Source: a virus. From it: a stretch of 64,000 nt of DNA. Below, piece after piece: positions 1-64,000 of this stretch (positions are counted from its first letter, which is position 1; each line of letters begins with the position of its first letter). The stretch lies in the IMG/VR virus record IMGVR_UViG_3300026290_000001, one strand, 5' to 3'. The position numbers and the translations under genes were made by a program. The notes below the pieces were generated by a model. The model was given only the letters and a program-made list of their open reading frames with translations. It searched no databases and was not told where the DNA came from.

Positions 1-224
1 CATATACAAGTTAATATTGGTATTAATGAGATATGGTTTAATATCTATGAATCGGAAGTATTGATAACTATTGATACAAAAAAGAAAGAAATTTACGTTG
101 ACTGTGAATTATCAAACCATCATTTAACTAGCAGTATGTTATACGAATTATATATGATTACTGAATTATTAGAAACTAAATGGGATGTGTTTGAGGAATT
201 ATTAAAATAGAAAGGAAAGGTAAA

Positions 225-896
225 TTGATTAAAGTAGAAAATATAGAAGTGTTCAATTTTCAAGGGGCTTTAAGGGGCATGCGGAATCCTTTAGAATCTT
301 GGGATAAATCAGATAGTTATTGGAATGACACTACTATTGAAAGTGTCAAAGATTTCATCATTGGTGAAAAAGATATGACACTTGCTTTAAAACTTATTAA
401 AGCAGGAAATGAACATGCAAAATTCATGCGTCAAATTTTTGTCTCAATGGATATTACTGCGCCTTTATATTGGTGGAAGGAAGCAGACACATATAAAATT
501 TCTACAGTAGCAAACAGTACATCCACTATGCACAAAATGGGCAGCAGACCATTAATTTATGAAGATTTTTCTTGGGATAAATTCTTTGAAACAAATTTAG
601 GTAATATTACTGATGAATATATCTACAACTCAATTGAAAAATACCGACAGGATACTTTATCTCACTTAAACGAATTGATAGAAATATGGCAGGAACGAAG
701 AGATAAGAAAATATGGCTGGCAATAATTCAAAACTTACCTTCTTCGTTTAATCAAATGAGAACTTGGACTGGTAATTATCAAGTATTAAGAAATATGTAT
801 TTTCAGAGACGTAATCACAAGTTAAAGGAGTGGAAAGATTTTTGTAAGGTGATTGAGGAGTTACCTTATAGTGAATTGATTATAGTGGAAAAATAA
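225..896 (+). CDS. ThyX-like protein (FAD-dependent thymidylate synthase fold suspected); canonical RHR motif not seen
   Basis: 223 aa, ThyX-typical size; C-terminal pattern LP..(12)..N.R.L...QRR resembles ThyX family; aligned region reads WWKEADTYKISTVANSTSTMH instead of RHR..S...S.RY; sits next to dNMP kinase and nucleotidase. Confidence 0.35.
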   Translation: MIKVENIEVFNFQGALRGMRNPLESWDKSDSYWNDTTIESVKDFIIGEKDMTLALKLIKAGNEHAKFMRQIFVSMDITAPLYWWKEADTYKISTVANSTSTMHKMGSRPLIYEDFSWDKFFETNLGNITDEYIYNSIEKYRQDTLSHLNELIEIWQERRDKKIWLAIIQNLPSSFNQMRTWTGNYQVLRNMYFQRRNHKLKEWKDFCKVIEELPYSELIIVEK

Positions 897-913
897 AAAG
901 AAAGGAAGAATAT

Positions 914-1444
914 ATGAAAATAATAAATATATCGGGCAAGGCGCAACACGGGAAGGACACAACGGCATTAATTTTAAAAAAGAAATTAGAATCAAAAAAT
1001 AAAAAAGTTATAATAACTCACTATGCAGACCTACTCAAATATGAAGCAAAACAATTTTTTAATTGGGACGGAAATAAAGATGAAAAAGGTAGACAAATAC
1101 TTCAGTATATGGGTACTGATGTAATAAGAAAAATAAATCCTGATTATTGGGTTAATTTCATTAAAGAATTTATGTCAATGTTTGAAAATGAATGGGATTA
1201 TGTAATAATTCCTGATTGCAGGTTCCCCAATGAGATTGAAGTGTGGGGCATTGATAATTGGCCTAATGTATCGGTTAGAATTATTAGAGATAATTTTATT
1301 AGTAATCTCACTCCTGAACAATTAAATCATCCATCTGAAACTGCTTTAGATGATTATGAATTTGATTATTACATATTTAATTCTGATGATATAAATTATT
1401 TAAATAAAGAAGTAGATTATTTAGTTGAATGGCTGGAGGTATAA
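914..1444 (+). CDS. deoxynucleoside monophosphate kinase (P-loop)
   Basis: N-terminal Walker A-like ISGKAQHGKDT, size 176 aa, typical of phage dNMP kinases; RBS aaaggaag upstream. Confidence 0.6.
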   Translation: MKIINISGKAQHGKDTTALILKKKLESKNKKVIITHYADLLKYEAKQFFNWDGNKDEKGRQILQYMGTDVIRKINPDYWVNFIKEFMSMFENEWDYVIIPDCRFPNEIEVWGIDNWPNVSVRIIRDNFISNLTPEQLNHPSETALDDYEFDYYIFNSDDINYLNKEVDYLVEWLEV

Positions 1445-2002
1445 ATGAAAAGAAAGTTTTTTATTGATTTTGATAATACAATTATAGATACAACCAACGC
1501 TTTCTGCGCAGTTTATAATGAGCTTTATTGCGATCATCCTAATTTTAAAACAGCAGAACCAGATCAAGTTAAGGTTTACAATTTTTCTGACGAATGTCCT
1601 TTAGTTACAAATGTAGAAGAAATTTTTACTCATCCATTATTCTTTCAATTTGCAGAATTTATAAATCACAATACATATGAAACTCTAGAAAAATTAAACA
1701 ATAAATATCAACTTATAGTATGTTCAATAGGTTGGCCTAAAAACTTAGCATACAAGGCACGTTGGTTGGAAGAAAAACTACCTTTTATTAAAGACTATGT
1801 TCTAATCAGTAATCCTACATGCAAAATGAATAAGAGCATTGTAAATATGGAAGGTGCAATATTTTTGGACGATATACCGTCAAACTTATATAGTTCAAAT
1901 GCTGAAAGAAAGATATTATTTGGTAAGAGATATATTTGGAATAAAGAATGGGATGGAGAATGGGTAAGAAGTTGGAGTGAAGTTGAAGGAAGGTTTTTGT
2001 AG
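1445..2002 (+). CDS. 5'(3')-deoxyribonucleotidase, HAD superfamily
   Basis: N-terminal HAD motif I FIDFDNTIID, overall similarity to NT5C-type deoxyribonucleotidases; translationally coupled to upstream kinase (stop/start overlap ..taaATG). Confidence 0.65.
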   Translation: MKRKFFIDFDNTIIDTTNAFCAVYNELYCDHPNFKTAEPDQVKVYNFSDECPLVTNVEEIFTHPLFFQFAEFINHNTYETLEKLNNKYQLIVCSIGWPKNLAYKARWLEEKLPFIKDYVLISNPTCKMNKSIVNMEGAIFLDDIPSNLYSSNAERKILFGKRYIWNKEWDGEWVRSWSEVEGRFL

Positions 2003-2054
2003 AAGAATTAAAATAGTAATATAAATATATGTTTATATAATAAACATTATTTAA

Positions 2055-2390
2055 GATTTAGTTAAATTTAGTTATAGGACAATCATAGGTGTTCATAAGT
2101 TTATATGGGAAAATGGTGAACCATATAGACCAAATTATTTAAGTGATTTATTTAAAAAGACAGTTACTGATAATAATTTACCACCAATAAGACTGCATGA
2201 TTTAAGACATACATTCGCAAGTGTAGCAAATGAATTAGGAGTTGGATTATATGATATTAGCAAAGCATTAGGTCATAGTCAAATAGGTACTACTAGCGAA
2301 ATATACACACATATGTTTGATAAGACCCATAAGAAAACCATTAGTAAAGTTGCCGATGCCTTTAAAGAAACAGAAAAAAATAAGGAATGA
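2055..2390 (+). pseudogene. 3' fragment of a tyrosine integrase (C-terminal catalytic region only, no start codon)
   Basis: Open frame without ATG translating to ...IRLHDLRHTFASVANELGVGLYDISKALGHSQIGTTSEIYTHMFDK..., the conserved R-H-x-x-R...Y box II region of phage integrases; no N-terminal domain upstream. Confidence 0.6.
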
Positions 2391-2446
2391 TATTTCTACC
2401 ATTCCTTACATTCTTTATACATTTTTTAAAGTTATCCACAGGCTAC

Positions 2447-2461
2447 AAATCCCAATATATA
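2447..2461. repeat. 15-bp motif ATCCCAATATATAGG, copy 1 (second copy at 5035-5049)
   Basis: Exact 15-mer found on both sides of the lysis cassette; each copy followed within 50 bp by ATTTGGTTCAAAT or its reverse complement. Confidence 0.4.
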
Positions 2462-2512
2462 GGCATTTGTTTTTCTGAAAATCATGATAAAAACCTTATT
2501 TGGTTCAAATTA

Positions 2513-2872
2513 TTATCTAACTTGTTCTTTCCATGCATTTCCAAATTGCTTTTTCAATGTTTTTAAAGACGATTCAATTAAAATTTGAATTTCACTTTCA
2601 GTTAAAGCAATACCTTTTTTATTCAACATTTCCGATAAAGCAATAAATGCTTCTCTATATTTAGTTTGACCATCAACATCTTTAAAACTCTTTTGAACAT
2701 ATAAAACTGCAAGTCTAGCTAATTCTTGATTAGTCTGAATTTCATGATCAATCTTTTTAAGATTCTCTATACCTAATTTTTTCTTTAAAAGTGCAATTAT
2801 AAAATATGAAAAAATCAATCCTATGATATACATAATATTTAAAAATAATTCACTAATGATTTGATTATCCAT
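2513..2872 (-). CDS. putative holin-like membrane protein (lysis cassette)
   Basis: 119 aa, single N-terminal hydrophobic helix followed by charged C-terminal region; immediately downstream of endolysin. Confidence 0.35.
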   Translation of the reverse strand: MDNQIISELFLNIMYIIGLIFSYFIIALLKKKLGIENLKKIDHEIQTNQELARLAVLYVQKSFKDVDGQTKYREAFIALSEMLNKKGIALTESEIQILIESSLKTLKKQFGNAWKEQVR

Positions 2873-2892
2873 ATGTAACCTCCCTCTACCCT

Positions 2893-3609
2893 CTACTTCT
2901 TCAATTCTTTAAGTAAATATTCAACGGCATTATCAATTAAAACAGCACATTCTATTCGTGTAATACTACTATTAGGATCTAAAATCCCATCGCCTTTACC
3001 AGAAAGTATTTTCTTCTCATATAATCTATCTGCACTTTTTGCTCCCCAATGATCTTTAGGCAAGTCTTTAAAATACTTTGACATTTCTTCAATCACCTTA
3101 CCTTTCAACAATTCCTTCTGAACTTCATTTTTAAATTTATCCCATGTCCAACCTAAATGACCTGCTCTTATTAAACGTGGACAATTTTTTCCATTCCAAT
3201 CCCAATGCTGTCTTAATGATTCTACATTTTTATTTTTAGATTTTAATAATTCTGCCACAAGTAAAACTGCATTTTCTAATGTTTTTTGGTAATTCCCACT
3301 TTCACATATTTCAATTCCTATACTACGTCTATTACCAGCACCACTTCCTCCATCTCCTGCGTGCCAAGCATTTTCAAATAAAGGAATACATTCAATTGCT
3401 TGTTTTTCATCAATGGCAATATGATAACCTGTAGAAGATGTATTTGAAGGATTGGTTAAATAATCTCTTTCATTTCTTGCAGTAGATTTTGAATTCCCTG
3501 TGTTGTGAATAGTAATATATTCCCAATCCATTTTATATTTTGGACGTTTATTAGAATTCATAGGAATGTGATCTATTACATAAGGAAAAGGTAAATTAAA
3601 TTTACTCAT
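2893..3609 (-). CDS. endolysin: N-acetylmuramoyl-L-alanine amidase (amidase_2/PGRP-like) with C-terminal SLH domain
   Basis: Catalytic region HNTGN..YHIAID..WHAGDGG..SIGIE typical of amidase_2; C-terminus FKDLPKDHWGAKSADRLYEKKILSGKGDGILDPNSSITRIECAVLI matches S-layer homology (SLH) motif. Confidence 0.75.
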   Translation of the reverse strand: MSKFNLPFPYVIDHIPMNSNKRPKYKMDWEYITIHNTGNSKSTARNERDYLTNPSNTSSTGYHIAIDEKQAIECIPLFENAWHAGDGGSGAGNRRSIGIEICESGNYQKTLENAVLLVAELLKSKNKNVESLRQHWDWNGKNCPRLIRAGHLGWTWDKFKNEVQKELLKGKVIEEMSKYFKDLPKDHWGAKSADRLYEKKILSGKGDGILDPNSSITRIECAVLIDNAVEYLLKELKK

Positions 3610-3873
3610 TTATTTTTCACCACCTTTAACTAATCTCTCAATAAAGTCCGTTCCAGCATATCCAACGGTAATAAAAACTATCATTATCAACTTGCTTGTT
3701 TCAACACCTAGTAAGGCAATAGCAGTTATAGTCCCAATAGCACAACTTACCAATAAACTTATAAATATTTGAGGTAAACTTTTATTGTTATTTACAACCA
3801 TTCGTAAGACTTGACCTGCCATTCCTAAGATTGCACCTAGCAAAATAAATGATTGAACTTCAAAAATATTCAA
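3610..3873 (-). CDS. holin
   Basis: 87 aa, two predicted TM helices, charged C-terminus, directly upstream of endolysin and translationally coupled. Confidence 0.6.
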   Translation of the reverse strand: MNIFEVQSFILLGAILGMAGQVLRMVVNNNKSLPQIFISLLVSCAIGTITAIALLGVETSKLIMIVFITVGYAGTDFIERLVKGGEK

Positions 3874-3895
3874 TTTACCACCTCAGAATTAAAAA

Positions 3896-4192
3896 TTAAA
3901 TACTAGGAATATTGTCATTATCATCCAAAGTATTTATATCATTTATATTATTACTATAATCAGGTTTATCAGGCCAAGTATTATGTTTACTTAAATTTTC
4001 AAATAATGATTTTACACAATAAATTAATGTCACTCCGATTATTTGAATGACGATTTTTTCTGAAAGATTTTCAGCAATTTGTTCTCTTCCTAGAAAGGCC
4101 AATAAATAAGAAAGATAAACCCAAATTACGCTGTTAATCATTAATAAATAAACTATTCTTTTGCTAAATTCATCTATGTTAAATATTTTCAT
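3896..4192 (-). CDS. small membrane protein (lysis cassette associated)
   Basis: 98 aa with hydrophobic segments; position in lysis cluster. Confidence 0.3.
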   Translation of the reverse strand: MKIFNIDEFSKRIVYLLMINSVIWVYLSYLLAFLGREQIAENLSEKIVIQIIGVTLIYCVKSLFENLSKHNTWPDKPDYSNNINDINTLDDNDNIPSI

Positions 4193-4203
4193 AACTCACC
4201 TTC

Positions 4204-4428
4204 TCACAAACGTATTTGTTGATGACAACTTGGACAATGTTCAATAGGTGAAGCAGGATAAGTTATTATATAATAAATAACCCATAAAATTACTAATAAC
4301 CAAAACAATGGAGAACGAATAATAGTTGATAATATATTCCAAACTAAAAACAAGATACCTTGAATAAAAGATGTAGTTATATCTGTTATGTTATTAAAAA
4401 ATATATCTACTTTGTTTTTATATTTCAT
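4204..4428 (-). CDS. small membrane protein
   Basis: 74 aa, strongly hydrophobic core, C-terminal CPSC motif. Confidence 0.3.
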   Translation of the reverse strand: MKYKNKVDIFFNNITDITTSFIQGILFLVWNILSTIIRSPLFWLLVILWVIYYIITYPASPIEHCPSCHQQIRL

Positions 4429-4435
4429 AATCTAC

Positions 4436-5017
4436 CTACTTTAAAACCATACTTATCACTGCACCAAATCCCATAGACATTGCAATTATAAATAAATTCT
4501 TTAAAATATCTGATAATTTTATTTTATTATCACCACTTACTTCATCAATCTTCTTGCTTAATTTCTCCACACTAACTTCTGTACTGTTCATTCTATTGCT
4601 TAGTACGTCTAATGAATTACTGATCTTCGCTTGATTTTCACTAATTTCAGCAATCAATTTATCTCTTTTAATTCCGTCTTCTCTCTGTAATTTTGTGAGC
4701 AATTGGAGTTCGGACAAAACACTTGTAATATCATATATTTTGTTTGTTTGGCTTTCCAAATCATCTATACGGTGATTTGCCACCTTTATTTTTTCATCAA
4801 CATTCTTAAATACTTCGGCACAAATTTTTGGTTGTTCACATTCTTGATTTATGACCAATTCACAACACCATCCAATCTTTGTATTCATTCCTCCTTTGCG
4901 GTATAATGGGTACAAGGTAATTAATTTGACCGCAAAATTAATTACCATAACGAATAAGGCAGGATACCTATTTTTATCCTGCCTTATTTTTATTTTATTA
5001 AATTTAAAAAATCTCAA
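4436..5017 (-). CDS. XhlA-like coiled-coil membrane protein (lysis associated)
   Basis: 193 aa; central coiled-coil-like region and C-terminal TM helix (LFIIAMSMGFGAVISMVL) as in hemolysin XhlA-type phage lysis proteins. Confidence 0.4.
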   Translation of the reverse strand: MRFFKFNKIKIRQDKNRYPALFVMVINFAVKLITLYPLYRKGGMNTKIGWCCELVINQECEQPKICAEVFKNVDEKIKVANHRIDDLESQTNKIYDITSVLSELQLLTKLQREDGIKRDKLIAEISENQAKISNSLDVLSNRMNSTEVSVEKLSKKIDEVSGDNKIKLSDILKNLFIIAMSMGFGAVISMVLK

Positions 5018-5034
5018 AAAATCATTTTTAAGAA

Positions 5035-5049
5035 TCCCAATATATAGGG
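5035..5049. repeat. 15-bp motif ATCCCAATATATAGG, copy 2; forms hairpin ATCCC-AATATATA-GGGAT
   Basis: Exact match to 2447-2461; lies just downstream of the recombinase gene 5113-6117. Confidence 0.4.
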
Positions 5050-5112
5050 ATTTCTAAACCCGAAAATTTGAACCAAATTAAAGATTTGTTATGATACAAA
5101 ATAAAAACATAA

Positions 5113-6117
5113 TTATTGATAGAAATATTGAGTATAACTTTGTTGCTTGTGTTCAAACGTTTGTTTTGCGTAAATGCCCGTAGTTTGAATATCATCATGA
5201 CCTAAAAGTTCTTGTAATACCGACATTGGACAACCGTTATTTAGCATCAAGGTTGCGAAAGTATGTCTGAGCATATGGGGATGAGTTCTCTTGTCAAGCC
5301 CTGCACGTTTACCTATTGCTGCTATTTCTCGTTGAATACCTCGATTGCTTAATCTTCTATATTCCTGCCGTTCTGTTACAAATAATGCTTCACAGTCATC
5401 CTTACGACTTTCAAGATATTTTTTAAGGTAAATTGCAGCTCTAGCAGAATAGAATACAATTCGCTCTTTGTTTCCTTTGCCTAATACCTTAATCGTCCGA
5501 TTTGATTGTCCTATATCATCTTTATTTAGTGCCGATATTTCAGATAATCGACAACCTGTTGAATACATAATTTCAGTTAATGCTTTTTCTCGCAAAGTGA
5601 AACAACTTTCACGGAATAGTTCCAATTCTTCAATTGTTAATGCCTTTGCCATTGCTTTTCCCACTTTATAAGGTTTAATTCTAATCATCGGATTTTCTTC
5701 AATAATCTGTTCCTCACAAAGCCATTCAAAGAAACTGCGAAGTACTGAGCGAATTGTCTCAACAGTACTTTTAGCATTTACTGTTGGGTCGCTTTCCCGA
5801 TCATCCAGATAGTTAATTATGTCCTGCTTGGTTATTTCATTTACTGGTTTTTCTTCGGTTCTATCGGTAAATATTTTAAGATGAAGTCGATAATTATCAA
5901 TAGTTATTGGACTTAATCCTTGCCGTTTTTTATCCTTCAAAAACAGTTTTATGTTTTTCCGCAAATTATAATATTCTGGATCGCTGTTTTGTTTTATAAC
6001 TCTGTATTCATCAAGAATGGAGGCTAATTGATTTTTAGCCTCCATCTTATTCATGCCTTTTTCTATGATTCCATCTACAATTTTAGCATATAGCTCATAA
6101 TTGAGATTAGGGTGCAT
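5113..6117 (-). CDS. tyrosine recombinase (XerC/XerD-like integrase family)
   Basis: C-terminal catalytic motifs ...GCRLSEISAL..., HPHMLRHTFATLML, LGHDDIQTTGIYA; N-terminal SAM-like core-binding domain. Confidence 0.8.
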   Translation of the reverse strand: MHPNLNYELYAKIVDGIIEKGMNKMEAKNQLASILDEYRVIKQNSDPEYYNLRKNIKLFLKDKKRQGLSPITIDNYRLHLKIFTDRTEEKPVNEITKQDIINYLDDRESDPTVNAKSTVETIRSVLRSFFEWLCEEQIIEENPMIRIKPYKVGKAMAKALTIEELELFRESCFTLREKALTEIMYSTGCRLSEISALNKDDIGQSNRTIKVLGKGNKERIVFYSARAAIYLKKYLESRKDDCEALFVTERQEYRRLSNRGIQREIAAIGKRAGLDKRTHPHMLRHTFATLMLNNGCPMSVLQELLGHDDIQTTGIYAKQTFEHKQQSYTQYFYQ

Positions 6118-6385
6118 AGAATACCTCCTTTTATTTAGTTGTTACTGAAGGTTCATAGTCTACTGCGAAGTAACTTCTTAATACACATTTGCGAAGTCAG
6201 AAAACTTTTTAACCAATATCAAACAACCCCGACAATTTCTCTAACTTTTTCCCTATACATATTAGGCACAAAATCAATTATAATTCGCCCACTTTCTACT
6301 GCATATACCCACATTCCTAATATAGCTTCACTCATATCATTCATCTCCTTTTAGATTAAACAATTCGGTTCTTAACATATCGATT

Positions 6386-6616
6386 TCAGCCATCATCAAA
6401 GTGAGTAGAAGTGCTATTCCTTCTGCATCTTCGTTGAAAGCCAACTTCGATATAGTCATTCTTGTTGAACACTTGCTCATCATATTCCCAACCACTAAAC
6501 CCCTTCATGGCGTCAATATCTTCTTCCTCAATTCGCACTATATTCGTCCGAACATAGACTGTATCAGCATTCACTTCAATGGGCTTAACTGTTTCCTGTG
6601 TCCCTCTTATTCTCAC
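6386..6616 (-). CDS. hypothetical protein
   Basis: 76-aa ORF between fibre gene and recombinase in compositionally distinct (higher GC) block. Confidence 0.25.
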   Translation of the reverse strand: MRIRGTQETVKPIEVNADTVYVRTNIVRIEEEDIDAMKGFSGWEYDEQVFNKNDYIEVGFQRRCRRNSTSTHFDDG

Positions 6617-6691
6617 GCTTTATCACCTCTTTATAGTATTTTCCTTGATAGGCTTCTATTCGACCCATTCGACCAATTACCACTGTTATTA

Positions 6692-7843
6692 TTAAAAATA
6701 CACGAGGCGAGCGCCGATAACCGAATACTTTTCAGACTCCGAATAACCCACATGCAGCCGAAACGCCCCCGCCTTATCCGCAGCCGACCAATCACCACCG
6801 AAACGCGGCAAGCGCGAAACATTCAGAACCGCGGAATCGGGATAATGCGTGCTTTCGCTTCCGTTTGCTGTTTTGACGATAAAACCCGTTTCCGTACCAC
6901 CTTGTATGTCGTCTATGTAACCGACTATATTCGTTGTCGCACCCTGTCCGTAATTTGTATATCCAGAACCAATATCGTTAAAACTTTCATTGCCGATTAG
7001 GATGTTTCGGTCTGCATCACTAAATAATCCGTCAATCCAATAGTAAATATTACCCCAAAAATCTTCTATGCCACAAAATTTTAATTGTTGTTTTCCTGTA
7101 GTTTCACCATAGAACATACCTTTAGCATTTGTAGCACCCGTATTAACTTTGGCACTATTCCCATCGACATAACCTCTGCCTAAAGCAGTTTGCCAATCCC
7201 TACTCTTAAACATCACCGTACCTAAGACTTGCAACATTAAAAGTTGAAAATAAGCCATTTGGTCATAACCACTGCCATTCGCCTGTGCAATAGTTCTAAA
7301 TGCACCGATAGTTTCATAAGCGGTTGTTATTTTTCCGCTTAAACTTCTTAATTTAGAACCGTCAGAATATCCTAAATAAGCTGAAATGTAACACTTGGCT
7401 TTTTCGGTTGTACCCCTCATATGTGCTAAACATTTATACCCACTATCTACCTTTGCATTAGCATATCTTACATACAAGTCAGTCCCAATGGTTTCAAATT
7501 TCCACCAAATCTTAGGAAATTCAATCATTACGTCACCATCTGCACCACTTGTAATGTCTGCATTTGTCCCGTCAATTTTTTTAGTATAATCGTTTGGATT
7601 TAGATAGTATTGCACCACTCCATTTTTAAGTAAACATGGTTTAATCTGATTAAATGGAAACTTGTCTTGCCAACTACCATAAGAAAAATTGCCATTATTT
7701 CCTTGGGCTGGAGTAAAACCTATTGCATTATCTGTATAGGCTAAAGCAGTTTCGGGGTTGCTATTTGTAGTATCAATTTTGATGCCATATATTTTAGGTG
7801 GTGATTTTACTGGTTTTCTTTTCCTAATTAATGCCTCACCCAT
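6692..7843 (-). CDS. tail fibre protein, distal part; 3' third is GC-rich
   Basis: 383 aa, Gly/Asn/Thr-rich, contiguous with upstream fibre ORF; 3' segment about 6700-6960 has markedly higher GC than the genome. Confidence 0.5.
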   Translation of the reverse strand: MGEALIRKRKPVKSPPKIYGIKIDTTNSNPETALAYTDNAIGFTPAQGNNGNFSYGSWQDKFPFNQIKPCLLKNGVVQYYLNPNDYTKKIDGTNADITSGADGDVMIEFPKIWWKFETIGTDLYVRYANAKVDSGYKCLAHMRGTTEKAKCYISAYLGYSDGSKLRSLSGKITTAYETIGAFRTIAQANGSGYDQMAYFQLLMLQVLGTVMFKSRDWQTALGRGYVDGNSAKVNTGATNAKGMFYGETTGKQQLKFCGIEDFWGNIYYWIDGLFSDADRNILIGNESFNDIGSGYTNYGQGATTNIVGYIDDIQGGTETGFIVKTANGSESTHYPDSAVLNVSRLPRFGGDWSAADKAGAFRLHVGYSESEKYSVIGARLVYF

Positions 7844-8686
7844 TTACCTCACCACCTTTAGCTGAATTGGCAAACTAACTTCAGGTTTATCCATCGCATA
7901 TAATGTTATAGAATTATTAGCAGTTGTTACACGATAAATTTTACCCCACTCATTTACTCGTTCTTTATCTGTAGCAAATGTGCCACTCATTACTACGTCA
8001 ACTATAGGATTGTCATTTGACGATATTCCAGTTACCGTTTGCGTTTTCGTATATGGGGCTTCTGTACCTGTCCAAGTAGTATCAAGTGTTGTCGTAAGCG
8101 TAGCGTGATATACGTGTCCTAATTTACTTATTGTCGCACCATCTGCCAGATGGTTAGCAAACTTTTTCCCAACCCCACTAACCAAAGGTCTTTTATCGAC
8201 AATTATATTTACAGTTTTATCCGCATTTGTACTAATAGTACCAATTAATAGACTTCCATCTGTAATTGTTCCATCTATACTACTAGCAAAATTTCCATCA
8301 TTTTTAAGATATATAGTATAGGTTATACTGGCCGATACTGGATTAATAGTAAAAGTTGTATCAGATGTTTTAGTTATAGTATTTATTGTATTTCCACTAA
8401 ATGTTTCACCAGTACCACTAGCAATAACTATACTTAATGTATCTGTACCACTCGTATAAAATGCAGATTTTATTCTAAATGGACTATCCAATTCTAATGA
8501 ATTTAATAAAAATCTCGCATCTTTCCATGTTGCTCCTAAATCTCTAGGATCAGTACCACCTAAAGTAACATTTGCATCATCAGCAACATGGATAATATCT
8601 AAACCACTATATTTATTTCTAATTTCTGCTACTTGCTCATCTGTATGTATAGCAAATACTTTGCTATTTTTAATTACACAAATCAT
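7844..8686 (-). CDS. tail fibre protein (shares a module with 8706-10469)
   Basis: Segment TFTINPVSASITYTIYLKNDGNF...LLIGTISTNADKTVNIIVDKRPLVSGVG is paralogous to a region of the upstream gene. Confidence 0.5.
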   Translation of the reverse strand: MICVIKNSKVFAIHTDEQVAEIRNKYSGLDIIHVADDANVTLGGTDPRDLGATWKDARFLLNSLELDSPFRIKSAFYTSGTDTLSIVIASGTGETFSGNTINTITKTSDTTFTINPVSASITYTIYLKNDGNFASSIDGTITDGSLLIGTISTNADKTVNIIVDKRPLVSGVGKKFANHLADGATISKLGHVYHATLTTTLDTTWTGTEAPYTKTQTVTGISSNDNPIVDVVMSGTFATDKERVNEWGKIYRVTTANNSITLYAMDKPEVSLPIQLKVVR

Positions 8687-8705
8687 AAATTTATATCTCC
8701 CTCCT

Positions 8706-10469
8706 TTACACTATTATCCATGAACCTTTATTTCCCTCAGAATTAGGTTCAGGAGAGAAAATAGGACTGCCACTATAATTAGAACAACGTACATATCCAT
8801 TGTTATATGCAAATATATCAATTAAACCTGCATCACCAACATTAGAATTTGAAGCAAATAAAGAACCTTCTTCACAACAATCTATATTGTATTCCACATT
8901 GTTTTTTGCAATAATTCCCGAACTAAATCCTTTTCCACCATTATTAACTGTTAATCCTGATTTATTTCCACAAACACATATATTTTCTGCCATCATACCC
9001 CCACCAGTAGAATCATAAGCACCTTTTTCAGAATTACCATTTGCTATACAATTATTTATATAAATCCCTGCGAAATTGGAACATTCATAACCATTTTCAT
9101 TATTGGAAGATGCTGTATATGGTGCAGTAATACCTGCTCTGTTAGTTACAAAAAAACCAGATTTAAAACCAGATACTCCAACATTTGTACCACAAGTTAT
9201 GCTTGCGCCTGTTGTTGATAATATTCCATAATTAGTACTAGCATTAGAACCAATAATTGCAACATTATTTAATAATCCTAATTCAGAACGGTCAGCAACA
9301 ATACCATTACAATTTGTAAATTTTAACGTTGTAGTTAAAACAACAAAATCTCCACCCGTTAATGCAACAGCAGGGAATGGAGTACCTTGAAAAGTATTTT
9401 TAACCGTTACTACGTTTCCATTTATATTTATAATTTCATACATTCCACGTAAAACTTCATGATTACCTGTGCCTGTAGTATTTTTTATAATAGCATATTG
9501 TCCTACTTGCATACCTACTGCACTAGCAACTGTTATAGGTACAGACCAATTTCCAGCAGTATCAGAAACACTACCTACGTTTGAAACGGTTGTGGCAATA
9601 GGAGTAGCACCAATTATTCTTATATTAGAACCATTAACATGATTTATTTTAAGTTGAGAAGTATGTTCATACATTTCTGTTAATAAAGAAATAGTTACAG
9701 TAGTTGAACTAGTTATACTAGCAGTTTTTATACTATCTAAAGCATTTGGTATTGTAGTAAAATCACATCCAGTAGAGCCAACAGTTATAGTTTTATTGGC
9801 ATCTATAATAGTATCTGTTAAATGTTTAATAAATTCACTACCTACAGCACTAACTAAAGGTCTTTTATCAGTAATTGTATTTATAGATTTATCTGCATTG
9901 GTACTAATTGTTCCTATTAAAATACTTCCATTTGGAATACTACCATTTGTACTTTTATCAAAATTACCATCATTCTTTAAATAAATATTATAGGTCACGC
10001 TAGCACTTACTGGATTAATATTAAAAGTAGTATCAGATGTTTTTGTAATAGTGTTTAAAGTAGTACTATTAAAACTTTCACCTGAACCCGAAGTAATTAT
10101 TATTGATAAAGTATCTGTTACTGAATTATATTCAGCAGATTTTATCTGAAACGGATACCCATATACATCTTCTACATTACTTTTTAAACTATCATGATCA
10201 TATGCTGTAAATAATCTTCCTATTATCGTTCCATTACTCCATGTCTGTGCTGTCCCTTGAAATCCCCTAGTTACACCAACCAAACTACTACCACTTTTAT
10301 CTGTATATAAAATAGTTTCTGCATTATTACCAGTTCCTATAGTAGCAAGATTAGGTGCATTGGGAAAAACTGAAATATCAGTTACGGGGATGGTAGTTGC
10401 AATACTATTTATATCAGAAGAAAGTGTTGTAAGAGGGGAGTTAATTTTAGCATTATACATTGTTTCCAT
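8706..10469 (-). CDS. tailspike/tail fibre with parallel beta-helix-like C-terminal domain
   Basis: 587 aa; repetitive G/N/S/T-rich segments with spaced Cys/Asn/Gly typical of right-handed beta-helix depolymerases; shared N-terminal module with 7844-8686. Confidence 0.5.
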   Translation of the reverse strand: METMYNAKINSPLTTLSSDINSIATTIPVTDISVFPNAPNLATIGTGNNAETILYTDKSGSSLVGVTRGFQGTAQTWSNGTIIGRLFTAYDHDSLKSNVEDVYGYPFQIKSAEYNSVTDTLSIIITSGSGESFNSTTLNTITKTSDTTFNINPVSASVTYNIYLKNDGNFDKSTNGSIPNGSILIGTISTNADKSINTITDKRPLVSAVGSEFIKHLTDTIIDANKTITVGSTGCDFTTIPNALDSIKTASITSSTTVTISLLTEMYEHTSQLKINHVNGSNIRIIGATPIATTVSNVGSVSDTAGNWSVPITVASAVGMQVGQYAIIKNTTGTGNHEVLRGMYEIININGNVVTVKNTFQGTPFPAVALTGGDFVVLTTTLKFTNCNGIVADRSELGLLNNVAIIGSNASTNYGILSTTGASITCGTNVGVSGFKSGFFVTNRAGITAPYTASSNNENGYECSNFAGIYINNCIANGNSEKGAYDSTGGGMMAENICVCGNKSGLTVNNGGKGFSSGIIAKNNVEYNIDCCEEGSLFASNSNVGDAGLIDIFAYNNGYVRCSNYSGSPIFSPEPNSEGNKGSWIIV

Positions 10470-11687
10470 TTACTCTATCACCCCTTCATAATTAACCTTC
10501 CAAACATCATTAACTTTGCCATAGATGCCAATGATAGGTTTCCATTTTCCATTAATTTTTACATAAACATTATTAATATTTTTCCAATTACCATTTACTT
10601 TATAAATCAGCGCAGTATTGTAAACTGAAATATCATTAATATTTAATAATAAATTATCATTAGCATTGGTTTCTACAAATACATTTGTAGTTTCATGTAT
10701 ATTTATATTTAAACTATCATTAGAATTAATATCAACATTTTTGTGAATATAACTTTCATTAATAGACAATCTAATTGAATCAGTTATATTATTAGATGCA
10801 GTTAAATTATTTACATTATCCGTTGAAGAAATATTTAATGTATCACTAACATTTGGCAAGGCAGTAACATTTGCATTGTCAGCACAATAAATATTAATAG
10901 CATCATTTTTATTAAACTCATTAATAGTTAAATCTATGCCATTAATATCTAAATTTTCAGATGTGCTAATATCTACCAATATATTTTTGGTTTCATTTAC
11001 ACCTATATTTAAATTATCACCAGTATTTATATTAGTAATTAATTGACTTTCTTCGGTAATATCTAAATATAAATTGTTTTCAATATCCTTGGATAATACT
11101 AATAAAGAATCTTCTTGTAGATTGATATCTAAAGAATCTTCTAGGTTTAAAGAAATATATGATGATTCATCTATTGTTAAATTAATATCATCTTCTACTT
11201 CAATGTTTTTATCTAAATTATTAGTTTCACTTAATGATAAATCAAGATCGTCATAAGTTTTTATATTGTAAGCATCAGGAGAATCCCATATAGATAATTC
11301 TTGTATATTTATAGACAAAGAATCATTAACATTTATATTTACATTTAATGATTGCGAATCACTTACAGTTAAGTTAAGTGCATCTTGAAGTGTATTAGTT
11401 ACTTCTAAATCCGAAACATCATTTAGTGTAATTATAGGCGGGTCAGTACCTGAAGCATTTACAAGCCTTTCACTTTCCTCTACAGATGTAATAATTAAAT
11501 TGTCAGAAACACTAAAAGTCCAAATTTTATTACTTTCTTCAGTTATAGTTATTGTTAATTCATCATGTACATTTATTTCTATAACTGCTGATTCTGTAAT
11601 ATTTAGTGTTAATTCATCCGAAGAGGAAGATGATATATCGTTTAATGTGTTGAAAGATGTTTGGTTAAAACGTCCTTGATTAAACAA
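10470..11687 (-). CDS. tail fibre-like repetitive protein
   Basis: 405 aa, low-complexity Asn/Ile/Ser-rich repeats, C-terminal YKVNGNWK / INGKWK / VNDVWK repeats. Confidence 0.4.
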   Translation of the reverse strand: MFNQGRFNQTSFNTLNDISSSSSDELTLNITESAVIEINVHDELTITITEESNKIWTFSVSDNLIITSVEESERLVNASGTDPPIITLNDVSDLEVTNTLQDALNLTVSDSQSLNVNINVNDSLSINIQELSIWDSPDAYNIKTYDDLDLSLSETNNLDKNIEVEDDINLTIDESSYISLNLEDSLDINLQEDSLLVLSKDIENNLYLDITEESQLITNINTGDNLNIGVNETKNILVDISTSENLDINGIDLTINEFNKNDAINIYCADNANVTALPNVSDTLNISSTDNVNNLTASNNITDSIRLSINESYIHKNVDINSNDSLNINIHETTNVFVETNANDNLLLNINDISVYNTALIYKVNGNWKNINNVYVKINGKWKPIIGIYGKVNDVWKVNYEGVIE

Positions 11688-11747
11688 TAAATATCACCTC
11701 CTCATTAATTAAAAATAGGACTATATATAATTTTTATATTAATAATA

Positions 11748-12128
11748 TTAACTAATATTAATTGTAAGTGTTACGGTAAGAAGCCAGTTTCCACCGGATT
11801 TTGTGCCTAAATTTTCCACCTTCCTATTCAACATAACTCCTCCACTAGAAGCATTAAAAACTCCCCATTCCTGCCATGCAAAATTAGCATCAGTAGTTCC
11901 AAAACTAGATTTAAATACTAACTGATTATTAGTTCTTGTAGGGAAAGTGGCTTCCATGCCCTTTCTTACTTTGTTAGAACTTGCTTGTAAATCAATCTGT
12001 GAAGCTGCAAAAGCAGTAGTAGAATCACCGACTCCGATATGCGAATTTGTCGAATTAAAGAATACGGGTGAATCATCATTAATTATACAAGCTGCTATAA
12101 AATCTCTACCACTATTTGTTAATGCCAT
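11748..12128 (-). CDS. hypothetical structural protein
   Basis: 126-aa ORF in tail fibre region. Confidence 0.3.
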   Translation of the reverse strand: MALTNSGRDFIAACIINDDSPVFFNSTNSHIGVGDSTTAFAASQIDLQASSNKVRKGMEATFPTRTNNQLVFKSSFGTTDANFAWQEWGVFNASSGGVMLNRKVENLGTKSGGNWLLTVTLTINIS

Positions 12129-12435
12129 TTTTATAATTCCTCCTTAAATTTATATTTGTAAAATAATAAATAATTTAATAAATATTTAAATATTAAATAT
12201 TAAAACCCATATCTTTTAAATTATCTTCTGATGCCATAAAATCATCTTCAGATATAATAACTTCAATGGGTTTTACCAAACCTTTATCAATTTGTTCCTG
12301 TGTTGCCCAATCAGGATATTTTTCTAATCTGAGCGTTGCTTTCATGCTAATTCCCATTTTTTCATTATTCATAAAATCTAATAATTACCTCCTTATTTTT
12401 CTAGTATATTTATATTAATAAAATAATTAATATCT

Positions 12436-12942
12436 TTATTCTTGATAGACGAACCAAATGTCCCCATCCTCACCGTCTTCATTACTAGGTTGTACAGTAG
12501 AAAATATAAAATGGTGTGCAGAAGTTTGTATTATATCTTCAAGTGTTTCTTTAATATCATAAGAACCACTACCATTAGATTGAAAACTACTATAAATCCT
12601 ACTTGCGGGTATATAAACTCCACCACTACCATAAAAAGAAAATTGTAATATACTTCCACTTACATCAGGATGAAAATAAACGTATCCATATACATAATCT
12701 ACTTTATATGTACCAATTTTACTTTCTGTGTCTAATGTAGGAAAACCATCAACAATTTCATACCACTGGTAAGTTTCCAATCCAAAATTACCCATGACCT
12801 GAACTTTATTTTGCCTATGCGGAATTTCTGATAATATTACTAATCCATTTATTATTTTTTTATATTCACTTAATGAAACTAAAGGTTGCTCATTATTACC
12901 TCTTCGTATTGAAATAAAAGGATCATAAAAAATTTGATTCAA
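12436..12942 (-). CDS. hypothetical protein
   Basis: 168-aa ORF, same strand as structural operon. Confidence 0.3.
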   Translation of the reverse strand: MNQIFYDPFISIRRGNNEQPLVSLSEYKKIINGLVILSEIPHRQNKVQVMGNFGLETYQWYEIVDGFPTLDTESKIGTYKVDYVYGYVYFHPDVSGSILQFSFYGSGGVYIPASRIYSSFQSNGSGSYDIKETLEDIIQTSAHHFIFSTVQPSNEDGEDGDIWFVYQE

Positions 12943-13104
12943 AATTTATCACCTCCAACCTAATTTTTCAAAAAATAGAAAAATCAAAAATGTTCAAAAA
13001 TTTATCTTCTGTTTTCTCTTGTTTTCTTCCATTTACTCTGTTTTTCAAGCACAAAATTTGAATAAAAGGAATATTTTATTGTTGAGCCAAGAACACTCGT
13101 GACT

Positions 13105-14397
13105 TCAGTCATGAGATGAATTGGCTCTGTTCTGTTCATATATAATCCATGATTTTCTTGCATTAATTCTTTGCATGTTAGATATTTTCGGTGTCTTCAT
13201 ACCTCTGGGTGCATTACTAAAATCTATTTTTTCACCATCTATACCCATAAGAATGGCATAACCCGTAGACATTCTACCTTTAATAAAATATTCATTACCT
13301 ATATACCTTACTTTATCAAACTTCCTAAATCCTTCTATTTTACCTGTAGGTATCTTCTGATGACTTCTTACTCCTTTTGCCTGTTGGTAATCGCCTTTAG
13401 GGATACACTTTTTTAATACAGCTTTTTCAGTTTTAAAGCTTACATCAATTAACCCTATATCTTCAATATTATTTAAACAGGCAATAGCTACAGCATCGTA
13501 GTAATGCTCTTTTGGTAATCCCATTAGCTGTCTATGTTCTTTGGTAATAAATCCAAAGGTTTCTTTTGCATTTGGTAGCTGTCTTAATAATTGTTGTCTT
13601 ATACTATTCATCTGTGTTGTGTGTTTTAATTGTCCTTTAATTTTACCATTCTTCTTTAATTTAATTCCTCCTTTGTGCAAACTATTATGACAAGTTTTAC
13701 AAAGTGTAATTAAATTTTCTGCATCATCTGAGCCACCATTTTTTCTAAAAACTATATGATGTACCTCTAATCTGCTGTCTTTACTTTTTCCTTTGCAATA
13801 CTGGCAAATATATTTATCTCTACTTAATACATAAGCTTTAGTATTAGCAAATCCATAATTAGTTCCTTTTTGATAAAGCCATTTATTACTTAATACTGCT
13901 GGATTTTTTAAAGCATGTGGGTCAAATGTTGCTGTTTCTATTATTATATTTGTAATGGGCATTATTGATTTTGCAAAATCAATTTCTTTTAAGTGTGAAT
14001 TAATTTTACTTGTCATTGTAGGAGAAAATCTATCTTTTTTAATGCTGTTTTTCCTATTATTAAATCTAGGTTCCCTATATCTAGTTTTCCTATTCCTTCT
14101 AGTTCTCCTATATTTAGCTCTTTTGTCCATTTTGTCAGATATATCATTTCTAATTTCTACTTCTGATATATAATACACTTCATTTTCGTCATTTGCTACT
14201 GCACTTCCTATTTTACTACTACCAGTATCAATTCCTAAAGTTAAATCTTGTGTATAGTCTGTAGCATGATATAGTAATTTAATTGTAAATGGAGTTCTTC
14301 TTATGCATTTTGCTTTACCATCTTTTAACAATAATCTTGCTATTGCTGGTTTACAAGGCATTAAAGGACTCCCATCTTCATTAATTACATAAACCAT
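13105..14397 (-). CDS. iscB: IscB, OMEGA-family RNA-guided nuclease (PLMP domain, split RuvC, HNH)
   Basis: N-terminus VYVINEDGSPLMPCKPAIARLLLKDGKAKCIRRTPFTIKL (PLMP domain); RuvC-I LGIDTGSSKIGSAV; Arg-rich bridge helix RRTRRNRKTRYREPRFNNRK; RuvC-II ETATFD; HNH CQYCKGKS...LEVHHIVFRKNGGSDDAENLITLCKTCHNSLH; RuvC-III HYYDAVAIA; domain order exactly as in described IscB proteins. Confidence 0.85.
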   Translation of the reverse strand: MVYVINEDGSPLMPCKPAIARLLLKDGKAKCIRRTPFTIKLLYHATDYTQDLTLGIDTGSSKIGSAVANDENEVYYISEVEIRNDISDKMDKRAKYRRTRRNRKTRYREPRFNNRKNSIKKDRFSPTMTSKINSHLKEIDFAKSIMPITNIIIETATFDPHALKNPAVLSNKWLYQKGTNYGFANTKAYVLSRDKYICQYCKGKSKDSRLEVHHIVFRKNGGSDDAENLITLCKTCHNSLHKGGIKLKKNGKIKGQLKHTTQMNSIRQQLLRQLPNAKETFGFITKEHRQLMGLPKEHYYDAVAIACLNNIEDIGLIDVSFKTEKAVLKKCIPKGDYQQAKGVRSHQKIPTGKIEGFRKFDKVRYIGNEYFIKGRMSTGYAILMGIDGEKIDFSNAPRGMKTPKISNMQRINARKSWIIYEQNRANSSHD

Positions 14398-14681
14398 AAA
14401 ATCAAATCCTTTCGGATAAATACTCTGCTTAAAAGCAGGTTATGCGTATCTATATACTATTACCATATATAGAATTCGTCCTCATCTCGACAATGATAAA
14501 ATAGCTTATATGTATATCACACCGAGCCTTACCCTCCAACTCTACTTAGTGATATACGATAGAGCAATGGTCTGATGCGTCAACCAAAGGTATCATAACT
14601 ATTCTATCGTAGTATAAATTTCTCTATACTAAGTCTGGTGAACTTAGACTTTAGAAGCCTCCGACTTTAGTCGGGGGTAGT
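14398..14681 (-). ncRNA. candidate omega RNA of IscB (structured 5' region; guide expected at the high-coordinate end)
   Basis: 284-bp non-coding gap directly upstream of iscB with higher GC than surroundings and several stems readable by eye (CCTCCGACT/AGTCGGGGG, TACGATAGAG/CTATTCTATCGTA, AGTCT..AGACT, CTGCTT..AAGCAG). Confidence 0.45.
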
Positions 14682-14927
14682 TCACTCTATTTCAGGATTG
14701 ATAGATAAATCATCTTTGCTTGTACTATTTACATTAGATAAATTATCTTCATTGGACAAATCATCATTAATAATTTGACTTAATTCGTCTATTTTAGAAC
14801 TTAATTTGATAATCTCTATCTGATACATATTATTTTGTAAACATAAAGTGACTACATCTAAGGGCAAATTACTATTGTTTATTAACTCTGCCAGTTTAAT
14901 ATTAAAATCACTTATAATAAAAATCAC
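14682..14927 (-). CDS. hypothetical protein
   Basis: 81-aa ORF upstream of IscB locus. Confidence 0.25.
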   Translation of the reverse strand: MIFIISDFNIKLAELINNSNLPLDVVTLCLQNNMYQIEIIKLSSKIDELSQIINDDLSNEDNLSNVNSTSKDDLSINPEIE

Positions 14928-14984
14928 TTCCTTTATATTATTTTTTTATCTTATTATATTGTTATTTTTTATCTTACTATCTTG

Positions 14985-15305
14985 CTATATTGTTATCTGC
15001 GCTTTTATTTCAATCCTACAAGTGTTATTAAAAATATCTTTGTTAATATTTATTACTTTTCCATCTAATAATCTATTTATCTCATTTTCGTATTTATCAA
15101 TAAAAACCACATCGATTTTATTATCTAGATTTAATTCTAAAAAACTACAAACATCTGAACTTTTATTTGTTGGGATTTGCCCTATAAATCTGTGATAATA
15201 AATATTTTCCATTTCATGATAATAAACATCTAAAGTTCCTTGTTGAAAATCGTCTGAATAGATATGGTTGTCTAGGCAATTAAATTTTATTTTTAATTTC
15301 ATCAC
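14985..15305 (-). CDS. hypothetical protein
   Basis: 106-aa ORF. Confidence 0.3.
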   Translation of the reverse strand: MMKLKIKFNCLDNHIYSDDFQQGTLDVYYHEMENIYYHRFIGQIPTNKSSDVCSFLELNLDNKIDVVFIDKYENEINRLLDGKVININKDIFNNTCRIEIKAQITI

Positions 15306-15335
15306 CTTCTTTCAAGTTTATTTATTTTTATATTG

Positions 15336-16262
15336 TTATTGAACTCCGTTTAATTTATCTTCAAGTGTTATAAAATATGAACCATACACTATATCACCTG
15401 GAATCCTATCTGTAATCCCTGTTGAATTCATATTTCCTATTGCTGTTCTTGCAATATTAAATTTCAAAGCAGTTAATGTTTTATTGCTAGATGAAACTTT
15501 TGCATTAGTTATATGATAAGATGTTCCACCTACTGTTACATATTCAGTTAAACCTTTGTAATTCCTAAACTCTACTATTTTATCAACAAACGAATTCCAT
15601 CGATCCCATGTCAAAGTTGTTACTGCACCATGATTATTGAAAGCATTTCTTTCTGCTGTAGTCCAAGACCAATTAGTAGGACGAGATTTTGAAGTAGTTA
15701 AATAAGTATAACCAGACCAATCCGAAACCTCATAATTATAATTACGATCCCTTGCTCTACATCTAAATCCATATTGTGTATTTGGTTGTAAATTATTAAA
15801 TGTGTCTGAAGGAGAATATGGTGAAGCAGTAATTCCATTAGTGCATTGAATATCATAAACATTAGCATTAGATACATTAGAATAGTTTATAGTAATTGAA
15901 TTAGAAGATATTGATGAACTAATATAATATGGTGTAGACAATTTTGATCTTGCTGTAGTTACATATATTGTATCTATTAAATACCAAGTTCCGTTCCATT
16001 TTCCAGATACTGAAACTTTATATTCAGTATTAGGTGTTAATTTTTGATATAAAGGAGGACTAGGCATTGAATTATAAATATCGTGCCATGTATTATAAGT
16101 AGAATTGGTTGATGTCCAATTATTCCAATATACATACTCTTGTGTACTTGACTTTACAAGCACAATCTCAAATCCACCATAATCTTTTGCAGGATATGTT
16201 AATTCAGTAACATTGATTCGCATAGAATTGGAAGTTACATTATTGGCATATATTCTAGCCAT
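15336..16262 (-). CDS. tail-associated protein with fibronectin type III-like repeats
   Basis: Repeated FN3-like signatures LTPNTEYKVSV and LQPNTQYGFRCRARD...SDWS. Confidence 0.45.
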   Translation of the reverse strand: MARIYANNVTSNSMRINVTELTYPAKDYGGFEIVLVKSSTQEYVYWNNWTSTNSTYNTWHDIYNSMPSPPLYQKLTPNTEYKVSVSGKWNGTWYLIDTIYVTTARSKLSTPYYISSSISSNSITINYSNVSNANVYDIQCTNGITASPYSPSDTFNNLQPNTQYGFRCRARDRNYNYEVSDWSGYTYLTTSKSRPTNWSWTTAERNAFNNHGAVTTLTWDRWNSFVDKIVEFRNYKGLTEYVTVGGTSYHITNAKVSSSNKTLTALKFNIARTAIGNMNSTGITDRIPGDIVYGSYFITLEDKLNGVQ

Positions 16263-16391
16263 AAAATCACCTAAATTTCTTTATAATTGAATAAATTATT
16301 TAAAAAAGAATAATAATAATTAATAAGCAAAATAGTTAAATAGTATTGTAAAAAATTAGATAATATGATAGTATAAATATATATTATTAAA

Positions 16392-16991
16392 ATGAAAGGA
16401 TGTATAATAATGAAAATTAAAAACTTATCTTATCTGTTTATTGGTTTGCTAGTTGGGTGTTTATTTCCCATTCAATCTTTATTTGCCGAACAACCTATTA
16501 CATTAATTATCAATGGTAAAACAATTACTAATGCTTCACCACAAATAGTTTCAGATAGAACGTATGTACCTTTGAGGGTAATATCCGAAGAATTAGGTGC
16601 AACAGTTGAATGGGACGGAGTAAATAGGGTAGTTAGGGTTAATAGTGGGGATGGACAAAAAATTGAAAAGATTAATCAAAATCAAACTCAAAACAATAAT
16701 GATAATAGTAATGTGGAGAGCAACCCTAGAGATAATATCAATTATATTAGTAGTGATGATATGGAAAAATATTACGAAAGAGATACAAATAAAGGTTTTG
16801 TAAAAAATCGTTGGGTAGATGGTAAATATTTTATTGACTATGATAGAAAAATTACACGTTTTGAAGATTATGAATATTATTATGATAGAGAAAGAGATAT
16901 ATTTTATTGGGCAGATTATAAGGCAATTTTAATCTTTGGAGAAACAATAAAAGATTATCCTAAATATAAATTTAACCAAATACAGCAGTAG
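16392..16991 (+). CDS. secreted lipoprotein with copper-amine-oxidase-N-terminal-like domain (moron, opposite strand); true start probably 16410
   Basis: Signal peptide with lipobox LLVGC; motif DRTYVPLRVISEELGATVEWDGVNRVVRV typical of Cu_amine_oxidN1 domains of Firmicutes; only plus-strand gene within minus-strand tail operon. Confidence 0.55.
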   Translation: MKGCIIMKIKNLSYLFIGLLVGCLFPIQSLFAEQPITLIINGKTITNASPQIVSDRTYVPLRVISEELGATVEWDGVNRVVRVNSGDGQKIEKINQNQTQNNNDNSNVESNPRDNINYISSDDMEKYYERDTNKGFVKNRWVDGKYFIDYDRKITRFEDYEYYYDRERDIFYWADYKAILIFGETIKDYPKYKFNQIQQ

Positions 16992-19845
16992 AAGAAATAG
17001 CATCTCCTTCAACTAAAACTCTTTTTGCTCCATACCAACTACTACCAACATAAACTTCATCACCTAATAAAACTTGATTAGCACTTATTTGTAAATGTGG
17101 ATAAGTAGAACCACCTGCTGAAATAATAACATTATGACCAGAAGTAGTGTACATTAAAATTTCTTTATTACTACTATTTTTTCCACCTATTTGCAAAGAA
17201 TTAAATGCAGTAAAATCTCCAGCAGTTATTTGATTAGCATATATTTTACCAGTAATAACATAATCTTTTCCTAATTGTGTAGTTAAGGCAGTATTAGTAA
17301 CATAGTTTGCTAAATCACCAGAATATACTAAATCTGTTGGTTTATCTATCACTTTGCCCCATGCTATATAAGCATTCGGACCCATTTGAATATTGTCACC
17401 AACAATTAACTCATTAACTTTTAGTTTATTTGCACCAACACTACCATTGGACAAATAATTACCATTGATTTTATTTAAAGAATCCAATACATTAGTACCT
17501 GCAATTTTTAAACTCGAACAATCTATATTACCTTGAATATCTGCTGATGTTGCCACTAAGTGACCTGAAAGGGAAACCCTGAAGGGTGCATAATTATAGT
17601 TACTACTACCTAAATATATTCCATTCGTGTCGGCTTTAAATATGGCATTACCCGATCCTATCTGCATATGTCCTTTTAATATTAAATTACCATCAATGTC
17701 AGCATATAATTTTTTGTTCCATTGAGAACCTTCATATTTTTCAATAGTGAATCCATCTGTTGCGTTAGATATGGAACGTACTTTATTGTCTGAACGGGTA
17801 ATTGTTAGTCCATCTGTTATATCTATTTTTACACCATTATAGAGTTTATTTTCTAAGAGTACTCCTTCTGCTAATTCTGAAACTGGTAATCCACCATCCG
17901 TTATTTGTAGGGAAAGACCTGAAATTTTTACTCCCGTTTCATTGACGGTGAAGAATTTTTTACCTTCGTTGTTTGATGCGTCTATTATGAGGTTTTGACC
18001 AATTAATAAAGTACCTAAAATTCTTTCTGCTACAATCCGATCTGGCAAAATCGCAGTATGAAATGTATTACCTCCATCTTGGGTAAGAGTAATTACACCA
18101 TGCATCATACGAATAAATTTATCAGAATCGTTCGGATCTATAATACTGATGCCTCTTCTATCAGTAATTACCGTCTCATTACCACAAGCAATTACTGCTT
18201 GTTTAGTAGCATCCCATGCATTATTTATAATTTTCTGTACTTCATTATTAGCATTTTCACCCAATGACCATTTATATTTTTCCATATCAACAGTAGTAGA
18301 TGTGCTCACTGCTTGATTTATTCTCTTTAAAAACAAATCATAATCACGATTAATATTTTCAATATTACTAATTACAAGATTGACACTATTTTCTTCAAAA
18401 TCAAAATCCATTTCAATAATTTTTGCCATAATGCTAATATCAAAAGTTTCATGGTCAATTCTAACCAAATCACCTAAAATCAATTTACCTTTATCTAATT
18501 GACAATCTTCATCTAAATATTGATCAATATTTATCGAATCTATCTCTATTAATATTTGTGGTGTATTTATTTTTACAAACTGTTCTTTACCCCAAGATAA
18601 TAATTCTTTAGCATCAAAGATGTATTGATTTTCAACAGTTTTTACAACTATATAATCAGTAAGTTCAAATAATTCAGATTGAGTAAAATTACTTTCCATA
18701 CGCAATGTGTCACCAAGAGAAATTATATTAGATTGTACAGAATTTATTTGTGATTGTTTATTACTAATTTCAGTGTTTTTATTATTTATTTCATTTTGTT
18801 TGGCAGATTGTTGTGCTAATAAATCATAAGCACTTTGACCCTTAGATTGTGCCAAATCTATATTGTCTTGAATTATTATTAATTCAGATTGTAGTGTAAT
18901 TAATTGACTATTTAAAATTATTAGTTCTGCTTCATATGTTTCTAATTGAGATAAATAACCTTGATATATACCATCATTATCTTGTAATTTTTTATTATAA
19001 GCCAATAAAGCATGACATAATTCATTGGACATATAATGACTACTTTGAATTACATTGCCTTGCTCATCTTCTGTATATGGATAAAGAAAATATCCAAAGT
19101 TATCTAAATAGTCAGTACCAGTTATATTGTATTCATTTATACTTAATCCCGATTTGCCATAAATTTTTAAACGAGTGCAAAAATCTGAATCATCCAAAGA
19201 TTGATTTAGTGATTTCAAATAGATACCATAATTAAAATTTAAACCAGTGTAGTTTCCGATTTGGTCTAATTTATAAAAACTTATCTTTTTATTTTCAGTA
19301 TCCCATTTAATAATTGCACTAAATGTTTCTGAAACTGTAAATATTGCATCTAGTACCGTAGCAGAAGTAATTTCTAACATGCGAAATTTAGTGTCGAACT
19401 CTGAATTCACGTACCCCAAAGACCATGTAGTTTCCTTTAACAAATCGGTCATTATTTGTGATAATGTTTTGGATTCAACTTTATATCCTCTAATTAAATT
19501 ATCTTTTAATTTAAAGGGGAGAGAAAAACATTCCACTTGAAACGAATCTATATCTTCACCCATATTTTGAATTGGTTTTTGTATAATAAACCATTCAATT
19601 TTATTATTATATTCAAATTTTATTAGGTATTTATAACGAATCATATTAAGATGTTTGTTATAAACTAATTCGTTCTCTATTTCAATATATAAAGGAAGAT
19701 CAAACGATAATTCTGAAATATTACCAAGTTTACAGTTATATTGTATATTAAATGCCTGATTAGATAAATCTGCAATAATATTTCTATCAGGTTTTGTAAG
19801 ATATAGTTTTGGTTTTTGTAGTAAGTCTATTATAAATATCACCAC
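16972..19845 (-). CDS. tail-associated lysin/minor structural protein (Tal-like)
   Basis: 957 aa, directly downstream of Dit-like gene after tape measure; central coiled-coil and C-terminal repetitive beta-rich region. Confidence 0.55.
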   Translation of the reverse strand: MVIFIIDLLQKPKLYLTKPDRNIIADLSNQAFNIQYNCKLGNISELSFDLPLYIEIENELVYNKHLNMIRYKYLIKFEYNNKIEWFIIQKPIQNMGEDIDSFQVECFSLPFKLKDNLIRGYKVESKTLSQIMTDLLKETTWSLGYVNSEFDTKFRMLEITSATVLDAIFTVSETFSAIIKWDTENKKISFYKLDQIGNYTGLNFNYGIYLKSLNQSLDDSDFCTRLKIYGKSGLSINEYNITGTDYLDNFGYFLYPYTEDEQGNVIQSSHYMSNELCHALLAYNKKLQDNDGIYQGYLSQLETYEAELIILNSQLITLQSELIIIQDNIDLAQSKGQSAYDLLAQQSAKQNEINNKNTEISNKQSQINSVQSNIISLGDTLRMESNFTQSELFELTDYIVVKTVENQYIFDAKELLSWGKEQFVKINTPQILIEIDSINIDQYLDEDCQLDKGKLILGDLVRIDHETFDISIMAKIIEMDFDFEENSVNLVISNIENINRDYDLFLKRINQAVSTSTTVDMEKYKWSLGENANNEVQKIINNAWDATKQAVIACGNETVITDRRGISIIDPNDSDKFIRMMHGVITLTQDGGNTFHTAILPDRIVAERILGTLLIGQNLIIDASNNEGKKFFTVNETGVKISGLSLQITDGGLPVSELAEGVLLENKLYNGVKIDITDGLTITRSDNKVRSISNATDGFTIEKYEGSQWNKKLYADIDGNLILKGHMQIGSGNAIFKADTNGIYLGSSNYNYAPFRVSLSGHLVATSADIQGNIDCSSLKIAGTNVLDSLNKINGNYLSNGSVGANKLKVNELIVGDNIQMGPNAYIAWGKVIDKPTDLVYSGDLANYVTNTALTTQLGKDYVITGKIYANQITAGDFTAFNSLQIGGKNSSNKEILMYTTSGHNVIISAGGSTYPHLQISANQVLLGDEVYVGSSWYGAKRVLVEGDAISSTAVFG

Positions 19846-19864
19846 CTTTCTAAATAATTAAATA

Positions 19865-20638
19865 CTAATAAAATCTGAATTCATATTTCATGTCCAAAAA
19901 ACACTTGCCATCAACCTTTAGTCTATTTTTACCATAAGGCAAACTCATATAATAATTATTTATAAGTTTGTCATATCTATAAATAGGTGGAGGTGTGCTT
20001 TCTAACGAACTTTCTATATTTCTTCTCTTACAATCGATTTGTACAATTTCATTATCTTCTAATTCTGAAAATCCAAATTCTTTACCGTTAGATAAATTTA
20101 AAATAGATACTTTACCTTTTTCTAGTTTTTTAATTGTTATTATAGGTAAAACATCCACATCTCCTAAATTATTAAATACAAAATGATTAGTACTTTCTTT
20201 GCTAAAATCATAAGATTCTAAATAGATATGCGAATGTGCATAAGAACTCTTACATCTAAATTGACAAGTTATATAACCTTGATTTATACCATTATGAGAT
20301 ATTTGTGGATCAGAAATTAAAATACAATAATAAATTTTATCAGGATTTTCCGAAAAACGCATTTTAGCATAATATGGTTTTCTTAACCATCGTTTAACCC
20401 TTTGTAAAGATTCTTCCGTCCATCCCTTTTTAAAAGCAAAAACTAAATCCAGTATTAAAGGTTTTGGTTTAACTTCTTGAAAATAAGGTTCATTTCTACC
20501 ACGTATTTCAGTTTCAATTATTTCTACTTCTGCTACAAAAGGTTCTTCTGTCATTCCAGAAGAAAGATTACAATTTATAATATCGTAATCATATGAATAT
20601 TCATTATCAAATTCAAAATACGCAGAATCTTTTATCAT
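19865..20638 (-). CDS. distal tail protein (Dit-like)
   Basis: 257 aa, position between tape measure and Tal, conserved order in siphoviruses. Confidence 0.45.
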   Translation of the reverse strand: MIKDSAYFEFDNEYSYDYDIINCNLSSGMTEEPFVAEVEIIETEIRGRNEPYFQEVKPKPLILDLVFAFKKGWTEESLQRVKRWLRKPYYAKMRFSENPDKIYYCILISDPQISHNGINQGYITCQFRCKSSYAHSHIYLESYDFSKESTNHFVFNNLGDVDVLPIITIKKLEKGKVSILNLSNGKEFGFSELEDNEIVQIDCKRRNIESSLESTPPPIYRYDKLINNYYMSLPYGKNRLKVDGKCFLDMKYEFRFY

Positions 20639-20654
20639 TGCTGTTCACCACCTT

Positions 20655-20687
20655 AAAACAAAACAGAAGGGGAGTAGATACCCCTTC
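20655..20687 (-). terminator. intrinsic terminator-like hairpin after tape measure gene
   Basis: GC-rich stem GAAGGGG..CCCCTTC followed on minus strand by TGTTTTGTTTT. Confidence 0.45.
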
Positions 20688-23600
20688 TATTTACCAAGTT
20701 TACTCATTCCATTATTTATCCGTTTAAAGAAACCATCAACACCTTTTTCTGTGTTTTCTACTTTATCTATATGAACATTCATATTATAAGTTACGTTACC
20801 TCCACCAGCAAACTGTAATTGTGGAGTTGCATTGGCAATTAATTTTTGCATATTAGGAATTAGATATCTTTCAATATTTTTTGGTGGAATTAAAATTTCA
20901 TTTGTTAGTGCTTTGATTATATGTTCATTGGCACTGGTATTGAAAAATTTATTAAATTTATCAACAAAACCAAATGATTTATCTCCGACTATACCACCTT
21001 CATGATATATCCTAATTTGTCTTTTCTTTTCATCCCATTCTACTTGATGACCTAATGCTTCTGCAACTTCCCTGATAGAAAGATATGTTGTTCCGTCAAC
21101 ATTTTTAGCTGGTTTAAATCTCTTTCCACCAATTATAATTGTCTGGTTTTGTCCATAACCTTCCCAATCAGCAGATGCTCCTAAAAGTGATGCAAGAAGT
21201 CTAGATTGCATAATTGCTCTATTATTGACAAGTTCAAAAGAACCAGAATCCAATACTGCCATAGGTTGTCTACCAGATGTGTTAGAACTAGGATTAGTAC
21301 TTTCCAAAGAGGGAATAGACATATTCGCACTATTTGCACTTTCTAATAATGCTAATGCCTGTTCCATTTTTGTAATTAAATTAGCACTAATACTATTACC
21401 AATAAACTCTAAATTGCCATTTACAAAAGTTTTAAATTCTGCAAAAGCTGATTTAACTTTATCAATATTACCATTTATAATATCAGAACGAATTTGGGCA
21501 AACTTTTGTTCGTCATTAATTAAATCGTCATAGTGTTTTTCGGTTTCTCTTTTAATTCTATCCAACCTATCTTTTTCTAAGTTAAGTTTAGTATCTTCTG
21601 CTTTTTTCTTTGCATCAATATCTTTTTTATAAGCATCTAATTGGTCTTTAAGATTTTCTTTACGTAAATCAATTGAATGGTCATGTTGATATTCATTAAT
21701 TTCATCCTCTTGTTCTGCCAATTGTTTTATTAATTCTGCTTTTTTTGCTTTTGCTTCAAAAGAATCATCTAATGATAAAACGTCAATATTTTTTTGAGTT
21801 TCTAATATTGCTTTTTGTTTCTTTTCCAATTCACGATTATAATCATGCTCATTTTCTTCTCTATCTAGTGCTTTGATTCGTGCATTGATGTAATCTTCAA
21901 ATTGTTTTAATTCATCATCAAGATTATCAGTTGCTTGTTTATGACGTTTTTCTTCTGCTTTCATTTGTTCATCTATGGCATCTAATGCAACTTGTTTTTG
22001 TTTTTCATAGATATTTTTATAGATAGAGATGATTTCGTCTGCTATGGATGCTAGTTGTTGTTTGATAGAGAATTGGAGATTGATATATTCTTGCTTTAGT
22101 TGTTTTAAAGTATTTATCAATTCTTGTTTTTGGTCAGCATTGTATCTATCACTTGCTAATTCCTGTTGAACTAATGCTATTTTATTTCTTAAAATATTAA
22201 CACTTTCAATATTAATTTGATTTTCTCGTTCTAATAATGCAATATATTCAGCAGACCCTTTTTCTAATAAAGACATTTCATTTCTAAGGTTTTCTTTTTC
22301 TTGAGTTAAATCAGATAGTTTAATATCTTCAATTGATAAATTAATTTTAAATTCAGCAAAACTCAAATCTCTTATTTCATCATCTATACCTTGAATTTCT
22401 TTTTTAAGACCTTCTGCACTATCTTTGAGTTTTTTAAAATCTTCAATCGCTTTTGCAATTTTTTCATTCTTTATATCAACTTCAATTGTATCTGTTGAAC
22501 CAGACATTATTTTGTTAAAGTCAGATTCAGACAACCCTTTTCCAATATAAGACCGTAGATTCTGTTCTGCTTGTTTTAGACTTGAATCAAAAGTGTTATT
22601 TATATCTAAAAGCAGGTTTTGTTTTTTTTGTAATAAAAGTATCATTTGGTCATATATTTCTGTTTTTTGTTCAAAAGAAGTTACATCGTCAAGTTGATCT
22701 TTAAAAGTTTCTATTTCTCTGTTAATTGCTTCGAGTGCTTCTTTCCAAACTTCAAAGGTTTTGGTAAAGGATTTGGAGGATTTAGAGGAAGAACCATATC
22801 TATCTAAAGAACTAGATACATTAAGATTTTTAAACTTAGATGCCATATCTCTAGTGGCTTTTTGAAATTCAGCATAATCTTTAAGCATCTGGTTTGTTTT
22901 AGAATCAACAGCTAAAGCACTACCGCTTTCAATACGTCTAAAATCACCCATACTCGAAGGATTTACTAATAGCGTACCTGCATTAAAAGCATCAAAATAT
23001 TTCGCCCATTCAGAACCTAATTTGCTTATTAATTGCAATTCAATTGCTTCTCTTGCTTGAGCTAAATTTGCCCATTGAGTTACATTATTGCCATATAATT
23101 TTGATAAATGATTAAATAATTCAGCATGGTTATTTTTAACACTGTTATAGAAATTAATATCTTGTTCTTTAGTTTTTATAAAGGCATCATAAATTGCATT
23201 TTGGTAATCTTCTGTGTCTTTGACAAGTTGTTGTCTTAATTTGGACTCATCTTCAAGTAGAGGAATATAATCTTGATAATCAGATATTATTTTTTCTATT
23301 GAAGATTGAGTAAGACCTTTGTCAGATAATTCATCAAGAAAACCTTTTAGGTCTTTTATTTTAGATACATTGTCTTTGTAAGTGGTTTGAAAATCGGAGA
23401 GAGCTTTTTCATATTGATTTAAAGTATTAATCGCATTTTTTGAATCAATAGTAGAAGGATATAGTGATGCAAAATTAATAGCAAATTCTTTTAAATCGGG
23501 ATTACCTTTAGTTAATGTATTAATTAAATTAGTTATTTCCTTAGATGTTTTTGATAATCCATCTCTATTTTTCTTAGAATCATCGCCACTATTAATAGCA

Positions 23601-26600
23601 GAAGTTAATTTATTATATTGTTCAATTAAAGAATCTAAATCAGAATTAGCAACTTTAGTAGCAAAATCACTTAATGCTTGTTGTTGAGTTTCTATATCTT
23701 CGGGTTGTAAAGCAAGTGATTTAGCAAATTCGGAAACAACTAATTTGGCAGAATCAGACATTTCCTTACCATTAGATTCTAAAGTTTTAATGGTTTCTTG
23801 CGCTTCGTATTCTAAATATTTTTGTTTGTTTTTAGAAAGATTATATATTTCTTCTTGTTGTCTTTGATATATATCTTTCCAATCTTCTAATTTTCTGAGG
23901 TTATACCATTCAGTTCCTTTATTATTATCAATCATTAATTGATATTCTTCTATACGTTTTTCTGCGGTGTCTCTGAGGTTAATTGCTTTTTTAATTTCTT
24001 TATTAGTTTGTTTATCTGATGCTTTAACTTTAAATTCTAATAATTCCTGTTCTTTTTTTAATTCTTCATCTAAAGCCAAAATTCTTAGTTTAATTACTTC
24101 TATAGAATCAGAATAAGCTTCTCCTTCAAGATTAATACCAGTAGCAGATACACCATATTTATCAACAAGTTCTTTTTGAATTTCTAATAATCGTTTCTTT
24201 TCTTCGGTAGTTGCGGTAAGATTTTTCTCTTTATCTTTAAGAGTTTCATATTCAGAAGTTAATTCTTTTAACCCCTCTTTTTGTTGTTTTAAATTTTGTA
24301 TTTGATTTTGACTTGTTTCTATTTGTTTTTGTTGTTCTTCTCTATGTTTTTTAGTAGCATTAGTGAGTCCATAAATAGCAACCATTGCAGTTGTTGCAAC
24401 AACTGCCAATAATCCTAATGGATTTGTTGCCATCGTTGCTTTTAAAAAATTCATTGCAGCAGTAAGTCCTTGTGTTGTTGTCAATAATGCTAAAAGGGAA
24501 ATATTGGCAGCATTAGTAGTAGTAATGAATGCGATCATTGCTTTTATACTAGAAGTAATAGCAGTTCCTTTCCAAATTAAAAAAGCCGTAGTTAAAAGTG
24601 CTACAACAACTTCTGCATTTCCAAGAACTTCAACTAAAGTTGTCATAGCAATTACAAAACCTTTAATTACGTCAGAATTTAATGCTTCTTGCCATTTCCC
24701 CATTACTGTGTTTTTGAATTGTGCAGATTTTGCCTCAATTGATTCCATATACTTTTCGTTTTCAATTAAAGCAGAATTTGTCGAATTTAAGGCAGTAGTT
24801 AGAGAGTCCTGCATATCCTTGTAATTAGTCATCATAGCCATTACTATGTTTCCTTGTCTTTTTCCTGCGACAAGTTCCGACATATTAGCCCTCTGTACGT
24901 CTGTAAGTTTTTCCCAAACTAAGGCTAATTCTAACATAATGTCATAGGTGGATTTAAAGGTATTTTCATCTTTGCGAATTTGAATACCAATATTTTTAAA
25001 TGATTCTTCAAGTTTAGGAAGATATTCTAAAACATCTTCACCATCTTCGGATACACCTCTAAGTCTCATTGAAATTGTTTTGAGGGCTGTTCCTACGGTT
25101 GCTGGGTCTTGTACCACTGCGTTAGCAGCAGTTATCAATGCAACTGCTTCTTCCATTGTATTGCCAGCAGAATATAATGAAGCAGCAGATCTACGCATAG
25201 CTTCACCAATACCTGCACTTGAAATTGCAAAATTATTTCCAACTTCATTATAAATATCTACAATTTTCTGTATATTTCTACCTTCTTCATCTACTGCAAC
25301 ACCAAAACCTTTTACTGCTGAAATAATTGCTAGACTAGCTTCTTCTACTCCAATATCACCTACATTAGAATATAATAATGCTTGTTTTGCTAATTGAGCA
25401 GATTGTTCAAGGGAATAACCCAAACGGGCAAACTCTGTCGTACTATTAATAACTTCCACACTAGTTTTTGCCAAATTTCGACCTATAGCATTTGCCTCAA
25501 GTGAAAATTTATTTAATGTTTCTCTAGTTTCGTCAGTAACTTTATTCAAATTTGTGAGAGCAGTATCTATGTCGATGATACTTTGAATACCATTTTTTAC
25601 TGCTGTTATTGTTTTGATTATTACATCACCGATGAGCAACCAACTAGCGAATTTCTTGCCCGCTTCAAGTAAACTTTGTCCAAAAAGTCCAGTATATTTA
25701 TTAGCATCTTGAATTTCTTTCTTATAAATACTTGTGGTAGTAGAAATTTCTCTAAGTTTAGAATTGGCTTCTGCCATATTCTTACTGAAATTTTTATTAG
25801 TTGGATCAAAACCACGTATTTGAGATTCAAGAGTATTTAAAGCACTTAAATTATCACCAACAATAAACTTTCCATCTACACCTCTCATGCCCCTGATTCT
25901 ATTTAATAAATCTTGTTGAGCAAGAGATTGTTTATGTATTTCACTTGTTAACTTTTGCTGTTGAATAATATCTTTATCAATATTTTTTGCTTTTATTGTA
26001 CCAACATTCCGTAATGTTTGTTCTCTAATTTTTTCAAGTTGAATTAATTTTTCAGCTTCTATTCCTTCTATTTTGGTTTTTTCACCAATGTCAATTTTTC
26101 TTCTAATAATATTATTATATTGACCTTGATGATAGGTTATTTGTTTAGTTAATTCTTTTGCCTGTTCTGTATCTTTATTTCCTAAACTATGATAATCTTG
26201 TCTTAATTTATTTAATTGTGTTAAATGCTGTTTGGCTTCATTAAAATTTTTATTTTGTGTATTTTTAATAGTTTCTAAATTAGTTTTTTCAAGATTATCA
26301 TAATAATCTGCCATTTTAACCAGTTCATCTGGTTTCTTTGTCATATCACCTACAGTTTCTTTAACTCTCTGTGACCAATATTTGGACTGTTCTTTATTTA
26401 ATTTTTCTAACTCTGTACGTTGTTTTTTATAATTAATAGTAGTTTCTGTTACTTTTTTATATACTTCGTCTGTTCCTGCTTTTAAATGTTCAATTTGTTT
26501 TACACTCTCACCATTTGCTTTTGTCCACTCTTTAGTTCTTTCAGTAATTTTTGCTTCAGCATTTTCAATTTGTACATATTTTTCTTTATACTTGTCTAAA

Positions 26601-26731
26601 CCCTTACTATCAACATCAATTTTTATTTTAGGATTAACTCGTTGTTCAATATCTTTTTTTACTTTATTTAGTTCTGATTCTGATGCTCTATCTAATAACG
26701 TTTTTATTCGGATTACAATATCATCTGCCAC
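20687..26731 (-). CDS. tail tape measure protein
   Basis: 2014 aa, long coiled-coil regions, hydrophobic TM-like cluster in middle, C-terminal Cu_amine_oxidN1-like stretch (TYLSIREVAEALGHQVEWDEKKRQIRIY). Confidence 0.8.
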   Translation of the reverse strand: MADDIVIRIKTLLDRASESELNKVKKDIEQRVNPKIKIDVDSKGLDKYKEKYVQIENAEAKITERTKEWTKANGESVKQIEHLKAGTDEVYKKVTETTINYKKQRTELEKLNKEQSKYWSQRVKETVGDMTKKPDELVKMADYYDNLEKTNLETIKNTQNKNFNEAKQHLTQLNKLRQDYHSLGNKDTEQAKELTKQITYHQGQYNNIIRRKIDIGEKTKIEGIEAEKLIQLEKIREQTLRNVGTIKAKNIDKDIIQQQKLTSEIHKQSLAQQDLLNRIRGMRGVDGKFIVGDNLSALNTLESQIRGFDPTNKNFSKNMAEANSKLREISTTTSIYKKEIQDANKYTGLFGQSLLEAGKKFASWLLIGDVIIKTITAVKNGIQSIIDIDTALTNLNKVTDETRETLNKFSLEANAIGRNLAKTSVEVINSTTEFARLGYSLEQSAQLAKQALLYSNVGDIGVEEASLAIISAVKGFGVAVDEEGRNIQKIVDIYNEVGNNFAISSAGIGEAMRRSAASLYSAGNTMEEAVALITAANAVVQDPATVGTALKTISMRLRGVSEDGEDVLEYLPKLEESFKNIGIQIRKDENTFKSTYDIMLELALVWEKLTDVQRANMSELVAGKRQGNIVMAMMTNYKDMQDSLTTALNSTNSALIENEKYMESIEAKSAQFKNTVMGKWQEALNSDVIKGFVIAMTTLVEVLGNAEVVVALLTTAFLIWKGTAITSSIKAMIAFITTTNAANISLLALLTTTQGLTAAMNFLKATMATNPLGLLAVVATTAMVAIYGLTNATKKHREEQQKQIETSQNQIQNLKQQKEGLKELTSEYETLKDKEKNLTATTEEKKRLLEIQKELVDKYGVSATGINLEGEAYSDSIEVIKLRILALDEELKKEQELLEFKVKASDKQTNKEIKKAINLRDTAEKRIEEYQLMIDNNKGTEWYNLRKLEDWKDIYQRQQEEIYNLSKNKQKYLEYEAQETIKTLESNGKEMSDSAKLVVSEFAKSLALQPEDIETQQQALSDFATKVANSDLDSLIEQYNKLTSAINSGDDSKKNRDGLSKTSKEITNLINTLTKGNPDLKEFAINFASLYPSTIDSKNAINTLNQYEKALSDFQTTYKDNVSKIKDLKGFLDELSDKGLTQSSIEKIISDYQDYIPLLEDESKLRQQLVKDTEDYQNAIYDAFIKTKEQDINFYNSVKNNHAELFNHLSKLYGNNVTQWANLAQAREAIELQLISKLGSEWAKYFDAFNAGTLLVNPSSMGDFRRIESGSALAVDSKTNQMLKDYAEFQKATRDMASKFKNLNVSSSLDRYGSSSKSSKSFTKTFEVWKEALEAINREIETFKDQLDDVTSFEQKTEIYDQMILLLQKKQNLLLDINNTFDSSLKQAEQNLRSYIGKGLSESDFNKIMSGSTDTIEVDIKNEKIAKAIEDFKKLKDSAEGLKKEIQGIDDEIRDLSFAEFKINLSIEDIKLSDLTQEKENLRNEMSLLEKGSAEYIALLERENQINIESVNILRNKIALVQQELASDRYNADQKQELINTLKQLKQEYINLQFSIKQQLASIADEIISIYKNIYEKQKQVALDAIDEQMKAEEKRHKQATDNLDDELKQFEDYINARIKALDREENEHDYNRELEKKQKAILETQKNIDVLSLDDSFEAKAKKAELIKQLAEQEDEINEYQHDHSIDLRKENLKDQLDAYKKDIDAKKKAEDTKLNLEKDRLDRIKRETEKHYDDLINDEQKFAQIRSDIINGNIDKVKSAFAEFKTFVNGNLEFIGNSISANLITKMEQALALLESANSANMSIPSLESTNPSSNTSGRQPMAVLDSGSFELVNNRAIMQSRLLASLLGASADWEGYGQNQTIIIGGKRFKPAKNVDGTTYLSIREVAEALGHQVEWDEKKRQIRIYHEGGIVGDKSFGFVDKFNKFFNTSANEHIIKALTNEILIPPKNIERYLIPNMQKLIANATPQLQFAGGGNVTYNMNVHIDKVENTEKGVDGFFKRINNGMSKLGK

Positions 26732-26845
26732 ATATATCCACTCCTTTCTTTACAAATTTAAAAATAGGCAACAAAAAAGAAGTGGATATAATAATCTCAC
26801 TTCTAAAAATTCAAACTATTAAAATTATTAAATTTTAAATTATAT

Positions 26846-27091
26846 CTAAGTAATCATTCCATGAAACAATCCACCAACCTTAACTTTTCTACCATCTTTC
26901 AATTTAATATACACAATCTTACAGCACATTCTATATCGCAACATACTCTGAGCATATGATCTAGGTGGAGGTGGAGCTAGATATGATTCTTTCCAATGCT
27001 TGTATTCATATTCAATAATTTCATCTTTGTATTTTTCAACTAATTGATTTAATGCTTGTTTATTAGTTTTGTCTGTAGGCATAATAATCAC
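26846..27091 (-). CDS. hypothetical protein
   Basis: 81-aa ORF adjacent to integrase. Confidence 0.3.
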   Translation of the reverse strand: MIIMPTDKTNKQALNQLVEKYKDEIIEYEYKHWKESYLAPPPPRSYAQSMLRYRMCCKIVYIKLKDGRKVKVGGLFHGMIT

Positions 27092-27163
27092 TTCCTTTTG
27101 ATTGTATGATTATATTATATGCGAAAAGGGGAGTGAAAATTAAGATAAAATGAAGTTTCTATC

Positions 27164-28201
27164 TTACAAATCACTTAAAGATTTATTTTCTACTTGTTTA
27201 ATCCCATCTTCATCAAAATACTTACCTAATTCCTCATCTATCTCAGTGTCATTATATAATGACACCATATTCGTACTCTCCCAGCCAACTACATCTTTAA
27301 TTACATCTGCTGGAATATTTGCTTGGCAAAGTGCGGTTGTAAAATAATGTCTATTTGAATGCCAATACCAATCTATACCTAAAATATTAGAAAAAGTTAT
27401 TGCCCAAGAATTTAATAAAGATATAGTGCCTGGTTTCCATACACTATTTCTTTTATTCCAAAATAACTCTTCCCCTTCAATGCCTAATTCTTCACGTTGC
27501 TTCATCCATAAATCAAAATAAGGTTTAAATTTAGAAACCAAGATATACCTATAAATCATTTTACCCTTAGAACTTCTACCCTTTGTTTTTATCTTTTCAG
27601 GAGTTTTATATAAAGCACCGTATTTAATATTTTCTTCTGTAAAATGACTTACTTTAAACCTTAATAATTCTGCCTTTCTTGATCCACTACTTACTGCCAA
27701 TGCAACTGCACATGCTTGTTGATATTTGCCTTTTTCAACTAAATAATTAAGCAATTCGTCAACTTGTTCATCTGCAAGGACAGTTTTATCCCTAACATTT
27801 ACTTTTACTGGTGCAGGGATTTTATTAACTATATTGCGAAAATTAGGGTGAATGTCATCTAGCATTGCCTCTATATAATTAGACATACTACTAATTGCTG
27901 ACTTCAATCTTCTTACTCTATTAGGACTAAGATTTTGTGTATTCACAAGCCAATTCTGATATTTTAAAATATCACGTTTAGTAAAATCTATAAAAAATTT
28001 ATTATCATTATATTGTAAATTCCATACCCAACAAATTTCAATATCATTTTCATAACCTTTTATAGTGGCATGAGACATATCTTTCCCTCTGCAATAATCT
28101 AAAAATTCATTAAGTAAATCTTTATTTTCTTTTGAAACTCGTTTCCACAATTCAGGAGTTACAATTGTATGTTGTTCGGTTTTCCTTGCGATTATAATCA
28201 C
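27164..28201 (-). CDS. tyrosine integrase (phage integrase family)
   Basis: Catalytic region ...SSGSRKAEL..., HSNRHYFTTAL, conserved Tyr in LYND near C-terminus; N-terminal core-binding-like domain. Confidence 0.75.
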   Translation of the reverse strand: MIIIARKTEQHTIVTPELWKRVSKENKDLLNEFLDYCRGKDMSHATIKGYENDIEICWVWNLQYNDNKFFIDFTKRDILKYQNWLVNTQNLSPNRVRRLKSAISSMSNYIEAMLDDIHPNFRNIVNKIPAPVKVNVRDKTVLADEQVDELLNYLVEKGKYQQACAVALAVSSGSRKAELLRFKVSHFTEENIKYGALYKTPEKIKTKGRSSKGKMIYRYILVSKFKPYFDLWMKQREELGIEGEELFWNKRNSVWKPGTISLLNSWAITFSNILGIDWYWHSNRHYFTTALCQANIPADVIKDVVGWESTNMVSLYNDTEIDEELGKYFDEDGIKQVENKSLSDL

Positions 28202-28263
28202 TTCCTTATGTTCTATATAATAAAATAGGGCAAGGGATAGATAAAAACATCTACCACTTACCC

Positions 28264-28776
28264 TTACACAACATCTATACCTCTAGTTTTTAAAGCACTT
28301 TTCATCGTTTGAACATGTAACCCTTTACTTCCAATTTCTTCTCGTGTATTCTTAATAAATGGTCTTGGTTTGCTCCAAGGATCATTCCCATATCCAAATT
28401 CTATATTATGTGCCAAACTTTCACCTAAATCAACACCACCATATCCACCATGATTGTATGCAAATGAATGATTAAAATCGGCATTATCAACAACTTCAAG
28501 TACTCCATCTTCAATTAAATGAGAATTCATTTGTCCTGTATCCCCAAGACCGAGTGAACCTTCAATAAAACCTCTACGTTTATACATAACTGGATTAGGA
28601 TATTTATCATAAACATCTGTTTTTACATGATCTGAAATTTTATCTTTAACCATTTCAGACATTTCTTTTTGAAGTGAAGAATTAACTTGTTGTGTAATAT
28701 ACTGCTCAAGTTGTTTTAAACTACTAAAGCTTTTACCCAATTTCCTCACCTTCACTTTGATTGCCATTTGCAACAT
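28264..28776 (-). CDS. hypothetical protein (head-tail region)
   Basis: 170-aa ORF in structural operon. Confidence 0.3.
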   Translation of the reverse strand: MLQMAIKVKVRKLGKSFSSLKQLEQYITQQVNSSLQKEMSEMVKDKISDHVKTDVYDKYPNPVMYKRRGFIEGSLGLGDTGQMNSHLIEDGVLEVVDNADFNHSFAYNHGGYGGVDLGESLAHNIEFGYGNDPWSKPRPFIKNTREEIGSKGLHVQTMKSALKTRGIDVV

Positions 28777-29371
28777 TCCACATATCCTTCAACATAGGTA
28801 ATTTATCCCAATCTAATTTATTTATATCTTTTACTAAACTTTTACTGAGACTTTTTATTTGCTTATCTGTGGGGAGTTTTTCAACCACTTTATCTAATTT
28901 ACTTGCCAATATTCCCTCAATACTATTATTTAACTTTATAATCTGAGTAAGTTCACAATCCACCAAATCCAATATAAATTCAACTTCAGTTATTGGTATT
29001 TGATTTAAAATCCTTTCTATCCCCACATTCTCACAAAGATAATCATAATCTTCAATAAGATTTTCTGAGAACTCGATATTAGTGTAATTCACCAATAATG
29101 AAACATCACTGGTTAATTTTTTATAAAAGTAATCTATTTTGCTTAAACCATTAATTTCATCTAAGACAATACAACTATCTATAATTTTATTTACTATTAA
29201 ATTTTTTTCTATAATGGATAAATACTGTTTAACTTCAAGCAGATCATCTACGAATTTACCTGCTTCAATTTGTTCTTTTATTTCTTGAACTAACATATTA
29301 AATACCTCCAATATATTTATTTTAATAATATATAAAAATCTCTGTGCGAGGCCACTCTTTGTCATAGCCAC
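28733..29371 (-). CDS. hypothetical protein
   Basis: 212-aa ORF in structural operon. Confidence 0.3.
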   Translation of the reverse strand: MAMTKSGLAQRFLYIIKINILEVFNMLVQEIKEQIEAGKFVDDLLEVKQYLSIIEKNLIVNKIIDSCIVLDEINGLSKIDYFYKKLTSDVSLLVNYTNIEFSENLIEDYDYLCENVGIERILNQIPITEVEFILDLVDCELTQIIKLNNSIEGILASKLDKVVEKLPTDKQIKSLSKSLVKDINKLDWDKLPMLKDMWNVANGNQSEGEEIG

Positions 29372-29768
29372 ATTTCAAAGTTAAACTTGTTAAATGTAAA
29401 GAATCATCATCAATTATTAATCCTGATTCAGCAATACCGTCTAAAATAAATTTAGGGACAGTATTGTCACAATCTTTACGGATTTTGGTTTTGAAGTAAC
29501 TAACAAATGTCATTTCACACTGTTCTATTTTTTTATTTGTAAGTTTGTTTTCTTCTACAAACCAGATTATGAAATCTTTCCATTTTTGTTTTAAATCATT
29601 CATTTGAGGACGTTTCATTATCATCCATTTATTGATAGATGGATGAGTAGGTTTATCAATAGGAATTTTTTTACGTTTTGGATATTTAGCAAAATAATAT
29701 TTATTGTATTTTTCTAAAACATTATTATCTATAATTAGTTTTATTTCTGAAATAATAAATTCCTCCAA
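29322..29768 (-). CDS. hypothetical protein
   Basis: 148-aa ORF in structural operon. Confidence 0.3.
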   Translation of the reverse strand: MEEFIISEIKLIIDNNVLEKYNKYYFAKYPKRKKIPIDKPTHPSINKWMIMKRPQMNDLKQKWKDFIIWFVEENKLTNKKIEQCEMTFVSYFKTKIRKDCDNTVPKFILDGIAESGLIIDDDSLHLTSLTLKCGYDKEWPRTEIFIYY

Positions 29769-29830
29769 ACAAAAAGAGAGATTATTTATAATTTCTAACC
29801 CCTCTTTATATATTAATTTATATTGTTGTT

Positions 29831-30793
29831 TTAAAACACCACATAACTCACACCACTACCAACAATTGCATCTTCACTACCACCAGCAAACGGTACTGGT
29901 TCACTTAAAATATCTAATGGGAAACCTGCTTGATAAGTACCAACCACAAATAATGCTGCTAATTCAGGGGTATTATTAATTATACTTTCTACATTACCTG
30001 GCATTATCTGGTCTGGATCGCCATCAACATTAGTAGGAGAAGTAATTGTTAATAAATTATTAGCAAAACCAACAGTCCCTTGTTGACTTATTCCCGTACC
30101 AGCAACTAATATCACCGAATAATCATTTCCACTTACACCTGCTGTTTTACAATTAATTACCATAGAACCACCTGTTGAACCTGTTACAGTTACACTTGCT
30201 GGAATGGCAAGTTGAGTATCAGCAAATCCTATAGTATCACCAATGGAAGATGTTATTGTTCTTATATATTCAGTGTTATCTACACTGAATTTTATTGTTT
30301 TTGTGTTAAGCGAATCTAATTCAAAATTTTTAGTTGAATCTATTAATGTTGAAGTTGTTCCTATAGAAGTAGATGTACCATGAAGAAGTGCAGTTTGAAT
30401 GGGAGTAGTTATGGTTGCGTTTAGATTAGTAGGGATATTGGTTATTAAACTTGCTCCTACATCAACTACACGACCTGTAATTTTTAATGTTCCTCCACTA
30501 ACGGCAGATACTCGACATCTTACTCCTGCAAAATGTGCTAAATCTATGACGAAAACCTGATTGGCATTACCTGTGACAGATGTAGCAATTGTTAATTCTG
30601 GTAATTTAACAGCAGGAATAGGAAACCAATTAGGTGTAGATGAACCATCACAACCTTCAAAATGTACAGTATAATTAGCCGAACTAATAATATAAACCGC
30701 CATTTGATTGTTTCTACCTGTTTTAAAAGTTACTCCATTACCTGTAGTTGTTACATTATCTTGGAAAATCCAAGAGTTTGTTTGTACGTTCAT
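29831..30793 (-). CDS. putative major tail structural protein
   Basis: 320 aa, Thr/Gly/Ser-rich beta-type composition; preceded by strong RBS AAGGAGG and an unusual CA-rich leader. Confidence 0.35.
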   Translation of the reverse strand: MNVQTNSWIFQDNVTTTGNGVTFKTGRNNQMAVYIISSANYTVHFEGCDGSSTPNWFPIPAVKLPELTIATSVTGNANQVFVIDLAHFAGVRCRVSAVSGGTLKITGRVVDVGASLITNIPTNLNATITTPIQTALLHGTSTSIGTTSTLIDSTKNFELDSLNTKTIKFSVDNTEYIRTITSSIGDTIGFADTQLAIPASVTVTGSTGGSMVINCKTAGVSGNDYSVILVAGTGISQQGTVGFANNLLTITSPTNVDGDPDQIMPGNVESIINNTPELAALFVVGTYQAGFPLDILSEPVPFAGGSEDAIVGSGVSYVVF

Positions 30794-30960
30794 TTTATTT
30801 GCCTCCTTTTGATTTATGGATTTATGTTGTTTTGAGTGGTTGGTTGATTGATTGGTTAGTTAGTTGGTTGATTTGATTGGTTGAATGATAGTTGATTTGA
30901 TTTGATTTGATTGTTATTTGAGTGATAGTTGAAAGGTTAATAAAATAGGGTAGATACTGT
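30794..30960 (-). promoter_or_regulatory. CA-rich, G-free 5' leader with CAA/CAAT repeats upstream of 29831-30793
   Basis: Plus strand contains essentially only G/T/A (minus strand transcript C/A/U only) with tandem (CAA/CAAAT)n-like repeats. Confidence 0.4.
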
Positions 30961-30982
30961 AGGAATGTATCTACCCATGTGA

Positions 30983-31273
30983 TTATTTTTGTGGAATAAT
31001 TTTGTCAAATGTTTTCATTGTTTCTTTTATTGTTTCTTTTACCATTTCCTTTTCTTCTGAAAAATCTACATCAACCCAATCGCAATTTTGGGGAGAAAAA
31101 AGCATTTGAATATACCAGATATCCGAGTCTTTAACATGTTCCATATAATTACCATCTGTAAAATAAAAACCTTTTTTATCTTTACCTATGGTGTAGATTC
31201 TATCCATATAAAGACCAGGGGGTGGGGCGGCAGGACAAGTATAAGTTAATTTAACTTCATTGTATTTCATCAT
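30983..31273 (-). CDS. hypothetical protein
   Basis: 96-aa ORF; followed downstream by hairpin GGGTAGATAC..GTATCTACCC plus T-run. Confidence 0.3.
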   Translation of the reverse strand: MMKYNEVKLTYTCPAAPPPGLYMDRIYTIGKDKKGFYFTDGNYMEHVKDSDIWYIQMLFSPQNCDWVDVDFSEEKEMVKETIKETMKTFDKIIPQK

Positions 31274-31339
31274 TTCGGAATCACCTCTTTTAAATTATAG
31301 GAGATTATGTAAAGACATAACCTCCTATAAAAACTATAA

Positions 31340-32095
31340 TTAAACTTCTACATAATGCATCATATCACCAGTTGAATCAGCGAGAATATCCCATTCAATC
31401 GATAATCTTGCTACGTTATCTGCGTCCATAGTAAGAGATACATTAGATTTTGGCTTAACATTTAATAATTGATACTGTACAAATGTATCAACCTGATTTG
31501 TTCCACGAACAGCACTATCAGCATAAATAGTATAACCACCAGGGAAACTTACATTATCAACGGTAAATGTATTATGAGTTCCTTCTAACATATAATAACA
31601 TACTACTTTTCCTGCGGTTGAAAATGTAGTCGGATTAAAAGTTAAGGCTTTATCTGTTATAGAATACTTATCTTCAGCACTTGCTGGAGTTCCTGCTGTT
31701 TGTTCAGCGTCATGGGTAATACCATCACTATTTAATTTAAAAATAACTAGACTACCAGCTTTGGGAAGTTCAGTTAATGATGCACCTCCACCACCGGCTT
31801 GAACATTTAAAACTTCACGTTTTGCTACAGGCATAGTTTTATTAGACATAGTTGTTCCGAAGAGCAAAGATAACCATTTAAGTTCAAAAACTTCCATCTC
31901 TGTCTTAAATGTACCCTCTCTCTGTTTATCCCATCTAATAGCTTTTGTAGTCTTATTGTAAGCATAAACGGAATCAGCAGTAAAATCTATTGAACTTGTT
32001 TTGGCGTAATCAGCATAAAGAACTGGTTTTAATCCACCACCAGCAACTTGTTCATATACATGAAGATTGGCCGCATCTTTAATACCATATAGCAT
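31340..32095 (-). CDS. putative tail structural protein
   Basis: 251 aa, beta-rich composition, position in tail morphogenesis block. Confidence 0.3.
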   Translation of the reverse strand: MLYGIKDAANLHVYEQVAGGGLKPVLYADYAKTSSIDFTADSVYAYNKTTKAIRWDKQREGTFKTEMEVFELKWLSLLFGTTMSNKTMPVAKREVLNVQAGGGGASLTELPKAGSLVIFKLNSDGITHDAEQTAGTPASAEDKYSITDKALTFNPTTFSTAGKVVCYYMLEGTHNTFTVDNVSFPGGYTIYADSAVRGTNQVDTFVQYQLLNVKPKSNVSLTMDADNVARLSIEWDILADSTGDMMHYVEV

Positions 32096-32165
32096 ATTAT
32101 AAATTCCTCCTTTAATTATTTTTGTTTAATAAAAAGAGTAGATAATAGAAATCCAATCCTTACAT

Positions 32166-32885
32166 CTATTCTTTATATTGATAATTTAACTTTAATAAAT
32201 CAGTCCAATGTTTATTTTCAATTAATGATTTTTCACCACTAACTAAATAGATTCTAAAATGATCATTATAAGTACTAATTCCCATTATCGAACTATAGCA
32301 ATTTATTATTCTCCAAATAGTCCACTTTTTTATTTCTTCAATCGGAATATAACTTCTCCCACCAAACTCACAATAGTTTATTATATCTTCTAATTTAACC
32401 TCATTATTTTTAGCATTTCTACGTCTACCTTCTTGAAGTTTTTCCCATATATCTCTTTGTCTATCATTTTTAAATACAGGTTTTTTCTCTTTTACTGGTC
32501 TTTCCCTACCACATATTTTTAATATAATCTCGGCAAATTCATCAAAATTATTTTTATTCAATCTACCTTTAAACCCATCAAAAAAAATACCTTGTTCATC
32601 AACATCGAATTTATTCTTACAGAAAAACTCTAAAGATAAAAATAAGAAACTTACAACATCCTGTGAACTACACAATAAATCAAAAGTGTTTAATCCTTCT
32701 TTTTCTTCCTCTGTTATCTCATCATCAAATAAACTATCAACTGTTATATAATAGGGAAGTAGTAACTTCTCAAATTCTTCAAGACGATAATCTAATATTT
32801 CTTCAAAACTTGGTTGATAAATCATACAAATATCATAAAAAGGAATTGGTTTCTGTAATTTAAGATAAAGATTTAAATTTTCCAT
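32166..32885 (-). CDS. hypothetical protein
   Basis: 239-aa ORF. Confidence 0.3.
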   Translation of the reverse strand: MENLNLYLKLQKPIPFYDICMIYQPSFEEILDYRLEEFEKLLLPYYITVDSLFDDEITEEEKEGLNTFDLLCSSQDVVSFLFLSLEFFCKNKFDVDEQGIFFDGFKGRLNKNNFDEFAEIILKICGRERPVKEKKPVFKNDRQRDIWEKLQEGRRRNAKNNEVKLEDIINYCEFGGRSYIPIEEIKKWTIWRIINCYSSIMGISTYNDHFRIYLVSGEKSLIENKHWTDLLKLNYQYKE

Positions 32886-32899
32886 ATTCTCACTTACTT

Positions 32900-33376
32900 T
32901 TATTGAAATTCCGTAGACCTGTACCCAATATATGCACCTGAATAATAATCATTTACAGAAAAATCTGCCATATCATAAAATTCTAATTTCCCTAAACCAA
33001 TATCTCTTGAATAATTCATTAATTCATCAATCTGATTTATTAAGAAATCATACCTTAAAAAACCATGATCTGTTTTAATCAAAGAATTATGAGAAATCAC
33101 GTAAAAATAAATAGATCCATTTTTATAAGACATACCTTTTGCTCTATAATTAAAAGATGTTGTTATGAATGTTTTAGGTGTTGTTTCAATAGTGGGTATG
33201 TACTTGTATGGATATATATTTTCGTAAATTAAACTACTGGCATCGAAATCTTCTGGTAAAGGTATATCTAAAAAATTAGATTCATTATTAACCAAGCATT
33301 TTACAATTTCTTGATCTTCAATTAATTTTGAAAGAATAATATATTTATTTGTACTAAGTTCAGCAAATCGTCCCAT
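32900..33376 (-). CDS. hypothetical protein
   Basis: 158-aa ORF. Confidence 0.3.
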   Translation of the reverse strand: MGRFAELSTNKYIILSKLIEDQEIVKCLVNNESNFLDIPLPEDFDASSLIYENIYPYKYIPTIETTPKTFITTSFNYRAKGMSYKNGSIYFYVISHNSLIKTDHGFLRYDFLINQIDELMNYSRDIGLGKLEFYDMADFSVNDYYSGAYIGYRSTEFQ

Positions 33377-33393
33377 TAGATACCCCCCTTTAC

Positions 33394-34566
33394 CTAAAAT
33401 AAATTCCTTATCATAATTCTAAATGCTGGTGTTACAAGACTTCCGCTTTCATTCCTTGCAAAAAGCTTTACATATCCAATAGTACTTCCAGCAGTTATCA
33501 CACAACTATCAGTATCATAACTTGATATAGTTGCTAAATTTGTATTACTCACACCATCATCACTTTTTAGATAAAATAGCATATCTCCAGGCACAATAAT
33601 TCCATTATCACGAACAATACAATTATAATTAGATGATTTACCTTTTATAATTGAATCACTTCCAATAATTTCTGCTGTAATATTGTGTTGGACTTCTTCA
33701 ACCACGGTTACGGTAATACTATCACTTACCCCATTGGCACTTGCAGTTATTGTACAACCACCTGTTTTTATAGCAGTTACCAAACCTGTACTGCTAACTG
33801 TGCAAATTCCTTCGTTTGAACTGATATAGGATAGGGCAGGGGAGGGAGATAATAAAAATTCATTATCATATACATTTACATTAAGTTGAAGGGTATCACC
33901 ATCTTGAAGATTTATGGTTGATCCGTTAAGGATTTCTATAGTGTAAGTGTGAGTTATAACTTCTTCAATGCAATATTCCATTTTTAATACTATTAGACCA
34001 GGCATGACTAAACGATTTATATCAATAACTCTATAATTATCATTTGATATAGAAAATACTTCGCCACGTTCAATCAAAGAAGTTATATTATCATTTTTAA
34101 TATAAACAATAATACTTGACTCAGGTATTGTTAAATATTTATTACTGTTATATCCCATTGAATATAAACGAACATTACCATCTATTACAACGGGATAATT
34201 ATATACAGTATTGTTTTTGTTTAAAGTTATATTTTGTGATGATAAATAAACTGTCCCAAATTCATAAACTGGATTAGTATCATCTATTCCAATGCACAAC
34301 CATGTTTTATTATCAAAAACAATTTTGTCCCCAACACTGATACTATCACCAGGTTTCATTAATACTTTTTTAATAAAATAATCATCAGTATCAATTACTT
34401 GTATGTCAGTTGTAAATATTGAATCATTAAAATATGCTGAACGATAGGATGGATTACTACTAAAATCTTTTGTTATAGAATTTTTCATATAATCAATTTG
34501 CCTATCGTTTATAGTATAACCATTGATTTTCAATTTTCGTTCATATAAATCCCAATTTGTAGTCAA
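33394..34566 (-). CDS. structural protein with bacterial Ig-like (Big_2-like) domain
   Basis: C-terminal region ...GICTVSSTGLVTAIKTGGCTITASANGVSDSITVTVV resembles Big_2 Ig-like domains. Confidence 0.4.
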   Translation of the reverse strand: MTTNWDLYERKLKINGYTINDRQIDYMKNSITKDFSSNPSYRSAYFNDSIFTTDIQVIDTDDYFIKKVLMKPGDSISVGDKIVFDNKTWLCIGIDDTNPVYEFGTVYLSSQNITLNKNNTVYNYPVVIDGNVRLYSMGYNSNKYLTIPESSIIVYIKNDNITSLIERGEVFSISNDNYRVIDINRLVMPGLIVLKMEYCIEEVITHTYTIEILNGSTINLQDGDTLQLNVNVYDNEFLLSPSPALSYISSNEGICTVSSTGLVTAIKTGGCTITASANGVSDSITVTVVEEVQHNITAEIIGSDSIIKGKSSNYNCIVRDNGIIVPGDMLFYLKSDDGVSNTNLATISSYDTDSCVITAGSTIGYVKLFARNESGSLVTPAFRIMIRNLF

Positions 34567-34590
34567 TAATCCACCCCCTTTTCATTTATT

Positions 34591-35124
34591 TTAATAAGCC
34601 TCAGGAATAAACTTTTTCCAAACAACTGTCGATTCAGAACCTTCTTTTTCACACCAGTAGTAATGTGGTGAAGCATAAACTACCACATTTCTCAACATAC
34701 TTGGAGTACCTAAAGAACCACTGGATAGTTTTTCTACATCATCTCCCCAAGATGCATTAGTGCAGTCTTCCGCAACTGCAACATCATTTCCGTCAGTACC
34801 TATAGTTTTATATTCAACCACAACAGTATCATCTTCTTTAGATGCTACAGCAGTTACTAATACAGAATTAGCATTTATAGCTTTTGCCAATTCTTCAACT
34901 GCCTTATCTGCTGTTAAAGTTTCTCCTAAAACAACTGCAATGTTTCCTTCTTGAGCATTCTCAGCAGCAACAACAAATTCATAAATTTCCGTTCCTCCGA
35001 TAGTAACTGTTTCTGCTACTACGGGAATTCCTTTAAAAGTAAGAGTAGCAGTAGCCTTGTGTGGATTTGTTGGGTGTTCTTCGCTAAACCATTTCTCCTG
35101 CAATTGCAAAGTTCCATATGCCAA
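34591..35124 (-). CDS. hypothetical head/neck protein
   Basis: 177-aa ORF, Ala/Val/Glu-rich. Confidence 0.3.
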   Translation of the reverse strand: MAYGTLQLQEKWFSEEHPTNPHKATATLTFKGIPVVAETVTIGGTEIYEFVVAAENAQEGNIAVVLGETLTADKAVEELAKAINANSVLVTAVASKEDDTVVVEYKTIGTDGNDVAVAEDCTNASWGDDVEKLSSGSLGTPSMLRNVVVYASPHYYWCEKEGSESTVVWKKFIPEAY

Positions 35125-35149
35125 AATTAATTACCTCCTTTTCTTTATA

Positions 35150-35190
35150 AATAAAAAGGAGAGGGAAGGTTATTATCCTTCAAATTCTCC
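35150..35190 (-). terminator. terminator-like hairpin (repeated element, second copy at 39373-39404)
   Basis: GGAGAGGGAAGG..CCTTC..TCTCC stem followed by T-run on minus strand. Confidence 0.35.
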
Positions 35191-35193
35191 TAG

Positions 35194-35514
35194 CTAGTTA
35201 TATTTATTTATCAATTTCTTAATAATATTAATACTCTTAAATACTTCTCGTTTTATCTCACTATGAGAATATTGATTTTCAGACAACGCTTGCAATGTTG
35301 CTATTAAAGATAAAAAACTAGCATCTTTTTTTAACTTCAAAATCAAATCCTTACTGCCCGTCAACTCAAGAATAAGACTATCCAAATATGATTTTAAAGT
35401 TTCTGGTTCTGACTCACTTATTGGAAGGATTTTGTACACACGACCAATCAAGAAATTCAGATAATTTAGAAAGAATTCATTGTCAATAATATTATCAATA
35501 TGTACTTTAACCAT
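35194..35514 (-). CDS. hypothetical protein
   Basis: 106-aa ORF. Confidence 0.3.
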   Translation of the reverse strand: MVKVHIDNIIDNEFFLNYLNFLIGRVYKILPISESEPETLKSYLDSLILELTGSKDLILKLKKDASFLSLIATLQALSENQYSHSEIKREVFKSINIIKKLINKYN

Positions 35515-35969
35515 TATGAATCACCATAGGTATATAAAGTATAATCTACTATCATCCTTGAAATCTCTTTATCTAGTTCTTGTGCTAAAACCGTAAGTCT
35601 CAATAAATGTTCTGCCTGGGACGTTAATTTGAAATCCTTCGTTGTCATCCTTTGTTGCAATAATTCAAGATTATAAATCTTATCATTCAACCAATATTTT
35701 CTCATTATTGTAGCAAGAATTAATTTTTCTTCTTCTGTAAGAGTTTCATTAAATTTACCTTCAATTGCTTCTCCAGTTTCACTTTCATCTTCACTAACTG
35801 GTTCAACCCTATCATTTAAATCTTTCTCACATGCTTTAAACCTTGTTATTGCCTTTAATAGTAATCCGTGTAAAATATCATCTCTTTCAGATTCCGTAAA
35901 ATCTAAAAGAGAATCATCTTTTATATCACTAAGAAACATATTATATATTTCAGAATATAGTGAGGACAT
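35514..35969 (-). CDS. hypothetical protein
   Basis: 151-aa ORF. Confidence 0.3.
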   Translation of the reverse strand: MSSLYSEIYNMFLSDIKDDSLLDFTESERDDILHGLLLKAITRFKACEKDLNDRVEPVSEDESETGEAIEGKFNETLTEEEKLILATIMRKYWLNDKIYNLELLQQRMTTKDFKLTSQAEHLLRLTVLAQELDKEISRMIVDYTLYTYGDS

Positions 35970-35983
35970 TATCTTTGCCCCCT

Positions 35984-36736
35984 TTATTTAATGTTGATAA
36001 AATTGTCAACAGGTTTACCTTCAGGTTGTAAAAGAATATCCAATTCAATACCCATTGATTCTTCGATATAATTCTTTATTTTAATAGAATCCAATTCACC
36101 ACTTTTAATCATTTTTGCCGCTTGTTCGACCACTGAATTCTTATATCCACTAGGTAATTTATCAAACTTTTTCTTAAATGAATTAAAATCAAGTCTTAAA
36201 ATATCAGATACATTATTCAATCCAAGAATTTCTTCATAATGTTTGAAAATGTTTGCATATTTCAAAATTTCAATTTCATCATCTTCTATTACTCTAATCC
36301 AAGGCTCTCGTATAAATCTTGAGTCAGTATTTTTAAGATCAATAAATTCACCAAGTTCTATATTATTTGTATCTCCAGGGTTTTCCCAAACAATTTTATA
36401 ACCAATTTTACGTTTGGATTTATAAATCAATCTACCACTGGATATATTTTTTAAGCAAATCATACGATTAAGATCTGGTTTCCAAGGTTCTTCTTTTGGT
36501 TGGATATTTTTTTTAGATGTTTGAGAAGGTTTAGATTCAAGTTGGGAAGTATCGGTATTCAATTCTAAACTTTTTTTAATTCCTTCTACCTGTTCATCAT
36601 CTAGTTTAGTCATGTGACTTTTTACTTCATATCCTAAATCTTGTGCTGTTTCAATAATCTTTTTATTCTCAATATCTAGTTCCTTTGCCAATTCAAATAC
36701 TTTCATATTAAAATTTACTCCTCTCATTCTTTGCAA
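35984..36736 (-). CDS. hypothetical protein
   Basis: 250-aa ORF. Confidence 0.3.
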   Translation of the reverse strand: MQRMRGVNFNMKVFELAKELDIENKKIIETAQDLGYEVKSHMTKLDDEQVEGIKKSLELNTDTSQLESKPSQTSKKNIQPKEEPWKPDLNRMICLKNISSGRLIYKSKRKIGYKIVWENPGDTNNIELGEFIDLKNTDSRFIREPWIRVIEDDEIEILKYANIFKHYEEILGLNNVSDILRLDFNSFKKKFDKLPSGYKNSVVEQAAKMIKSGELDSIKIKNYIEESMGIELDILLQPEGKPVDNFINIK

Positions 36737-36761
36737 TTAAAAAGAGGGGATTAACCCCTCT
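36733..36761 (-). terminator. intrinsic terminator after putative major capsid gene
   Basis: Stem AGAGGGG-ttaa-CCCCTCT followed on minus strand by TTTTTAATT. Confidence 0.5.
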
Positions 36762-36802
36762 AAATAATTACTATAAAATTATATTGATAATTTATAATTT
36801 AA

Positions 36803-37801
36803 TTAGTCAGATATTTGATATCTGCCATAAAGGTCAGTAATTACAATACCAGTACCGTACCGAGTAGCTGCAAAGTAATCTTGGGTCAAATCTTGGTTGG
36901 CAAGTGCATCACCACTGATAATTCTCATTTCACCTTCGGTTACAAATTTTACAGGTTTTGCATCAACGGATACTATATAAAGATCACTTTCAGAAAGTTT
37001 GAAATTATATGTACCAACGGTGTGAACCTGTTTGATTCTCATCATAGGAGTACCATTAAAGTTACCATAATAACCCATTTTGTACATATCATCTTTTGCA
37101 GCATCAGCTATAATAGCAGTAGTTACTTTCCGTAGTGCTTTTCTAGTTCCTGCAATCATGGCAGATTTGCCAGTGGCGGCTTCAACGTGTTCAATTACAT
37201 CAAGTAAATCTTCTTCATCAAAAGAACCATTGTCGGTGAATCCAGCAGGTAAACCAGAGAAAGCACCAGTGAAAGCGGTGTAAATATCATCGTTAATTTT
37301 CAGTTTGAAAGCCTTATCTAATGCTTCAAGCATTTCGTTAAAGTCTACACGTCCGGCGAGTAAACGAGAAAGATGTTCGTATATTTTGATGCCTTTCCAA
37401 GAGGTGGTGATAGAAACATTAGTTCCAACATCTAAACGCTGTCTACGTAGAGATTGAGTTCCATCGGCAATTTCTGAAATTACCAACATGGTGCGGTCTG
37501 GCGCATAGAAACTATTCTGATCACCAAGGGCAAGGTTCTTATATTCCACAAAATTTTCAAAGAAATTATCATCAGGAAGTCCTTCAAGGACAGTGTTTTG
37601 AAGAATCTCTTCTAATATTTCAAACATTGCTACGCCATTTCTACGGAATGATTTATAATCCAATTTGGTAGAACCACCATTGAGTTCTATAAAATGTTGG
37701 CGCAATGCCTCTGTTGCATCGGATTTACTAAATTTATCATGTGAAAATTTATTTTTATAAATATCTTTCGCTAATTTTACCAAAGTTTTATTATCTTCCA
37801 T
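36803..37801 (-). CDS. putative major capsid protein
   Basis: 332 aa, position downstream of portal/protease block, strong RBS, followed by strong terminator. Confidence 0.45.
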   Translation of the reverse strand: MEDNKTLVKLAKDIYKNKFSHDKFSKSDATEALRQHFIELNGGSTKLDYKSFRRNGVAMFEILEEILQNTVLEGLPDDNFFENFVEYKNLALGDQNSFYAPDRTMLVISEIADGTQSLRRQRLDVGTNVSITTSWKGIKIYEHLSRLLAGRVDFNEMLEALDKAFKLKINDDIYTAFTGAFSGLPAGFTDNGSFDEEDLLDVIEHVEAATGKSAMIAGTRKALRKVTTAIIADAAKDDMYKMGYYGNFNGTPMMRIKQVHTVGTYNFKLSESDLYIVSVDAKPVKFVTEGEMRIISGDALANQDLTQDYFAATRYGTGIVITDLYGRYQISD

Positions 37802-37838
37802 TTAATTTATTCCTCCTTTATTTATATTAATAGATTAA

Positions 37839-38369
37839 TTATCTAACACTAATCATCTCTACCACATTAAGATACTTCGAACCATTGTAGATTTCTCTTG
37901 CAATGATTTTTCCATAGAAAACTTCACTCTTAGCAATGTTGGCTACTTCTGCCCACTTAACACCTGTGGCGTCAGGAGCAACATAGGAATTAACTGCGGG
38001 GATGCCACTACCACTGCTAATCGGAGTAATGCAATCATCGCTGATACTAAAAGTGTCACCAACTTCAAGAGGTATTAGAGTAATATTCGCACCTGCGGCA
38101 TTTTGAAACTTGTCTAATGCCTGACCAGATTTCGTTGATTCATCATAGATGATTTCTGGACTGGCTACAAGGTAACAATTAGGAGTAGTTTCACCCCCAG
38201 GTGCCACACACTTCCAGAGTTCTCTTTCTCCCGTAATTAGGGAATGCAATTTTACGATACATCCATTGTCAATAGCAGTAGGATCAGCACCTACATAGTA
38301 CCGTCCACTCTTGATATTACCTGCTTTAGTAGCCTTGATTGCGTCTGTTCTTACGATTCCGTATGCCAT
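37839..38369 (-). CDS. hypothetical head protein (scaffold/decoration candidate)
   Basis: 176-aa ORF immediately upstream of capsid gene. Confidence 0.3.
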   Translation of the reverse strand: MAYGIVRTDAIKATKAGNIKSGRYYVGADPTAIDNGCIVKLHSLITGERELWKCVAPGGETTPNCYLVASPEIIYDESTKSGQALDKFQNAAGANITLIPLEVGDTFSISDDCITPISSGSGIPAVNSYVAPDATGVKWAEVANIAKSEVFYGKIIAREIYNGSKYLNVVEMISVR

Positions 38370-38385
38370 ATTATAAATTCCTCCT

Positions 38386-39366
38386 TTAAATTTTTAGTTC
38401 ATTTTTTAAAATTTCCTCAATATTATCAAATTCCCAATAGGGAATACGAAGCAAAATTATATTATGCTTTTTACAATATTCATTTTTTAGTTCATCATGA
38501 ATTTGTAAAGTTTCAAACTCCTTCTTGGTCATCATACCTTTAACCCATTCATAATGTTGTTTCCCGTCATATTCAATCAACATTCTTAATTGGGTTTTTT
38601 CTTTGTCCCAAAATACAGGAACATCAAATTTAAGTAAACCTCCTCCAACGCCCTTTAAATCATCAAAAGTATATTGGGTGTGATGTGGAATATCATATTT
38701 TGTAAGTAAAATATCTAATTGTTTCTCTCCTTTAGATTCTGCACACTGGGAACAACCTCTATTATTGCAACTTCTACTGAATATTTTTGCTTTCCATTCA
38801 TACCCACATTCTAAACATTTCCACCAAGCGTACTTATTACAACCATAAGTTATATCATAGGGAGTTAAATCGCCATTTTTGGTAGGATGCCACTCTAAGG
38901 TTAGGTCTGGTCTTTTAGTAGCGAGACAGTTTGATAATGTTACTTGCGCCCCTACGCAAACACCACATCCATTACCACTATAAATACCACTCCAATCAGC
39001 TAGAAAAATTTCTCCACAATCTTCTTTTAAACATCTCCATTGCATTTTAGTTTTTGCATTGCTATAATTTGTACTTATTAACTCAAAAGGTTTATTATTT
39101 AATACACACCAATTTTTCATATTTTGAATTGTGTATGGATTAGAAACATCAAATTTCATTGGATTGCTTCTTAAAAATACCGATATACTTTGAAAATAAT
39201 AATAACTATCCATATCTTTAAATGTTAATTTTGAAAGCGCATTCTTATATTTCAAATCAATCAAAATATAACCTTTTGCTAATAAAGTTTCCTTCACTAA
39301 CTCATAAGTCCATTTAGTACCACTTGTATAACCCATAAATTCCTCCTCATCCTTGTTTACAAACAA
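38386..39366 (-). CDS. homing-endonuclease-like protein: zinc-ribbon repeats plus DUF559/Vsr-like PD-(D/E)xK-type domain
   Basis: Repeated W..P..N......W.C..CG.EW zinc-ribbon motifs and C-terminal ...LRMLIEYDGKQHYEWV...LLRIPYWE motif characteristic of endonuclease-domain (DUF559-like) proteins; inserted inside head gene block. Confidence 0.5.
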   Translation of the reverse strand: MFVNKDEEEFMGYTSGTKWTYELVKETLLAKGYILIDLKYKNALSKLTFKDMDSYYYFQSISVFLRSNPMKFDVSNPYTIQNMKNWCVLNNKPFELISTNYSNAKTKMQWRCLKEDCGEIFLADWSGIYSGNGCGVCVGAQVTLSNCLATKRPDLTLEWHPTKNGDLTPYDITYGCNKYAWWKCLECGYEWKAKIFSRSCNNRGCSQCAESKGEKQLDILLTKYDIPHHTQYTFDDLKGVGGGLLKFDVPVFWDKEKTQLRMLIEYDGKQHYEWVKGMMTKKEFETLQIHDELKNEYCKKHNIILLRIPYWEFDNIEEILKNELKI

Positions 39367-39410
39367 AAATAAGGAGAGGGAAGGTTTTTATCCTTCAAAT
39401 CTCCTTTTAT
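39361..39410. terminator. terminator-like hairpin, second copy of repeated element, T/A runs on both sides
   Basis: GGAGAGGGAAGGTTTTTATCCTTCAAATCTCC flanked by A-run upstream and TTTT downstream. Confidence 0.35.
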
Positions 39411-39483
39411 ATAAAGAGGTAGTGGGAACATACCCCACCAGGAGTAACCTCCAAATCTTAATTTCTTTTAATTTTTACTCTAC

Positions 39484-40950
39484 TTACTCTTTCTTCGAAT
39501 ACTTCTCTAAAAATTCATCAACTTTACTATGATTCTCTTCAATCTTCTTACTAAAATCCAACTTCACTTTATCATTTTTATTTTTCTCTTTTGGTTTTGA
39601 AAAATTATTAGCACTCTGAATACCTAAAATCATATAACACTCTTTTTCCAAATCTTTAATTTTAAATTCAGATGCGGTTTCTTTCAATTTTTCATATTCA
39701 GGAATACCTTGAAGTTTATCATCGAATCGAGAGAAAAGATTTTGTTCGGATTCTTTGCGTTCTTCGGCAAATTTTATTGCCTGATATTCACGCAGAGCAA
39801 TTACTTCTTCTTCTAGAGCAGAATAATTGTTTCTCATAATATCAATTGCTTCTTTTTCTTCTTTTGTAAGTCTATATTGGAAAAGTTCAATTCTTTCTCC
39901 CACAAAAGATACAACATCTTCTTCCTTTTTATATCCTTGACGATATATTTTTGTACCTTCCCAATTTTCATATTCAAAACGATCATCATAAACCTGATCA
40001 ATAAAATACCATTCATTATCTTCATCTTCCACGGGAGATAATAATTGATATAAAGCATATCTTATCTCTGAATGCGAAAGTTCAAAAGATTTGATGAATT
40101 TTTCTGGTTCGTTATTATCATCGTTTTCTGAATCTAAATCATTGGTAGAATACAATTCTTTTAATTTCTCCTCGATTTCCTCAAATTGCATCTCTTCTAT
40201 ATTAAAAGGTAATTCTTCTAAAGTTACCTTATATTCAGAAAGCAAAGCAATTATCTTTTCATCCACATTACTACCTCCTTTTTCAGTTTTATCTATATCA
40301 TAATTAGAAAGAGTATTTTTTAACTCTTCCATCATTAAGATAAACTTTTGTTTTGTATATTCTTCAAATGTTCCAGTAGTACCCAAAGCATTTTCCATAC
40401 CAGTACCAGAATCTTTATTTAAAAATGTAATACCTTGATATCTATAATCAGTTATATTAAACACCTTATCTTTTGCATTAAAAGTATATCCATCAATAAT
40501 AATTTCCATAGATAATTTTATATTTTCATCTCTTTCAATTATATCTTCTGCATAATTTGAGTACTCACGCCAAATATATGCATCCACAAAAACATAATTT
40601 TTGCCATTAAATTCTTTTATTTCATGATTACAATTTTCTGGCACAAGCCCAATTGGGGTTTCCTGAAATATTACTTTATATTCTCCTTCTTTTATCTTGT
40701 TGGGTTCTAAAGTCATATCATGGCCACCAAATTGAGGTTGTCCATCTTCATCAAAAATTACATTTGCAAGAATTGGAATGTTTTTTATAGAATCTTTTGC
40801 ATTTTCCATATCTGACACTATAAAATTACTCTTATTTGGGTTCACGCCATCATGACACACCCTTAATCGCATTTTTATAAATTTTTCAGAATCAAAAGAT
40901 TCATCCACTTCATATGTGGTAGCAAGTGAAAGATGTTGCAATTCATTCAA
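39484..40950 (-). CDS. putative prohead protease/scaffold protein
   Basis: 488 aa, acidic coiled-coil C-terminal half, position between portal and capsid. Confidence 0.3.
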   Translation of the reverse strand: MNELQHLSLATTYEVDESFDSEKFIKMRLRVCHDGVNPNKSNFIVSDMENAKDSIKNIPILANVIFDEDGQPQFGGHDMTLEPNKIKEGEYKVIFQETPIGLVPENCNHEIKEFNGKNYVFVDAYIWREYSNYAEDIIERDENIKLSMEIIIDGYTFNAKDKVFNITDYRYQGITFLNKDSGTGMENALGTTGTFEEYTKQKFILMMEELKNTLSNYDIDKTEKGGSNVDEKIIALLSEYKVTLEELPFNIEEMQFEEIEEKLKELYSTNDLDSENDDNNEPEKFIKSFELSHSEIRYALYQLLSPVEDEDNEWYFIDQVYDDRFEYENWEGTKIYRQGYKKEEDVVSFVGERIELFQYRLTKEEKEAIDIMRNNYSALEEEVIALREYQAIKFAEERKESEQNLFSRFDDKLQGIPEYEKLKETASEFKIKDLEKECYMILGIQSANNFSKPKEKNKNDKVKLDFSKKIEENHSKVDEFLEKYSKKE

Positions 40951-41181
40951 TACTTAATCACCACCTTTACTAAAAAATCATTTTATTACTAAAAATAAAT
41001 TGCTTCTTATCTAGTTGATTGAAATCAAATGATATAGAAGAAGAATTCTCAAAAATAAATAAACTATCGGTAGAAACCAATAGTTTAAATCCATTTTGCA
41101 ACAATTTATTTTTTAGTTCTTGATTAAAACAGTGAATAAACTTCACATTAGGATACCTCCTTCTTTAAATTAAATATTTAA

Positions 41182-42708
41182 TTATGTCCTATTATCAGGA
41201 TTATTACTATCAACCACCTGACCTGCTTCTGTTGATCCTTCTATATTATCCCCCTTACTTTTTGCCCCACCTTTATTAGAATCCTGATAAGCTGATTTAA
41301 GTGGCACAAATTTATCCGTAATTTTCATCACATCATTTTCAAGTAGTATCGAATTCATCACATCAGAAGGAGATAGTCCCAAAGACGCACAATAATGACG
41401 TTTTACTGGAAGTCCAACTGTACTTGCTTCTCTATACATAGTTGCTAATTCATTTTTGTTATATCTTGTAATGTCCAAGAAAGTAACCTTGAAATTTATT
41501 TTTTTATTTTCATCTTTCAATCTGCGATTTATCCATCTCTCAAATTGCCGTAATAATTGAAATACAGTTGCTTCATCACTCATAATGGCTTTGTTCAAGG
41601 CGGCACCAGATGCTTTATCACTATTAAAAATAAGTTTTGGTACACCAGCCGAATTATAAATTGAATTCTCTGCCAAACTTACTCCATCTAACTCTCTTTC
41701 ACTTTTATTAAGTTTAATGGATTCTACGGAATCAAAAGGGGATAATGCGATTCCGATTTGATTAGGTAAATTACTACCCATAAGCTGATAGTACTCTTTG
41801 GCAATATCTAAACTTAAGGCGAAATTATTGGCAGAATCATCACTTTTGTTATATGGAATCTTAGCAATAAGTAGTAAATAGTTTTCTAATTCAGTTTTAG
41901 ACATCTGAATATCCTTATACTCATAAAGTGAATAAATATCTTCAAATATTCCCGCCAAAGGTGGTATAGAATAATCGGTGTTAGATATTTTAATGCAAAT
42001 AGTTTTACTAGAATCTAACTCTTGCCATTTCATATTCTTTCTATCTTTTTTATAAATTTCATATTTTTCTCTAAATTCAGGAGCATACCTTTCTAAATCT
42101 TTTGGATAGGTGTCAAAATAATTGAACGAAAAACTGTAATTGTAGCACCCATCCTCAATACTACTTATAGCACAATAATCAGGGTTTAATAAATCAAAAA
42201 AGAAAGAATTTTTAGTTGAATAAATATACCCATACGCAACATCATCTATAAATGCCCTATATGTTAATTTTGAAAATTCATGTTTAATATTCATTGTTTC
42301 TAATAAATTTAATGTTGTTATATATTTTTTTTCTATTGTTGTAATTAAATCTTTAGTAATTTCATAATCAGTTTGGTTATATATATCTACCACATAATCA
42401 AAAGTTAACATTGTGGAAAAATAATCAATTAATCTTCTATAATGAGAAGAACTATCTAACAAAAACCTTGATAAATCTCTTAGTTTCTTTTCATATTTAT
42501 GAGGATTTGCTAACCATGCAATTACATCATTTTTTGAAAATGTTTTATTAAAAGTAGAATTTGGTTGAGTATTATTTAAATCTTTTTTTATGTATTTTGC
42601 AAACTCAGCAAAATGAAGCATCATACGTTGAAACTGCATATCTTCTTTACTTAATGGTACATCGGTTTTAATAATTTCTTCTTTAATATCTGTTTTAGTA
42701 TCTGTCAA
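41182..42708 (-). CDS. putative portal protein
   Basis: 508 aa, directly downstream of large terminase, acidic C-terminus. Confidence 0.45.
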   Translation of the reverse strand: MTDTKTDIKEEIIKTDVPLSKEDMQFQRMMLHFAEFAKYIKKDLNNTQPNSTFNKTFSKNDVIAWLANPHKYEKKLRDLSRFLLDSSSHYRRLIDYFSTMLTFDYVVDIYNQTDYEITKDLITTIEKKYITTLNLLETMNIKHEFSKLTYRAFIDDVAYGYIYSTKNSFFFDLLNPDYCAISSIEDGCYNYSFSFNYFDTYPKDLERYAPEFREKYEIYKKDRKNMKWQELDSSKTICIKISNTDYSIPPLAGIFEDIYSLYEYKDIQMSKTELENYLLLIAKIPYNKSDDSANNFALSLDIAKEYYQLMGSNLPNQIGIALSPFDSVESIKLNKSERELDGVSLAENSIYNSAGVPKLIFNSDKASGAALNKAIMSDEATVFQLLRQFERWINRRLKDENKKINFKVTFLDITRYNKNELATMYREASTVGLPVKRHYCASLGLSPSDVMNSILLENDVMKITDKFVPLKSAYQDSNKGGAKSKGDNIEGSTEAGQVVDSNNPDNRT

Positions 42709-42795
42709 TAAAATTACACCACCTTTCTATGTGAAATTTATATTTATGTTTATTGATTTGTTATTTATATAATTAATTATATTTTTATTTTGTTA

Positions 42796-44670
42796 TTATC
42801 GTTTGCGAATTTGGGGTTTTTTAAATTGAAATAATTCTTGGACATTAATATCGTTGTTGGTTTTTCTTTGTGTAATATGTTTTCTTCTTAATTGTTGCAA
42901 ATACCATGCTAACATGGCAATGCAATATGCACGGTCATCGTGCATGATTCTTTCTTTATCAGGTGGAAGATTATATCTATATCCACCATTAGGACTATCA
43001 AATCTATAAATATTTACCAATTCTTCTTTTGCCAAATCAATATTTTTTAATGCTAATTCTTCATCAAAAGATAATTTATGTATTTTTTGACTAGATTGAA
43101 TATCTTTCTTTTTATTTTTATTATCATCTTCATATTCTACTTCCTGATTCTCAAATAAAGAAATATATCCCTTCATATCATACTCTTCTGTAAATGATAT
43201 TAAATCTAATCCCAACATTTCAACTAATGCATCAAACATTTCATTTTTATATTTTTTAGGACTCATTAATTTTAATTTATCTACTGCATTTGGAAATTTA
43301 GTAATATAATCAGCAGATTCTATTTTATCAATCAACCCTTTATGTGGATTGCCTTGTTGATCAATCCAATCCTCCATAAGATAGTCTGCAATATTTACGC
43401 CAGCACCGCCAGCACCCGAATCAATGAGAATTGCTTCAATATTTTCATAATCAGCACATTGTTTTCCATTGTAATCTAAAATCATTTGTTTTAAATATGC
43501 AATTTGTTCTGGTGTTCTCATTGGTGTTTTTTTCTTCTTACCAATGTCTACAAAACTAACACCATTGCAAATTCTCATTTTATATCCAACTTGTTCATCA
43601 AAATAAATTTCACCAACTAAAGATACCGAATTATCATAACTCCTAGCAGGATCATATCCTATCACAAACTTACTATTATCAGTGTTATATAAAATAGGAG
43701 GTCTAACTTCACTATTTCTAATTATAACTGATCTTTTAATTGCCTGATTTTCTCCGCCTTCATTAGAAAATTTATTATAATACTCTCTTAAGGCTTTAAT
43801 TTTATTCTTTTTCATAGCATCTTCTACAACTTCTTTTTTCAACAAAGATGGGTAAACCTTACCATTATAAGTAGAATTAAATACAATTTCTACATTTATA
43901 TCTGCAACAAAATAATTTTTATTACCTAAAAACATCTCTTTGGCATAATCTCTATATACCTTGTAAAAATATGTGTCCGTACCAGATGCTGAAGATGCAA
44001 ATATTGCTTGGTTAGGAAACTCTTTAGGTAATAAATCTAAGTTTATATCTCCACCTAATTTAAAGTTACTATCTTGTGTAATAAAGGGTAGGGAAGTAAT
44101 AAACAATTCTTCTGGTGCAAAACCACTTTCATCATAAATATTTAAATTACTTCTTTTACTTCTATTATGATCAAAAGCACCATTTAGTGAATTTAAAGCA
44201 CTTCCATTATAAAGTTTATATTGAAATGAAGAAGGATTATGTGTAAATCCATCAGTATCAGACCTACTTTTAACTGTTTCATTATAAAAAACATCTGTTA
44301 ATCCAGTAAAAGAAGCAATTTCTCTTTTTGCTATTTTTTCTATTTTCATAAATGCTTCTTGTGCTTGACTACCAACTCCACTCATTACATATGCTTGAAA
44401 ATTAGATATTAAATTAGTCTTTGCCATTGCAAAAGGTGCAATCATTGTAGTTTTACCACTACCCCTACTCTGACACCATACACAAAAAGGAGTTGTCCAA
44501 CTCATCATAAAAACATACTTTTGACTATCTAAAAAATCAATTCCATAGAAACGTTCACAAAAACGAATGGGGTATTGCCTCCCCCATTGTACAATTTGTA
44601 CTAAACGCATATATCCTTCTAATTTTCTTTGAGACATTTCTTGTTTTGTTTTTTGAATAATATATTCCAT
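42796..44670 (-). CDS. terminase large subunit
   Basis: 624 aa; N-terminal ATPase Walker A CQSRGSGKTT; size and position typical. Confidence 0.8.
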   Translation of the reverse strand: MEYIIQKTKQEMSQRKLEGYMRLVQIVQWGRQYPIRFCERFYGIDFLDSQKYVFMMSWTTPFCVWCQSRGSGKTTMIAPFAMAKTNLISNFQAYVMSGVGSQAQEAFMKIEKIAKREIASFTGLTDVFYNETVKSRSDTDGFTHNPSSFQYKLYNGSALNSLNGAFDHNRSKRSNLNIYDESGFAPEELFITSLPFITQDSNFKLGGDINLDLLPKEFPNQAIFASSASGTDTYFYKVYRDYAKEMFLGNKNYFVADINVEIVFNSTYNGKVYPSLLKKEVVEDAMKKNKIKALREYYNKFSNEGGENQAIKRSVIIRNSEVRPPILYNTDNSKFVIGYDPARSYDNSVSLVGEIYFDEQVGYKMRICNGVSFVDIGKKKKTPMRTPEQIAYLKQMILDYNGKQCADYENIEAILIDSGAGGAGVNIADYLMEDWIDQQGNPHKGLIDKIESADYITKFPNAVDKLKLMSPKKYKNEMFDALVEMLGLDLISFTEEYDMKGYISLFENQEVEYEDDNKNKKKDIQSSQKIHKLSFDEELALKNIDLAKEELVNIYRFDSPNGGYRYNLPPDKERIMHDDRAYCIAMLAWYLQQLRRKHITQRKTNNDINVQELFQFKKPQIRKR

Positions 44671-44678
44671 TAATTATT

Positions 44679-45833
44679 TCACACCTTTAAATCACCTTCA
44701 TAATTATATATTTTTGTTTTTAATAATCTATTTTCTTCTTCTAATTTATCATTAGACTCGGTAAGATTTAAAATCATTTCACGTTGCTTAGTAATCATTT
44801 CAGTATAATCATTTTCGTCAAATATTAATTGTTCAATAATACTTTTATTGCTTATATCAGCAACTTGCTTTATACCCTTGCAAGTTTCTATATCAAATAA
44901 ATTAACTTCTGAACCTGGTATTTTTTTTTCATGCAAATCTTTAATTATTCCTGATAATGTACCTGCTCCTTTTGATTTATTAGTTGCATGATTTACTGAT
45001 ATACCATTATCTTTAGCCAATGCTAATAATGAACGATACATCTTATCTTTTGCTTCAAATAATGATTTAACTCCACCTACAGAATTTGCAACATTATTAA
45101 CATCTGCTGTCATAATTGCTAACGCTTGATTAATTTTATCTATTTGATTAAAACTTTTAACTATTTCTATGACGGTTGGCAGTTTGAACGAATCCTCAAG
45201 TGTGCTTTCGTCAAGAAAATCAACTAAAGTATTATAAAGATATTTTTTATCCATAGGGTTTTCATTCTCAAATGGATCATAACCAACCATACGAATTACA
45301 TCTTCTTTATTTCTTTTATCCAACTCATTAGTATCTAAATCAATTTCCGTTTGAAATATATTTGGATCAACATTTGTATCTAATGGTACAGATTCAGAAA
45401 ATGTTTTTGATTTCCATTGTGGTAAACTATTAATTTTTTGAAAGTAGATTTGAGCTATATTACTATTACTGTTACTTGCTTGTTGTTCAGCAGTTAAATA
45501 TACCGATGAATCAAAATAATAATCTAATAATCTACATAAAAAATATAATGCCACTTTACAATCATCATGTTTTTCAACAAGATAAGCATATAAATCAATT
45601 ACACATTGTTTACAAATGACTGTACGTTGGTTATTCCCCTTTAATATTATAGAATTTGACAAATAGTAGTTTCTTTCTTGCTCTTTTTCTTCTCCACAAC
45701 AAACGCATTTAAACATAATTTTTTCTTTTTTTTCTTGTGGTACTTTTTTAGTACCAGATTTTACTTTAGGAATAAGTACCACTCCTTTTATCCTTTGATC
45801 TAAAATAAATTTTCCCAATTCAATACACAACAA
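44679..45833 (-). CDS. hypothetical zinc-finger protein (terminase small subunit candidate by position)
   Basis: 384 aa, CVCCGEEK...CKQC motif, immediately upstream of large terminase. Confidence 0.3.
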   Translation of the reverse strand: MLCIELGKFILDQRIKGVVLIPKVKSGTKKVPQEKKEKIMFKCVCCGEEKEQERNYYLSNSIILKGNNQRTVICKQCVIDLYAYLVEKHDDCKVALYFLCRLLDYYFDSSVYLTAEQQASNSNSNIAQIYFQKINSLPQWKSKTFSESVPLDTNVDPNIFQTEIDLDTNELDKRNKEDVIRMVGYDPFENENPMDKKYLYNTLVDFLDESTLEDSFKLPTVIEIVKSFNQIDKINQALAIMTADVNNVANSVGGVKSLFEAKDKMYRSLLALAKDNGISVNHATNKSKGAGTLSGIIKDLHEKKIPGSEVNLFDIETCKGIKQVADISNKSIIEQLIFDENDYTEMITKQREMILNLTESNDKLEEENRLLKTKIYNYEGDLKV

Positions 45834-45897
45834 AACACTTTCAAAATCCCAATAGAGTAGGGAAGTGAAAGTGTTTAATGTAAATTGAATTATTTAT

Positions 45898-46206
45898 TTA
45901 ATTATCTTCCAAACTTTCTATTACAATATGATCTACCATCGTCTCAAAGAAAGATTCAAGAACGTCATGTACGCACCCAGGGCATATTTGACCATCGGCA
46001 AGTTCATAAATCATTTCAACATATCTATCTATGGTACAATTCACACAATCACAACCATCGTCTTCATCATCATAATCACTAAAATTCAATTCTTCAAACA
46101 TTTCATCAAAATCATTTTCACTACATGGTTCATCATTAATAGCATACCTAGAACCTACAAATTCTCCTGTACGATCATCATAATATTCGTCAATACTTAA
46201 TTTCAT
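45898..46206 (-). CDS. hypothetical acidic protein with Cys motifs
   Basis: 102 aa, highly acidic, CDC..C and C..C motifs. Confidence 0.3.
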   Translation of the reverse strand: MKLSIDEYYDDRTGEFVGSRYAINDEPCSENDFDEMFEELNFSDYDDEDDGCDCVNCTIDRYVEMIYELADGQICPGCVHDVLESFFETMVDHIVIESLEDN

Positions 46207-46258
46207 AAATTAATCTCCTTTAATTCATTTATATTTATTTTAATAATTTAATTAAAAT

Positions 46259-47227
46259 TTAAATTGGTATCAACATCAACTTAGTTTTATCATAAATTAA
46301 TTCACCATTGTCATTCTGACACACATATATAAATCCTTGCTGTTGTGGTACAGTTAATAATCCATCGGTATAATCCATTGCTTCTGTTTCACAACAACAA
46401 CCTTGTTCATACATATATATATCACCTTGAATATAAGAACCAAGTTTATGAGTGTGGGCTAATATAATTGAATCAAAATCCCTATCAATCCTAAAAAAAT
46501 AATCAATAGCTTTTTCAGTAGTTTTTAACATTCCATTTGAAGATGTTCTAGGATGTGCAAACCATGTTTTCCCTATTTTACATTTCCAATCTTTTGTATA
46601 TTCAATATCAATATCAAAAACATTTTTAATAGGTTCATACCAAATTTCTGTTTTTTGCCTTTTATCATAATTTTTAAAACCATTATCAATAATCATATCT
46701 AAAGAAGTATCAGGCATTAATTGAAGTAAATCATCGTGTATTTTATCACTAAAATATTTTTGTAATCTCAATTCATGATTCCCATAATTTAAAATCACTT
46801 TCTTTGGTTTTAAATATTCAATTAAATCAATTATGTATTGCCTAGTTTCAATCATTTCTTCAACAAAATTAACTCTATATTTTTTACTAAATTTACTAAT
46901 TGATTGACAATCAGATATGTCTCCATTTAACTGTAAAACGTCAACTTTATTTATATATTCTCTAAAAGTTTTTACTGGAAGTTGAAATGGAACGTGAGTG
47001 TCAGATATTGATAAAATTCTAGTAGCAACACCATTGCTTTTAAGATAGTTGTCATACTCAATTAAACCATAAGCAGTTTTTCTTAAATGATCTGCACTAC
47101 AATCTAACTTTAATAAATCAACAATTTCTTGCCATTCAATATCATATTTTTCTATAAGTTTTAATTTGCATAATCTTAATTTCCATTCAAAACCCGATTC
47201 TGAATCTTTCTTATTTAAAAATTCCAT
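46259..47227 (-). CDS. calcineurin-like metallophosphoesterase
   Basis: Motifs SISDTHVPF, NGDISD, NYGNHE, LAHTHK match metallophosphatase signature D-x-H / GD / GNHE / H-x-H. Confidence 0.6.
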   Translation of the reverse strand: MEFLNKKDSESGFEWKLRLCKLKLIEKYDIEWQEIVDLLKLDCSADHLRKTAYGLIEYDNYLKSNGVATRILSISDTHVPFQLPVKTFREYINKVDVLQLNGDISDCQSISKFSKKYRVNFVEEMIETRQYIIDLIEYLKPKKVILNYGNHELRLQKYFSDKIHDDLLQLMPDTSLDMIIDNGFKNYDKRQKTEIWYEPIKNVFDIDIEYTKDWKCKIGKTWFAHPRTSSNGMLKTTEKAIDYFFRIDRDFDSIILAHTHKLGSYIQGDIYMYEQGCCCETEAMDYTDGLLTVPQQQGFIYVCQNDNGELIYDKTKLMLIPI

Positions 47228-47255
47228 AAGACCTCCTTTAATTCAAAGGTTAATT

Positions 47256-47331
47256 TGGAGCCGAGTATAGGATTTGAACCCATAATCTGTTGTTTACAAG
47301 ACAACTGCCTTATCAATTTGGCTAACCCGGC
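47256..47331 (-). tRNA. tRNA-Thr (anticodon UGU), CCA encoded
   Basis: Minus-strand 76 nt: acceptor GCCGGGU/ACUCGGC, anticodon stem GUUGU/ACAAC with loop CUUGUAA, T-arm AUGGG-UUCAAAU-CCUAU, discriminator U + CCA. Confidence 0.75.
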
Positions 47332-47533
47332 AAATTAGAAAGTTGGTATCTGCCTAACTTAATAGGTCAAATCCCACTTTCTTTGTTATTAATATTAATT
47401 CAGTCGGCGTAAAGCCTTTATAATAAAATTCAAACTTTAGTAGATTGGCACTCGCTATATCTCTTCAAAGAGCATAATTTTAATAGTTTGATAGCTGTCC
47501 ATTCTACCCTCAAAGTTTAAATTTATTAATATA

Positions 47534-47920
47534 TTATTCTTTTTCAATCAAAATCTTTTTCTTTTCAGGTCTATCTAAAATTAAAGTAATAAAAGTTAAA
47601 CCATTTTTACTTTTAACTTTTATTTTTTCAATCTCATTCATAATACTATCAGCAATGGGTAATTCAAAATATGTGTCATAAGTATATCCTTCAACCTCAG
47701 TTGAACCACTTACTTTCAGGCCAAAGTTTGTTTCTTCAACCTTTACATCACTAGGATCAATACCAATCGTTTTACAAACACACATATAGGTTTTATCGTC
47801 TTTTTTGCTCCAGTATGTAGGAAGCATGTCCTTCACAATTGAATTAAAAACTAATTTTCTAGGCTTTCCAAAACCTAAAGTAAATAAATCCTCAAAAACA
47901 TCATCAAAAATCCTACTCAT
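47534..47920 (-). CDS. Hsp20-family (alpha-crystallin-like) small heat-shock protein candidate
   Basis: 128 aa; pattern GIDPSDVKVEE..L.V.G...F.LP......IEKI.VKSKNGL..I.L resembles the alpha-crystallin domain. Confidence 0.4.
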   Translation of the reverse strand: MSRIFDDVFEDLFTLGFGKPRKLVFNSIVKDMLPTYWSKKDDKTYMCVCKTIGIDPSDVKVEETNFGLKVSGSTEVEGYTYDTYFELPIADSIMNEIEKIKVKSKNGLTFITLILDRPEKKKILIEKE

Positions 47921-48017
47921 AAAAATTCCTCCTTAAAATAATTTTAAAAAATATTGATAAAGTGGAATACCACATTTATCCTAAAAAATAAATAATAAAA
48001 TAATTTTAATTTTTATA

Positions 48018-48227
48018 TTAATAACCTAAAAAATATTCCTCCTCATCTATTTTAAATTCTTCTCCATTTTTAATTGCTAAATATTTTTTAAATTTAAACT
48101 CATCCACATATTTCTTTTTTCGCTTGCTTTTCTTTTTTACACTTGTAGTTACCCAATTTTTATTTGTTTCTTTAAGGATACCTAAATCTATCATTTCCTG
48201 AAATTGTGCTTTTGTTATTTGGATCAA
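48018..48227 (-). CDS. hypothetical small basic protein
   Basis: 69-aa ORF, Lys-rich. Confidence 0.25.
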   Translation of the reverse strand: MIQITKAQFQEMIDLGILKETNKNWVTTSVKKKSKRKKKYVDEFKFKKYLAIKNGEEFKIDEEEYFLGY

Positions 48228-48380
48228 AGTTAATCTATAACTCCTTTATTATTTATTGTAATAAAAAATAAAAACTAATAAACATATCGACCAAATATTT
48301 ATTAGCAATATTTATATTGATACTATATTCATTACATACAAATACTTATTTTTTTAAATAGTGTTGATATATTGGGATTG

Positions 48381-49202
48381 TTAAGGATTTTCTATTACTT
48401 TAGCAGGTCTATATTTATCTTTATAATTATGCCATGCTTTTCTCTGCCATTCTAATTGTTTTTCCCTCCAACAACTCCTACAAAATTTTCTTCTATTAGA
48501 TGTTGCTTTTATTAATTTTCCACATTCATTACAATTAATAATTTTTGGATTACCATTATACAAATCAAAGTAATATCCAATATTATCAAAGGTAGTTATT
48601 TCAAAAACTACTATTCCATTTTCCTTGATATTATTCATAAATATAAGATGAATTTTCCCCTTCATTCTAACATCAACCAATCCTAAAATCTCTAATTCAT
48701 TAATTATGGCATTTATTTTATACTCATTATTAGATATTTTAGACACTTCTAATATCTCATTATATGTATTTTGATTACCACTTATATAATTATATTTTAA
48801 AACATTTCCGTATTTTAATTTATGTATTTCTTTATATATCTTCATTTCTACTAACAAAACAAACAGAATTTTTTTATAATTATACTCTATATCTAAATTA
48901 TTAATGTATTCAATTTCTTCGTTTGTTATAGGAATACTATCAATAATTATTAAAGGGTTATCTTTTCTACCTCCTTTTTTGAGTGCAGTATTAATTTGTT
49001 TGAAATATAAAACATCATTGAAATTAACTATATACTTCTTGCAAAATTCATATAATTTTTCTTTTCGTTGTTTAGGTTTTATGCCAAGTTTTTTCCAATA
49101 TTTAACTAACAAAACCAATTCATAATTATGACGTTCAGTTAAAAATCCATGTTGTTCAATTTGTTTTGCATATTCTTCTTCATTGTATTTTTCTTGAATC
49201 AA
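48381..49202 (-). CDS. hypothetical protein with C-terminal zinc ribbon
   Basis: 273 aa; C-terminal CNECGK...CRSC motif; translationally coupled to upstream 934-aa gene. Confidence 0.3.
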   Translation of the reverse strand: MIQEKYNEEEYAKQIEQHGFLTERHNYELVLLVKYWKKLGIKPKQRKEKLYEFCKKYIVNFNDVLYFKQINTALKKGGRKDNPLIIIDSIPITNEEIEYINNLDIEYNYKKILFVLLVEMKIYKEIHKLKYGNVLKYNYISGNQNTYNEILEVSKISNNEYKINAIINELEILGLVDVRMKGKIHLIFMNNIKENGIVVFEITTFDNIGYYFDLYNGNPKIINCNECGKLIKATSNRRKFCRSCWREKQLEWQRKAWHNYKDKYRPAKVIENP

Positions 49203-52003
49203 ATAATCACTTCTTCCAACTTGTACTTTTTATTCAAGTAAACAATACCCCCTTCTTTATTAGGCATGGGAAAAAATATAGATTCTTTTGTGTTTGATTT
49301 AATATTTGAAAAAATATACTTACCAAAGGAATTCCATAAAATATCTTTGTTTGAACTTTTATATTCACAATAAAATATTTCAACTAAATAATTAGTTAAT
49401 TCATATGCGTATGAACATATTTCAAACATTCTACTTTTAAAGTCATCATAAATATTATTTACAATACGATCAGATTCTTCATCAAATTGCTCTTTGTTGG
49501 CATTTTGATTAATACCCATAGTATTCAAGTCTTTTAATTCTTTCATAAATTTTTTATACTCATTTAATACTTTCTGATAGGTTTCTTGATTTTTAGGAAT
49601 ATCATTTTTCATATATAATTTATACAAATCACCTATTTTACTTGTTTTTAATTTACTTTTAATATCAAAATCAACATTTTCAATATGTTTACACAATAAA
49701 TTCATTACACTGTCACTATCAATTACTGGTAAAAATCTATAATATGCATCCACAAAAGACTGTTCTTTTTCATTACAATTTTCCTTAATTAATAGTTCAT
49801 TTAATGTTAATCCAAATTTTTGCTGACTAGACAAATCGTTACTTTTGACATATTTTTTATATTTATTATAGGTATTTTTATAAAGATGAATAAAAAAATA
49901 TGGATGTTTATCCAATAATATTTTATTTAAAAATTCCTTTTCTTTTTTAACTTTTTCATCATCATCTTTATAAATTTTTTGCCTTTCAATCCAAATCTTA
50001 GGAATGCCCTTAACTTTTTTACCTATTTTTGCTTTATCAATTTGAGCAGATTGAAGTTTCGTACACATTTTTAATCTATTTATCAATGTTTGATATTCCA
50101 AACTTTCTTTATTAAAAAGAGGGAGTAAGGCATAAGCACTTGTACTTTTATTTGTTATAGAGCCTATAGTGGAACCAAAGGCGAAAAGATCAGCTTTATA
50201 TAAATCTTCTTCTGTAAATACCATAGATATAGATTTAGGTGCATCATAAACCACTGGCAACTCATCTTGAAATATTGAATTTAATATTGTTTGATCAGAA
50301 GTAGTTGCAATAATATCAAAATCCCAATCACTTCCAGCCCAATTAAGAGTTTCATAACCATGTATATTTACTATTACTCCACCATCATCACAATACTTAT
50401 ACCATTTATTTAATTTATCATGATTAATTAAATTTAATTTCAAATGTTCTGATTTATAAGTAAGTGGTGCTCTCATTGAATCTACGATACAAACATTTTT
50501 TTTATTCCAATAATTACAATAATACTCTTTTTCTTTAAGCAATCCAGTAACCTTTTGCCCGCAAATATGTTGCATCATAGCATAGGGATCACTTACTAAA
50601 ACCTGAAAATTTCCATCTAAAATAATTTCACCAAGACAACCTCTTTTTATGATATTGTTAGTATATTTATAAACTTTATCTCTGATATATTTATCATTTT
50701 TTAATTCATGATTAACTATCAAACTTTTTAACCAATAATTATTACTATACTTTAAAAAATATTGAATACTTTCTTGAGTTATATTTTCTCCTAATAAAAA
50801 TAATAACGTATAATATATATTATCAAAATTGACCCCAGTAACCCAATCAACAAAAGGAGTACAAATCTTCTTAATATCTTTTTGGTTTAAATCCAAAGTC
50901 TGTAAAAATTGATAATTCATTTTTAATATATCATTAGGTTTTTTAGGAGAAGTTAAACTAACACCCCATTTTAAATCATTCATCTCGCAATTATGTATAT
51001 ATTCTTCTAAACTACCAAACGCATTCCAAAGTTTAAATTGACTTTCCGATACAACCACATCGATATCCCTTAAATCAACCTGTATTGGATTATTATTGTC
51101 TTTGTATATAGTATTTATTATATAATTACCATGATTTTCATTTTCACAATATTCATCTATATCAAATACGCAGAGCATCCCTTTCAGAAAATTCTGCCTG
51201 ACACAAAATTGACCAGGAATATAATCTAATCCTAATTCTTCTGCCCATTCTTTAGCTTTACTTGGTTTAATCAACCCTTGACCATCAAACCTATTAAAAC
51301 TCAACTCTACTTCTTTAATTACAATATCATCATCTTTATTTTCTTCTGTTTCAGTTACAAAATTAACATTAACTTTTTGCTTAATTTCATAATCAGGCAC
51401 TACACAAAATTTAGGCGTACTTACTATTTTTGTAGATGAACCCGACAATCCTTTATATGCATTGTATTTAGAAGGGCATAGGGGTATATTTTTATCTCTA
51501 TTATTATCTAAAATTTCATTAAGTTGATTTAAAATTTTCTCGTTGCAAAATACCACTGTTGAAACTCTGGATTGACTGGCAGATGATGATAATCTAAAAT
51601 ACCGTTCAGAATTTAATAATAATCCATTTTTAAATAAATAATTATAATGTGAGTTATGTTCCATTACTATAGTTATGTACTCAGGAATAAAAAGCATATC
51701 TAAAATATTATTTTGTAATTCTATTATTCTACTTGAGTTTTCCTTTGAATATATTTGTTTTTTTAACCTATCTCTTTCTTTATACCATTGTTCAAGTTGT
51801 ATATAATTAATTTCTTTACCAGTTATTTTTCTAATACTTCTAAGAATTTGATTGTCTGATAAAGCAATTAACTCACCATTTTGTTTAGCTTGTTGTGGAG
51901 TTAATTGTATATCATACCCATATTCTTTAAGCCTAGATGATTTAAATTTCATAGTATATAATTGTCTATTTATCAATATTTTTTGCCTCCAATAAATCTT
52001 CAT
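49199..52003 (-). CDS. large hypothetical protein (replication/recombination module candidate)
   Basis: 934-aa ORF overlapping both neighbours (operon); no unambiguous catalytic motif recognised by eye. Confidence 0.4.
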   Translation of the reverse strand: MKIYWRQKILINRQLYTMKFKSSRLKEYGYDIQLTPQQAKQNGELIALSDNQILRSIRKITGKEINYIQLEQWYKERDRLKKQIYSKENSSRIIELQNNILDMLFIPEYITIVMEHNSHYNYLFKNGLLLNSERYFRLSSSASQSRVSTVVFCNEKILNQLNEILDNNRDKNIPLCPSKYNAYKGLSGSSTKIVSTPKFCVVPDYEIKQKVNVNFVTETEENKDDDIVIKEVELSFNRFDGQGLIKPSKAKEWAEELGLDYIPGQFCVRQNFLKGMLCVFDIDEYCENENHGNYIINTIYKDNNNPIQVDLRDIDVVVSESQFKLWNAFGSLEEYIHNCEMNDLKWGVSLTSPKKPNDILKMNYQFLQTLDLNQKDIKKICTPFVDWVTGVNFDNIYYTLLFLLGENITQESIQYFLKYSNNYWLKSLIVNHELKNDKYIRDKVYKYTNNIIKRGCLGEIILDGNFQVLVSDPYAMMQHICGQKVTGLLKEKEYYCNYWNKKNVCIVDSMRAPLTYKSEHLKLNLINHDKLNKWYKYCDDGGVIVNIHGYETLNWAGSDWDFDIIATTSDQTILNSIFQDELPVVYDAPKSISMVFTEEDLYKADLFAFGSTIGSITNKSTSAYALLPLFNKESLEYQTLINRLKMCTKLQSAQIDKAKIGKKVKGIPKIWIERQKIYKDDDEKVKKEKEFLNKILLDKHPYFFIHLYKNTYNKYKKYVKSNDLSSQQKFGLTLNELLIKENCNEKEQSFVDAYYRFLPVIDSDSVMNLLCKHIENVDFDIKSKLKTSKIGDLYKLYMKNDIPKNQETYQKVLNEYKKFMKELKDLNTMGINQNANKEQFDEESDRIVNNIYDDFKSRMFEICSYAYELTNYLVEIFYCEYKSSNKDILWNSFGKYIFSNIKSNTKESIFFPMPNKEGGIVYLNKKYKLEEVII

Positions 52004-53210
52004 ACTCTAAAAAATTAAGTCCTAATTCTTTAAAATCATTCATTACATTATATTTATAATTACGTACTTTATAATGTGAATACAATAAAGAACCACTTCT
52101 ACTTTCTCGAATTCGTTTTCTAGGCATCATTAAAATATATCTATTTGCACCTTTTGATTCAACAAATTTTAATTCCTTTAATATCAATTTTGCAAGATTA
52201 AGAATATTATCAGGATAATTATTAACCATTTTAAATCTAATATTATCAAGTTTATGATCATCTTCTAAAAATAATAGATAAATAGGTTTATTATTAAATC
52301 GAGATAGTTCTTGCTTTAATTTATTTAATTCTAATTTTCTTTCTTCTTTATGTTTTTGGAATTGTTTAAAATATGATTCTTCATTTTTTCTAATAGTTTC
52401 TTGTCTTTTTAACTCTTTTTCCTTCTTTTTATCAGAATATTGTTTATTTTTATTAAATACTTCTTCTGAAAGTAAAAAATTATTATTTTTAAAAATGAGT
52501 CCATTAATATCAATAATATATTTCTTAATATCTTTATCAAAAGATATTAATTTATTATGCAACAAATGTCTTTTCTCGTTATCATAATATTTACCATTTG
52601 CAATTTTAAATCTAAAATCACTTAAGCCCAATATATTCAAATGAGTATAATTAAACATAAATAATTTGTACATTGGATCAAAATAAAAACCTGTAAATTG
52701 TTCTATTGCTTTATCTCTAAACCTATTTCCTATTTCTGCTTTTTCAATATATTTATCCGTCCCTAAAATCCAAATATCATTTATATCTGCTAATTTATAT
52801 AATTCATGTCTTTCTAAACATTCTGTTGCTATTGGACTACATTGAAATTCGAAAACAAATCTTTTATCACCTATTTCAAAATACAAATCAGGTCTTTGCC
52901 TAGTTTCTGGTATATATGATTCTAACTTTATATTTGATAAACCATCTTGCTTTAACAACCAATTATAAAGCATTATTTTACCTTTAATATGTTCGTCTGT
53001 TTCAGGTTCATAATAAATACCTTCACAATTAATATTTTTTTCTTTATGTCTAAAATATGGATAAACTATTTCTCCGTGACAATACTCATAAAAATTACCA
53101 CAATCGGGACAAAGTAATCTATTTTCTTCAGACCATTTTTTTAGAATAAATTTATCATATTTACCATCAAAACAATTAATAATTGTATTACCAATCTTAC
53201 AAGTTAACAA
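51966..53210 (-). CDS. CoiA-like nuclease-family protein
   Basis: N-terminal CPDCGN...YPYFRHK...C...ETDEHIKGK..LYNWL and ...RQRPDLYFEIGDKRFVFEFQCSPI... match the competence protein CoiA family pattern (zinc finger + nuclease core). Confidence 0.55.
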   Translation of the reverse strand: MLTCKIGNTIINCFDGKYDKFILKKWSEENRLLCPDCGNFYEYCHGEIVYPYFRHKEKNINCEGIYYEPETDEHIKGKIMLYNWLLKQDGLSNIKLESYIPETRQRPDLYFEIGDKRFVFEFQCSPIATECLERHELYKLADINDIWILGTDKYIEKAEIGNRFRDKAIEQFTGFYFDPMYKLFMFNYTHLNILGLSDFRFKIANGKYYDNEKRHLLHNKLISFDKDIKKYIIDINGLIFKNNNFLLSEEVFNKNKQYSDKKKEKELKRQETIRKNEESYFKQFQKHKEERKLELNKLKQELSRFNNKPIYLLFLEDDHKLDNIRFKMVNNYPDNILNLAKLILKELKFVESKGANRYILMMPRKRIRESRSGSLLYSHYKVRNYKYNVMNDFKELGLNFLEYEDLLEAKNIDK

Positions 53211-53226
53211 TAAAATTATTCCTCCT

Positions 53227-53466
53227 TTAAACAGACAATATAAAAGCTAAAAAACAAAATGCGATAATGCCAATCACTATATTTGCAGTTGTATTTGCAA
53301 CCGGATCAATAGTATTATTATTATTTTGCTTTACACTTGAATTTAAATAAAAATTACTATTCCTTTTTGCATTTCTCTTTTTTCTATCATTCTCTCTTAA
53401 TGCATAAGTAACTCCTCTTGCTATTGACCTATTTAAAACTCCATAATTTCTGGGTCTCATCATCAT
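53227..53466 (-). CDS. small tail-anchored membrane protein (uncertain)
   Basis: 79 aa, basic N-terminus, C-terminal hydrophobic helix; overlaps other frames. Confidence 0.2.
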   Translation of the reverse strand: MMMRPRNYGVLNRSIARGVTYALRENDRKKRNAKRNSNFYLNSSVKQNNNNTIDPVANTTANIVIGIIAFCFLAFILSV

Positions 53467-53486
53467 AATTTTTATTCCAACCTTCC

Positions 53487-53702
53487 TTAATTAATACCCA
53501 CAATATCATCCATATCCTGTGCCAACTCACTATAATATTCTTTCTTACATTCCCAATCACACCAAGGTGTTTCTGATCCTTCAGGTAATTGTTTAGAACA
53601 TTTCCAACAGTATTTAAACAATTTTTCCTTAACTTTAAATCTACCGAAACTAGTATTATTAATACCATTATTATATTTATCTTTTATTTCTCTCATTTCC
53701 AT
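53487..53702 (-). CDS. small zinc-ribbon protein
   Basis: 71 aa with CWKC...C.WEC motif. Confidence 0.25.
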   Translation of the reverse strand: MEMREIKDKYNNGINNTSFGRFKVKEKLFKYCWKCSKQLPEGSETPWCDWECKKEYYSELAQDMDDIVGIN

Positions 53703-53997
53703 ATTTCCTTCTCTTTCTAATTACTATTTGCAATACCTCATCTGTATTATTAAACAACAATAAATCTAAATTATTGCCACATACAAAATTAGATACAATT
53801 CCATCTTTGTCTACTTTTTTCATAACCGCCCCATCTTCCTCAAAAAGCAAACTGCTCCCTTTAATTATTTTTATGTATGCTTGTTCTTTTGCCATATATA
53901 TACCATCTAATAAATTTGAAATATTAATTATACCTGTCTCATCTTCCAATTCAAATTCTGCATTATCGTTATAAATTAACTGACCGTATAATATCAT
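53677..53997 (-). CDS. hypothetical protein
   Basis: 106-aa ORF. Confidence 0.25.
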   Translation of the reverse strand: MILYGQLIYNDNAEFELEDETGIINISNLLDGIYMAKEQAYIKIIKGSSLLFEEDGAVMKKVDKDGIVSNFVCGNNLDLLLFNNTDEVLQIVIRKRRKYGNERNKR

Positions 53998-54186
53998 ATA
54001 TAAACCTCCAATTTTTTATTTAATTCTCAGCCTACATTCTTAAACTTTAAATCTTACCTAACCCCCCTAAATTTTTATACACATTTTTACTATACTTACT
54101 GTAGAATTTCACTCTAAATTCAACGTGAATATGTTTTATGAAGTTCTATATGGTTAGAGTAGCAAAAGCGTTTTTAGAGTGAAATT

Positions 54187-55014
54187 CTATTGATTAGATA
54201 GTAATTTTTCTTTATGTTCCCTTACACGTTTAATTGCTAAATTAAAATATTGATCATGTGGTTCACTCAGACTCCATTCAAAACCTATGTAATTTCTTTC
54301 AGTATTTAAACAAGCTATCGCTGTTGTGCCTGAACCTATGCAATTATCTAAGACTAAATCTCCTTCATTTGTATATGTTTTAATTAGATATTCAAATAAT
54401 TTTACTGGTTTTTGAGTGGGGTGTGGTAATTTTTCTTTAGAATTTGAATTAACTATAGGATTATATATTACAGTTGATGGATTTTTTAATTTTGCATTGT
54501 ACACATCATAACTTCTTCCAGCATAATCTGTATTAAAAACAATTTCATTATCTTTTCTTTTTGAGATAGAACTTCTAAAATTAATATTATTATTTTCTTG
54601 CATTTGTTTCATTCTTTCGCTTTTACGTTCTATCATTTGTCTATTATATGTATATTTATTTTTTGCAAATATTAATATATTTTCATGATATTTTAAATGT
54701 CTATATTTTGCATTTGCAAAATTACTCGCTCTATCTTTTTCCCATATTAGTTCTTCTTTAAACCAATCAATATTACTACAAATTAATTTGCTTGTAAATG
54801 GTTGACTTGCTGTTAATACTATAGCACCATTATCTTTTATAATTCTTTTATACTGTTCCCAAAGTTTATCAAAAGAAATTAAACTATCCCATTTTGCTAT
54901 TGTAGTTCCATAAGGTAGATCACATAAAATCATATCTATACTTTTATCAGGTAATAAACACATACCATTTTCACCAATACAATCTTCGTTATAAATAGTA
55001 TTTAATTTAATCAA
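54187..55014 (-). CDS. DNA methyltransferase (N6-adenine/N4-cytosine amino-MTase)
   Basis: Motif IV-like ILCDLPYGTT near N-terminus and SAM-binding LVLDNCIGSGTTAIA near C-terminus. Confidence 0.75.
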   Translation of the reverse strand: MIKLNTIYNEDCIGENGMCLLPDKSIDMILCDLPYGTTIAKWDSLISFDKLWEQYKRIIKDNGAIVLTASQPFTSKLICSNIDWFKEELIWEKDRASNFANAKYRHLKYHENILIFAKNKYTYNRQMIERKSERMKQMQENNNINFRSSISKRKDNEIVFNTDYAGRSYDVYNAKLKNPSTVIYNPIVNSNSKEKLPHPTQKPVKLFEYLIKTYTNEGDLVLDNCIGSGTTAIACLNTERNYIGFEWSLSEPHDQYFNLAIKRVREHKEKLLSNQ

Positions 55015-55089
55015 TTATGTATTATTCCTCCTATATTTATATTACTAAAATAATACTACGACTCAAAATTAAAAAATTATTTCTTACTC

Positions 55090-55413
55090 TTAATCTTTTT
55101 TCTCTTTCTTTTCCTTAGATTTTTTTGCCTTTTGTAATCTTTCTCCCATTTCTTTCTTTTGAGCCTCAGTTAACTTTTTCTTTTTGGTTGGTGCTCTAAA
55201 TGAAATCAACTTCTTATCACAAACAAATTCTTTTCCCACTAATTCATTATCTTCATCAAATTGATCACTAACATGCTGATATGATTCAGGATACTGTTTA
55301 CAAAGTTTATCCAGTTTGTTTAAATCTGCACGAATAAAAGTTATTATTTGTGCTTTTTTAGAATCTTCATCAATCCCTACGCAAGTATAACGCTCCATTT
55401 TTTCTAATGCCAT
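55090..55413 (-). CDS. hypothetical protein with Lys-rich C-terminal tail
   Basis: 107 aa, C-terminus KKKKLTEAQKKEMGERLQKAKKSKEKKEKKD. Confidence 0.3.
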   Translation of the reverse strand: MALEKMERYTCVGIDEDSKKAQIITFIRADLNKLDKLCKQYPESYQHVSDQFDEDNELVGKEFVCDKKLISFRAPTKKKKLTEAQKKEMGERLQKAKKSKEKKEKKD

Positions 55414-55454
55414 ATGTATAAATTCCTTCTTTCATTTTTATATTAATAAAATAA

Positions 55455-56204
55455 TTAAAATTCCACTAATCTATTTTTCGCTATTTCACAATATTTTTCT
55501 TCTAATTCAATTCCAATACATTTACGTTTAAGATTTCGTGCCGCCAATAAAGTTGTTCCTGAACCACAGGTAAAATCTAAAATAAGATCGTTTTCATTTG
55601 TGTATGTATTAATTAAATATTCCATTAATTCTAATGGTTTTTGTGTAGGATGAAATAAATTATTATTTGGATTTGCAAAATTTAATATATTTTTAGGATA
55701 ACCTTTAGCATTACTATTTCCAAAATGCTTTTCTTTCCCAAAAGTATATTCTCCATCCACTTTATTTTCTCTACTTGGTCTATTATTATTAAATTCTCCA
55801 TAAATTAACCCTTGCGGATTATAAATGCATTGATTTTTATAAAAAACTAAAACATCTTCTATTGCTCTCATTGGTTGTTTTTTAGCATTTAAATGACCAC
55901 TTGGTTTAGTTTTTATCCATTTCCAATCATATTTATATTCTTTAATATTACTAATTCTTAAAAAACTACTAAAAGGTTCTCCTCCAAACAATAATGTAGG
56001 TGTTGTATTTTTTGTTAATTTATGTAATCTATCCCACATGTCATTAAATTTGATAATTTCATCCCATTTACATTTAGTAGTACCGTATGGTGGGTCAGTA
56101 ATTATTGCATCAAATTTAATACCTTTCTCAATAATCTTATCCATTACCTCTAAACAATCACCTTGAAATAATCTTATGTATTCGTCTTTATAGTATAATT
56201 TCAA
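55455..56204 (-). CDS. DNA methyltransferase (amino-MTase), paralog of 56249-57034
   Basis: IITDPPYGTT motif and LDFTCGSGTTLLAA SAM-binding motif; N- and C-termini near-identical to neighbour, central region differs. Confidence 0.8.
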   Translation of the reverse strand: MKLYYKDEYIRLFQGDCLEVMDKIIEKGIKFDAIITDPPYGTTKCKWDEIIKFNDMWDRLHKLTKNTTPTLLFGGEPFSSFLRISNIKEYKYDWKWIKTKPSGHLNAKKQPMRAIEDVLVFYKNQCIYNPQGLIYGEFNNNRPSRENKVDGEYTFGKEKHFGNSNAKGYPKNILNFANPNNNLFHPTQKPLELMEYLINTYTNENDLILDFTCGSGTTLLAARNLKRKCIGIELEEKYCEIAKNRLVEF

Positions 56205-56248
56205 TTTATGTAAATATATCTCCTTTCATTTTTATATTAATAAAATAA

Positions 56249-57034
56249 TTAAAATTCCACTAATCTATTTTTCGCTATTTCACAATATTTTTCTTCTAAT
56301 TCAATTCCAATACATTTACGTTTAAGATTTCTTGCCGCTAACAATGTTGTCCCTGAACCACAGGTAAAATCTAAAATAAGTTCGTTTTCTTTTGTGTATG
56401 TATTAATAAGGTATTCTAATAGTTCAATTGGTTTTTGAGTCGGATGTAATTTTTTCCCTGACATACTAGCGTTGCTTAAAGTATAAATACTTGTTGGATG
56501 TCTATCTTTATATTCTTTATGCCCCAAGTCTTTTATGGTATGTCCTTCTCTTAATGTGCTATTTCTTGAACCATAAAATGTTTTATTAACTTTTTTTATA
56601 TCATCTCGTTTTGTTTTTTGAGGATAATAATTCATTTCATTACCTTTTGAGAAAACTGCTTTTGCTTTACTAAAAATTAAAATATTTTCATGTACTCTAC
56701 CTACTTGAAAATTCATCATTTGAAAATTAGATGGTTTTACTTTATCCCAAATAATTTCATATCTAAATAGTTGAGGATTACTCATAATTAAAGCACTCGT
56801 AAAAGGTTGAGAACCATTCAATACTATTGCACCTTTATCTTTGATTAATTGAGTAATTTTATCCCACATCTTATCAAAAGGAATTATCGTGTCCCATTTA
56901 CATGCTGTAGTACCATAAGGTGGATCAGTTATTATCGCATCAAATTCAATACCTTTCTCAATCAATTTATCCATCACTTCTAAACAGTCACCTTGAAACA
57001 ATCTTATGTATTCATCTTTATAGTATAATTTCAT
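56249..57034 (-). CDS. DNA methyltransferase (amino-MTase), paralog of 55455-56204
   Basis: IITDPPYGTT and LDFTCGSGTTLLAA motifs; upstream/downstream non-coding sequence also duplicated. Confidence 0.8.
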   Translation of the reverse strand: MKLYYKDEYIRLFQGDCLEVMDKLIEKGIEFDAIITDPPYGTTACKWDTIIPFDKMWDKITQLIKDKGAIVLNGSQPFTSALIMSNPQLFRYEIIWDKVKPSNFQMMNFQVGRVHENILIFSKAKAVFSKGNEMNYYPQKTKRDDIKKVNKTFYGSRNSTLREGHTIKDLGHKEYKDRHPTSIYTLSNASMSGKKLHPTQKPIELLEYLINTYTKENELILDFTCGSGTTLLAARNLKRKCIGIELEEKYCEIAKNRLVEF

Positions 57035-57377
57035 TTATGTAAAAATTTCACTTCCTTTTTATATTTATATTTATAAAATAATAAAATCCTAAAATCTAAT
57101 AAATAAATTATATATATCTCCTACTATCACGTTTTCCCAACTTGTCAAATAATCCACATAGTTTTAAATACCTAACCCCCTCTCTTGTTAGTTTATTATT
57201 TAAAATTAAATAGGTTTTTGGTTTGGGTGTAGTGTTAGTGTTTATTGTATTTATCATATAGTTATTCCTTTCTATATTTTGATGTTTTGTCACTTGGTTA
57301 TTTAGTTACTTAATTACTTGTATTTATTATAGCAGGGAAGAGGTGAAAAATCAAGGGTATTTATATTAAGAATTTAA

Positions 57378-58139
57378 TTAATTTTGATTATTATTTTTTT
57401 GTGTTTCACTTCTTTGTAAATTAGATTGAATTTTATCAGTGTAGACCAAACCTTGTACTTCTACCTCGCATTTAACTTGGTTATTAAAATTCTTTTTGTC
57501 GTCATATAGACCAATAAAAGTAGTGCAATAATGCTTTTCTTTTGTCCAAAAATCATTATTGTACCTAATTAAATGCAATTCATCTTGAAGTATTTTATTA
57601 TATCGTTGGATGGTACGGGAATCAGTCACCAATTGTTTTAATTTTCCTTGTGTTAAATATCCAAAATTGTTTTGAGTATTAGTTGCTCTTCTACAGGCAA
57701 TGAAATATCTTATCAAACTAAATTTTCCCAAATTGGAACTGCTCAAATATTCAAATATACTATCTATCTCTTTATTTTTAATAATCAAATAATCATTAGC
57801 AGGGGTAGGTGGCAATTCAACATAAAAAAGAAAATTTTTATTAATAATATCATCTGTAGAAATAATATTATAACGTAAATCATAAAAATTAATTATTATT
57901 TTTTTATCTTTCAAAGAAGATAGTACATTTATTAATGTTTTTACAATTCGTTTGTTAGAATTACTATTTATATACATATAATCACAAAGCATTTCTATAT
58001 TACATAAACTAATTGAATGATAATATATATAATTTCTATATAATAAAATAAGTACTGTTAATTCTTCGTTAGATATATTTAAGTCATCATACCATTTATT
58101 AGGTATTATAATAGTTGACTCTTGTAAATTGCTATTCAT
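57378..58139 (-). CDS. hypothetical protein
   Basis: 253-aa ORF. Confidence 0.3.
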   Translation of the reverse strand: MNSNLQESTIIIPNKWYDDLNISNEELTVLILLYRNYIYYHSISLCNIEMLCDYMYINSNSNKRIVKTLINVLSSLKDKKIIINFYDLRYNIISTDDIINKNFLFYVELPPTPANDYLIIKNKEIDSIFEYLSSSNLGKFSLIRYFIACRRATNTQNNFGYLTQGKLKQLVTDSRTIQRYNKILQDELHLIRYNNDFWTKEKHYCTTFIGLYDDKKNFNNQVKCEVEVQGLVYTDKIQSNLQRSETQKNNNQN

Positions 58140-58156
58140 ATAGTATAAAATCTCCT

Positions 58157-58351
58157 TTAATAGTTTTTATATTTTTCTTTAAGTAAAAGAAGATCACTAA
58201 CTGCATTATTAAATGCTGTAGTTTCAACAAATGAATATTTAATGATTTCTTTTCGAGAATTATTATCAATTTCATTAAATTTATAATATCTAAATCCTAA
58301 AAATGAAAGTGCTTCGGCCAGATATTTTTTATGTATTACCCGATAAGTCAT
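58157..58351 (-). CDS. hypothetical small protein
   Basis: 64-aa ORF. Confidence 0.2.
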   Translation of the reverse strand: MTYRVIHKKYLAEALSFLGFRYYKFNEIDNNSRKEIIKYSFVETTAFNNAVSDLLLLKEKYKNY

Positions 58352-58602
58352 GTTTTGCAGATACTCCTTTATTGTTAAAATTTTTATTGCATCACCATTT
58401 TGGTGTCAAAATCTTAGGTTTGAATGTAAAGTAACACCATTTTGGTGATGCAATACGCAGAAAGTAACACCAAAAAGGTGACAAGAACACAGTGAATATA
58501 TTATTAAATAGTATATATTATTAAATTAATTATAAATTAATATTTTTTGCTTACGCAATAACCAAATTGTTTTATGTATATATTTATATTAATGAAATAA
58601 TA

Positions 58603-59526
58603 CTAAGGAATAATACCGTATTGTTCATATAAATGTTTTTGCGGAGCAAATTCACCGAAATATTTCTTTTCTGCTTCTAGTCTTGCTTTGATTGCATCAT
58701 CTTTATTTATAAATGAACCCAAATATATTTGTTGTTTATTACATGTTATTTTAGCAACCCATTTATTATTTTGATTAAAAGAAACACCAATAAGTCCAGA
58801 AAATTTAGATACTTCTTTATTCATTCCATTTTGACTTTTAGTTGCAATTCTTAAAAATTCTTTTCTATTATCATTTACATTATGGAATATATGATCAACT
58901 TCTACTTTTTTATCATCTAAACAATTCATTACAAATCTATGCATAAAGACAATACGAGTTTCGTTTAAGTGTGTTATTAAATATCCATCTTTATCAGTAA
59001 ACCAATAATAATTTTTTATTTTATGATAATCTTCTAAATCAAAATAAAATTCTTCTCCTTTTAAAGTGTATCCAATTCCGTATTCTCCAGATAAATCATA
59101 TGTATTATATTTTTTATTAGTTTTACTTACTATTTCTTTTTGTAAACAACCGCAAGATTTAGTTTTATTTGCTCTTAATCTATTACCTGAAACTAATATT
59201 AAACTATTTTCTCCTCCGCAATCACATTGACACCACCATTGAATTTCTTTAAAACCACTTGGAGAAATATAATCTTCTCCTCGTTTTAAAACTGTCAATC
59301 TTTCAAATTTTTGTCCTGTTAAATCTTGAAAATATTTAGATGTACAACCACATGATTGAGTATTGCCTGATTTTAAATTACCTCCTTTAACAATAATTTC
59401 TTTTCCATCACAATCACATTTACATAACCATTGAGTAGAACCTTGTACATTGTTTTCTGCTCTTTCTATCACTGTTAATTTACCAAACTTTTGTCCAATT
59501 AAATTTTTAACTTTACCTTTAGGCAA
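58603..59526 (-). CDS. HNH homing endonuclease with AP2-like DNA-binding domain
   Basis: Two N-terminal repeats GQKF(G/E)(K/R)LTV...W.C.CDC.G; HNH core HRFVMN...VDHI.HN..DNR; C-terminal SGLIGVSFNQNNKWVAKI...IYLGSF...AIKARLEAE resembles AP2 domain. Confidence 0.65.
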   Translation of the reverse strand: MPKGKVKNLIGQKFGKLTVIERAENNVQGSTQWLCKCDCDGKEIIVKGGNLKSGNTQSCGCTSKYFQDLTGQKFERLTVLKRGEDYISPSGFKEIQWWCQCDCGGENSLILVSGNRLRANKTKSCGCLQKEIVSKTNKKYNTYDLSGEYGIGYTLKGEEFYFDLEDYHKIKNYYWFTDKDGYLITHLNETRIVFMHRFVMNCLDDKKVEVDHIFHNVNDNRKEFLRIATKSQNGMNKEVSKFSGLIGVSFNQNNKWVAKITCNKQQIYLGSFINKDDAIKARLEAEKKYFGEFAPQKHLYEQYGIIP

Positions 59527-59713
59527 TAGTAAACCTCCTTCAAATATATAATATATTTATATTAATAAATTAATTTTATATTTTCATATTTTCATATTTT
59601 CATAATTATCACCTCGCAATCTATATAATTAATAGTATTATAATATAAAAATAAAAATACGTCAATACTATAATTTAATTAGTTTGACGTATTAATTTAT
59701 AATTTGTTCCATA

Positions 59714-60592
59714 TTAAATAGCACAATTATTCATACTTTTTCTTATATCATCTTGTGAAGGATGTAAATATATTTGAGTAGTAGAAAGCGAACCATGACC
59801 AAGTATCTGCTGAAGAGCCTTGAGATTCCCACCATTTTCTAAAAAATTAGTAGCAAATACATGTCTTAATGAATGACAAGTTATTACATTACTATGTTTG
59901 TTAAATATTCTTTCAACACTACTACTTTCTAATTTTTCACTTTTGTTGCTTAAAAATAAATATTTACTTCCTAATACATTATAAGCATACTTATAATTCT
60001 TTCTATCATCAATCGCTTTTTTAATAATCTCAATAGCAGTTTCATTCAATGGTATTATTCTTTGCTTACTTCCCTTACCAATAACTTTAAGATTCTTTCT
60101 TTTAAAATTAATATCATCCAACTCAATATTTAATGCTTCAGATATTCTTAAGCCAGTATTCAGAAGTAAAGCAACTATATAATAATTCCTATCACATTCA
60201 TTCTTCCTTATTCTTTCCATAAATTTTATTGCTTCAGATTTAGTAATACTAGTTGGAGATGTTAATTGTTTTTGTATGCGTATATAATCCTGTCCCAATA
60301 TCACCAAACTATCCTGATACCCCATCTTAACCAAAAATTCATTATAACTTTTCAAAGCACTTAACCTTCTATTTATTGTCTTAGCATCAACATTTCTTTC
60401 TTTAAGTAAATATTCCTTATACTCCGCAATCTGATCTCTACTAATAATCTGGGGTTCAATTCCAAAATACTCAAAAAACAAACCAATATCATGAGAATAA
60501 GATTTTATTGTATTGATAGATTTACCTTGTTCTACTAGGTGGTTGATGTATTCGGTTAAATAATTTTCATTTGCAACGAGATTCATATTCAT
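59714..60592 (-). CDS. tyrosine recombinase (XerD-like)
   Basis: Motifs NTGLRISEALNI, HSLRHVFATNFLENGG, LGHGSLSTTQIYLH. Confidence 0.8.
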   Translation of the reverse strand: MNMNLVANENYLTEYINHLVEQGKSINTIKSYSHDIGLFFEYFGIEPQIISRDQIAEYKEYLLKERNVDAKTINRRLSALKSYNEFLVKMGYQDSLVILGQDYIRIQKQLTSPTSITKSEAIKFMERIRKNECDRNYYIVALLLNTGLRISEALNIELDDINFKRKNLKVIGKGSKQRIIPLNETAIEIIKKAIDDRKNYKYAYNVLGSKYLFLSNKSEKLESSSVERIFNKHSNVITCHSLRHVFATNFLENGGNLKALQQILGHGSLSTTQIYLHPSQDDIRKSMNNCAI

Positions 60593-60826
60593 AATTTATC
60601 TCTCCTTTAGATTAATAATATAATTTAATATAAGTATATGCTTTGGTTAAATTAATCATACAATATAATTTAAATTATTGCAAGTAAAATATAAAAATAA
60701 ATATAAATATTTTATTTCAATGAATAATATCCTTTCTATTGGTTAATTTATATGAAACAAGTTTCTTATGTAGTGGGTTGGGATAAACCCAATCGCAAGG
60801 AGAACACAGGTTTTATAATATTCATA

Positions 60827-61060
60827 TTAACAGATTTTGCTAGGTTCAATAGTTTGACGGTAATCAGAGAGATAAACGACTTTAGGATGGTTAATACGTT
60901 GCCATTTAAGTTGTTCTTCTCTGATCCGTCTTTTTTCTTCTATTTTAATGTTCTTGTTGTATTGCTTTATTTCTTTTCTAAATCTCTTATCTCTTTCAGC
61001 AACAATTTGAAAGTAAATCCAGGTAATTATTAGAATACCTATTCCAATTAAAATTTTCAT
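60827..61060 (-). CDS. small membrane protein (uncertain)
   Basis: 77 aa, N-terminal TM helix then basic region. Confidence 0.2.
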   Translation of the reverse strand: MKILIGIGILIITWIYFQIVAERDKRFRKEIKQYNKNIKIEEKRRIREEQLKWQRINHPKVVYLSDYRQTIEPSKIC

Positions 61061-61444
61061 TTACATCTTCCTTTCTTAAATTTTGCTCCAATCATTATCA
61101 TAATGTTTATATCCTTGTGGTTTATTTAGTAATGCTTCTTTTATAGTTGCATGTTCAGAGATAATTTTTCACTTTCAGTTTCCTATACATAACCGTTTTC
61201 ATTGATGATAAAGTTATACCAAGGTACTAATAATGCTATTGGCATTGCAACTCTCCTTAATATCATTTCCATTCATTAACATCTCCTTTATGATTTGATC
61301 TATATGGATTGTTTGAATTTCTGGAGTAAGGATTTGTGTGGGTGAACCACCATTGTTGAATGTAGAAAGAAAAATAGGATATCGTTTCTTGTGGATTAAT
61401 ACCTATCCAGTCTAGAAAAAACATTGTAGGTAAACCTCCTTTCT

Positions 61445-62160
61445 ATGTGGAAATGTGTGTAGAAATATATATGGAATTTATATAGTTAAATGTGTTATTT
61501 GATTGATTAATAATATGATTTATTTTTAGATTTTAGAAATGGTAAGTTGTGGATTGTAGGATGGGTTATAAATATGTTTTTAAAGCAAATTTAATTATTT
61601 AGTTTATTTGTAGTCGGGAAGGTATGTGGAACAGGAAGGAATAATTGAGCAGAAAGTAGAATGAATATTGATATATTGGGAGTTTAGATAGTTTTTAGGC
61701 ATGAATTTTGTGTTAATTTTGATTATTGGAAGATTGATACAGAAGGTTGATTTTTTGTTGTCGGGGAAATTGAGATGAAGTGGTGAATTTTTAGGGTGGT
61801 TTTTTATTGAGTTTATAAAGGAATTTGAGTGTAGAAATGGTGATTAGGTGGGAGGTAAGGGGTAAGGGTAGGGAGAGAGGAAATAGGGTGGTTTTAGAGT
61901 GGATTTTGTTGGAGTTTTGTTATAAAGATTGTGGGATTTTTGTTTTTGGGAGTGGGAGGATATTGGGAGAATGTAGATGGGATGGATGTAGGTGAGATGG
62001 ATGGTTTGACGAGTGAGAGACGATGTGAATTTTGGTGGTTTTAGGGATATTTTATGTTGTCGGTATGGAATTTTTGTTTATGTGTGGAATAGATGTGATA
62101 GCGAACATATGTTCGATTAAAGTGACCGGAAATTTGTAAACTGGGGGTGGTATGGGTAGG
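61445..62160. other. C-depleted (G/T/A-only on plus strand) non-coding region with G-tract repeats; canonical G-quadruplex motif at 61850-61873
   Basis: Very few cytosines across about 700 nt on plus strand; motif GGG-aggtaa-GGGG-taa-GGG-ta-GGG; no ORFs. Confidence 0.5.
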
Positions 62161-62282
62161 TATATATAATACTGATATAATAATAGCACATGACAGGCTA
62201 TAACTCCCGGTATAATGGCATTAGCAAGCTATCTGATAATGCAATATAATGTATGATTATATTGTATTGGGTGAATTGGATC

Positions 62283-62450
62283 GGGGAAATAGCAGGGAAA
62301 ATAAGTGGGAAATAACCTGGGAAGCTGGTAGGGAAATGACTGATCAGGAAGCATCAAAAAAACTGGTAGTATCGGTAATGAAAATAGTAAAGATAATAAG
62401 TTGTCGTGGAAATCGTTTTTAATAACAGAACAGATGTTCGGGAAATGATT
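62283..62450. repeat. iteron-like GGGAAAT/GGAAAT repeats
   Basis: At least six spaced copies (cGGGGAAATa, aGGGAAAAta, tGGGAAATa, aGGGAAATg, tGGAAATc, cGGGAAATg) upstream of a promoter-like element. Confidence 0.35.
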
Positions 62451-62485
62451 ATAAATTAATAAAATAAAAATAATTATAAAAATAC

Positions 62486-62520
62486 TTGCATCTATGTTGG
62501 CAATATGATAGTATAGTATA
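62486..62520 (+). promoter_or_regulatory. sigma70-like promoter candidate for plus-strand small-gene cluster
   Basis: TTGCAT followed at about 17 nt by TAGTAT/TATAGT, then RBS AAGGAGGTG and ATG at 62601. Confidence 0.35.
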
Positions 62521-62600
62521 TAGATATGATCTTTGATAATAGCATAGTAACCTTAGTTTGCCTTACGCAAGCTATCTTTACAAGAAAGGAGGTGGCACGA

Positions 62601-62726
62601 ATGATAATGACTGAAAAAATGAACATAGAAATTGAAAACATTGAAAACATTTTAGCTGATAATGAACTATCCGATACAGAAAAAATCAAGCTTATTGAAC
62701 AGACTATAAAAGCAATAAGAAGGTAA
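62601..62726 (+). CDS. 41-aa small protein, copy A (start refined to ATG with RBS)
   Basis: RBS AAGGAGGTG 8 nt upstream; MIMTEKMNIEIENIENILADNELSDTEKIKLIEQTIKAIRR; near-identical copy at 62980-63105. Confidence 0.4.
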   Translation: MIMTEKMNIEIENIENILADNELSDTEKIKLIEQTIKAIRR

Positions 62727-62760
62727 TACCTTAAATAAAAATAGGAAGGAGGTGAAAAAA

Positions 62761-62940
62761 ATGAAATTATCAAAAATTGATAACAACGGCATAACCTTAT
62801 ATCTAACAATCATAAACGGCATTAACATGCTAACCGGAAACCCTGCTAAAGCTCTAAAATTTGAAACAGCTAAAGCAGCAAACAATTATAAAAACAATCT
62901 CACTCATCCAAACTTGCAGGGATTACAAGTAAGTCTATAA
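62761..62940 (+). CDS. hypothetical small protein
   Basis: RBS GGAAGGAGGTG upstream of ATG at 62761; lies between the duplicated small ORFs. Confidence 0.35.
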   Translation: MKLSKIDNNGITLYLTIINGINMLTGNPAKALKFETAKAANNYKNNLTHPNLQGLQVSL

Positions 62941-62979
62941 AACCGAGATTTTATCTTAACAGGAAAAGAGGTGAAAAAA

Positions 62980-63105
62980 ATGATAATGACTGAAAAAATG
63001 AACATAGAAATTGAAAACATTGAAAACATTTTAGCTGATAATGAATTAACAGATAGTGAAAAAATCCAGTATATTGAACAGACTATAAAAGCAATAAGGA
63101 GGTAA
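62980..63105 (+). CDS. 41-aa small protein, copy B
   Basis: RBS AAAGAGGTG; MIMTEKMNIEIENIENILADNELTDSEKIQYIEQTIKAIRR. Confidence 0.4.
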   Translation: MIMTEKMNIEIENIENILADNELTDSEKIQYIEQTIKAIRR

Positions 63106-63199
63106 TACCTTTTACCCGATAGCACTCACACCATAACAGAGTGCTATTCGTAAAGGGTATTAAAAACCCTAAAAATAAAATTAGAAGGGAATTGATAAA

Positions 63200-63670
63200 A
63201 TGGCAAAGCAAATAACGAGTGAATTAGAGGGTAAATGGTATAAAATTCCAGATTATAAAATAATGTTAGTGCGAGATAGCAATATAACAGCCGACAAAAA
63301 AAGAATATCTCATCCTAATGATGTTGTCAATGTATTCCAAACATATTTAGAAGGTTTAGACAGAGAACATTTTTGCATTGCTATGCTAGATAGAAAAAAT
63401 AATATTTTAGGTATTAATACGGTATCAATAGGTAGTATAAGTGCAAGTATAGTTCACCCGCGCGAAGTTTTTAAACCAGCTATTATAATTGGTGCATCAA
63501 GTATTATCCTTTGTCATAATCACCCAAGTGGTGATACAATGCCAAGCAATGAAGATATAACAATAACAAGAAAATTAGTAGAAGGCGGAAAACTACTAAA
63601 TATTGAAATACTTGATCATGTTATTATTGGCGATAATTATTACAGTATGAAGGAAAAAGGAATTATTTAA
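63200..63670 (+). CDS. RadC-like JAB/MPN domain protein
   Basis: JAMM motif region ...ILCHNHPSGDTMPSNEDI... and upstream conserved E (HPREVFK), size 156 aa typical of RadC-like. Confidence 0.75.
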   Translation: MAKQITSELEGKWYKIPDYKIMLVRDSNITADKKRISHPNDVVNVFQTYLEGLDREHFCIAMLDRKNNILGINTVSIGSISASIVHPREVFKPAIIIGASSIILCHNHPSGDTMPSNEDITITRKLVEGGKLLNIEILDHVIIGDNYYSMKEKGII

Positions 63671-63778
63671 TAACAATAAAATACTAGCAGGAAATAAAAT
63701 CCTGCTACATGGTATAACAGCAATGCTATATCATGTAAGAGGATTTTAAAAAAAACATTAAGGAGGTGAATAATAACA

Positions 63779-63979
63779 ATGAGTAGAAAAACCTATATTG
63801 ATAATAACGGATTTTTGCGGTATGAAGATACATGTAAGATAGTACCAAACCAACCAGACAACAAACTAGCATTAAACGAAATGTATAATATTTTTGGTAA
63901 CAGCAGTAAGAACCAACCAGAATTATCCATAGACGAAATGAATTATCTTGAAGGTAGATGTATTAAAGACTTTAATTAA
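63779..63979 (+). CDS. hypothetical small protein
   Basis: 66-aa ORF with RBS AAGGAGGTG upstream. Confidence 0.3.
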   Translation: MSRKTYIDNNGFLRYEDTCKIVPNQPDNKLALNEMYNIFGNSSKNQPELSIDEMNYLEGRCIKDFN

Positions 63980-64000
63980 TACCTTGTTAAAGTGCATTAG

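Follow-up and report, generated by a model that had tools for sequence, protein, structure and literature searches.

A G-free, CA-rich spacer upstream of a XepA/YomS-family gene in an SPbeta-like phage, and its possible role as a structure-free ribosome-landing leader

Introduction

In E. coli, unstructured CA- or AU-repeat tails located upstream of the ribosome binding site (RBS) raise translation (PMC5934652), and the same effect is ascribed to ACA/CA-rich elements in that position (PMC3879156, PMC6690012). The standby site of tisB is described as a 5' structure combined with a single-stranded stretch (PMC5934652; PMC3879156, PMC6690012). Enhancers and standby sites (MS2 coat, tisB, the GcvB targets) have in common a single-stranded A/C-rich stretch directly 5' of the RBS, for which there is no specific sequence requirement (PMC5934652, PMC6690012, PMC3879156). 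The phage locus described in this work resembles them on all these points, since it carries a stretch of the same type, has a structured element on the 5' side as tisB does, and is conserved in composition only. It differs in length (139-150 nt, against 12-40 nt) and in the complete exclusion of G from known enhancers, and departs from standby sites in having a Shine-Dalgarno (SD) sequence already strong and accessible, in a location which is probably inside an operon and not at a 5' end, and in the probable Firmicute host. S1-dependent standby is not established for Firmicutes.

Leaders of comparable composition are found in a distant setting. The omega leader of tobacco mosaic virus is untranslated, rich in CAA repeats, unstructured and free of internal G, and has been reported to enhance translation even in bacteria. 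It is the 5' leader of a eukaryotic plus-strand RNA virus, measures about 68 nt, and has no SD sequence. Its resemblance to the phage leader is one of composition only, as the two share no sequence homology and face different host machineries.

Two further classes of elements are relevant to the leader, which lies between a hairpin and a strong RBS. Gram-positive mRNA stabilisers (the aprE leader, cryIIIA STAB-SD, the SP82 stabiliser) consist of a 5' stem-loop and a strong RBS. If the phage mRNA were processed, the sequence hairpin, strong SD and 3' hairpin would reproduce the classic architecture of a protected mRNA, but a long G-free spacer is not among the parts of known stabilisers. Intrinsic terminators, in turn, are made of a GC-rich hairpin and a U-rich tail after a gene, as seen here; the interrupted U-tract and the 9-nt loop, longer than typical, set the phage hairpin apart from known terminators.

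Finally, C-rich RNA lacking structure may load Rho. Known Rho terminators contain at least a (YC N9-13)x4 motif, and all templates tested by Nadiras et al. in which the bubble exceeded 78 bp, or its area exceeded 700, supported Rho-dependent termination in vitro (PMC6144790). The phage leader is similar to rut sites in being C-rich, G-poor, unstructured, untranslated, longer than 78 nt and provided with suitably spaced YC dimers; unlike the leader, rut sites normally contain some G, and they do not extend as far as an SD sequence.

The locus and its genes

The window, that is the whole stretch of 64,000 nt analysed, comes from a phage with 28.7% G+C, in which one minus-strand cluster extends leftward over 59 kb, from about 61.4 kb to about 2.5 kb. 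The cluster includes terminase and portal genes, a probable capsid gene (36803-37801), genes for YomX/W/V-like proteins, and a tail-tube gene (31340-32095; phrog_2729), the product of which is 41% identical to CST157 of Clostridium phage c-st. YomN-like and YomG-like proteins, an integrase-family protein in the YomM position and a tape measure of 2014 aa are also encoded. The two genes which border the leader are the following.

30983-31273, minus strand: upstream ORF of 96 aa, stop codon TAA at 30983-30985 (phrog_32178, E 4e-7)
29831-30793, minus strand: XepA/YomS-family gene of 320 aa, with a YomS-like N-terminal domain and a C-terminal part of about 200 aa

In phage c-st, the tube gene is followed by an ORF as long as the upstream one. 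The gene downstream of the leader had been taken, from the sequence alone, for a putative major structural gene, an assignment which has to be abandoned. A profile built on 18 homologues matched over residues 6-110 the PDB entries 6i56 (XepA, E 5e-7) and 6i5o (YomS, E 3e-6), so that the first 110 residues correspond to the YomS protein and to the C-terminal (pentamer) domain of XepA. The homologues carry the precomputed Pfam family PF27453 XepA; the gene itself gave no match in the local copies of Pfam or PHROGs. The AlphaFold model of the protein (pLDDT 51) is too poor for a fold search, or for an assignment of the 200 C-terminal residues. XepA of PBSX is an exported, cytotoxic late protein absent from the particles, and YomS adjoins the tail cassette (PMC6834076).

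The gene order YomX/W/V/U (tube), small ORF, XepA-like, YomN, integrase-like is common to the window, to its relatives and to SPbeta, and the XepA-like gene occupies the yomS position of the SPbeta tail module. The same neighbourhood in SPbeta, at the yomT-yomS junction, features an ordinary spacer of 60 nt containing G. In c-st, similarly, the corresponding junction has an amidase with an ordinary spacer of 50 nt.

Composition of the G-free run

The sequence upstream of the XepA-like gene contains the elements listed below.

30807-30956, minus strand: G-free run of 150 nt, including the leader proper (30809-30947, 139 nt)
30832-30921, minus strand: degenerate short tandem repeats, detected by Tandem Repeats Finder and k-mer counts

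Read in the mRNA (minus) sense, the run extends from 30956 to 30807 and is made of 48% A, 28% C and 24% T. A G-free leader had been recognized from the sequence alone, and its composition is as claimed, but its length is exactly 150 nt and not roughly 165. The run begins within a hairpin, at base two of the 3' arm, and reaches one base into the SD sequence AAGGAGG. The leader proper, from the end of the hairpin to the SD (30947 to 30809), includes 68 A, 38 C, 33 T and no G (49% A, 27% C, 24% T/U).

Runs of this kind are not expected by chance. G-free runs of at least 150 nt should occur 1.6e-8 times given the composition of the whole window, and 2e-7 times given the composition and the amount of the intergenic DNA of this phage; the run is the second-longest C-free run on the plus strand of the window. 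The gap hosting the leader contains 26% C and 5% G, the latter restricted to hairpin and SD, against 7-25% G and 0-19% C in the other same-strand intergenic gaps (about 30), and is an outlier among the 30-odd gaps of the phage. The intergenic regions of similar or greater length contain 11-18% G. The leader is repetitive and its positions are not independent, so that the run statistic alone overstates the case. Stronger evidence is provided by the leaders of related phages, which are nearly G-free as well without being repetitive. The G-free element is real, statistically striking, and of evolutionarily maintained composition.

No ATG, GTG or TTG is found in the leader, and stop codons occur in all three frames. 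No covariance model of Rfam 15 matched the leader at the gathering threshold, and permissive settings returned only a chance-level snoRNA (E 7.5).

The CA-rich repeats noticed at first sight are borne out by k-mer counts (CAA 19 times, AATCA 9 times) and by Tandem Repeats Finder, though the repeats are degenerate. Units of period 4 (NCAA, 11.5 copies) and 5 (AATCA/TCAAA, 5.8 copies), and super-period variants of 12 and 29 nt, cover about 90 of the 150 nt of the run. Such organization is in line with the notion that the leader is largely neutral low-complexity DNA, an AT-rich spacer expanded by replication slippage of G-free units (AATCA, NCAA) and serving for spacing only. The notion is favored also by the fact that the repetitive CAA/AATCA middle is unique to the window phage, the relatives having a different sequence at that place. 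In conflict with it, the 45 nt at the 5' end of the leader are not repetitive and likewise G-free, and among the contigs of this phage listed, which come from three different samples, the leader does not vary. Slippage is not visible among these contigs, and instability of the repeat number was rejected on this ground.

Hairpins and Shine-Dalgarno sequence

The leader is delimited by a hairpin on one side and an SD sequence on the other, and two more hairpins are found downstream.

30948-30976, minus strand: terminator-like hairpin, perfect 10-bp stem (GGGTAGATAC/GTATCTACCC), 9-nt loop
30939-30947, minus strand: U-rich tail UAUUUUAUU, directly after the hairpin
30802-30808, minus strand: SD sequence AAGGAGG, separated by an 8-nt spacer from the ATG at 30793-30791
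29769-29811, minus strand: second terminator-like hairpin (RNA fold -12.3 kcal/mol), followed by the U run UUUUUGU
28215-28264, minus strand: sister terminator-like hairpin after the YomN-like gene (-21.3 kcal/mol)

The first hairpin begins 6 nt after the TAA stop codon of the 96-aa ORF. Its arms, GGGTAGATAC at 30976-30967 and GTATCTACCC at 30957-30948, give a predicted dG of -15.5 kcal/mol, and a hairpin of this type is unique in the window, where none is expected by chance. It was skipped by the terminator scan only because the 9-nt loop exceeds the 8-nt limit of the scan. The sequence TATTTTATT is found at 30947-30939, directly 3' of the hairpin. A hairpin with a T-run terminating the preceding gene had been proposed by the sequence-only reading; a hairpin and a U-rich tail do lie 3' of that gene, and just the coordinates had to be shifted by one base. 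U residues make up 7 of the 9 nt of the tail, and the tract is interrupted. T runs are longer in the related lineages L008, L011, L014 and L034, and UAUUACCUU is found in L003.

L003, L008, L011, L016, L028 and L034 all retain the outer stem GGGTAGA/TCTACCC, with loops that vary (four different ones), and two compensatory pair changes are seen in the stem of L007 and L025 (GAGTAGACAC/GTGTCTACTC), which amount to few independent events. Stem conservation accompanied by variable loops and compensatory changes supports, at the level of sequence comparison, a structural role of the hairpin. The sister hairpin (28227-28264) has related arms (GGTAGAT/ATCTA..CCC), and its tail is an identical 13-mer, CCCTATTTTATTA. 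As the second hairpin and its U run lie just 3' of the XepA-like gene, the latter is bracketed by hairpins. The strong RBS, AAGGAGG, is indeed present at 30808-30802, and is preceded by a conserved element, AUAAAUCAAA.

Related lineages

The search for relatives identified 32 homologous proteins, all metagenomic (digester, fermentation, wastewater), and loci were recovered for about 15 distinct lineages. GenBank phages, queried with 2.5 kb of DNA from the locus and with its proteins, gave no homologues, and neither did a protein-based scan of the species-representative genome collection. The conserved 18-mer gave no viral matches, and 33 genome matches which are at chance level. A metagenomic clade, sampled from digesters, fermentations and wastewater, is alone in having the G-free leader.

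The architecture of the locus is recurrent, and includes the tube gene, with or without the small ORF, a hairpin, a U-rich tail, a G-poor spacer, AAUAAAUCAAAGGAGG, and the XepA-like gene. Ten related metagenomic lineages share the hairpin, the G-poor spacer (in most of them 0-3 G in 104-152 nt) and the AAUAAAUCAAAGGAGG end, whereas the middle varies. From the hairpin end to the SD there is no G over 139 nt in the window and over 104 nt in L007, a single G in L003 (152 nt), L010 (149 nt), L016 (135 nt), L025 (140 nt) and L028 (123 nt), and three in L034 (136 nt). About 14% G is expected in the spacers of the relatives, and the observed values are far lower in most of them. Depletion is weak in L008 (9 G in 153 nt), L011, L014 and L017; the spacer of L011 is short and C-poor (0/59 G, about 8% C, 5/59). 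In most relatives C accounts for about 20-27% of the spacer, compared to about 10% of intergenic DNA. Of the variable columns of the leader, 1 in 45 includes a G; for variable third-codon positions of the gene next to it, the figure is 13 of 78. This comparison depends on the alignment and is suggestive only, as the window row aligns poorly.

Opposed to the variable middle, the last 15-20 nt before the SD (AAUAAAUCAAAGGAGG) hardly change, even though the proteins are only 50-80% identical between lineages, and the core AAUAAAUCAA(A)GGAGG is nearly invariant across some 15 relatives. In relatives carrying an inserted DUF4379 homing-endonuclease gene upstream, only 30 nt precede the XepA-like gene. 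Lineages with a DUF4379 or an IS605-type insertion have lost most of the spacer, and kept the SD-proximal element.

On the basis of these alignments, the conservation of composition, and not of sequence, argues for selection on composition. The hypothesis of a neutral spacer may appeal to L011 and L008, in which the spacers are merely AT-rich and G depletion is modest, and to the insertion-bearing relatives, where the gene occurs with only 30 nt ahead of it. It does not account for the non-repetitive leaders of L003, L010, L016, L025, L028 and L034, almost G-free over 120-150 nt, nor for the 11-18% G found in intergenic regions of comparable or greater length of the phage, nor for a spacer length of about 150-230 nt retained across lineages of an otherwise tightly packed genome. 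On balance, a largely neutral origin is unlikely. The extreme CAA/AATCA repetitiveness of the copy found in the window phage is probably the result of slippage expansion of a sequence already G-free.

Transcription of the spacer

In SPbeta, the late genes constitute one transcript made by the YonO polymerase (PMC5467207, PMC8270828). The window phage encodes a 934-aa protein (49199-52003) of the YonO family of single-chain RNA polymerases, which features the DWDFD motif. Matches obtained by tblastn for this homologue include Bacillus phage BUCT082 (54.6% identity), SPbeta-like phages, and sequences annotated as RNA-dependent RNA polymerase. A sigma-70-like promoter was not found by a promoter scan on the minus strand of the leader. 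Taken together, the single late transcript of SPbeta, the YonO homologue and the missing sigma-70-like promoter are consistent with read-through transcription of the spacer. Judging by analogy, the leader most likely is an internal spacer of a long late transcript, and not the 5' end of an mRNA of its own. The sequence-only reading had left this aside: the gene probably resides in a long late operon, in which the leader may be an intercistronic spacer.

Promoter-like matches on the plus strand are at background level (21 found, 18 expected). Production of an antisense RNA from the promoter-like site at 30647-30675 (plus strand) was rejected because the -10 box is not conserved in relatives. 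Complementary RNA acting in trans was searched for within the window, and only two 15-mers were found, both inside coding regions. CCCTATTTTA was discarded as a phage promoter motif, since it also ends another terminator-like hairpin, and its matches throughout the window are at chance level. The view that a G-free leader is the signature of YonO-type promoters was likewise rejected for SPbeta, as its 1.5-kb non-coding region upstream of yonK contains 15-27% G.

These results bear on the hypothesis that the recurring motifs of the leader make up a specific binding array, or a promoter region, being sites for an RNA- or DNA-binding factor of the phage or of the host. CCAACCAATCAA, AATCAA, and CCC(CC)TATTTTA..TTTC after the hairpin would be the motifs involved, and a CCAAT-type cold-shock binder, an sRNA with a GU-rich seed, or a phage-polymerase promoter are the candidates. 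Motifs of the CCAACCAA(T/A)CAA type do recur in relatives, sometimes upstream of the hairpin (L025, L028, L003), the sequence CCC(CC)TAT(T)TTA-N-TTTC is common to all lineages, overlapping the hairpin arm or not, and the bracketing of the gene by hairpins is that expected of an independent unit. Yet, the enrichment in CAA in relatives is no higher than predicted by composition, and CCCTATTTTATTA, as it also ends the sister hairpin, may simply be a terminator tail. The promoter scan, the G content of the SPbeta leader known to carry a YonO promoter, the lack of conservation of the antisense site at 30647-30675 and of a convincing complementary partner in the window all speak against this hypothesis as well, which is regarded as very unlikely.

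A second G-depleted region and the Rho hypothesis

Only one other non-coding region of the window is strongly depleted in G.

61445-62160, minus strand: G-poor non-coding region of 716 nt in the same sense, with 16 G (2.2%) and 31% C

This region, which is also the largest C>G bubble of the window, ends at the strong SD GAAAGGAGG, which belongs to a 53-aa ORF heading the leftward gene cluster. A compositional parallel between the two regions had been suggested from the sequence alone, and these values prove it real. Both G-depleted regions end at a strong SD, hence avoidance of G appears tied to the mRNA sense and to RBSs.

Parallel features of this kind may also be read in terms of transcription termination. 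Following a stop codon and a leaky intrinsic terminator, the untranslated, unstructured, C-rich and G-free RNA of the leader could be a Rho-loading (rut-like) site, which would back up the hairpin, or attenuate the entry of host RNA polymerase into the XepA-like gene and the tail genes downstream. The YonO-type polymerase might ignore the site; together with the 716-nt region, it would then insulate late genes from host transcription. Several data, left aside by the sequence-only reading, fit in. In the mRNA sense, the leader generates a C>G bubble of 231 window positions, with an area of 4353 %xbp and a maximum C-G of 33%, which is the strongest sense-strand bubble inside the 59-kb cluster, a larger one being located at the cluster start. 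The leader contains 26 YC dimers, including (YC N9-13)x4 and x6 motifs. Start codons are missing from it, stop codons occur in all frames, and it is predicted 90% unpaired, as befits an untranslated and unstructured Rho target. Mere lack of structure is no explanation for a C content of about 20-27% in most relatives, compared to about 10% in intergenic DNA. Interruption of the U-tract after the hairpin, and its lack in L003, make a back-up terminator plausible. The cytotoxicity of PBSX XepA (PMC6834076) would provide a motive for tight insulation.

On the other side, the composition of the leader is that of rut sites as defined for the Rho of E. coli and Salmonella, perhaps not for that of the host. 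As the tape measure is encoded further downstream, a polar terminator at this place would precede essential tail genes and require a hypothetical escape mechanism, perhaps the YonO-type polymerase. Binding of Rho does not account for a G-free run which proceeds up to the SD, nor for the conserved SD-proximal part, A-rich and C-poor, as in L011 with about 8% C (5/59 nt). Rho loading is rather unlikely, but is the main rival of the reading given below. A broader version of the same idea is that both G-depleted, C-rich regions are Rho-entry insulators, halting the host polymerase and ignored by the YonO-type enzyme, so that expression of the potentially toxic XepA-like protein and of the tail genes would be licensed only after synthesis of the phage polymerase. 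This looks improbable; if true, it would be a polymerase-discriminating terminator system of a sort not described for phages of Gram-positive bacteria.

A structure-free leader for translation

The reading tentatively preferred here, though held with less than even confidence, is that the region works as a leader devoid of structure and of start codons, on which ribosomes would land (standby) or which would enhance translation. It would be an untranslated spacer in the late mRNA of the phage, set between the hairpin, which may close the tail-tube unit in a terminator-like or stabilising manner, and the strong RBS of the XepA/YomS-family gene. RNA without G can form neither G-C nor G-U pairs, and only A-U pairing is possible. 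By the same token it offers no AUG, GUG, UUG or SD-like sequence, and is a single strand free of decoys up to AAGGAGG. The leader would keep the RBS from being engaged by the nearby hairpin or by other structures of the mRNA, and small ribosomal subunits would be given a landing (standby) or enhancer platform. The XepA-like protein could be thereby translated efficiently, and independently of the upstream cistron. Both the late-operon transcription of the region and the effect on translation are what we infer from the data.

Predictions of RNA structure are in part favorable to this reading. The leader is predicted to be about 90% unpaired (mean unpaired probability 0.90 over -150..-20), which fits unstructured or CA-rich translational enhancers and standby sites as a class (PMC5934652, PMC3879156). 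The assignment to this class is weakened by the prediction for the RBS, which is open also in the absence of the leader, the region from SD to AUG having an unpaired probability of 0.82 without and 0.61 with the leader. Standby sites serve an RBS sequestered in stable structure, and the RBS of the XepA-like gene is predicted to be open; according to these models, there would be no structure for a standby site to overcome. Long-range pairing between the CCUUU/U-run after the hairpin and the SD (CCUUU:AAAGG) was considered and rejected; it is weak and, though predicted in the window, not conserved in relatives.

The S1-binding step, mentioned by the sequence-only reading, is doubtful, given the strong SD sequences of the phage and the hosts of its relatives, which are Clostridia and Bacilli. 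S1 is not known to have its E. coli role in hosts of this type. The host is probably of the Firmicutes type, and the S1-dependent enhancer mechanisms documented in E. coli are probably not transferable to it.

Additional observations do not easily fit the landing-leader reading. Absence of structure accounts for the avoidance of G, but not for a two- to three-fold enrichment in C. The probable capsid gene and the tail-tube gene have ordinary spacers of 66-70 nt, and a leader of this type is therefore not used in general for the proteins made in the largest amounts. SPbeta, c-st and the relatives bearing insertions also do without a leader of this kind.

Significance

As a whole, the leader would act most like unstructured or CA-rich enhancers and standby sites, and is a candidate member of these classes. 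The mechanism suggested by the sequence-only reading is plausible. Should it be an enhancer, it would represent a natural bacteriophage counterpart of the G-free, CAA-rich leaders of plant viruses and synthetic constructs, at work in an SD-dependent and probably Gram-positive host, in which S1-type mechanisms are not expected. Should it be mostly the product of repeat expansion, it would be a compositional curiosity only. A role in Rho loading would reveal instead how transcription of a 59-kb cluster is shared out between the host and a phage that encodes a minimal RNA polymerase. As an enhancer and as a Rho site alike, the leader would be a compact, natural part of 139 nt for expression design in Clostridia or Bacilli.

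Regions of biased composition

The largest of the regions of the window in which C exceeds G lies in front of the leftward, minus-strand gene cluster. Of its 716 nt, just 16 (2.2%) are G and 31% are C when read in the minus sense.

61445-62160, minus sense: G-poor non-coding region
61263-61424: 53-aa ORF, head of the leftward cluster

In the same sense, G is absent from two stretches of this region, one 247 nt and the other 142 nt long, and the region extends as far as GAAAGGAGG, the SD of the 53-aa ORF. The complementary strand carries clusters of GGG tracts, such as GGGTAAGGGTAGGGAGAGAGGAAATAGGG (plus strand, about 61855-61895), which, judged by eye, look like a G-quadruplex motif. Similar motifs, of the form CCACCCT/CCCTATTTC, occur in the XepA leader of L034, a related metagenomic locus.

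Two additional long C-free runs have been detected, neither of which is like the XepA leader.

1903-2044, plus strand: C-free run, 142 nt
16329-16423, plus strand: C-free run, 95 nt

The 142-nt C-free run extends across the 3' end of the plus-strand ORF 1445-2002, and is therefore C-free in the mRNA sense there; the 95-nt run is part of a divergent, AT-rich intergenic region. In contrast to the G-poor regions of the window phage, the SPbeta non-coding region upstream of yonK (MT366948.1, 48642-50180; 4643-6181 in locus L036) is balanced in composition, with 15-27% G.

Surroundings of the XepA-like gene

The leaders of five related loci (L003, L010, L016, L025 and L028) are G-free but for one residue, the G of a conserved ATG. 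This triplet starts a mini-ORF of 14 codons, MLSNKIINQNNINQ, stopping at a TAA directly 5' of the SD. No SD precedes the mini-ORF in these five leaders, and the mini-ORF is absent from the window phage.

28215-28264, minus strand: second terminator-like hairpin (-21.3 kcal/mol), 3' of the YomN-like gene
29322-29768, minus strand: nuclease/resolvase-type gene (RusA-like), directly 3' of the XepA-like gene

The arms of this hairpin are related to those of the hairpin found upstream of XepA, and the 13-nt tail CCCTATTTTATTA is identical, as if the two were duplicate copies of one terminator module. The nuclease or resolvase family found 3' of the XepA-like gene varies between lineages, being RusA-like in the window and L003, RecU in L004, DUF1064 in L007 and L026, RuvC in L025 and L028. 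The pattern has the look of non-orthologous replacement within a fixed slot.

Putative mobile elements

14475-14685, minus strand: HEARO RNA (Rfam RF02033, 121.7 bits)
38386-39366, minus strand: DUF4379/HNH homing-endonuclease gene, head-gene region

The HEARO RNA adjoins a 430-aa ORF (13105-14397, minus strand), an arrangement suggesting that the phage has acquired an IscB/IS200-605-type element by insertion. Genes for IscB-like (RRXRR+HNH) proteins, Y1 transposase and TnpB reside near the XepA locus of relatives (L004, L032). In some relatives (L004-L006, L013) a homologue of the DUF4379/HNH endonuclease is found directly 5' of the XepA-like gene, in place of the G-free leader.

RNA polymerase and tRNA genes

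47259-47331, minus strand: tRNA gene (Rfam RF00005, 65 bits)
49199-52003, minus strand: YonO-family single-chain RNA polymerase homologue, 934 aa (phrog_8308)

The tRNA gene is located between the packaging genes and the YonO-like region. The YonO homologue shares 54.6% identity with a protein of Bacillus phage BUCT082, and carries a DWDFD motif at residue 559. The presence of this homologue marks the transcription strategy of the window phage as SPbeta-like.

Follow-up and report, generated by a model that had tools for sequence, protein, structure and literature searches.

What is a gene for a predicted endonuclease doing in the middle of a phage head operon, and did it come to be there by its own mobility? 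The question is raised by the 64,000-nt stretch of viral DNA analyzed here (the window), for which a preliminary description, made from the letters alone, had proposed that a free-standing mobile endonuclease has invaded the structural operon and that a repeated terminator-like element brackets its gene. We find that the gene is very probably the core of a free-standing homing endonuclease cassette of ~1.1 kb, which would spread by intronless homing and carries a leader predicted to keep expression low. The proposed invasion is supported by empty sites, a deletion remnant (L003) and a near-identical block in another contig (L048); the bracketing is not borne out, and we predict a different role for the repeated element.

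Gene order in the head module

According to the ORF listing, the head-module genes here all lie on the minus strand (Table 1). We mapped their relatives by tblastn across 21 IMG/VR loci, short contigs of close endonuclease homologues and ten metagenome and two MAG contigs; in this locus numbering, the window is L001. The insertion had been described as interrupting a protease-to-capsid block; of the head functions here, those of the portal and the capsid protein are supported. The capsid protein shows ~35% amino acid identity to the annotated major capsid proteins of Bacillus phages Thrax1, Thrax3 and Kirov and, likewise, to structural proteins from Brevibacillus phage Sundance and from the lactococcal 949 group. 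The 488-aa protein taken for a protease has no match in Pfam, NCBIfam or, by profile, the PDB, and a scaffold or protease role for it is putative and unproven. NCBIfam likewise returned nothing for the endonuclease or the neighboring genes. Among GenBank phages, blastn with the 5-kb region did not bring up any relative of the phage itself. The capsid gene has relatives on two MAG contigs, one binned with a Tissierellaceae MAG (L047) and one with a 'Clostridium sp.' MAG (L048), which hint at a host among the Clostridia, with the proviso that such bins may hold free phage contigs.

The mechanical ORF of the endonuclease starts at a TTG at 39366 and covers 38386-39366 (326 aa). From the sequence, the ATG at 39336 is the likely start, and the public protein collection contains an identical protein of 316 aa (P0001). 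For the product of p176, the downstream neighbor, a profile search of the PDB gave no match; its AF2 model (pLDDT 86) weakly resembles, by fold, chains from the outer shell of the phiBB-1 procapsid, on which basis it is possibly a capsid decoration protein at the virion surface. This gene is also a local divergence hot spot, with 65-82% nucleotide identity against a background of 95-100%. Because the p176 alleles do not sort by the presence of the endonuclease gene, the hot spot is probably unrelated to the endonuclease, and we rejected the idea that this divergence reflects immunity to the endonuclease for the same reason.

Table 1. Features of the head module and the endonuclease cassette, in order of transcription (window coordinates)
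Feature	Position	Strand	Basis or remark
624-aa ORF	42796-44670	minus	First in transcription order
Promoter-like motif, further copy	42762-42776		Directly upstream of portal gene
Portal gene	41182-42708	minus	PHROG 2739, E=4e-113
58-aa ORF	Between portal and 488-aa genes	minus	
488-aa head-module gene	39484-40950	minus	PHROG 3313 (function-unknown family); directly upstream of endonuclease gene
Laterally transferred unit	38344-39462	minus	1,119 nt against L048; leader, endonuclease gene, p176 Shine-Dalgarno and first 26 nt of p176
Leader hairpin 1	39416-39452	minus	Conserved in L032, L033 and L048
Leader hairpin 2 (element copy A)	39371-39406	minus	Folds and compensatory changes
Predicted alternative hairpin	39342-39380	minus	MFE folds; 3′ arm of element and U-tract paired with endonuclease Shine-Dalgarno
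Endonuclease Shine-Dalgarno, GAGGAGG	39342-39348	minus	5 nt upstream of ATG; read from sequence
Endonuclease gene	38386-39336	minus	316 aa counted from ATG
N-terminal module, CapR-like	39055-39336	minus	~60-90 aa, beta-beta-alpha; alignment and AF2 secondary structure
First Cys4 zinc ribbon (C102, C107, C124, C127)	38947-39054	minus	Columns invariant in 35 homologues
DUF4379 treble-clef zinc finger, aa 146-200 (C174, C177, C195, C198)	38737-38901	minus	Pfam
Vsr-like PD-(D/E)xK nuclease domain, aa 201-316	38389-38736	minus	Foldseek, invariant columns and hhalign
p176	37839-38369	minus	176 aa; directly downstream of endonuclease gene
Promoter-like motif, CTATTAATATAAATA	37819-37833	minus	Enriched motif, position conserved; directly 5′ of capsid gene
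Major capsid protein gene	36803-37801	minus	332 aa; similarity to annotated capsid proteins
p250, p151, p106, then copy B, then p177 and p390	3′ of capsid gene	minus	
Element copy B, hairpin between p106 (stop 35194-35196) and p177 (TTG 35124)	35156-35191	minus	Folds and relatives

The endonuclease slot among relatives

Across the relatives, the slot between the 488-aa gene and p176 is seen in three states, namely empty, occupied and decayed. The comparison with related phages suggested in the preliminary description thus has a clear outcome, as the gene is absent from this same slot in most of them: in L005-L012, L014, L015, L020, L021 and L047 the two flanking genes lie 23-85 nt apart, with no hairpin between them. 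Occupied slots are found in the window, L002, L004, L018, L041, L043, L032, L033 and L048. The alleles of L002 and L004 are near-identical to that of the window, that of L033 is 71% identical and features an extra zinc finger, that of L032 is ~55% identical overall and matches 38 of the first 40 residues and the last 12 residues of the window protein, and those of L018, L041 and L043 are 37-50% identical. The same-slot alleles are mosaic, as L032 shows. The decayed state is displayed by L003, whose flanking proteins are 97% identical to those of the window: here the 488-aa gene ends in a stop codon that is joined directly to the final 63 nt of an endonuclease gene; these encode IPYWDFDNIETILKNELKI followed by the stop and are the remnant of a deletion. 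Paralogues of the endonuclease also occupy a second slot between p106 and p177 (L005, L013, L019, L034-L036 and L048) and a third between the portal gene and the 58-aa ORF (L012 and L021); in L006, this third slot holds a possible N-terminal endonuclease remnant.

The strongest sign of movement is offered by L048, a 149-kb contig (NZ_JAJFUC010000015.1) with the cassette in the same slot as in the window. Between the two, 1,117 of 1,119 nt are identical (99.8%, 2 mismatches) over a block that begins 10 nt upstream of hairpin 1 and ends at nt 26 of p176, in flanking DNA that is 54-88% identical; the encoded proteins are 85% (portal), 80% (488-aa protein), 73% (p176) and 86% (capsid) identical. 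A block of such identity inside such flanks shows that the leader and the gene moved recently as a unit. We also considered a larger mobile 'island' of 4.2 kb spanning the two copies of the repeated element, which was rejected as L048 shares the 1.1-kb cassette and not the block between the copies.

Comparison of L048 and the window with the empty site of L005, which reads ATATTGAATTAAAAATTAAG directly joined to GAGGAATTATAATATGGC, places the cassette between the stop codon of the 488-aa gene and the p176 Shine-Dalgarno, inside the p176 Shine-Dalgarno region. The last codons of the endonuclease gene (GAA CTA AAA ATT TAA AG) resemble the native sequence just upstream of the p176 Shine-Dalgarno. 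The simplest guess for the cleavage target is a junction-spanning site that is split by the insertion, and the empty junction of the L005 type contains ATATTGAATTAAAAATTAAGGAGGAATTATAATATGGC. In the homing reading that we favor, a cassette-bearing phage and a cassette-free relative would co-infect a cell; the DNA of this relative would be cut by the enzyme at or near its empty junction, both the cleavage and its target being predictions; and recombinational repair from the cassette-bearing genome would bring in the leader and the gene together with a few dozen bases of flanking sequence.

A domesticated nuclease that serves the phage, for instance by breaking down the DNA of competitors or of the host or by excluding the markers of co-infecting phages, in place of a purely selfish element, strikes us as improbable. 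The ORF is intact, and its dN/dS of 0.21-0.36 against three same-slot alleles indicates purifying selection on the proteins; the head modules of the clade retain several paralogues; and the free-standing endonucleases of T4 are known to cause marker exclusion (PMC2988022). All of this would suit a domesticated enzyme. However, the gene is missing from most relatives that are otherwise syntenic, is seen to decay by deletion in L003, travels between diverged genomes as a discrete block, and lacks both a fixed position and an orthologue across the clade.

Mosaicism is widespread in the clade, with patches unrelated to the cassette in p176, p151-p106 and p390, and ordinary recombination could therefore spread the cassette without nuclease activity. 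The first 100 nt of the capsid gene, which are also 100% identical between the window and L048, would fit such passive spread by homologous recombination between mosaic phages, with a nuclease that is inactive or irrelevant. This is a quite improbable account, given that the invariant catalytic and zinc-binding residues are all retained with a dN/dS well below 1, and that the ends of the transferred block fall within ~30 nt of those of the cassette on either side, which is what break repair with short co-conversion tracts would be expected to leave.

Free-standing homing endonuclease genes beside capsid genes are a known feature of phage genomes, and the finding is ordinary in kind. As judged by sequence comparison, it is the evidence for recent movement that is unusually complete: the locus offers a clean natural series, with sites that lack the cassette, sites with several divergent alleles of it, a remnant left by deletion and a near-identical 1.1-kb transfer between diverged phages that has sharp boundaries. 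This series supplies ready-made substrates for mapping the target site of the zinc-finger/CapR-repeat and Vsr-like group of nucleases, for which, to our knowledge, no biochemistry has been published.

Domain architecture and family of the endonuclease

The endonuclease, whose AF2 model has a pLDDT of 93, combines a CapR-like N-terminal module, two Cys4 zinc fingers and a C-terminal nuclease domain, and belongs to a family of 1,373 proteins at E<=1e-5. The CapR-like module is displayed in 1-4 copies across an alignment of 35 homologues and presumably binds DNA. The zinc-ribbon repeats noted at the outset are recovered by the Pfam model DUF4379 ('treble clef zinc finger', E ~1.4e-19) and by cysteines that are invariant in the 35 homologues; in the second finger these are C174, C195 and C198, and C177 completes the second CxxC as read from the sequence. 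Pfam finds DUF4379 in 35/35 homologues and CapR in 2/35, and DUF723 (PF05265) is among the precomputed Pfam domains of some family matches. Both the PDB sequence matches and the Foldseek matches of the zinc-finger part are mitoribosomal DUF4379 proteins; whether queried by sequence with the single protein or with the 35-sequence profile, the PDB returned only zinc-finger proteins of this type from the trypanosome mitoribosome, and no nuclease. The repeats correspond to the CapR/DUF723/DUF4379 DNA-binding modules, of which the CapR-type zinc fingers were described in phage homing endonucleases in 2023 (PMC10448857), and the two DUF4379-type fingers are presumed to recognize DNA.

The C-terminal domain, which presumably cuts the DNA, shows invariant G203, E204, D238, E255, G258, H261, D281 and K284 in the 35 homologues, with D257 nearly so. 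In Foldseek searches of the PDB, it recovers Vsr (1cw0_A, prob 0.97) and I-Bth0305I (3r3p_B, prob 1.0, TM 0.68 on target), along with TnsA (1t0f). The DUF559-like label of the preliminary description survives at the level of fold and motif, through a weak fold match to the DUF559-like 3hrl, the Vsr-like fold and the PD-(D/E)xK motif, but not as a profile match: the suggested profile search finds the zinc finger (DUF4379), and the Pfam DUF559 model (PF04480) matches neither the endonuclease nor the 35 homologues. Another PD-(D/E)xK family, DUF2726, matches the endonuclease weakly and below the cut-off (E=0.005) and 12/35 of the homologues with a best E of 7e-6. Among predicted viral structures, there are 258 matches to the endonuclease at E<=0.001, several of them annotated as homing endonuclease, DUF2726, treble-clef zinc finger or restriction endonuclease, from both phages and giant viruses. 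The nuclease fold and motif are thus conserved in a gene that, as set out above, most relatives lack at this position.

The protein belongs to a group noted in 2025, in which CapR/DUF4379/DUF723 modules of ~60 aa are joined to a Vsr-like domain, forming a large and until then overlooked outgroup to the EDxHD/Vsr homing endonucleases (PMC12350094); it is not an HNH enzyme, a DUF559 protein or an I-Bth0305I proper. It shares with that outgroup the ~60-aa repeats with or without zinc and the C-terminal Vsr-like domain of ~100 aa, and its best match among GenBank phages comes from Staphylococcus phage MarsHill, in the region of the virion RNA polymerase gene, a gene class that the same paper discusses. 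Unlike those described there, the present copy is free-standing in a head operon, outside any group I/II intron, and a conserved structured leader moves along with it.

The EDxHD family prototype, I-Bth0305I (PMC3239194; PDB 3R3P), has the same Vsr-like nuclease fold, and the present protein displays the ordered invariant series E204, D238, H261 and D281, which by order and secondary structure would pair with E170, D196, H213 and D222 of I-Bth0305I. In contrast, the H and the D are spaced 20 aa apart here but 9 aa apart there, the DNA-binding part is of the zinc-finger/CapR-like type here and of the NUMOD/HTH type there, and I-Bth0305I is intron-encoded. By profile, hhalign of the 35-member family against I-Bth0305I (phage 0305phi8-36, L031:11249-12049) gives a probability of 0.3%, and a PDB profile search with the family did not find 3R3P at E<=10, so that the kinship of the nuclease domain to I-Bth0305I and other PDB nucleases is one of modeled fold and motif. 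With gp194 of 0305phi8-36, a 'homing nuclease', hhalign gives a probability of 96% (E=2e-9), and gp194, not I-Bth0305I, is the nearer relative within that Bacillus phage.

That the enzyme is instead an HNH endonuclease, or is encoded within a self-splicing intron, is hardly credible: the best PHROG (559, E=1e-39) is labeled 'HNH endonuclease' and the annotations of some homologues refer to group I intron proteins, but HNH Pfam models have no match at E<=0.1 among the 35 homologues, the fold of the catalytic domain is Vsr-like, an Rfam scan of the window at the gathering threshold returned no intron, and the flanking genes are separate, complete ORFs that abut directly in empty sites. The database label of PHROG 559 can be corrected in the light of this Vsr-like catalytic domain.

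Free-standing homing endonuclease genes of the T4 type include seg, mob and hef (PMC2988022). Like these, the present gene is an intergenic insertion beside essential genes with a sporadic distribution among relatives, one allele replaces another at a single locus, and a terminator-like structure and a predicted stable hairpin sequestering the ribosome-binding site (RBS) are associated with the gene. In contrast, the T4 nucleases are mostly GIY-YIG or HNH enzymes, the terminator-like hairpin here lies upstream, in a leader that is itself mobile, and no internal late promoter that frees the RBS was found here.

The structured leader and the repeated element

The preliminary description had pointed to a 32-nt element at 39373-39404 (copy A) and 35158-35190 (copy B). 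Indeed, the window contains exactly two copies, which match at 30/32 nt (~88% over ~43 nt), and a repeat search extends the pair to 36 nt at 92% identity; a 28-nt degenerate core likewise gives 2 matches against 0.00 expected in 100 shuffles. Copy A is the second hairpin of the 147-nt leader of the endonuclease gene, with a 7-bp outer stem, an internal loop, a 5-bp inner stem and a 7-nt loop, followed by a U-tract at 39359-39370. Copy B lies 3.2 kb past the 3′ end of the gene, beyond p176, the capsid gene, p250, p151 and p106, at a junction with no endonuclease gene in the window. It is kept at the p106-p177 junction in L003, L004, L037, L038, L040, L042 and L044-L046, whose capsid proteins are 81-100% identical to that of the window, and is therefore a native intergenic element of this sub-clade and not a footprint bracketing the gene. 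The resemblance of the two copies suggests that one was derived from the other, in either direction. Scans of viral and metagenome contigs did not find the element beyond the clade; pattern matches in the unrelated contigs L025, L028 and L029 were set aside as chance matches.

Eight variants of the element adopt the same fold (-11.5 to -16.3 kcal/mol), with an outer stem of 6-8 bp, an internal loop in which 3-4 nt face 2 nt, an inner stem of 5 bp, a loop of 7-8 nt and a U-tract, the stem-loop being followed by UUAUUUUUG or UUUUUAUU. Pairs were counted from the individual folds because MAFFT had aligned copy B's extra loop base to stem columns. Three double compensatory changes are found in L018, one double and one single in L039, and one G-C to G-U change in L032; despite the 4 double changes, no pair is broken in the element of any relative. 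The common fold and the pairs kept through compensatory changes indicate that the element is a real structure of the terminator type, and its stable stem-loop followed by a U-tract on the transcribed strand has the form of an intrinsic (rho-independent) terminator.

L032, L033 and L048 have almost the same leader, including where the bodies of the endonuclease genes differ. In MFE folds of the leader variants, the inner stem is kept while the 3′ arm of the outer stem and the U-tract re-pair with the endonuclease Shine-Dalgarno. A hairpin sequestering the Shine-Dalgarno appears in all 4 of the variants folded (window, L032, L033 and L018), at -15 to -22 kcal/mol; in L018, the middle sequence differs and still pairs. 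Terminators and RBS-sequestering hairpins have been described for the T4 homing endonuclease genes I-TevI, I-TevII, I-TevIII, segB and mobE (PMC2988022), and the control seen with I-TevI, segB and mobE is of the same type as that predicted here, where the Shine-Dalgarno lies inside a stable, conserved predicted hairpin. The same anti-Shine-Dalgarno pairing is also predicted for copy B upstream of the structural gene p177, which argues against an endonuclease-specific role, and the pairing of a CCUCC-rich arm with AGGAGG is partly expected by composition.

We infer a regulatory role for the leader from folding and covariation. Hairpin 2 would act like an intrinsic terminator; in the RNA that reads through, its 3′ arm and the U-tract would pair with the endonuclease Shine-Dalgarno; and the two together would keep the nuclease low within a strongly transcribed late operon. 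A true terminator upstream of p176 would cost p176 expression, and the hairpin could therefore be a weak one, or could instead affect the stability or processing of the RNA. We tentatively raise the possibility that the cassette is a portable riboregulator, in which a terminator-like hairpin with a 3′ arm doubling as an anti-Shine-Dalgarno was derived from the clade's own hairpin between p106 and p177. If this were true, a homing endonuclease gene would have captured a regulatory element of its host phage and would now be spreading it, and every invaded head operon would gain a new checkpoint of transcription and translation. With the structured leader as part of the mobile unit, the limitation of cost inside an essential, highly expressed operon can be put to the test.

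A scan for sigma-70 promoters did not rise above chance. A promoter-like motif, TTATTAATATAAATA, is enriched in the window (34 matches vs 7.6 expected), mostly on the coding strand and mostly intergenic, and no copy of it lies inside the cassette. If this motif is a promoter, the endonuclease would be expressed only from read-through RNA, and the expression of the capsid gene would be shielded from the inserted terminator. The capsid gene, with its own promoter-like motif downstream of the cassette, would thereby be independent of read-through, and this copy of the motif is present in relatives both with and without the endonuclease gene.

Variable slots for the endonuclease family in the head module

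The head module contains other slots occupied by members of the endonuclease family. One separates the portal gene from the 58-aa ORF and varies across the relatives' loci (L021 2267-3675, L012 37-324, L006 3621-4016 and L003 3331-3689). It holds a complete 381-aa endonuclease of the same family as that of the window in L021 and a 43-aa ORF resembling the N-terminus of such an endonuclease in L006, which may be an endonuclease remnant. In L003 and L005 the slot is filled by an ORF of ~100 aa unrelated to the endonuclease, and in the window it measures only 35 nt. The p106-p177 junction houses paralogous endonucleases with 35-58% identity (L048 8573-9640, L005 8706-9842, L019 2443-3819 and L034 3001-4182), each with a different terminator-like hairpin on its 5′ side; in the window this slot holds only copy B of the repeated terminator-like element. 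The paralog in L048 (NZ_JAJFUC010000015.1, a MAG contig binned as 'Clostridium sp.') therefore places two family members within a single head module. A variant of the element (AGGGGGAUUUGAAGGAUAAAAACCUUCCCCCUCC), whose outer stem shows a compensatory change, lies at 926-1000 of the 1.1-kb contig L039. A distant p177-like gene is situated ~500 nt upstream of it, and the contig has no visible endonuclease gene.

The 'homing nuclease' gp194 of Bacillus phage 0305phi8-36 (14861-15373 of its locus, L030) aligns with the nuclease domain of the window endonuclease with an hhalign probability of 96%. I-Bth0305I, encoded by the same phage, is much more distant from this domain than gp194, so that 0305phi8-36 harbours two distinct Vsr-like endonuclease lineages.

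Divergence in p176 and an identity patch in the capsid gene

The gene p176 (37839-38369, minus strand) is a local hot spot of divergence, with 65-82% nucleotide identity to the relatives L003 and L004 against a background of 95-100%; its first ~70 nt remain conserved. The fold matches of its AF2 model (pLDDT 86) are weak, and all are to chains of the outer shell in the procapsid of Borrelia phage BB-1; p176 is possibly a decoration protein. Besides the shared 1,119-nt cassette block, the window and L048 have a second sharply bounded patch of identity at the start of the capsid gene: its nucleotides 1-100 (window 37702-37801, L048 6001-6100) are 100% identical, and the remainder of the gene shows 66-90% identity.

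Other elements of the window and wider kinship

Amid the phage structural genes lies an IscB-omegaRNA (OMEGA) element (13105-14685, minus strand), comprising a HEARO RNA directly followed by a 430-aa ORF. The motif TTATTAATATAAATA is enriched in the window (34 matches with at most two mismatches versus 7.6 expected), and the majority of its matches are on the coding strand, intergenic and immediately 5′ of a Shine-Dalgarno sequence. The motif, with a TATAAATA core that resembles the T4 late promoter, probably acts as a promoter of the phage.

Features of the window by coordinate
Feature	Position	Strand	Details
TTATTAATATAAATA motif, examples	12407-12421, 37819-37833, 42762-42776, 48010, 55034, 55435, 56229, 57062, 58581, 59554	-	
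HEARO RNA, full-length	14475-14685	-	Rfam, 121.7 bits (gathering score 83)
430-aa ORF	13105-14397	-	RRXRR (E=2e-54) and HNH domains
250-aa protein, directly downstream of capsid gene	35984-36736	-	N-terminal IF2_N domain (PF04760, E=7e-12)
Strong terminator-like hairpin AGAGGGGTTAATCCCCTCT, then T-run	36743-36761	-	directly 3′ of capsid gene
tRNA gene	47259-47331	-	
Diverged direct-repeat pairs	8141-10112; 55413-57031; 62573-63111		

The IF2_N domain is unusual for a head-module product. The diverged direct-repeat pairs (160-300 nt, 74-91% identity, spaced by 379-1672 nt) are probably the marks of tandem paralogous genes. The more distant head-module relatives L034-L036 carry the Pfam families YonB, YomX_C, YomW and YomV, named for Bacillus SPbeta proteins, which connects this structural module with SPbeta-like phages.

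Follow-up and report, generated by a model that had tools for sequence, protein, structure and literature searches.

The window, i.e. the whole 64,000-nt stretch of viral DNA analysed here (IMG/VR record IMGVR_UViG_3300026290_000001), carries three minus-strand open reading frames (ORFs), denoted nuclease A, polymerase B and partner C. An initial annotation had described them as three coupled genes, and both the reading frames and their overlaps bear this out. The features referred to below are located as follows:

53221..53228, minus strand: Shine-Dalgarno sequence of nuclease A, AAAGGAGG, read from the sequence
51966..53210, minus strand: nuclease A, 414 aa, TTG start
53013..53210, minus strand: probable CoiA_N-type zinc finger of A, residues 1-66 (alignments A3 and A6)
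52842..52889, minus strand: catalytic core of A, D108...E121-x-Q123, DLYFEIGDKRFVFEFQ, from the translation
49199..52003, minus strand: polymerase B, longest ORF, 934 aa
49199..51976, minus strand: polymerase B, likely true ORF, TTG start, 925 aa
51986..51990, minus strand: Shine-Dalgarno sequence of polymerase B, GGAGG, inside the 3' end of gene A
50315..50329, minus strand: DxDxD metal-binding motif of B, DWDFD (D559, D561, D563), from the translation
48381..49202, minus strand: partner C, 273 aa
48597..48884, minus strand: winged-helix-type domain of C, residues about 107-202, from the predicted model
48471..48533, minus strand: zinc ribbon of C, C224-x2-C227...C241-x2-C244, CNECGKLIKATSNRRKFCRSC, from the translation

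The B and C genes share a 4-nt overlap, TTGA, and C would be made by translational coupling from the same mRNA as B. The overlap between A and B amounts to 38 nt with the longest B ORF and to 11 nt with a B start at 51976. The TTG at 51976 is the likely true start of B: GGAGG is found 9 nt upstream of it, and the homologues of B begin at query residue 10, counting from the 934-aa ORF. On account of this Shine-Dalgarno spacing and the homologue N-termini, the first in-frame ATG, at 52003, was set aside. Downstream of B and C the window holds a metallophosphoesterase gene and then a probable large terminase gene, the latter assigned by position, without a Pfam hit. A near-identity DNA search of the region against GenBank phages returned no match. 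Three DNA methyltransferase genes are located just upstream of the module.

Polymerase B and its gene neighbourhood

Judged by homology, polymerase B is a YonO-type single-subunit two-barrel DNA-dependent RNA polymerase, the two barrels of this type being double-psi beta-barrels. Among the relatives of multi-subunit cellular RNA polymerases, YonO is, to our knowledge, the smallest. A blastp comparison aligned residues 179-624 of B with SPbeta YonO (E=4e-24, 24% identity over about 450 residues), together with a second, co-linear C-terminal segment, and tblastn against 50,697 phage records returned the yonO genes of SPbeta-like phages, c-st, PMBT24 and 0305phi8-36 (E=7e-16). The catalytic core is homologous, and at the metal-binding triad of the beta'-like barrel the invariant D559, D561 and D563 of DWDFD align with the DNDGD of SPbeta YonO (alignment A1), the glycine of the latter being replaced by phenylalanine in B. 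Residues R269, K274 and G275 are likewise invariant and could belong to the second, beta-like barrel, which would contribute basic residues; with a profile built from five sequences, their motif gave a weak, sub-threshold (E=0.3) but correctly placed match to the first barrel of plant RDR2. B has 1431 family representatives and matches PHROG 8308 (E=8e-166), which is labelled 'unknown function'. Pfam and NCBIfam searches of B and C gave no meaningful match; B and SPbeta YonO are alike in having no NCBIfam match and a sole Pfam match at chance level. Against PDB chains, neither B nor A gave sequence matches above chance level. The initial annotation had found no assignable motif in the 934-aa protein, which is corrected by the DxDxD motif and the clear homology to YonO. 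The role in replication, recombination or counter-defence that it had considered for the module is unsupported for the two downstream genes, as these encode a YonO-type RNA polymerase and its conserved partner.

SPbeta YonO is an experimentally established DNA-dependent RNA polymerase that transcribes the late genes of SPbeta (PMC5467207). By analogy, B would serve the late transcription of the structural genes, which are located downstream of it and on its own strand. The SPbeta neighbourhood is shared, with HU, YonK and a YonJ-type phosphoesterase followed by structural genes, and prophage copies display the gene order B-C-HU-YonK-YonJ. The two systems differ in several respects, however: B is about 90 residues longer than SPbeta YonO, it is preceded by the nuclease cassette, and the C-terminal zinc ribbon that SPbeta YonO carries on its own chain is found here on the separate 273-aa C, whose helical domain and winged helix are absent from SPbeta YonO. 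A sigma-70 promoter scan around the locus yielded 80 candidates versus 73 expected, i.e. background, and 0 terminators; no YonO-type promoter could be proposed.

Partner C

Partner C represents a previously unnamed protein family, in which an N-terminal helical domain is followed by a winged helix and then by a zinc ribbon at the C-terminus; the structure model is confident and contains the winged-helix fold. A PHROGs search of C and A returned no match. The zinc ribbon recognized in the initial annotation is confirmed by 81 homologues of C, in which no substitution occurs at C224, C227 or C241, and C244 is retained in at least 90%. Searched against a database of 15 proteins, the ribbon matched residues 799-824 of SPbeta YonO (50% identity, E=6e-5), and it is homologous to the C-terminus of Perkons YonO as well.

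Of 80 polymerase-centred viral loci, 74 have the C gene directly 3' of the polymerase gene, as do 81 of 85 nuclease-centred loci, mostly with a spacing of -17 to +2 nt. In all, roughly 170 loci were collected. The identities of B and C across loci are strongly correlated (Pearson 0.94), and in no comparison does the similarity of C greatly exceed that of B. A complete C fused to the polymerase was detected in the metagenomic ORF P0251, residues 921-1169 of which align with C 6-246 (E=5e-29), albeit in this single ORF an assembly or frameshift artefact is possible. The same split into a polymerase and a ribbon protein (240-278 aa) is found in Clostridium phage c-st (CST179/178/177), Enterocloster phage PMBT24 and Bacillus phage BUCT082, where the genes are annotated as hypothetical, 'RNA-dependent RNA polymerase' or 'YonO C-terminal part'. 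BUCT082, a cultured phage of B. subtilis, has all three genes (44%, 55% and 43% identity), whereas c-st and PMBT24 are without the nuclease; in c-st the polymerase gene is interrupted.

In combination, the adjacency, the co-divergence, the ribbon fusion in SPbeta YonO and the P0251 fusion make a polymerase subunit the most likely identity of partner C. By the same sequence comparisons, most YonO-type enzymes are two-gene units with a co-diverging winged-helix/zinc-ribbon protein, which suggests that SPbeta YonO is a reduced form. We infer that B and C associate physically, that C binds DNA and that it acts at promoters: the zinc ribbon would dock on the polymerase, in the chain of which it resides in SPbeta-type enzymes, and the winged-helix domain would contact DNA. 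Against a subunit role, SPbeta YonO is active in vitro on scaffolds without any C-like domain except its own ribbon. Still, C is possibly the missing initiation or promoter factor of YonO-type enzymes: published work on YonO has left open which factor recognizes promoters or initiates transcription, and C would be the best candidate for this part, a concrete and testable one. The combination of winged helix and zinc ribbon is familiar from archaeal TFE, eukaryotic TFIIE-alpha and RPC62-type proteins, the initiation factors of two-barrel polymerases. The resemblance is an architectural analogy only; no sequence homology of C to these factors was detected, and C has an extra N-terminal helical domain. 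If C is indeed a promoter-specificity subunit, it would be a phage counterpart of the TFE/TFIIE-like factors and would answer how YonO-type enzymes find their promoters.

Nuclease A and its distribution

Sequence and model data identify nuclease A as a CoiA-family PD-(D/E)XK nuclease. PF06054 was matched with E=3e-27, at 96.1 bits versus a cut-off of 20.3, in agreement with the CoiA-like nuclease of the initial annotation. The latter had also allowed for a known replication module with the CoiA similarity unsupported, an outcome that did not materialize since that similarity is supported. The protein consists of a probable N-terminal zinc finger, the nuclease core, a beta domain, a 59-residue helix and a C-terminal alpha/beta domain. 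In the finger, C62 is invariant, while C34, C37, H45 and H55 are each retained in at least 90% of the sequences; the CoiA_N Pfam score of A itself, 15.7 bits, is below the cut-off of 26.3, which relatives exceed. A C2H2-type finger has been described for CoiA, and D95 and E105 of the pneumococcal enzyme are the beta2 Asp and the beta3 Glu (bioRxiv 10.1101/2024.02.06.579203). From the motif position, D108 and E121 of A would be equivalent to this S. pneumoniae pair, and both are invariant, as is Q123, in 78 sequences. The PD-(D/E)XK fold was recovered in the structure model, which resembles Hjc, NucS and Bax1; Foldseek against the PDB gave weak matches of the nuclease core only, and a profile of the C-terminal domain found nothing significant among PDB sequences. 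In the C-terminal half, neither a DNA-binding module typical of homing endonucleases (NUMOD, HTH) nor a Pfam match was found.

A shares with CoiA the CoiA_nuc core with its beta2 Asp and beta3 Glu and, probably, the N-terminal zinc finger, but differs in its C-terminal half (beta domain, long helix, alpha/beta domain without Pfam match) and in its context. CoiA belongs to the competence regulon, whereas A is a phage or prophage gene, always beside a phage polymerase gene (85 of 85 loci), and behaves as a mobile cassette. On the basis of this location, A is a CoiA-family domain protein and not a CoiA orthologue. CoiA, a competence-type nuclease, has a large phage-borne branch tied exclusively to a polymerase gene, present on at least 126 viral contigs and in prophages of Brevibacillus and Metabacillus; the homologues of A number at least 412.

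A YonO-like gene was found directly downstream of the nuclease in all 85 nuclease-carrying loci examined, usually with an A-B overlap of 4-8 nt, and in 5 of 5 further contig look-ups. Conversely, when the polymerase served as the query, only 6 of the resulting 80 viral loci had the nuclease, and polymerases 95-97% identical to each other occur with and without it (locus pairs L032/L054, L098/L021 and L007/L006). The insertion is a discrete single-gene cassette of 1.1-1.6 kb with clean junctions and a duplicated ribosome-binding-site context. The same nuclease is found across polymerase lineages: A is 76-88% identical where B is 19-29% identical (e.g. 86% versus 28%, and 88% versus 28%), and the reverse case was observed as well. 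On the basis of these identity matrices, co-evolution of A and B as subunits of one enzyme was rejected; no A-B fusion was detected among the top 150 family representatives. Between the window and locus L086, A is 78% identical over its full length and travels with the upstream early genes, but at the 5' end of B the two are not detectably similar in DNA. By these comparisons the nuclease gene is an optional cassette. The three genes of the initial annotation are indeed coupled, but they probably do not constitute one functional unit, as the nuclease is optional between near-identical polymerases.

In other relatives, the slot upstream of the polymerase gene is occupied by GIY-YIG Seg-like homing endonucleases, and elsewhere by methylases, guanylate kinase or small ORFs. 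In relatives, the polymerase gene is itself split, at the DxDxD motif and at residue 656, by inserts in which HNH/NUMOD homing endonucleases are encoded. These inserts are called introns on the basis of the embedded HNH/NUMOD ORFs only, and an Rfam search of them returned no group I or II intron model.

Origin and role of the nuclease cassette

The locus is best described as a phage transcription module, consisting of polymerase B and partner C, with a mobile nuclease cassette at its 5' end, a reading to which we assign a probability of roughly 0.72. The observations behind it are homologies, motifs, folds, synteny statistics, fusions and a presence/absence polymorphism with its junctions. Nuclease A would be an active CoiA-family endonuclease carried on a discrete cassette, which separates the original ribosome-binding site of the polymerase gene from its start codon and provides, at the 3' end of the cassette, a ribosome-binding site in its place. 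The cassette would be dispensable and move between phage lineages: during co-infection A would cleave genomes lacking the cassette, close to where the polymerase gene starts, and the cassette would then be copied in via recombinational repair, in the manner of a free-standing homing endonuclease.

A homing-endonuclease-like selfish cassette is, from its distribution, the most likely identity of the nuclease gene, the homing mechanism itself being inferred. Traits of free-standing homing endonucleases seen for A are the discrete presence/absence cassette and a phylogeny incongruent with that of the flanking gene. The GIY-YIG Seg-like endonucleases in the same slot of other relatives and the HNH/NUMOD inserts in the polymerase gene speak for this reading as well. 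In contrast to the T4 Seg/Mob-type enzymes, however, no NUMOD/HTH module was found in the C-terminal half of A, which counts against homing. That the window and L086, despite their related A, have no DNA in common where B begins counts against it too, and implies that any sequence-specific target of A is elsewhere. In our literature searches the CoiA family was never described as a homing enzyme; the PD-(D/E)XK fold as such is represented among intron endonucleases by I-Bth0305I. A further argument against homing is that CoiA is structure-specific, not sequence-specific (bioRxiv 10.1101/2024.02.06.579203). If A is selfish, free-standing homing endonucleases gain with it a new class that derives from CoiA, and confirmation of homing would extend the catalytic repertoire of such enzymes and explain 'CoiA' annotations in genomes that are not naturally competent.

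Alternatively, A could be a functional accessory of the polymerase, working with it via nick-, D-loop- or R-loop-dependent initiation or processing. By nicking or processing D-loops, R-loops or single-stranded regions as a structure-specific nuclease, A would either provide the lid-less YonO-type enzyme with an entry point or resolve R-loops left behind, and the three genes would form one functional operon in A-carrying phages. A need for co-expression with B would account just as well for the invariant position of A immediately upstream of B, usually with the 4-8 nt overlap, and the catalytic residues are invariant in the 78 sequences. QDE-1, a fungal YonO relative, acts on single-stranded DNA with RPA and helicase. 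In addition, CoiA cleaves D-loop structures (bioRxiv 10.1101/2024.02.06.579203), and YonO is devoid of the lid and rudder elements, which prevent R-loops (PMC5467207). However, A is missing from most polymerase loci, including some with a 96-97% identical B, the same A type occurs beside polymerases that are 28% identical, i.e. A and B do not co-diverge, no A-B fusion is seen among the top 150 representatives, and the slot otherwise holds the unrelated genes listed above. A partnership of this kind, which would be unprecedented, is regarded as unlikely.

Less probable still is that A is a recombination or packaging resolvase, or a nuclease degrading host DNA, kept beside B only because gene order is conserved where the early region ends. 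Such a reading, which comes near the role in replication or recombination considered in the initial annotation, would agree with the function of CoiA as D-loop resolvase in transformation (bioRxiv 10.1101/2024.02.06.579203), with the likeness to Hjc, NucS and Bax1, and with the joint movement of A and the upstream early genes between the window and L086. Still, in mosaic phages a nuclease of general function should turn up in various places, yet the copies seen here, 85 of 85, abut the polymerase start; A is also absent from close relatives, where the slot holds no analogue, and the junctions delimit a single-gene cassette and not a module. A role in counter-defence had been suggested by the initial annotation, and the three methyltransferase genes upstream would be in line with it. 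A defence or counter-defence system in which the nuclease is the effector and the large protein the sensor is nevertheless hardly credible and was dropped since PADLOC returned no match for A, B or C; the large protein is moreover a polymerase, its catalytic motif is intact, and its late-region synteny is SPbeta-like.

A second family encoded upstream of the polymerase (A7, 494-615 aa) was also compared with the CoiA-like alignment using hhalign, and only the zinc finger aligned, with a probability of 76%. A putative PD...E motif was discerned in this family by eye.

Layout of the locus

The three overlapping ORFs proposed in the initial annotation are present in the window, which is low in GC (about 22-38% across 2-kb windows) and carries almost all of its genes on the minus strand.

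Features of the window
54187-55014, 55455-56204, 56249-57034 (all -): three DNA methyltransferase-like genes just upstream of A
51966..53210 (-): A, predicted CoiA-family nuclease, 414 aa, TTG start, strong Shine-Dalgarno sequence AAAGGAGG
49199..52003 (-): B, predicted YonO-type RNA polymerase, 934 aa as longest ORF
50315-50329 (-): DWDFD motif of B (DxDxD)
48381..49202 (-): C, zinc-ribbon protein, 273 aa
47256-47331 (-): tRNA-Thr, anticodon TGT, within the 306 nt that separate the small ORFs after C from the YonJ-like phosphoesterase gene
14475-14685 (-): HEARO RNA RF02033 (Rfam, 121.7 bits; gathering score 83)

No Shine-Dalgarno sequence precedes the first in-frame ATG of B. The TTG at 51976 has GGAGG 9 nt upstream, and its position agrees with the N-termini of homologues; B is therefore probably a 925-aa protein starting at this codon, with an 11-nt overlap of A's stop. 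The B/C overlap is TTGA, and a terminator scan returned no terminator-like sites inside the A-B-C block. The genes 3' of C are two small ORFs, tRNA-Thr, a calcineurin-like phosphoesterase and a probable large terminase, named by position only and without a Pfam match. tRNA genes are also found shortly past the polymerase module in the related loci L030 and L046. Two of the methyltransferase-like genes are close paralogues, identical at both the N- and the C-terminus, and in relatives without the nuclease an N6_N4 methylase gene lies directly upstream of the polymerase.

The polymerase and its predicted partner

Pfam, NCBIfam and PDB sequence searches with B were all empty, and its PHROGs match is a family of 'unknown function'. 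However, tblastn against GenBank phages matched 42 records, headed by a full-length hit at 55% identity in Bacillus phage BUCT082; the others include c-st, Psychrobacillus phage Perkons, 0305phi8-36, Enterocloster phage PMBT24, whose gene carries the annotation 'RNA-dependent RNA polymerase', and, at E about 1e-15, yonO of SPbeta and its relatives. A pairwise blastp comparison with SPbeta YonO gave E=4e-24 over residues 179-624, together with a co-linear C-terminal segment. D559, D561 and D563 do not vary among five aligned sequences and fall opposite the DNDGD of YonO. The motif of B differs from DNDGD in lacking the glycine, a feature shared with BUCT082 (DFDYD). A family profile of B weakly matches plant RDR2 in its first barrel (E=0.3), which fits the published kinship of YonO to RdRP (PMC7824862). 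The family is large, with 1431 representatives at 50% clustering. Gene order recalls SPbeta both in the window, where the phosphoesterase and probable terminase genes come after C, and in prophage copies, which run B, C, HU, YonK, YonJ. B is almost certainly a YonO-type RNA polymerase (probability about 0.95), a new member of a known family in which the c-st and 0305phi8-36 enzymes were already noted. The initial annotation had found no motif to assign with confidence in this protein and suggested that the module could act in replication, recombination or counter-defence; the DxDxD motif and the YonO homology correct the first statement, and the second finds no support for B and C. Experiments have established YonO itself as a DNA-dependent RNA polymerase, responsible for transcription of the SPbeta late genes (PMC5467207).

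A homologue of C lies directly 3' of the polymerase in 74/80 IMG/VR loci fetched with the polymerase alignment and in 81 of the 85 loci fetched via the nuclease, with a B-C spacing of mostly -17 to +2 nt. The pairwise identities of B and C are tightly correlated (Pearson 0.94 over 113 distinct loci), the similarity of C never exceeding that of B by more than 7 points, and the two proteins are, as judged from these identities, inherited and diverging together. The zinc ribbon already ascribed to C is confirmed as C224/C227/C241/C244, and has its counterpart in the final 30-40 residues of YonO from SPbeta and Perkons (50% identity). In those phages it comes after the end of the B-alignable region, so that the polymerase chain itself includes the ribbon. 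One family representative, the metagenomic ORF P0251 (1173 aa), is a full fusion of polymerase and C, its residues 921-1169 aligning with C residues 6-246 (34% identity, E=5e-29). C is accordingly a likely physical partner or subunit of B.

In C a helical N-domain is combined with a winged helix, a beta-hairpin and the ribbon; the proteins named in connection with this architecture are plasmid RepA, Cdt1, Cdc6, ORC, DnaD-NTD and LexA. The combination of winged helix and ribbon recalls TFE/TFIIE-alpha, a likeness that is architectural only. If C were held on the polymerase by its ribbon, with the winged helix in contact with DNA, it could be a factor for promoter recognition or initiation, a role we put forward tentatively. 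According to Forrest et al. such a factor of YonO is still to be found (PMC5467207), and the locus makes the question of promoter recognition directly testable. Some C-family partners of about 300-326 aa carry two tandem ribbons (an extra CxxC...CxxC).

C-family partners with two ribbons (related loci)
L098 10903-11805
L105 10892-11800
L114 11938-12798
L087 12465-13445

Among GenBank phages, recognisable homologues of A and C occur only in BUCT082, both annotated 'hypothetical'. Literature searches of incomplete coverage returned nothing on a conserved partner of YonO, on the ribbon being separate or fused, or on a link between CoiA and YonO.

A probably mobile CoiA-family cassette

A is a genuine CoiA-family nuclease by prediction, as the initial annotation had proposed: CoiA_nuc (Pfam) scores 96 bits, and E68, E73, H74, K78, E97, D108, E121 and Q123 are invariant in 78 homologues. 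By motif position, rather than by aligned pneumococcal sequence, D108 and E121 are where the beta2 Asp and beta3 Glu of CoiA would be expected, and the corresponding D95A and E105A substitutions abolish pneumococcal CoiA function (bioRxiv 10.1101/2024.02.06.579203). In the AF2 model (pLDDT 92) a zinc finger leads into the PD-(D/E)XK core, which is followed by a beta domain, a helix of 59 residues and, at the C-terminus, an alpha/beta domain.

A YonO-like gene follows A directly on the same strand in 85/85 loci fetched via the nuclease (80 from IMG/VR, five from the first three contig look-ups) and in two further look-ups, so that 5/5 look-ups agree; the overlap is 4-8 nt in most cases. Identity of these polymerases to B spans 21% to 100%, and among them are SPbeta-type enzymes that have no separate C (L159, L160). 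Conversely, the nuclease is present in only 6/80 IMG/VR loci fetched with the polymerase, and IMG/VR holds 126 nuclease relatives vs at least 328 polymerase relatives. Polymerases 95-97% identical occur with and without A (L032/L054, L098/L021, L007/L006). DNA alignments of such relatives reveal a clean 1.1-kb insertion. Junction sequences place the cassette just after the original ribosome-binding site of B and ahead of B's ATG, the 3' end of the cassette bearing a look-alike ribosome-binding site. A and B identities correlate weakly (Spearman 0.40), many locus pairs having A at 76-88% vs B at 19-29%. Between the window and L086, identity of A is 86% for the N-terminal domain and 78% for the whole protein vs 28% for the polymerases; between the window and L007 the polymerases are 69% and the nucleases 40% identical. 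A is very probably an optional, horizontally mobile cassette, and the locus brings to light a branch of the CoiA family that is carried by phages and is probably mobile.

Selfish elements and the role of the nuclease

In other relatives the slot of A is taken by Seg-like homing endonucleases of GIY-YIG/NUMOD3 type, N6/N4 DNA methylases, a guanylate kinase or small ORFs. Elsewhere the gene in this position belongs to a second family, of 494-615 aa, that carries a CoiA_N zinc finger (Pfam E about 1e-10) and could be a sister of the nuclease cassette that has diverged. By eye an RPD...FE motif resembles the CoiA core; the CoiA_nuc model gave no match and hhalign none beyond the finger.

Second family in the slot of A (related loci)
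L008 4200-5981
L014 4140-5987
L016 1933-3780
L023 4520-6004
L029 4144-5988
L047 4142-5974

The polymerase gene, uninterrupted in the window, is itself interrupted in many relatives at two recurrent sites, the DxDxD codons (residues 559-563 of B) and residue 656/657. The inserts (0.3-1.1 kb) did not match Rfam intron models, and some encode HNH_3/NUMOD4/NUMOD1 (I-HmuI-like) endonucleases. From these inserts and the homing endonucleases in the slot of A, the polymerase gene is a hotspot for selfish nucleases.

Inserts within the polymerase gene (related loci)
L114 10067-11107
L136 9782-10905
L046 7632-8642 and 8929-9796
L030 7941-8216
L002 (phage c-st) 7590-7956

A may be a free-standing selfish element resembling a homing endonuclease; its spread by a homing mechanism is a candidate reading to which we give slightly less than even odds. 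It is favoured by the cassette behaviour of A, its sporadic occurrence, its crossing between lineages, its intact active site and strict site preference, and the bona fide homing endonucleases that keep company with its slot and the polymerase gene. However, no target site was found, profile and structure searches found no recognisable DNA-binding module in the C-terminal half, CoiA is a structure-specific enzyme (bioRxiv 10.1101/2024.02.06.579203), and near-identical copies of A lie beside polymerase genes that share no 5' DNA. The strict adjacency to B would be explained equally by an accessory function, in which A processes nicks, D-loops or R-loops for a lid-less polymerase; this is unlikely, given that A is dispensable in near-identical phages and does not co-diverge with B. 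A generic recombination nuclease, in line with the replication or recombination role first suggested, leaves both the adjacency and the cassette structure unexplained, and neither a defence system formed by A, B and C, none of which matched in PADLOC, nor the earlier counter-defence idea found support.

Other elements lie near or apart from the module. In c-st, L002 11953-12013 matches the Rfam RAGATH-18 RNA (64 bits); the match lies between an IS element, itself 3' of the polymerase module, and an HU-like gene, close to both. In the window, the HEARO RNA stands directly upstream of a 430-aa ORF on the same strand (13105-14397, -), and the pair looks like an IscB/HNH-type mobile element within the phage structural region.

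Follow-up and report, generated by a model that had tools for sequence, protein, structure and literature searches.

C-rich RNA that is neither folded nor translated is the textbook rut substrate on which Rho loads, and Bacillus and Clostridium both have Rho. In vitro, Rho-dependent termination was obtained with every Escherichia coli or Salmonella template whose C>G bubble exceeded 78 bp or 700 %×bp (Nadiras et al. 2018, PMC6144790). For the phage SPbeta, pac, the point at which the genome is opened, has been placed between yonR and yonP, with packaging running toward yonP (bioRxiv 10.1101/2021.11.22.469490; PMC8270828), and the promoter region upstream of yonP has been reported as a target of the MrpR repressor (PMC10516654). 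That region of SPbeta includes a G-poor stretch for which the literature that we searched assigns no function.

RESULTS

A G-free block of 0.66 kb precedes the minus-strand early operon

The window analyzed here (the whole 64-kb stretch of DNA) is part of an ∼135-kb phage that is related to SPbeta and c-st and carries nearly all of its genes on the minus strand; its relatives infect Bacillus and Clostridium. A sequence-only reading had drawn attention to a C-depleted noncoding region at positions 61445 to 62160, located between minus-strand genes and a plus-strand cluster. Both the gene context (first minus-strand start at 61424, plus-strand cluster from 62603) and the depletion were borne out, since the 716-nt region contains only 16 C (2.2%, with 31% G, 38% T, and 29% A), compared to a mean of 16.7% C and 12% G over the whole window. 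A C frequency near this average was looked for, and the core block (61444 to 62101) was found to have 1.5% (10 C in 658 nt, with 31% G). Positions 61763 to 62009 (247 nt) form the longest C-free run in the whole 64 kb, with a chance probability of ∼1e−20 at the C frequency of the window, and a nucleotide-skew calculation gave a GC skew that peaked at +1.0 over positions 61800 to 61999. Because G is enriched and T is not, C-to-T hypermutation was ruled out. On the minus strand, the C-poor stretch is a G-free, C-rich segment of 0.66 kb (Table 1).

The minus-strand early operon behind the block encodes a recombinase (59714 to 60592), three methyltransferases, a CoiA-like nuclease, and a YonO-like RNA polymerase. 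In the minus sense, both block boundaries lie close to sequence signals. The onset lies no more than ∼15 nt from a LexA box and a TATCAC motif, and the G-free tract stops 4 nt short of the Shine-Dalgarno sequence of the first open reading frame (ORF) (GGAGG-N10-ATG). The block of the related locus L011 likewise extends up to its Shine-Dalgarno sequence, and no terminator was found between block and ribosome-binding site in either the window or L011.

TABLE 1 Features of the block, its head, and the adjoining intergenic region
Feature	Position	Strand	Remarks
Shine-Dalgarno GGAGG (61435-61439) and ATG (61422-61424)	61422..61439	-	First minus-strand ORF
Core block	61444..62101	-	39% A, 31% C, 1.5% G (10 G), 29% T; noncoding; predicted to be structure free as RNA
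Partly conserved island CCCTACCCTTACCCCTTACCTCCC...CCATTTCTACACTCAAA	61826..61873	-	Complement contains the G4 motif (61850-61873)
Conserved island CATCGT-N-CTCGT	62005..62027	-	CATCGTCCC.ACATCGTAAAA in relatives; ATCGTAATCGCTATCGTAAAA in SPbeta
Conserved island CATACCGACAACATA	62054..62068	-	From alignments
Conserved TATCACATCT...CCACAC	62085..62101	-	Just downstream of the LexA box; from alignments
Perfect 14-bp palindrome CGAACATATGTTCG	62102..62115		Match to the Gram-positive LexA (Cheo, GAAC-N4-GTTC) box; directly upstream of the block (minus sense)
TTTACA, −35-like hexamer	62135..62140	-	Within conserved motif CCC.TACTTTACAAA; ∼19-20 nt upstream of the LexA box
Central element, 79 nt	62196..62274		Conserved (80% identical to L010)
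Promoter-like TTAGCA-18-TATAAT	62221..62250	+	Inside the central element
13-5-13 inverted repeat	62238..62268		Inside the central element
Five GGGAA(A/G) repeats, period 11-12 bp	62284..62336	+	Starts at 62284, 62295, 62307, 62319, 62331
Second LexA-type box AGAACAGATGTTCG	62427..62440		325 bp upstream (minus sense); aligns with L010 3502-3532

The head of the block combines a predicted LexA box with a promoter-like element

The LexA box at the head of the block is a predicted site, assigned by its match to the Gram-positive consensus CGAACATATGTTCG. The pattern GAAC-N4-GTTC occurs twice in the 64 kb (0.5 expected; 8 of 100 shuffles reach two), both times in this intergenic region, and the stretch between the two LexA-type boxes is also C>G on the minus strand. 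A box of this type is kept at the block head in L010, L011, L015, and L016. The −35-like TTTACA is invariant in the alignments of seven loci and is also found in SPbeta, phage BUCT082, and the Bacillus velezensis plasmid plaBV1. A search 16 to 18 nt after it yielded no sigma-A −10 hexamer; from the conservation of the element together with the LexA box, we infer a promoter at this position, and the conserved element that ends in CCACAC likely marks the start of its transcript. Farther into the block, the CCGAC(A/T)AC motif of the island at 62054 to 62068 recurs at 61755 to 61767 and at 61608 to 61620 and holds 3 of the 10 G of the block, and GTTGTCG occurs eight times across seven blocks. Within the island at 61826 to 61873, the TTCTACACTCAAA part is conserved and the pattern of C tracts is not. 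Upstream of the head, the GGGAA(A/G) repeats are a candidate protein-binding array (pac, centromere, or operator).

The block is noncoding and predicted to be free of structure as RNA

The earlier statement that the region contains no ORFs essentially held. The longest plus-strand ORF (61825 to 61995, 56 codons) is equalled or exceeded in 6.4% of shuffles and is interrupted by stops in the homologous stretch of L015; being within chance and not conserved, it led us to reject a coding function, which the sequence-only reading had named as a finding that would speak against it. In the minus sense, the 657 nt of the block contain two start codons and no AGG, GGA, or GAG triplet; with so few starts and no Shine-Dalgarno-like triplet, an RNA from the block would be untranslatable. 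Nor would it fold, since its C and U find no G as a partner: in 150-nt windows over 61601 to 62050, the predicted minimum free energy (MFE) of the minus-sense RNA was 0.0 kcal/mol, and of all windows in the 64 kb (mean, −21.4 ± 6.9), the seven with the least predicted structure lie within the block. The G-rich strand as RNA folds about as well as average (−11 to −23 kcal/mol), and the strand predicted to be structure free is the G-free one.

Composition and polarity of the block are conserved in relatives

More than 12 related loci have a G-poor block of 0.4 to 1.5 kb in the same place and the same orientation. In L010, L011, L014, L015, L016, and L018 (recombinases 85 to 48% identical), blocks in this size range are G poor and C rich on the operon-sense strand and start with the same head; block polarity equals operon direction in every relative. 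When the head pattern was matched to metagenomes, all seven matches with >200 nt of downstream sequence continued into a block of 2 to 4% G, which is 580 to 1,100 nt long in the untruncated ones. On their divergent side, L010, L016, and plaBV1 have mirrored blocks, which are G poor in their own outward sense as well. The feature was absent from 868 kb of unrelated loci, a control that was not GC matched. Seven metagenome contigs carry a region 100% identical to that of the window and thus offer no variation to analyze. No match was obtained with blastn of positions 61000 to 63000 against INPHARED phages, in initial scans of viral contigs that used the recombinase or a 31-mer of the block as the query, or in Rfam 15 (E ≤ 1 in 60500 to 63500, and on the blocks of L010, L011, L014, L015, and L016); a recombinase-profile scan of a genome collection returned only generic XerC/XerD genes of ∼30% identity, indicated no host, and was used solely as a negative control.

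The body of the block diverges faster than the flanking genes, yet its G content stays at 2 to 4% in relatives. Relative to L114, the closest diverged relative, the block is 75.7% identical and the flanking genes are 88 to 92% identical. The 108 substitutions in the block comprise 42 CT, 32 AC, 27 AT, 5 AG, 2 GT, and no CG changes, whereas 16 of 48 substitutions in the coding flank involve G. Substitutions that would create G are therefore purged in a strand-specific manner, and selection acts on composition, not on sequence. Block bodies contain no enriched repeated k-mers, which rules out iteron, centromere, or TerS arrays within them. Two further candidates, a decoy for MazF (UACAU) and a sponge for anti-Shine-Dalgarno sequences (CCUCC), were rejected since both motifs occur at chance level.

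The gene behind the block varies among relatives (small ORFs, a 232-amino-acid protein, a ParM-like protein, or the recombinase), and what is conserved is therefore the head with its block rather than the block with its gene. A strong sigma-A promoter lies between block and first gene in L010, L014, L015, L016, L018, and SPbeta. In L016, the block ends in two terminator-like hairpins, after which a separate promoter (TTGACA-17-TATTAT) drives the recombinase, and the G-poor stretch of BUCT082 ends at a T-run hairpin, behind which lie two antisense genes. Where a promoter or terminator intervenes in this way, the block resembles an independent transcription unit more than a leader.

A second, CAA-rich G-free leader of 150 nt (30807 to 30956) in the window also abuts a ribosome-binding site. 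It lies directly after a terminator hairpin and precedes a 320-amino-acid tail-region gene (29831 to 30793) that is probably highly expressed. Among the 25 minus-strand intergenic gaps of at least 70 nt, only these two upstream regions share the G-free signature, which rules out G-free leaders as a general style of this phage.

The block has the sequence properties of a rut region in extreme form

On the minus strand, a C>G bubble extends from 61372 to 62237, with an area of 20,313 %×bp (four times the next largest on that strand) and a maximum C−G difference of 47%. The corresponding rut criterion is at least ∼78 nt on the nontemplate strand (PMC6144790); the preferences of any Rho in the host of this phage may differ from those in E. 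coli. YC dimers number 137 in 657 nt, compared to a strand mean of 36, and are enriched over composition-matched shuffles (z = 2.9); in relatives, this enrichment over composition is seen in four of seven (z of ∼3) and absent in three. The spacing criterion asks for at least four (YC-N9-13) repeats; in the block, motifs of four such repeats start at 60 positions and motifs of six at 37. The zero folding energy over 61601 to 62050 and the near absence of translation signals likewise agree with the unstructured, ribosome-free RNA that the rut criteria call for.

DISCUSSION

Our preferred reading, which we hold tentatively and with less than even confidence, is that the block is an SOS-controlled, structure-free leader or noncoding RNA that loads Rho. 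The host LexA box lies in the promoter-like element directly upstream; upon cleavage of LexA, host RNA polymerase would transcribe the ∼0.66 kb into an RNA that can be neither folded nor translated and is rich in C and YC dinucleotides, i.e., a rut-like substrate for Rho loading. Such a leader could be an attenuator or insulator that would stop the occasional leaky transcript of the lysogen short of the early genes; dense SOS-induced transcription would pass through or titrate Rho. Counting against a Rho-loading leader are the missing −10 hexamer after TTTACA, the promoter or terminator-like hairpins between block and gene in several relatives, the lack of YC enrichment in three of seven relatives, and the position of the block, which by homology to SPbeta adjoins the packaging start, so that a role at the DNA level is possible. 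The sequence-only reading had offered three possibilities, namely, an origin or switch, a site related to packaging, and a minus-strand noncoding RNA that lacks G. The last of these fits best, given the polarity, the promoter-like head with its LexA box, the end at a ribosome-binding site, and the zero folding energy; a packaging site is retained only as proximity, and an origin or switch is very improbable.

A stand-alone, SOS-induced, G-free long noncoding RNA that acts in trans is unlikely but deserves weighing. It could be a decoy or sponge for Rho or another single-stranded-RNA-binding protein, or the act of transcription beside the packaging site might matter and the RNA be kept inert. 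The hairpins that end the L016 block and the separate promoter of its recombinase, the hairpin and antisense genes of BUCT082, the conservation of head plus block in front of varying genes, and a constraint that concerns composition and involves no repeated motifs all fit such an RNA. In the window and L011, however, the block runs without a terminator directly into a ribosome-binding site, and no partner protein was identified. Moreover, Firmicutes should degrade an unstructured RNA quickly (through RNase J and RNase Y) unless a protein binds it, which counts against a trans-acting RNA. In a broader form, to which we likewise give a low probability, the block may represent a novel kind of phage element, set by composition and not by sequence or fold. 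This would be a G-free long RNA of 0.25 to 1.5 kb, SOS induced beside the packaging site of SPbeta/c-st-like phage-plasmids and acting in trans (e.g., by soaking up Rho or another host single-stranded-RNA-binding protein), so that the very long early and late operons are read through; the strand-pure DNA might also serve packaging or end processing.

That the block is instead a direction-giving element at the DNA level adjoining the packaging start appears quite unlikely. It would give terminase a runway or form an end region with strands that differ once cut; resection could, for example, expose a G/T-rich, C-free 3′ tail for recombinase loading or protection from AddAB. The block head shares homology with the sequence upstream of SPbeta yonP, as judged from a MAFFT alignment and a Smith-Waterman comparison of L011 with SPbeta (z = 10.3); nhmmer with the head profile did not detect SPbeta. 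By homology and synteny, the SPbeta/BUCT082 opening point is placed ∼205 to 240 bp upstream of the TTTACA head and hence outside the block; the BUCT082 record begins ∼205 nt upstream of its TTTACA, plaBV1 has two G-poor blocks that diverge from sequence homologous to the opening point, and the window has its GGGAA repeat array. The opening-point sequence was not recognizable in the window, and pac was not located there. Proximity to the pac inferred from SPbeta speaks for the packaging idea of the sequence-only reading, but the block body lacks repeated protein-binding motifs. The end of G-freeness exactly at a Shine-Dalgarno sequence in three cases fits a feature of mRNA better, the strand predicted to be structure free is the C-rich one, which resection would remove, and in a headful series only the first molecule ends at pac.

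The polarity of the block would in itself fit translocase-orienting sequences. KOPS and SRS octamers are essentially absent, with a single KOPS-like site (GGGTAGGG) in the block of the window and none in the other nine. We rejected KOPS/SRS polarity arrays around a dif-like site, since over the ten blocks GGGNAGGG occurs once (in the window), GAGAAGGG never, and GAAGAAG once (in L011); no other octamer is repeated beyond one to three times per block.

It is improbable that the block serves as a structure-free 5′ untranslated region for ribosome standby or translation enhancement of the first gene. The G-free tract abuts the Shine-Dalgarno sequence, as does the 150-nt leader of the tail-region gene, and only 2 of 25 gaps share this signature, but 0.66 to 1.5 kb far exceeds what standby binding needs. 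The first ORF (61263 to 61424), moreover, encodes only 53 amino acids of unassigned function and was missed by one gene caller, and a promoter or terminator parts block and gene in several relatives.

The G-quadruplex emphasis of the sequence-only reading did not carry over to relatives. The motif GGG-aggtaa-GGGG-taa-GGG-ta-GGG was found at 61850 to 61873 exactly as written, and only 2% of composition-matched shuffles contain a canonical one, but it is limited to the window and L015; counts of G3+ tracts are as composition predicts (with depletion in L011), and we rejected a conserved function because the motif is lost in six relatives (L010, L011, L014, L016, L018, and the otherwise close L114). 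In L010, L016, and plaBV1, the G-rich strands of both sides point to the central region, and L016 has an AT-rich stretch of 420 bp nearby, as an origin might, but the skew is the reverse of the bidirectional-origin pattern, which was rejected on this ground. C-rich RNA, here the minus-sense one, disfavors R-loops by established hybrid thermodynamics, and an R-loop origin or switch would need plus-sense transcription, for which no conserved promoter was found. It is therefore very improbable that the G-rich plus strand forms a G-quadruplex or R-loop element with the role of a replication origin or switch-like region.

A tract of several hundred to 1,500 nt that naturally lacks G is unusual in that one base is excluded by strand-specific selection while the sequence drifts, and we found no description of such a phage tract in Rfam or the literature searched. 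If the block is a giant SOS-controlled Rho-loading leader, it would be a new route to a tight, threshold-like lysis-lysogeny switch in temperate phages and phage-plasmids of Firmicutes and would give Rho a defined role in the SPbeta group. The weaker homologue upstream of yonP in SPbeta of Bacillus subtilis 168 (NC_001884, positions 64,110 to 64,560) makes this idea directly testable in a genetic model with rho mutants. If the block is linked to packaging instead, it would help to define the still uncharacterized pac region of these phages.

Among known systems, immunoglobulin switch regions and R-loop elements of origins share with the block a long tract of extreme G/C strand asymmetry in a transcribed position; their G-rich strand is the nontemplate strand, whereas the polarity of the block relative to its promoter-like head is the opposite and its G tracts are not conserved. 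CA-rich ribosome standby leaders and translation enhancers are also structure-free, A/C-rich 5′ leaders that abut a ribosome-binding site, but they measure tens of nucleotides, compared to 0.66 to 1.5 kb, and the block is often parted from the gene by a promoter or terminator in relatives. The synthetic G-less cassette of transcription assays likewise yields a transcript without G over several hundred nucleotides; it is a laboratory construct, whereas the phage block is natural and maintained by selection. Upstream of yonP, SPbeta has a homologous head (TTTACA, the box GAACA..TGT(T/A)C, CCACAC, and repeats of ATCGT), behind which lie a G-poor, C-rich stretch and a proximal sigma-A promoter, and this region also heads an operon with the YonO RNA polymerase, but the stretch is only ∼240 nt long with 5 to 7% G, and its SOS box is degenerate. 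Known rut regions and Rho-dependent leader attenuators (e.g., rutA/rutB of lambda tR1 and the leaders of rho and of Salmonella mgtA and corA) are C-rich, G-poor, unstructured, and untranslated RNAs in front of genes, as an RNA from the block would be, and the block shows their C>G bubble and YC-dimer descriptors in extreme form. It differs from the characterized rut regions, apart from its link to Rho being a predicted one, in that it is 5 to 10 times longer, contains almost no G where theirs is only low, keeps its composition throughout a phage clade, is coupled to a LexA box, and adjoins the inferred pac region.

Setting and composition of the cytosine-depleted tract

The window belongs to a large phage, and its sequence recurs in metagenome contigs of 134.8 to 138.1 kb; the minus strand carries nearly all genes between about 2500 and 61424. 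The YonO-like polymerase is 55% identical to a protein encoded by Bacillus phage BUCT082 and by Bacillus velezensis plasmid plaBV1, a plasmid-prophage; among the cultured relatives found for this protein, these two are the closest.

Between 61445 and 62160, the plus strand contains 16 C residues in 716 nt (2.2%, compared with a window mean of 16.7%), with 31% G (window mean, 12%), 38% T, and 29% A. The strong C depletion reported by the sequence-only reading is thus confirmed, and the skew calculation that it proposed gives a GC skew of up to +1.0. The core (61444 to 62101; termed the block herein) has 10 C residues in 658 nt, and the longest C-free run of the window (247 nt) spans 61763 to 62009. 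The minus-strand composition of the tract is 39% A, 31% C, 1.5% G, and 29% T, making it G-free and C-rich in that sense. Because the plus strand is enriched in G but not in T, C-to-T hypermutation is ruled out as its origin. The longest ORF (56 codons, plus strand) is equaled or exceeded in length in 6.4% of shuffles and is broken by stops in the homologous part of the related locus L015, in agreement with the earlier claim that no ORFs are present.

In the minus sense, the block is preceded by a promoter-like element (the head), and its G-freeness ends 4 nt short of a Shine-Dalgarno sequence. GAAC-N4-GTTC sites occur twice in the 64 kb (0.5 expected), both times in the intergenic region of the block. 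No sigma-A −10 hexamer could be placed after TTTACA. The GGGAA(A/G) repeats between the divergent gene clusters (period, 11 to 12 bp; extra copies at 61763, 62408, and 62441) may form an array to which a terminase small subunit, partition protein, or regulator binds; together with a conserved 79-nt element, they are candidate protein-binding sites of the central region. This element is 80% conserved in locus L010 and contains an inverted repeat organized like the core site of a tyrosine recombinase; the gene for the Xer-like recombinase is about 1.7 kb away. The repeat is not conserved in L014, L015, and L016. Two independent metagenome contigs stop within the first copy of the duplicated small gene (at 62629 and 62643), probably at assembly breaks.

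Features of the window (plus-strand coordinates)
Feature	Position	Strand	Remark
C-free stretch	1903-2044		142 nt; adjoins integrase fragment
Tyrosine integrase C-terminal fragment	2060-2300	+	RLHDLRHTFA…LGHS; no intact N terminus
430-aa ORF	13105-14397	−	
HEARO RNA	14475-14685	−	RF02033, 121.7 bits; directly upstream of 430-aa ORF
Putative tape-measure protein	20687-26731		2014-aa ORF; by length and position only
320-aa ORF	29831-30793		No family match; just before tail genes
Second G-free leader	30807-30956	−	CAA-rich, ~150 nt; upstream of 320-aa ORF
Terminator-like hairpin	~30957-30990	−	Flanks second leader
Portal protein	41182-42708		
Terminase	42796-44670		
tRNA-Thr (TGT)	47256-47331	−	Between early and structural genes
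YonO-like protein	49199-52003		934 aa; distant relative of SPbeta RNA polymerase YonO
N6_N4 DNA methyltransferase 1	54187-55014	−	Tandem of three, 54187-57034
N6_N4 DNA methyltransferase 2	55455-56204	−	
N6_N4 DNA methyltransferase 3	56249-57034	−	N- and C-terminal sequences identical to those of 2
Xer-like recombinase	59714-60592		
ATG of first minus-strand ORF	61424	−	Downstream of block
GGAGG Shine-Dalgarno	61439-61435	−	Downstream of block
LexA box, perfect, 14 bp, Gram-positive	62102-62115		CGAACATATGTTCG; upstream of block in minus sense
TTTACA hexamer	62140-62135	−	Upstream of block
79-nt element	62196-62274		
Inverted repeat (13-5-13)	62238-62268		AATGCAATATAAT-gtatg-ATTATATTGTATT; within 79-nt element
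GGGAA(A/G) array	62284-62336	+	Five repeats
Duplicated small gene	62603-62726, 62971-63105	+	MIMTEKMNIEIENIENILADNEL...; copies ~88% identical in DNA

Elsewhere in the phage genome, the HEARO RNA and the 430-aa ORF are arranged like a putative IscB/omega-RNA (OMEGA) element. The methyltransferase genes number one, two, or three in related contigs. The second G-free leader is flanked on its other side by AAGGAGG, the ribosome-binding site of the 320-aa ORF.

Blocks and their heads are shared by related phages

Seven contigs were 100% identical across the region and hence uninformative; the relatives L010, L011, L014, L015, L016, and L018 were reached via homologues of the adjacent recombinase (85 to 48% identical). 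All six carry, in the sense of the recombinase operon, a C-rich block of 0.4 to 1.5 kb with 2 to 4% G. The head shared ahead of these blocks reads CCC.TACTTTACAAA, about 17 to 19 nt, (C/A)GAACAnnTGTTC(G), and then TATCACATCT; L018 keeps TTTACA and lacks the box, and the box of L014 is one position off GAAC-N4-GTTC. When the metagenome collection was scanned for the head pattern, 8 loci matched, and all seven with more than 200 nt downstream run into a block of 2 to 4% G (580 to 1,100 nt where untruncated). Unrelated bacterial loci (868 kb in total, with a higher GC content) contained no block of at least 400 nt.

Multiple alignment revealed a few conserved islands in constant order, CATACCGACAACATAAA, CATCGTCCC.ACATCGTAAAA, a C-tract followed by TTCTACACTCAAA, and CCACGACAACAAAAA. 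The rare G residues lie mostly inside these islands, usually as CpG, and the sequence between islands is not conserved.

The 1.5-kb G-free block of L015 has an embedded antisense gene (2412-3179, minus strand; 255 aa, with the HExxH motif GHEISHML) whose final 86 codons include just one C, so that the coding sequence conforms to the strand composition of the block. In L010 (2283-2640, after a (CAAACA)n repeat) and L015 (1060-1300), the space that separates the mirrored block from the divergent cluster's first gene holds a GC-rich, apparently structured noncoding stretch with no Rfam match. The divergent cluster of L016, a related 139-kb phage, carries a Pistol self-cleaving ribozyme (RF02679, 44.3 bits, E = 6.8e-5; 1186-1250, minus strand). 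In plaBV1, blocks at 4440 to 5200 lie just downstream of a tubR-tubZ-like pair.

Guanine appears to be selected against on the minus strand

Compared with L114, the closest diverged relative, the flanking genes are 88 to 92% identical and the block only 75.7%. The 108 block substitutions comprise 42 C/T, 32 A/C, 27 A/T, 5 A/G, 2 G/T, and 0 C/G changes; 6.5% thus involve G, versus 33% (16/48) in the coding flank. A-to-G changes are about five-fold rarer than T-to-C changes in the block, whereas strand-symmetric mutation predicts about equal numbers, and we therefore infer that new G residues on the minus strand are purged by selection. Over 7.1 kb of pooled blocks, short motifs were neither strongly enriched nor depleted, and among longer k-mers, only single-copy islands stood out. 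These counts speak against arrayed binding sites (iterons, centromere repeats, terminase small-subunit boxes, or KOPS/SRS) and for a property of the entire single strand.

The guanine-free strand as a putative transcript and a possible Rho-loading leader

Block polarity equals operon direction in all loci, and the divergent-side blocks of L010, L016, and plaBV1 have little G when read outward in their own direction. The tract starts at the conserved promoter-like head with its SOS box; its end coincides exactly with a ribosome-binding site in the window and L011, as does that of the second leader. On balance, these features suggest that the G-free strand acts as a transcript or in a transcription-coupled role. 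Predicted folding energies (150-nt windows) were 0.0 kcal/mol for minus-sense RNA over 61601 to 62050; along the minus strand as a whole (mean, −21.4 ± 6.9), the seven windows with the least predicted structure all lie in the block, and the eighth is the second leader. Taken as RNA, the plus-sense strand would fold about averagely (−11 to −23 kcal/mol). Polarity, head, ribosome-binding-site end, and predicted folding fit best with the earlier suggestion that the minus strand could encode a G-free RNA.

The defining substrate of the termination factor Rho is a long, C-rich, G-free, unstructured, and untranslated RNA. The sense strand of the block (657 nt) offers two potential start codons and is free of AGG, GGA, and GAG triplets. 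The minus-strand C>G bubble of the block (61372 to 62237; area, 20,313 %xbp) has four times the area of the runner-up on the same strand, and the block contains 137 YC dimers per 657 nt (strand mean, 36), above the expectation from composition (z = 2.9); such an excess is seen in 4 of the 7 relatives and missing in 3. In the systematic in vitro study of Nadiras et al. 2018 (PMC6144790), termination was Rho dependent on every template with a bubble of >78 bp or >700 %xbp. On these grounds, we tentatively propose that the block may be a Rho-loading leader under SOS control and class it as a putative rut-like leader. An SOS-controlled leader would load Rho, leaky transcripts of the lysogen would be removed there, and dense, induced transcription would get through to the early genes, including that for the YonO-like polymerase. 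This proposal is weakened by the lack of a −10 element after TTTACA, by strong sigma-A promoters between the block and the first gene (L010, L014, L015, L016, L018, and SPbeta), and by hairpins in L016 and BUCT082.

These terminator-like hairpins, at the block end, give the block of these two genomes the look of a separate noncoding transcription unit, and in BUCT082 two antisense genes follow them; they favor a trans-acting RNA, or transcription needed for its own sake, which we nonetheless regard as unlikely. It is likewise doubtful that the block encodes a new kind of noncoding RNA defined by composition.

The probable position of the block next to pac would fit a function of the DNA itself in packaging or end processing, although no pac site could be located in the window. 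In SPbeta, the pac site, or genome opening point, lies between yonR and yonP, with packaging toward yonP (bioRxiv 10.1101/2021.11.22.469490; PMC8270828); the BUCT082 record begins about 205 nt upstream of its own TTTACA, and the two divergent G-poor blocks of plaBV1 flank sequence homologous to the SPbeta/BUCT082 opening point. Such a role is improbable given that the block has no repeated motifs, that tracts stop at ribosome-binding sites, and that 5′-to-3′ resection would remove the structure-free strand. The G-quadruplex motif at 61850 to 61873 is present exactly as first described, but a G-quadruplex, origin, or switch element is very improbable, since the motif is confined to the window and L015 (missing in L114 and five other blocks), G3+ tract counts are as composition predicts (depleted in L011), the skew is the reverse of the origin pattern, and polarity relative to the head is opposite to that of R-loop-prone elements.

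Comparison with SPbeta

Neither the region nor the blocks of L010, L011, L014, L015, and L016 matched an Rfam family, and a full-text literature search for G-free, G-less, or guanine-free natural phage leaders returned nothing relevant. A weaker version lies upstream of yonP-yonO in SPbeta (record positions 64300 to 64543), with 5 to 7% G and about 30% C on the sense strand; this G-poor stretch is not described in the SPbeta literature examined (PMC10516654; bioRxiv 10.1101/2021.11.22.469490; PMC8270828). A profile search with nhmmer missed it, but a Smith-Waterman comparison with L011 gave a significant local match (score, 45; z = 10.3; exceeding 500/500 shuffles). Its head aligns to the family as TATTTACA, GGAACAGATGTACC, CCATTTCCACACC, and then ATCGTAATCGCTATCGTAAAA. 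Through this SPbeta homologue, the element is open to testing in B. subtilis.
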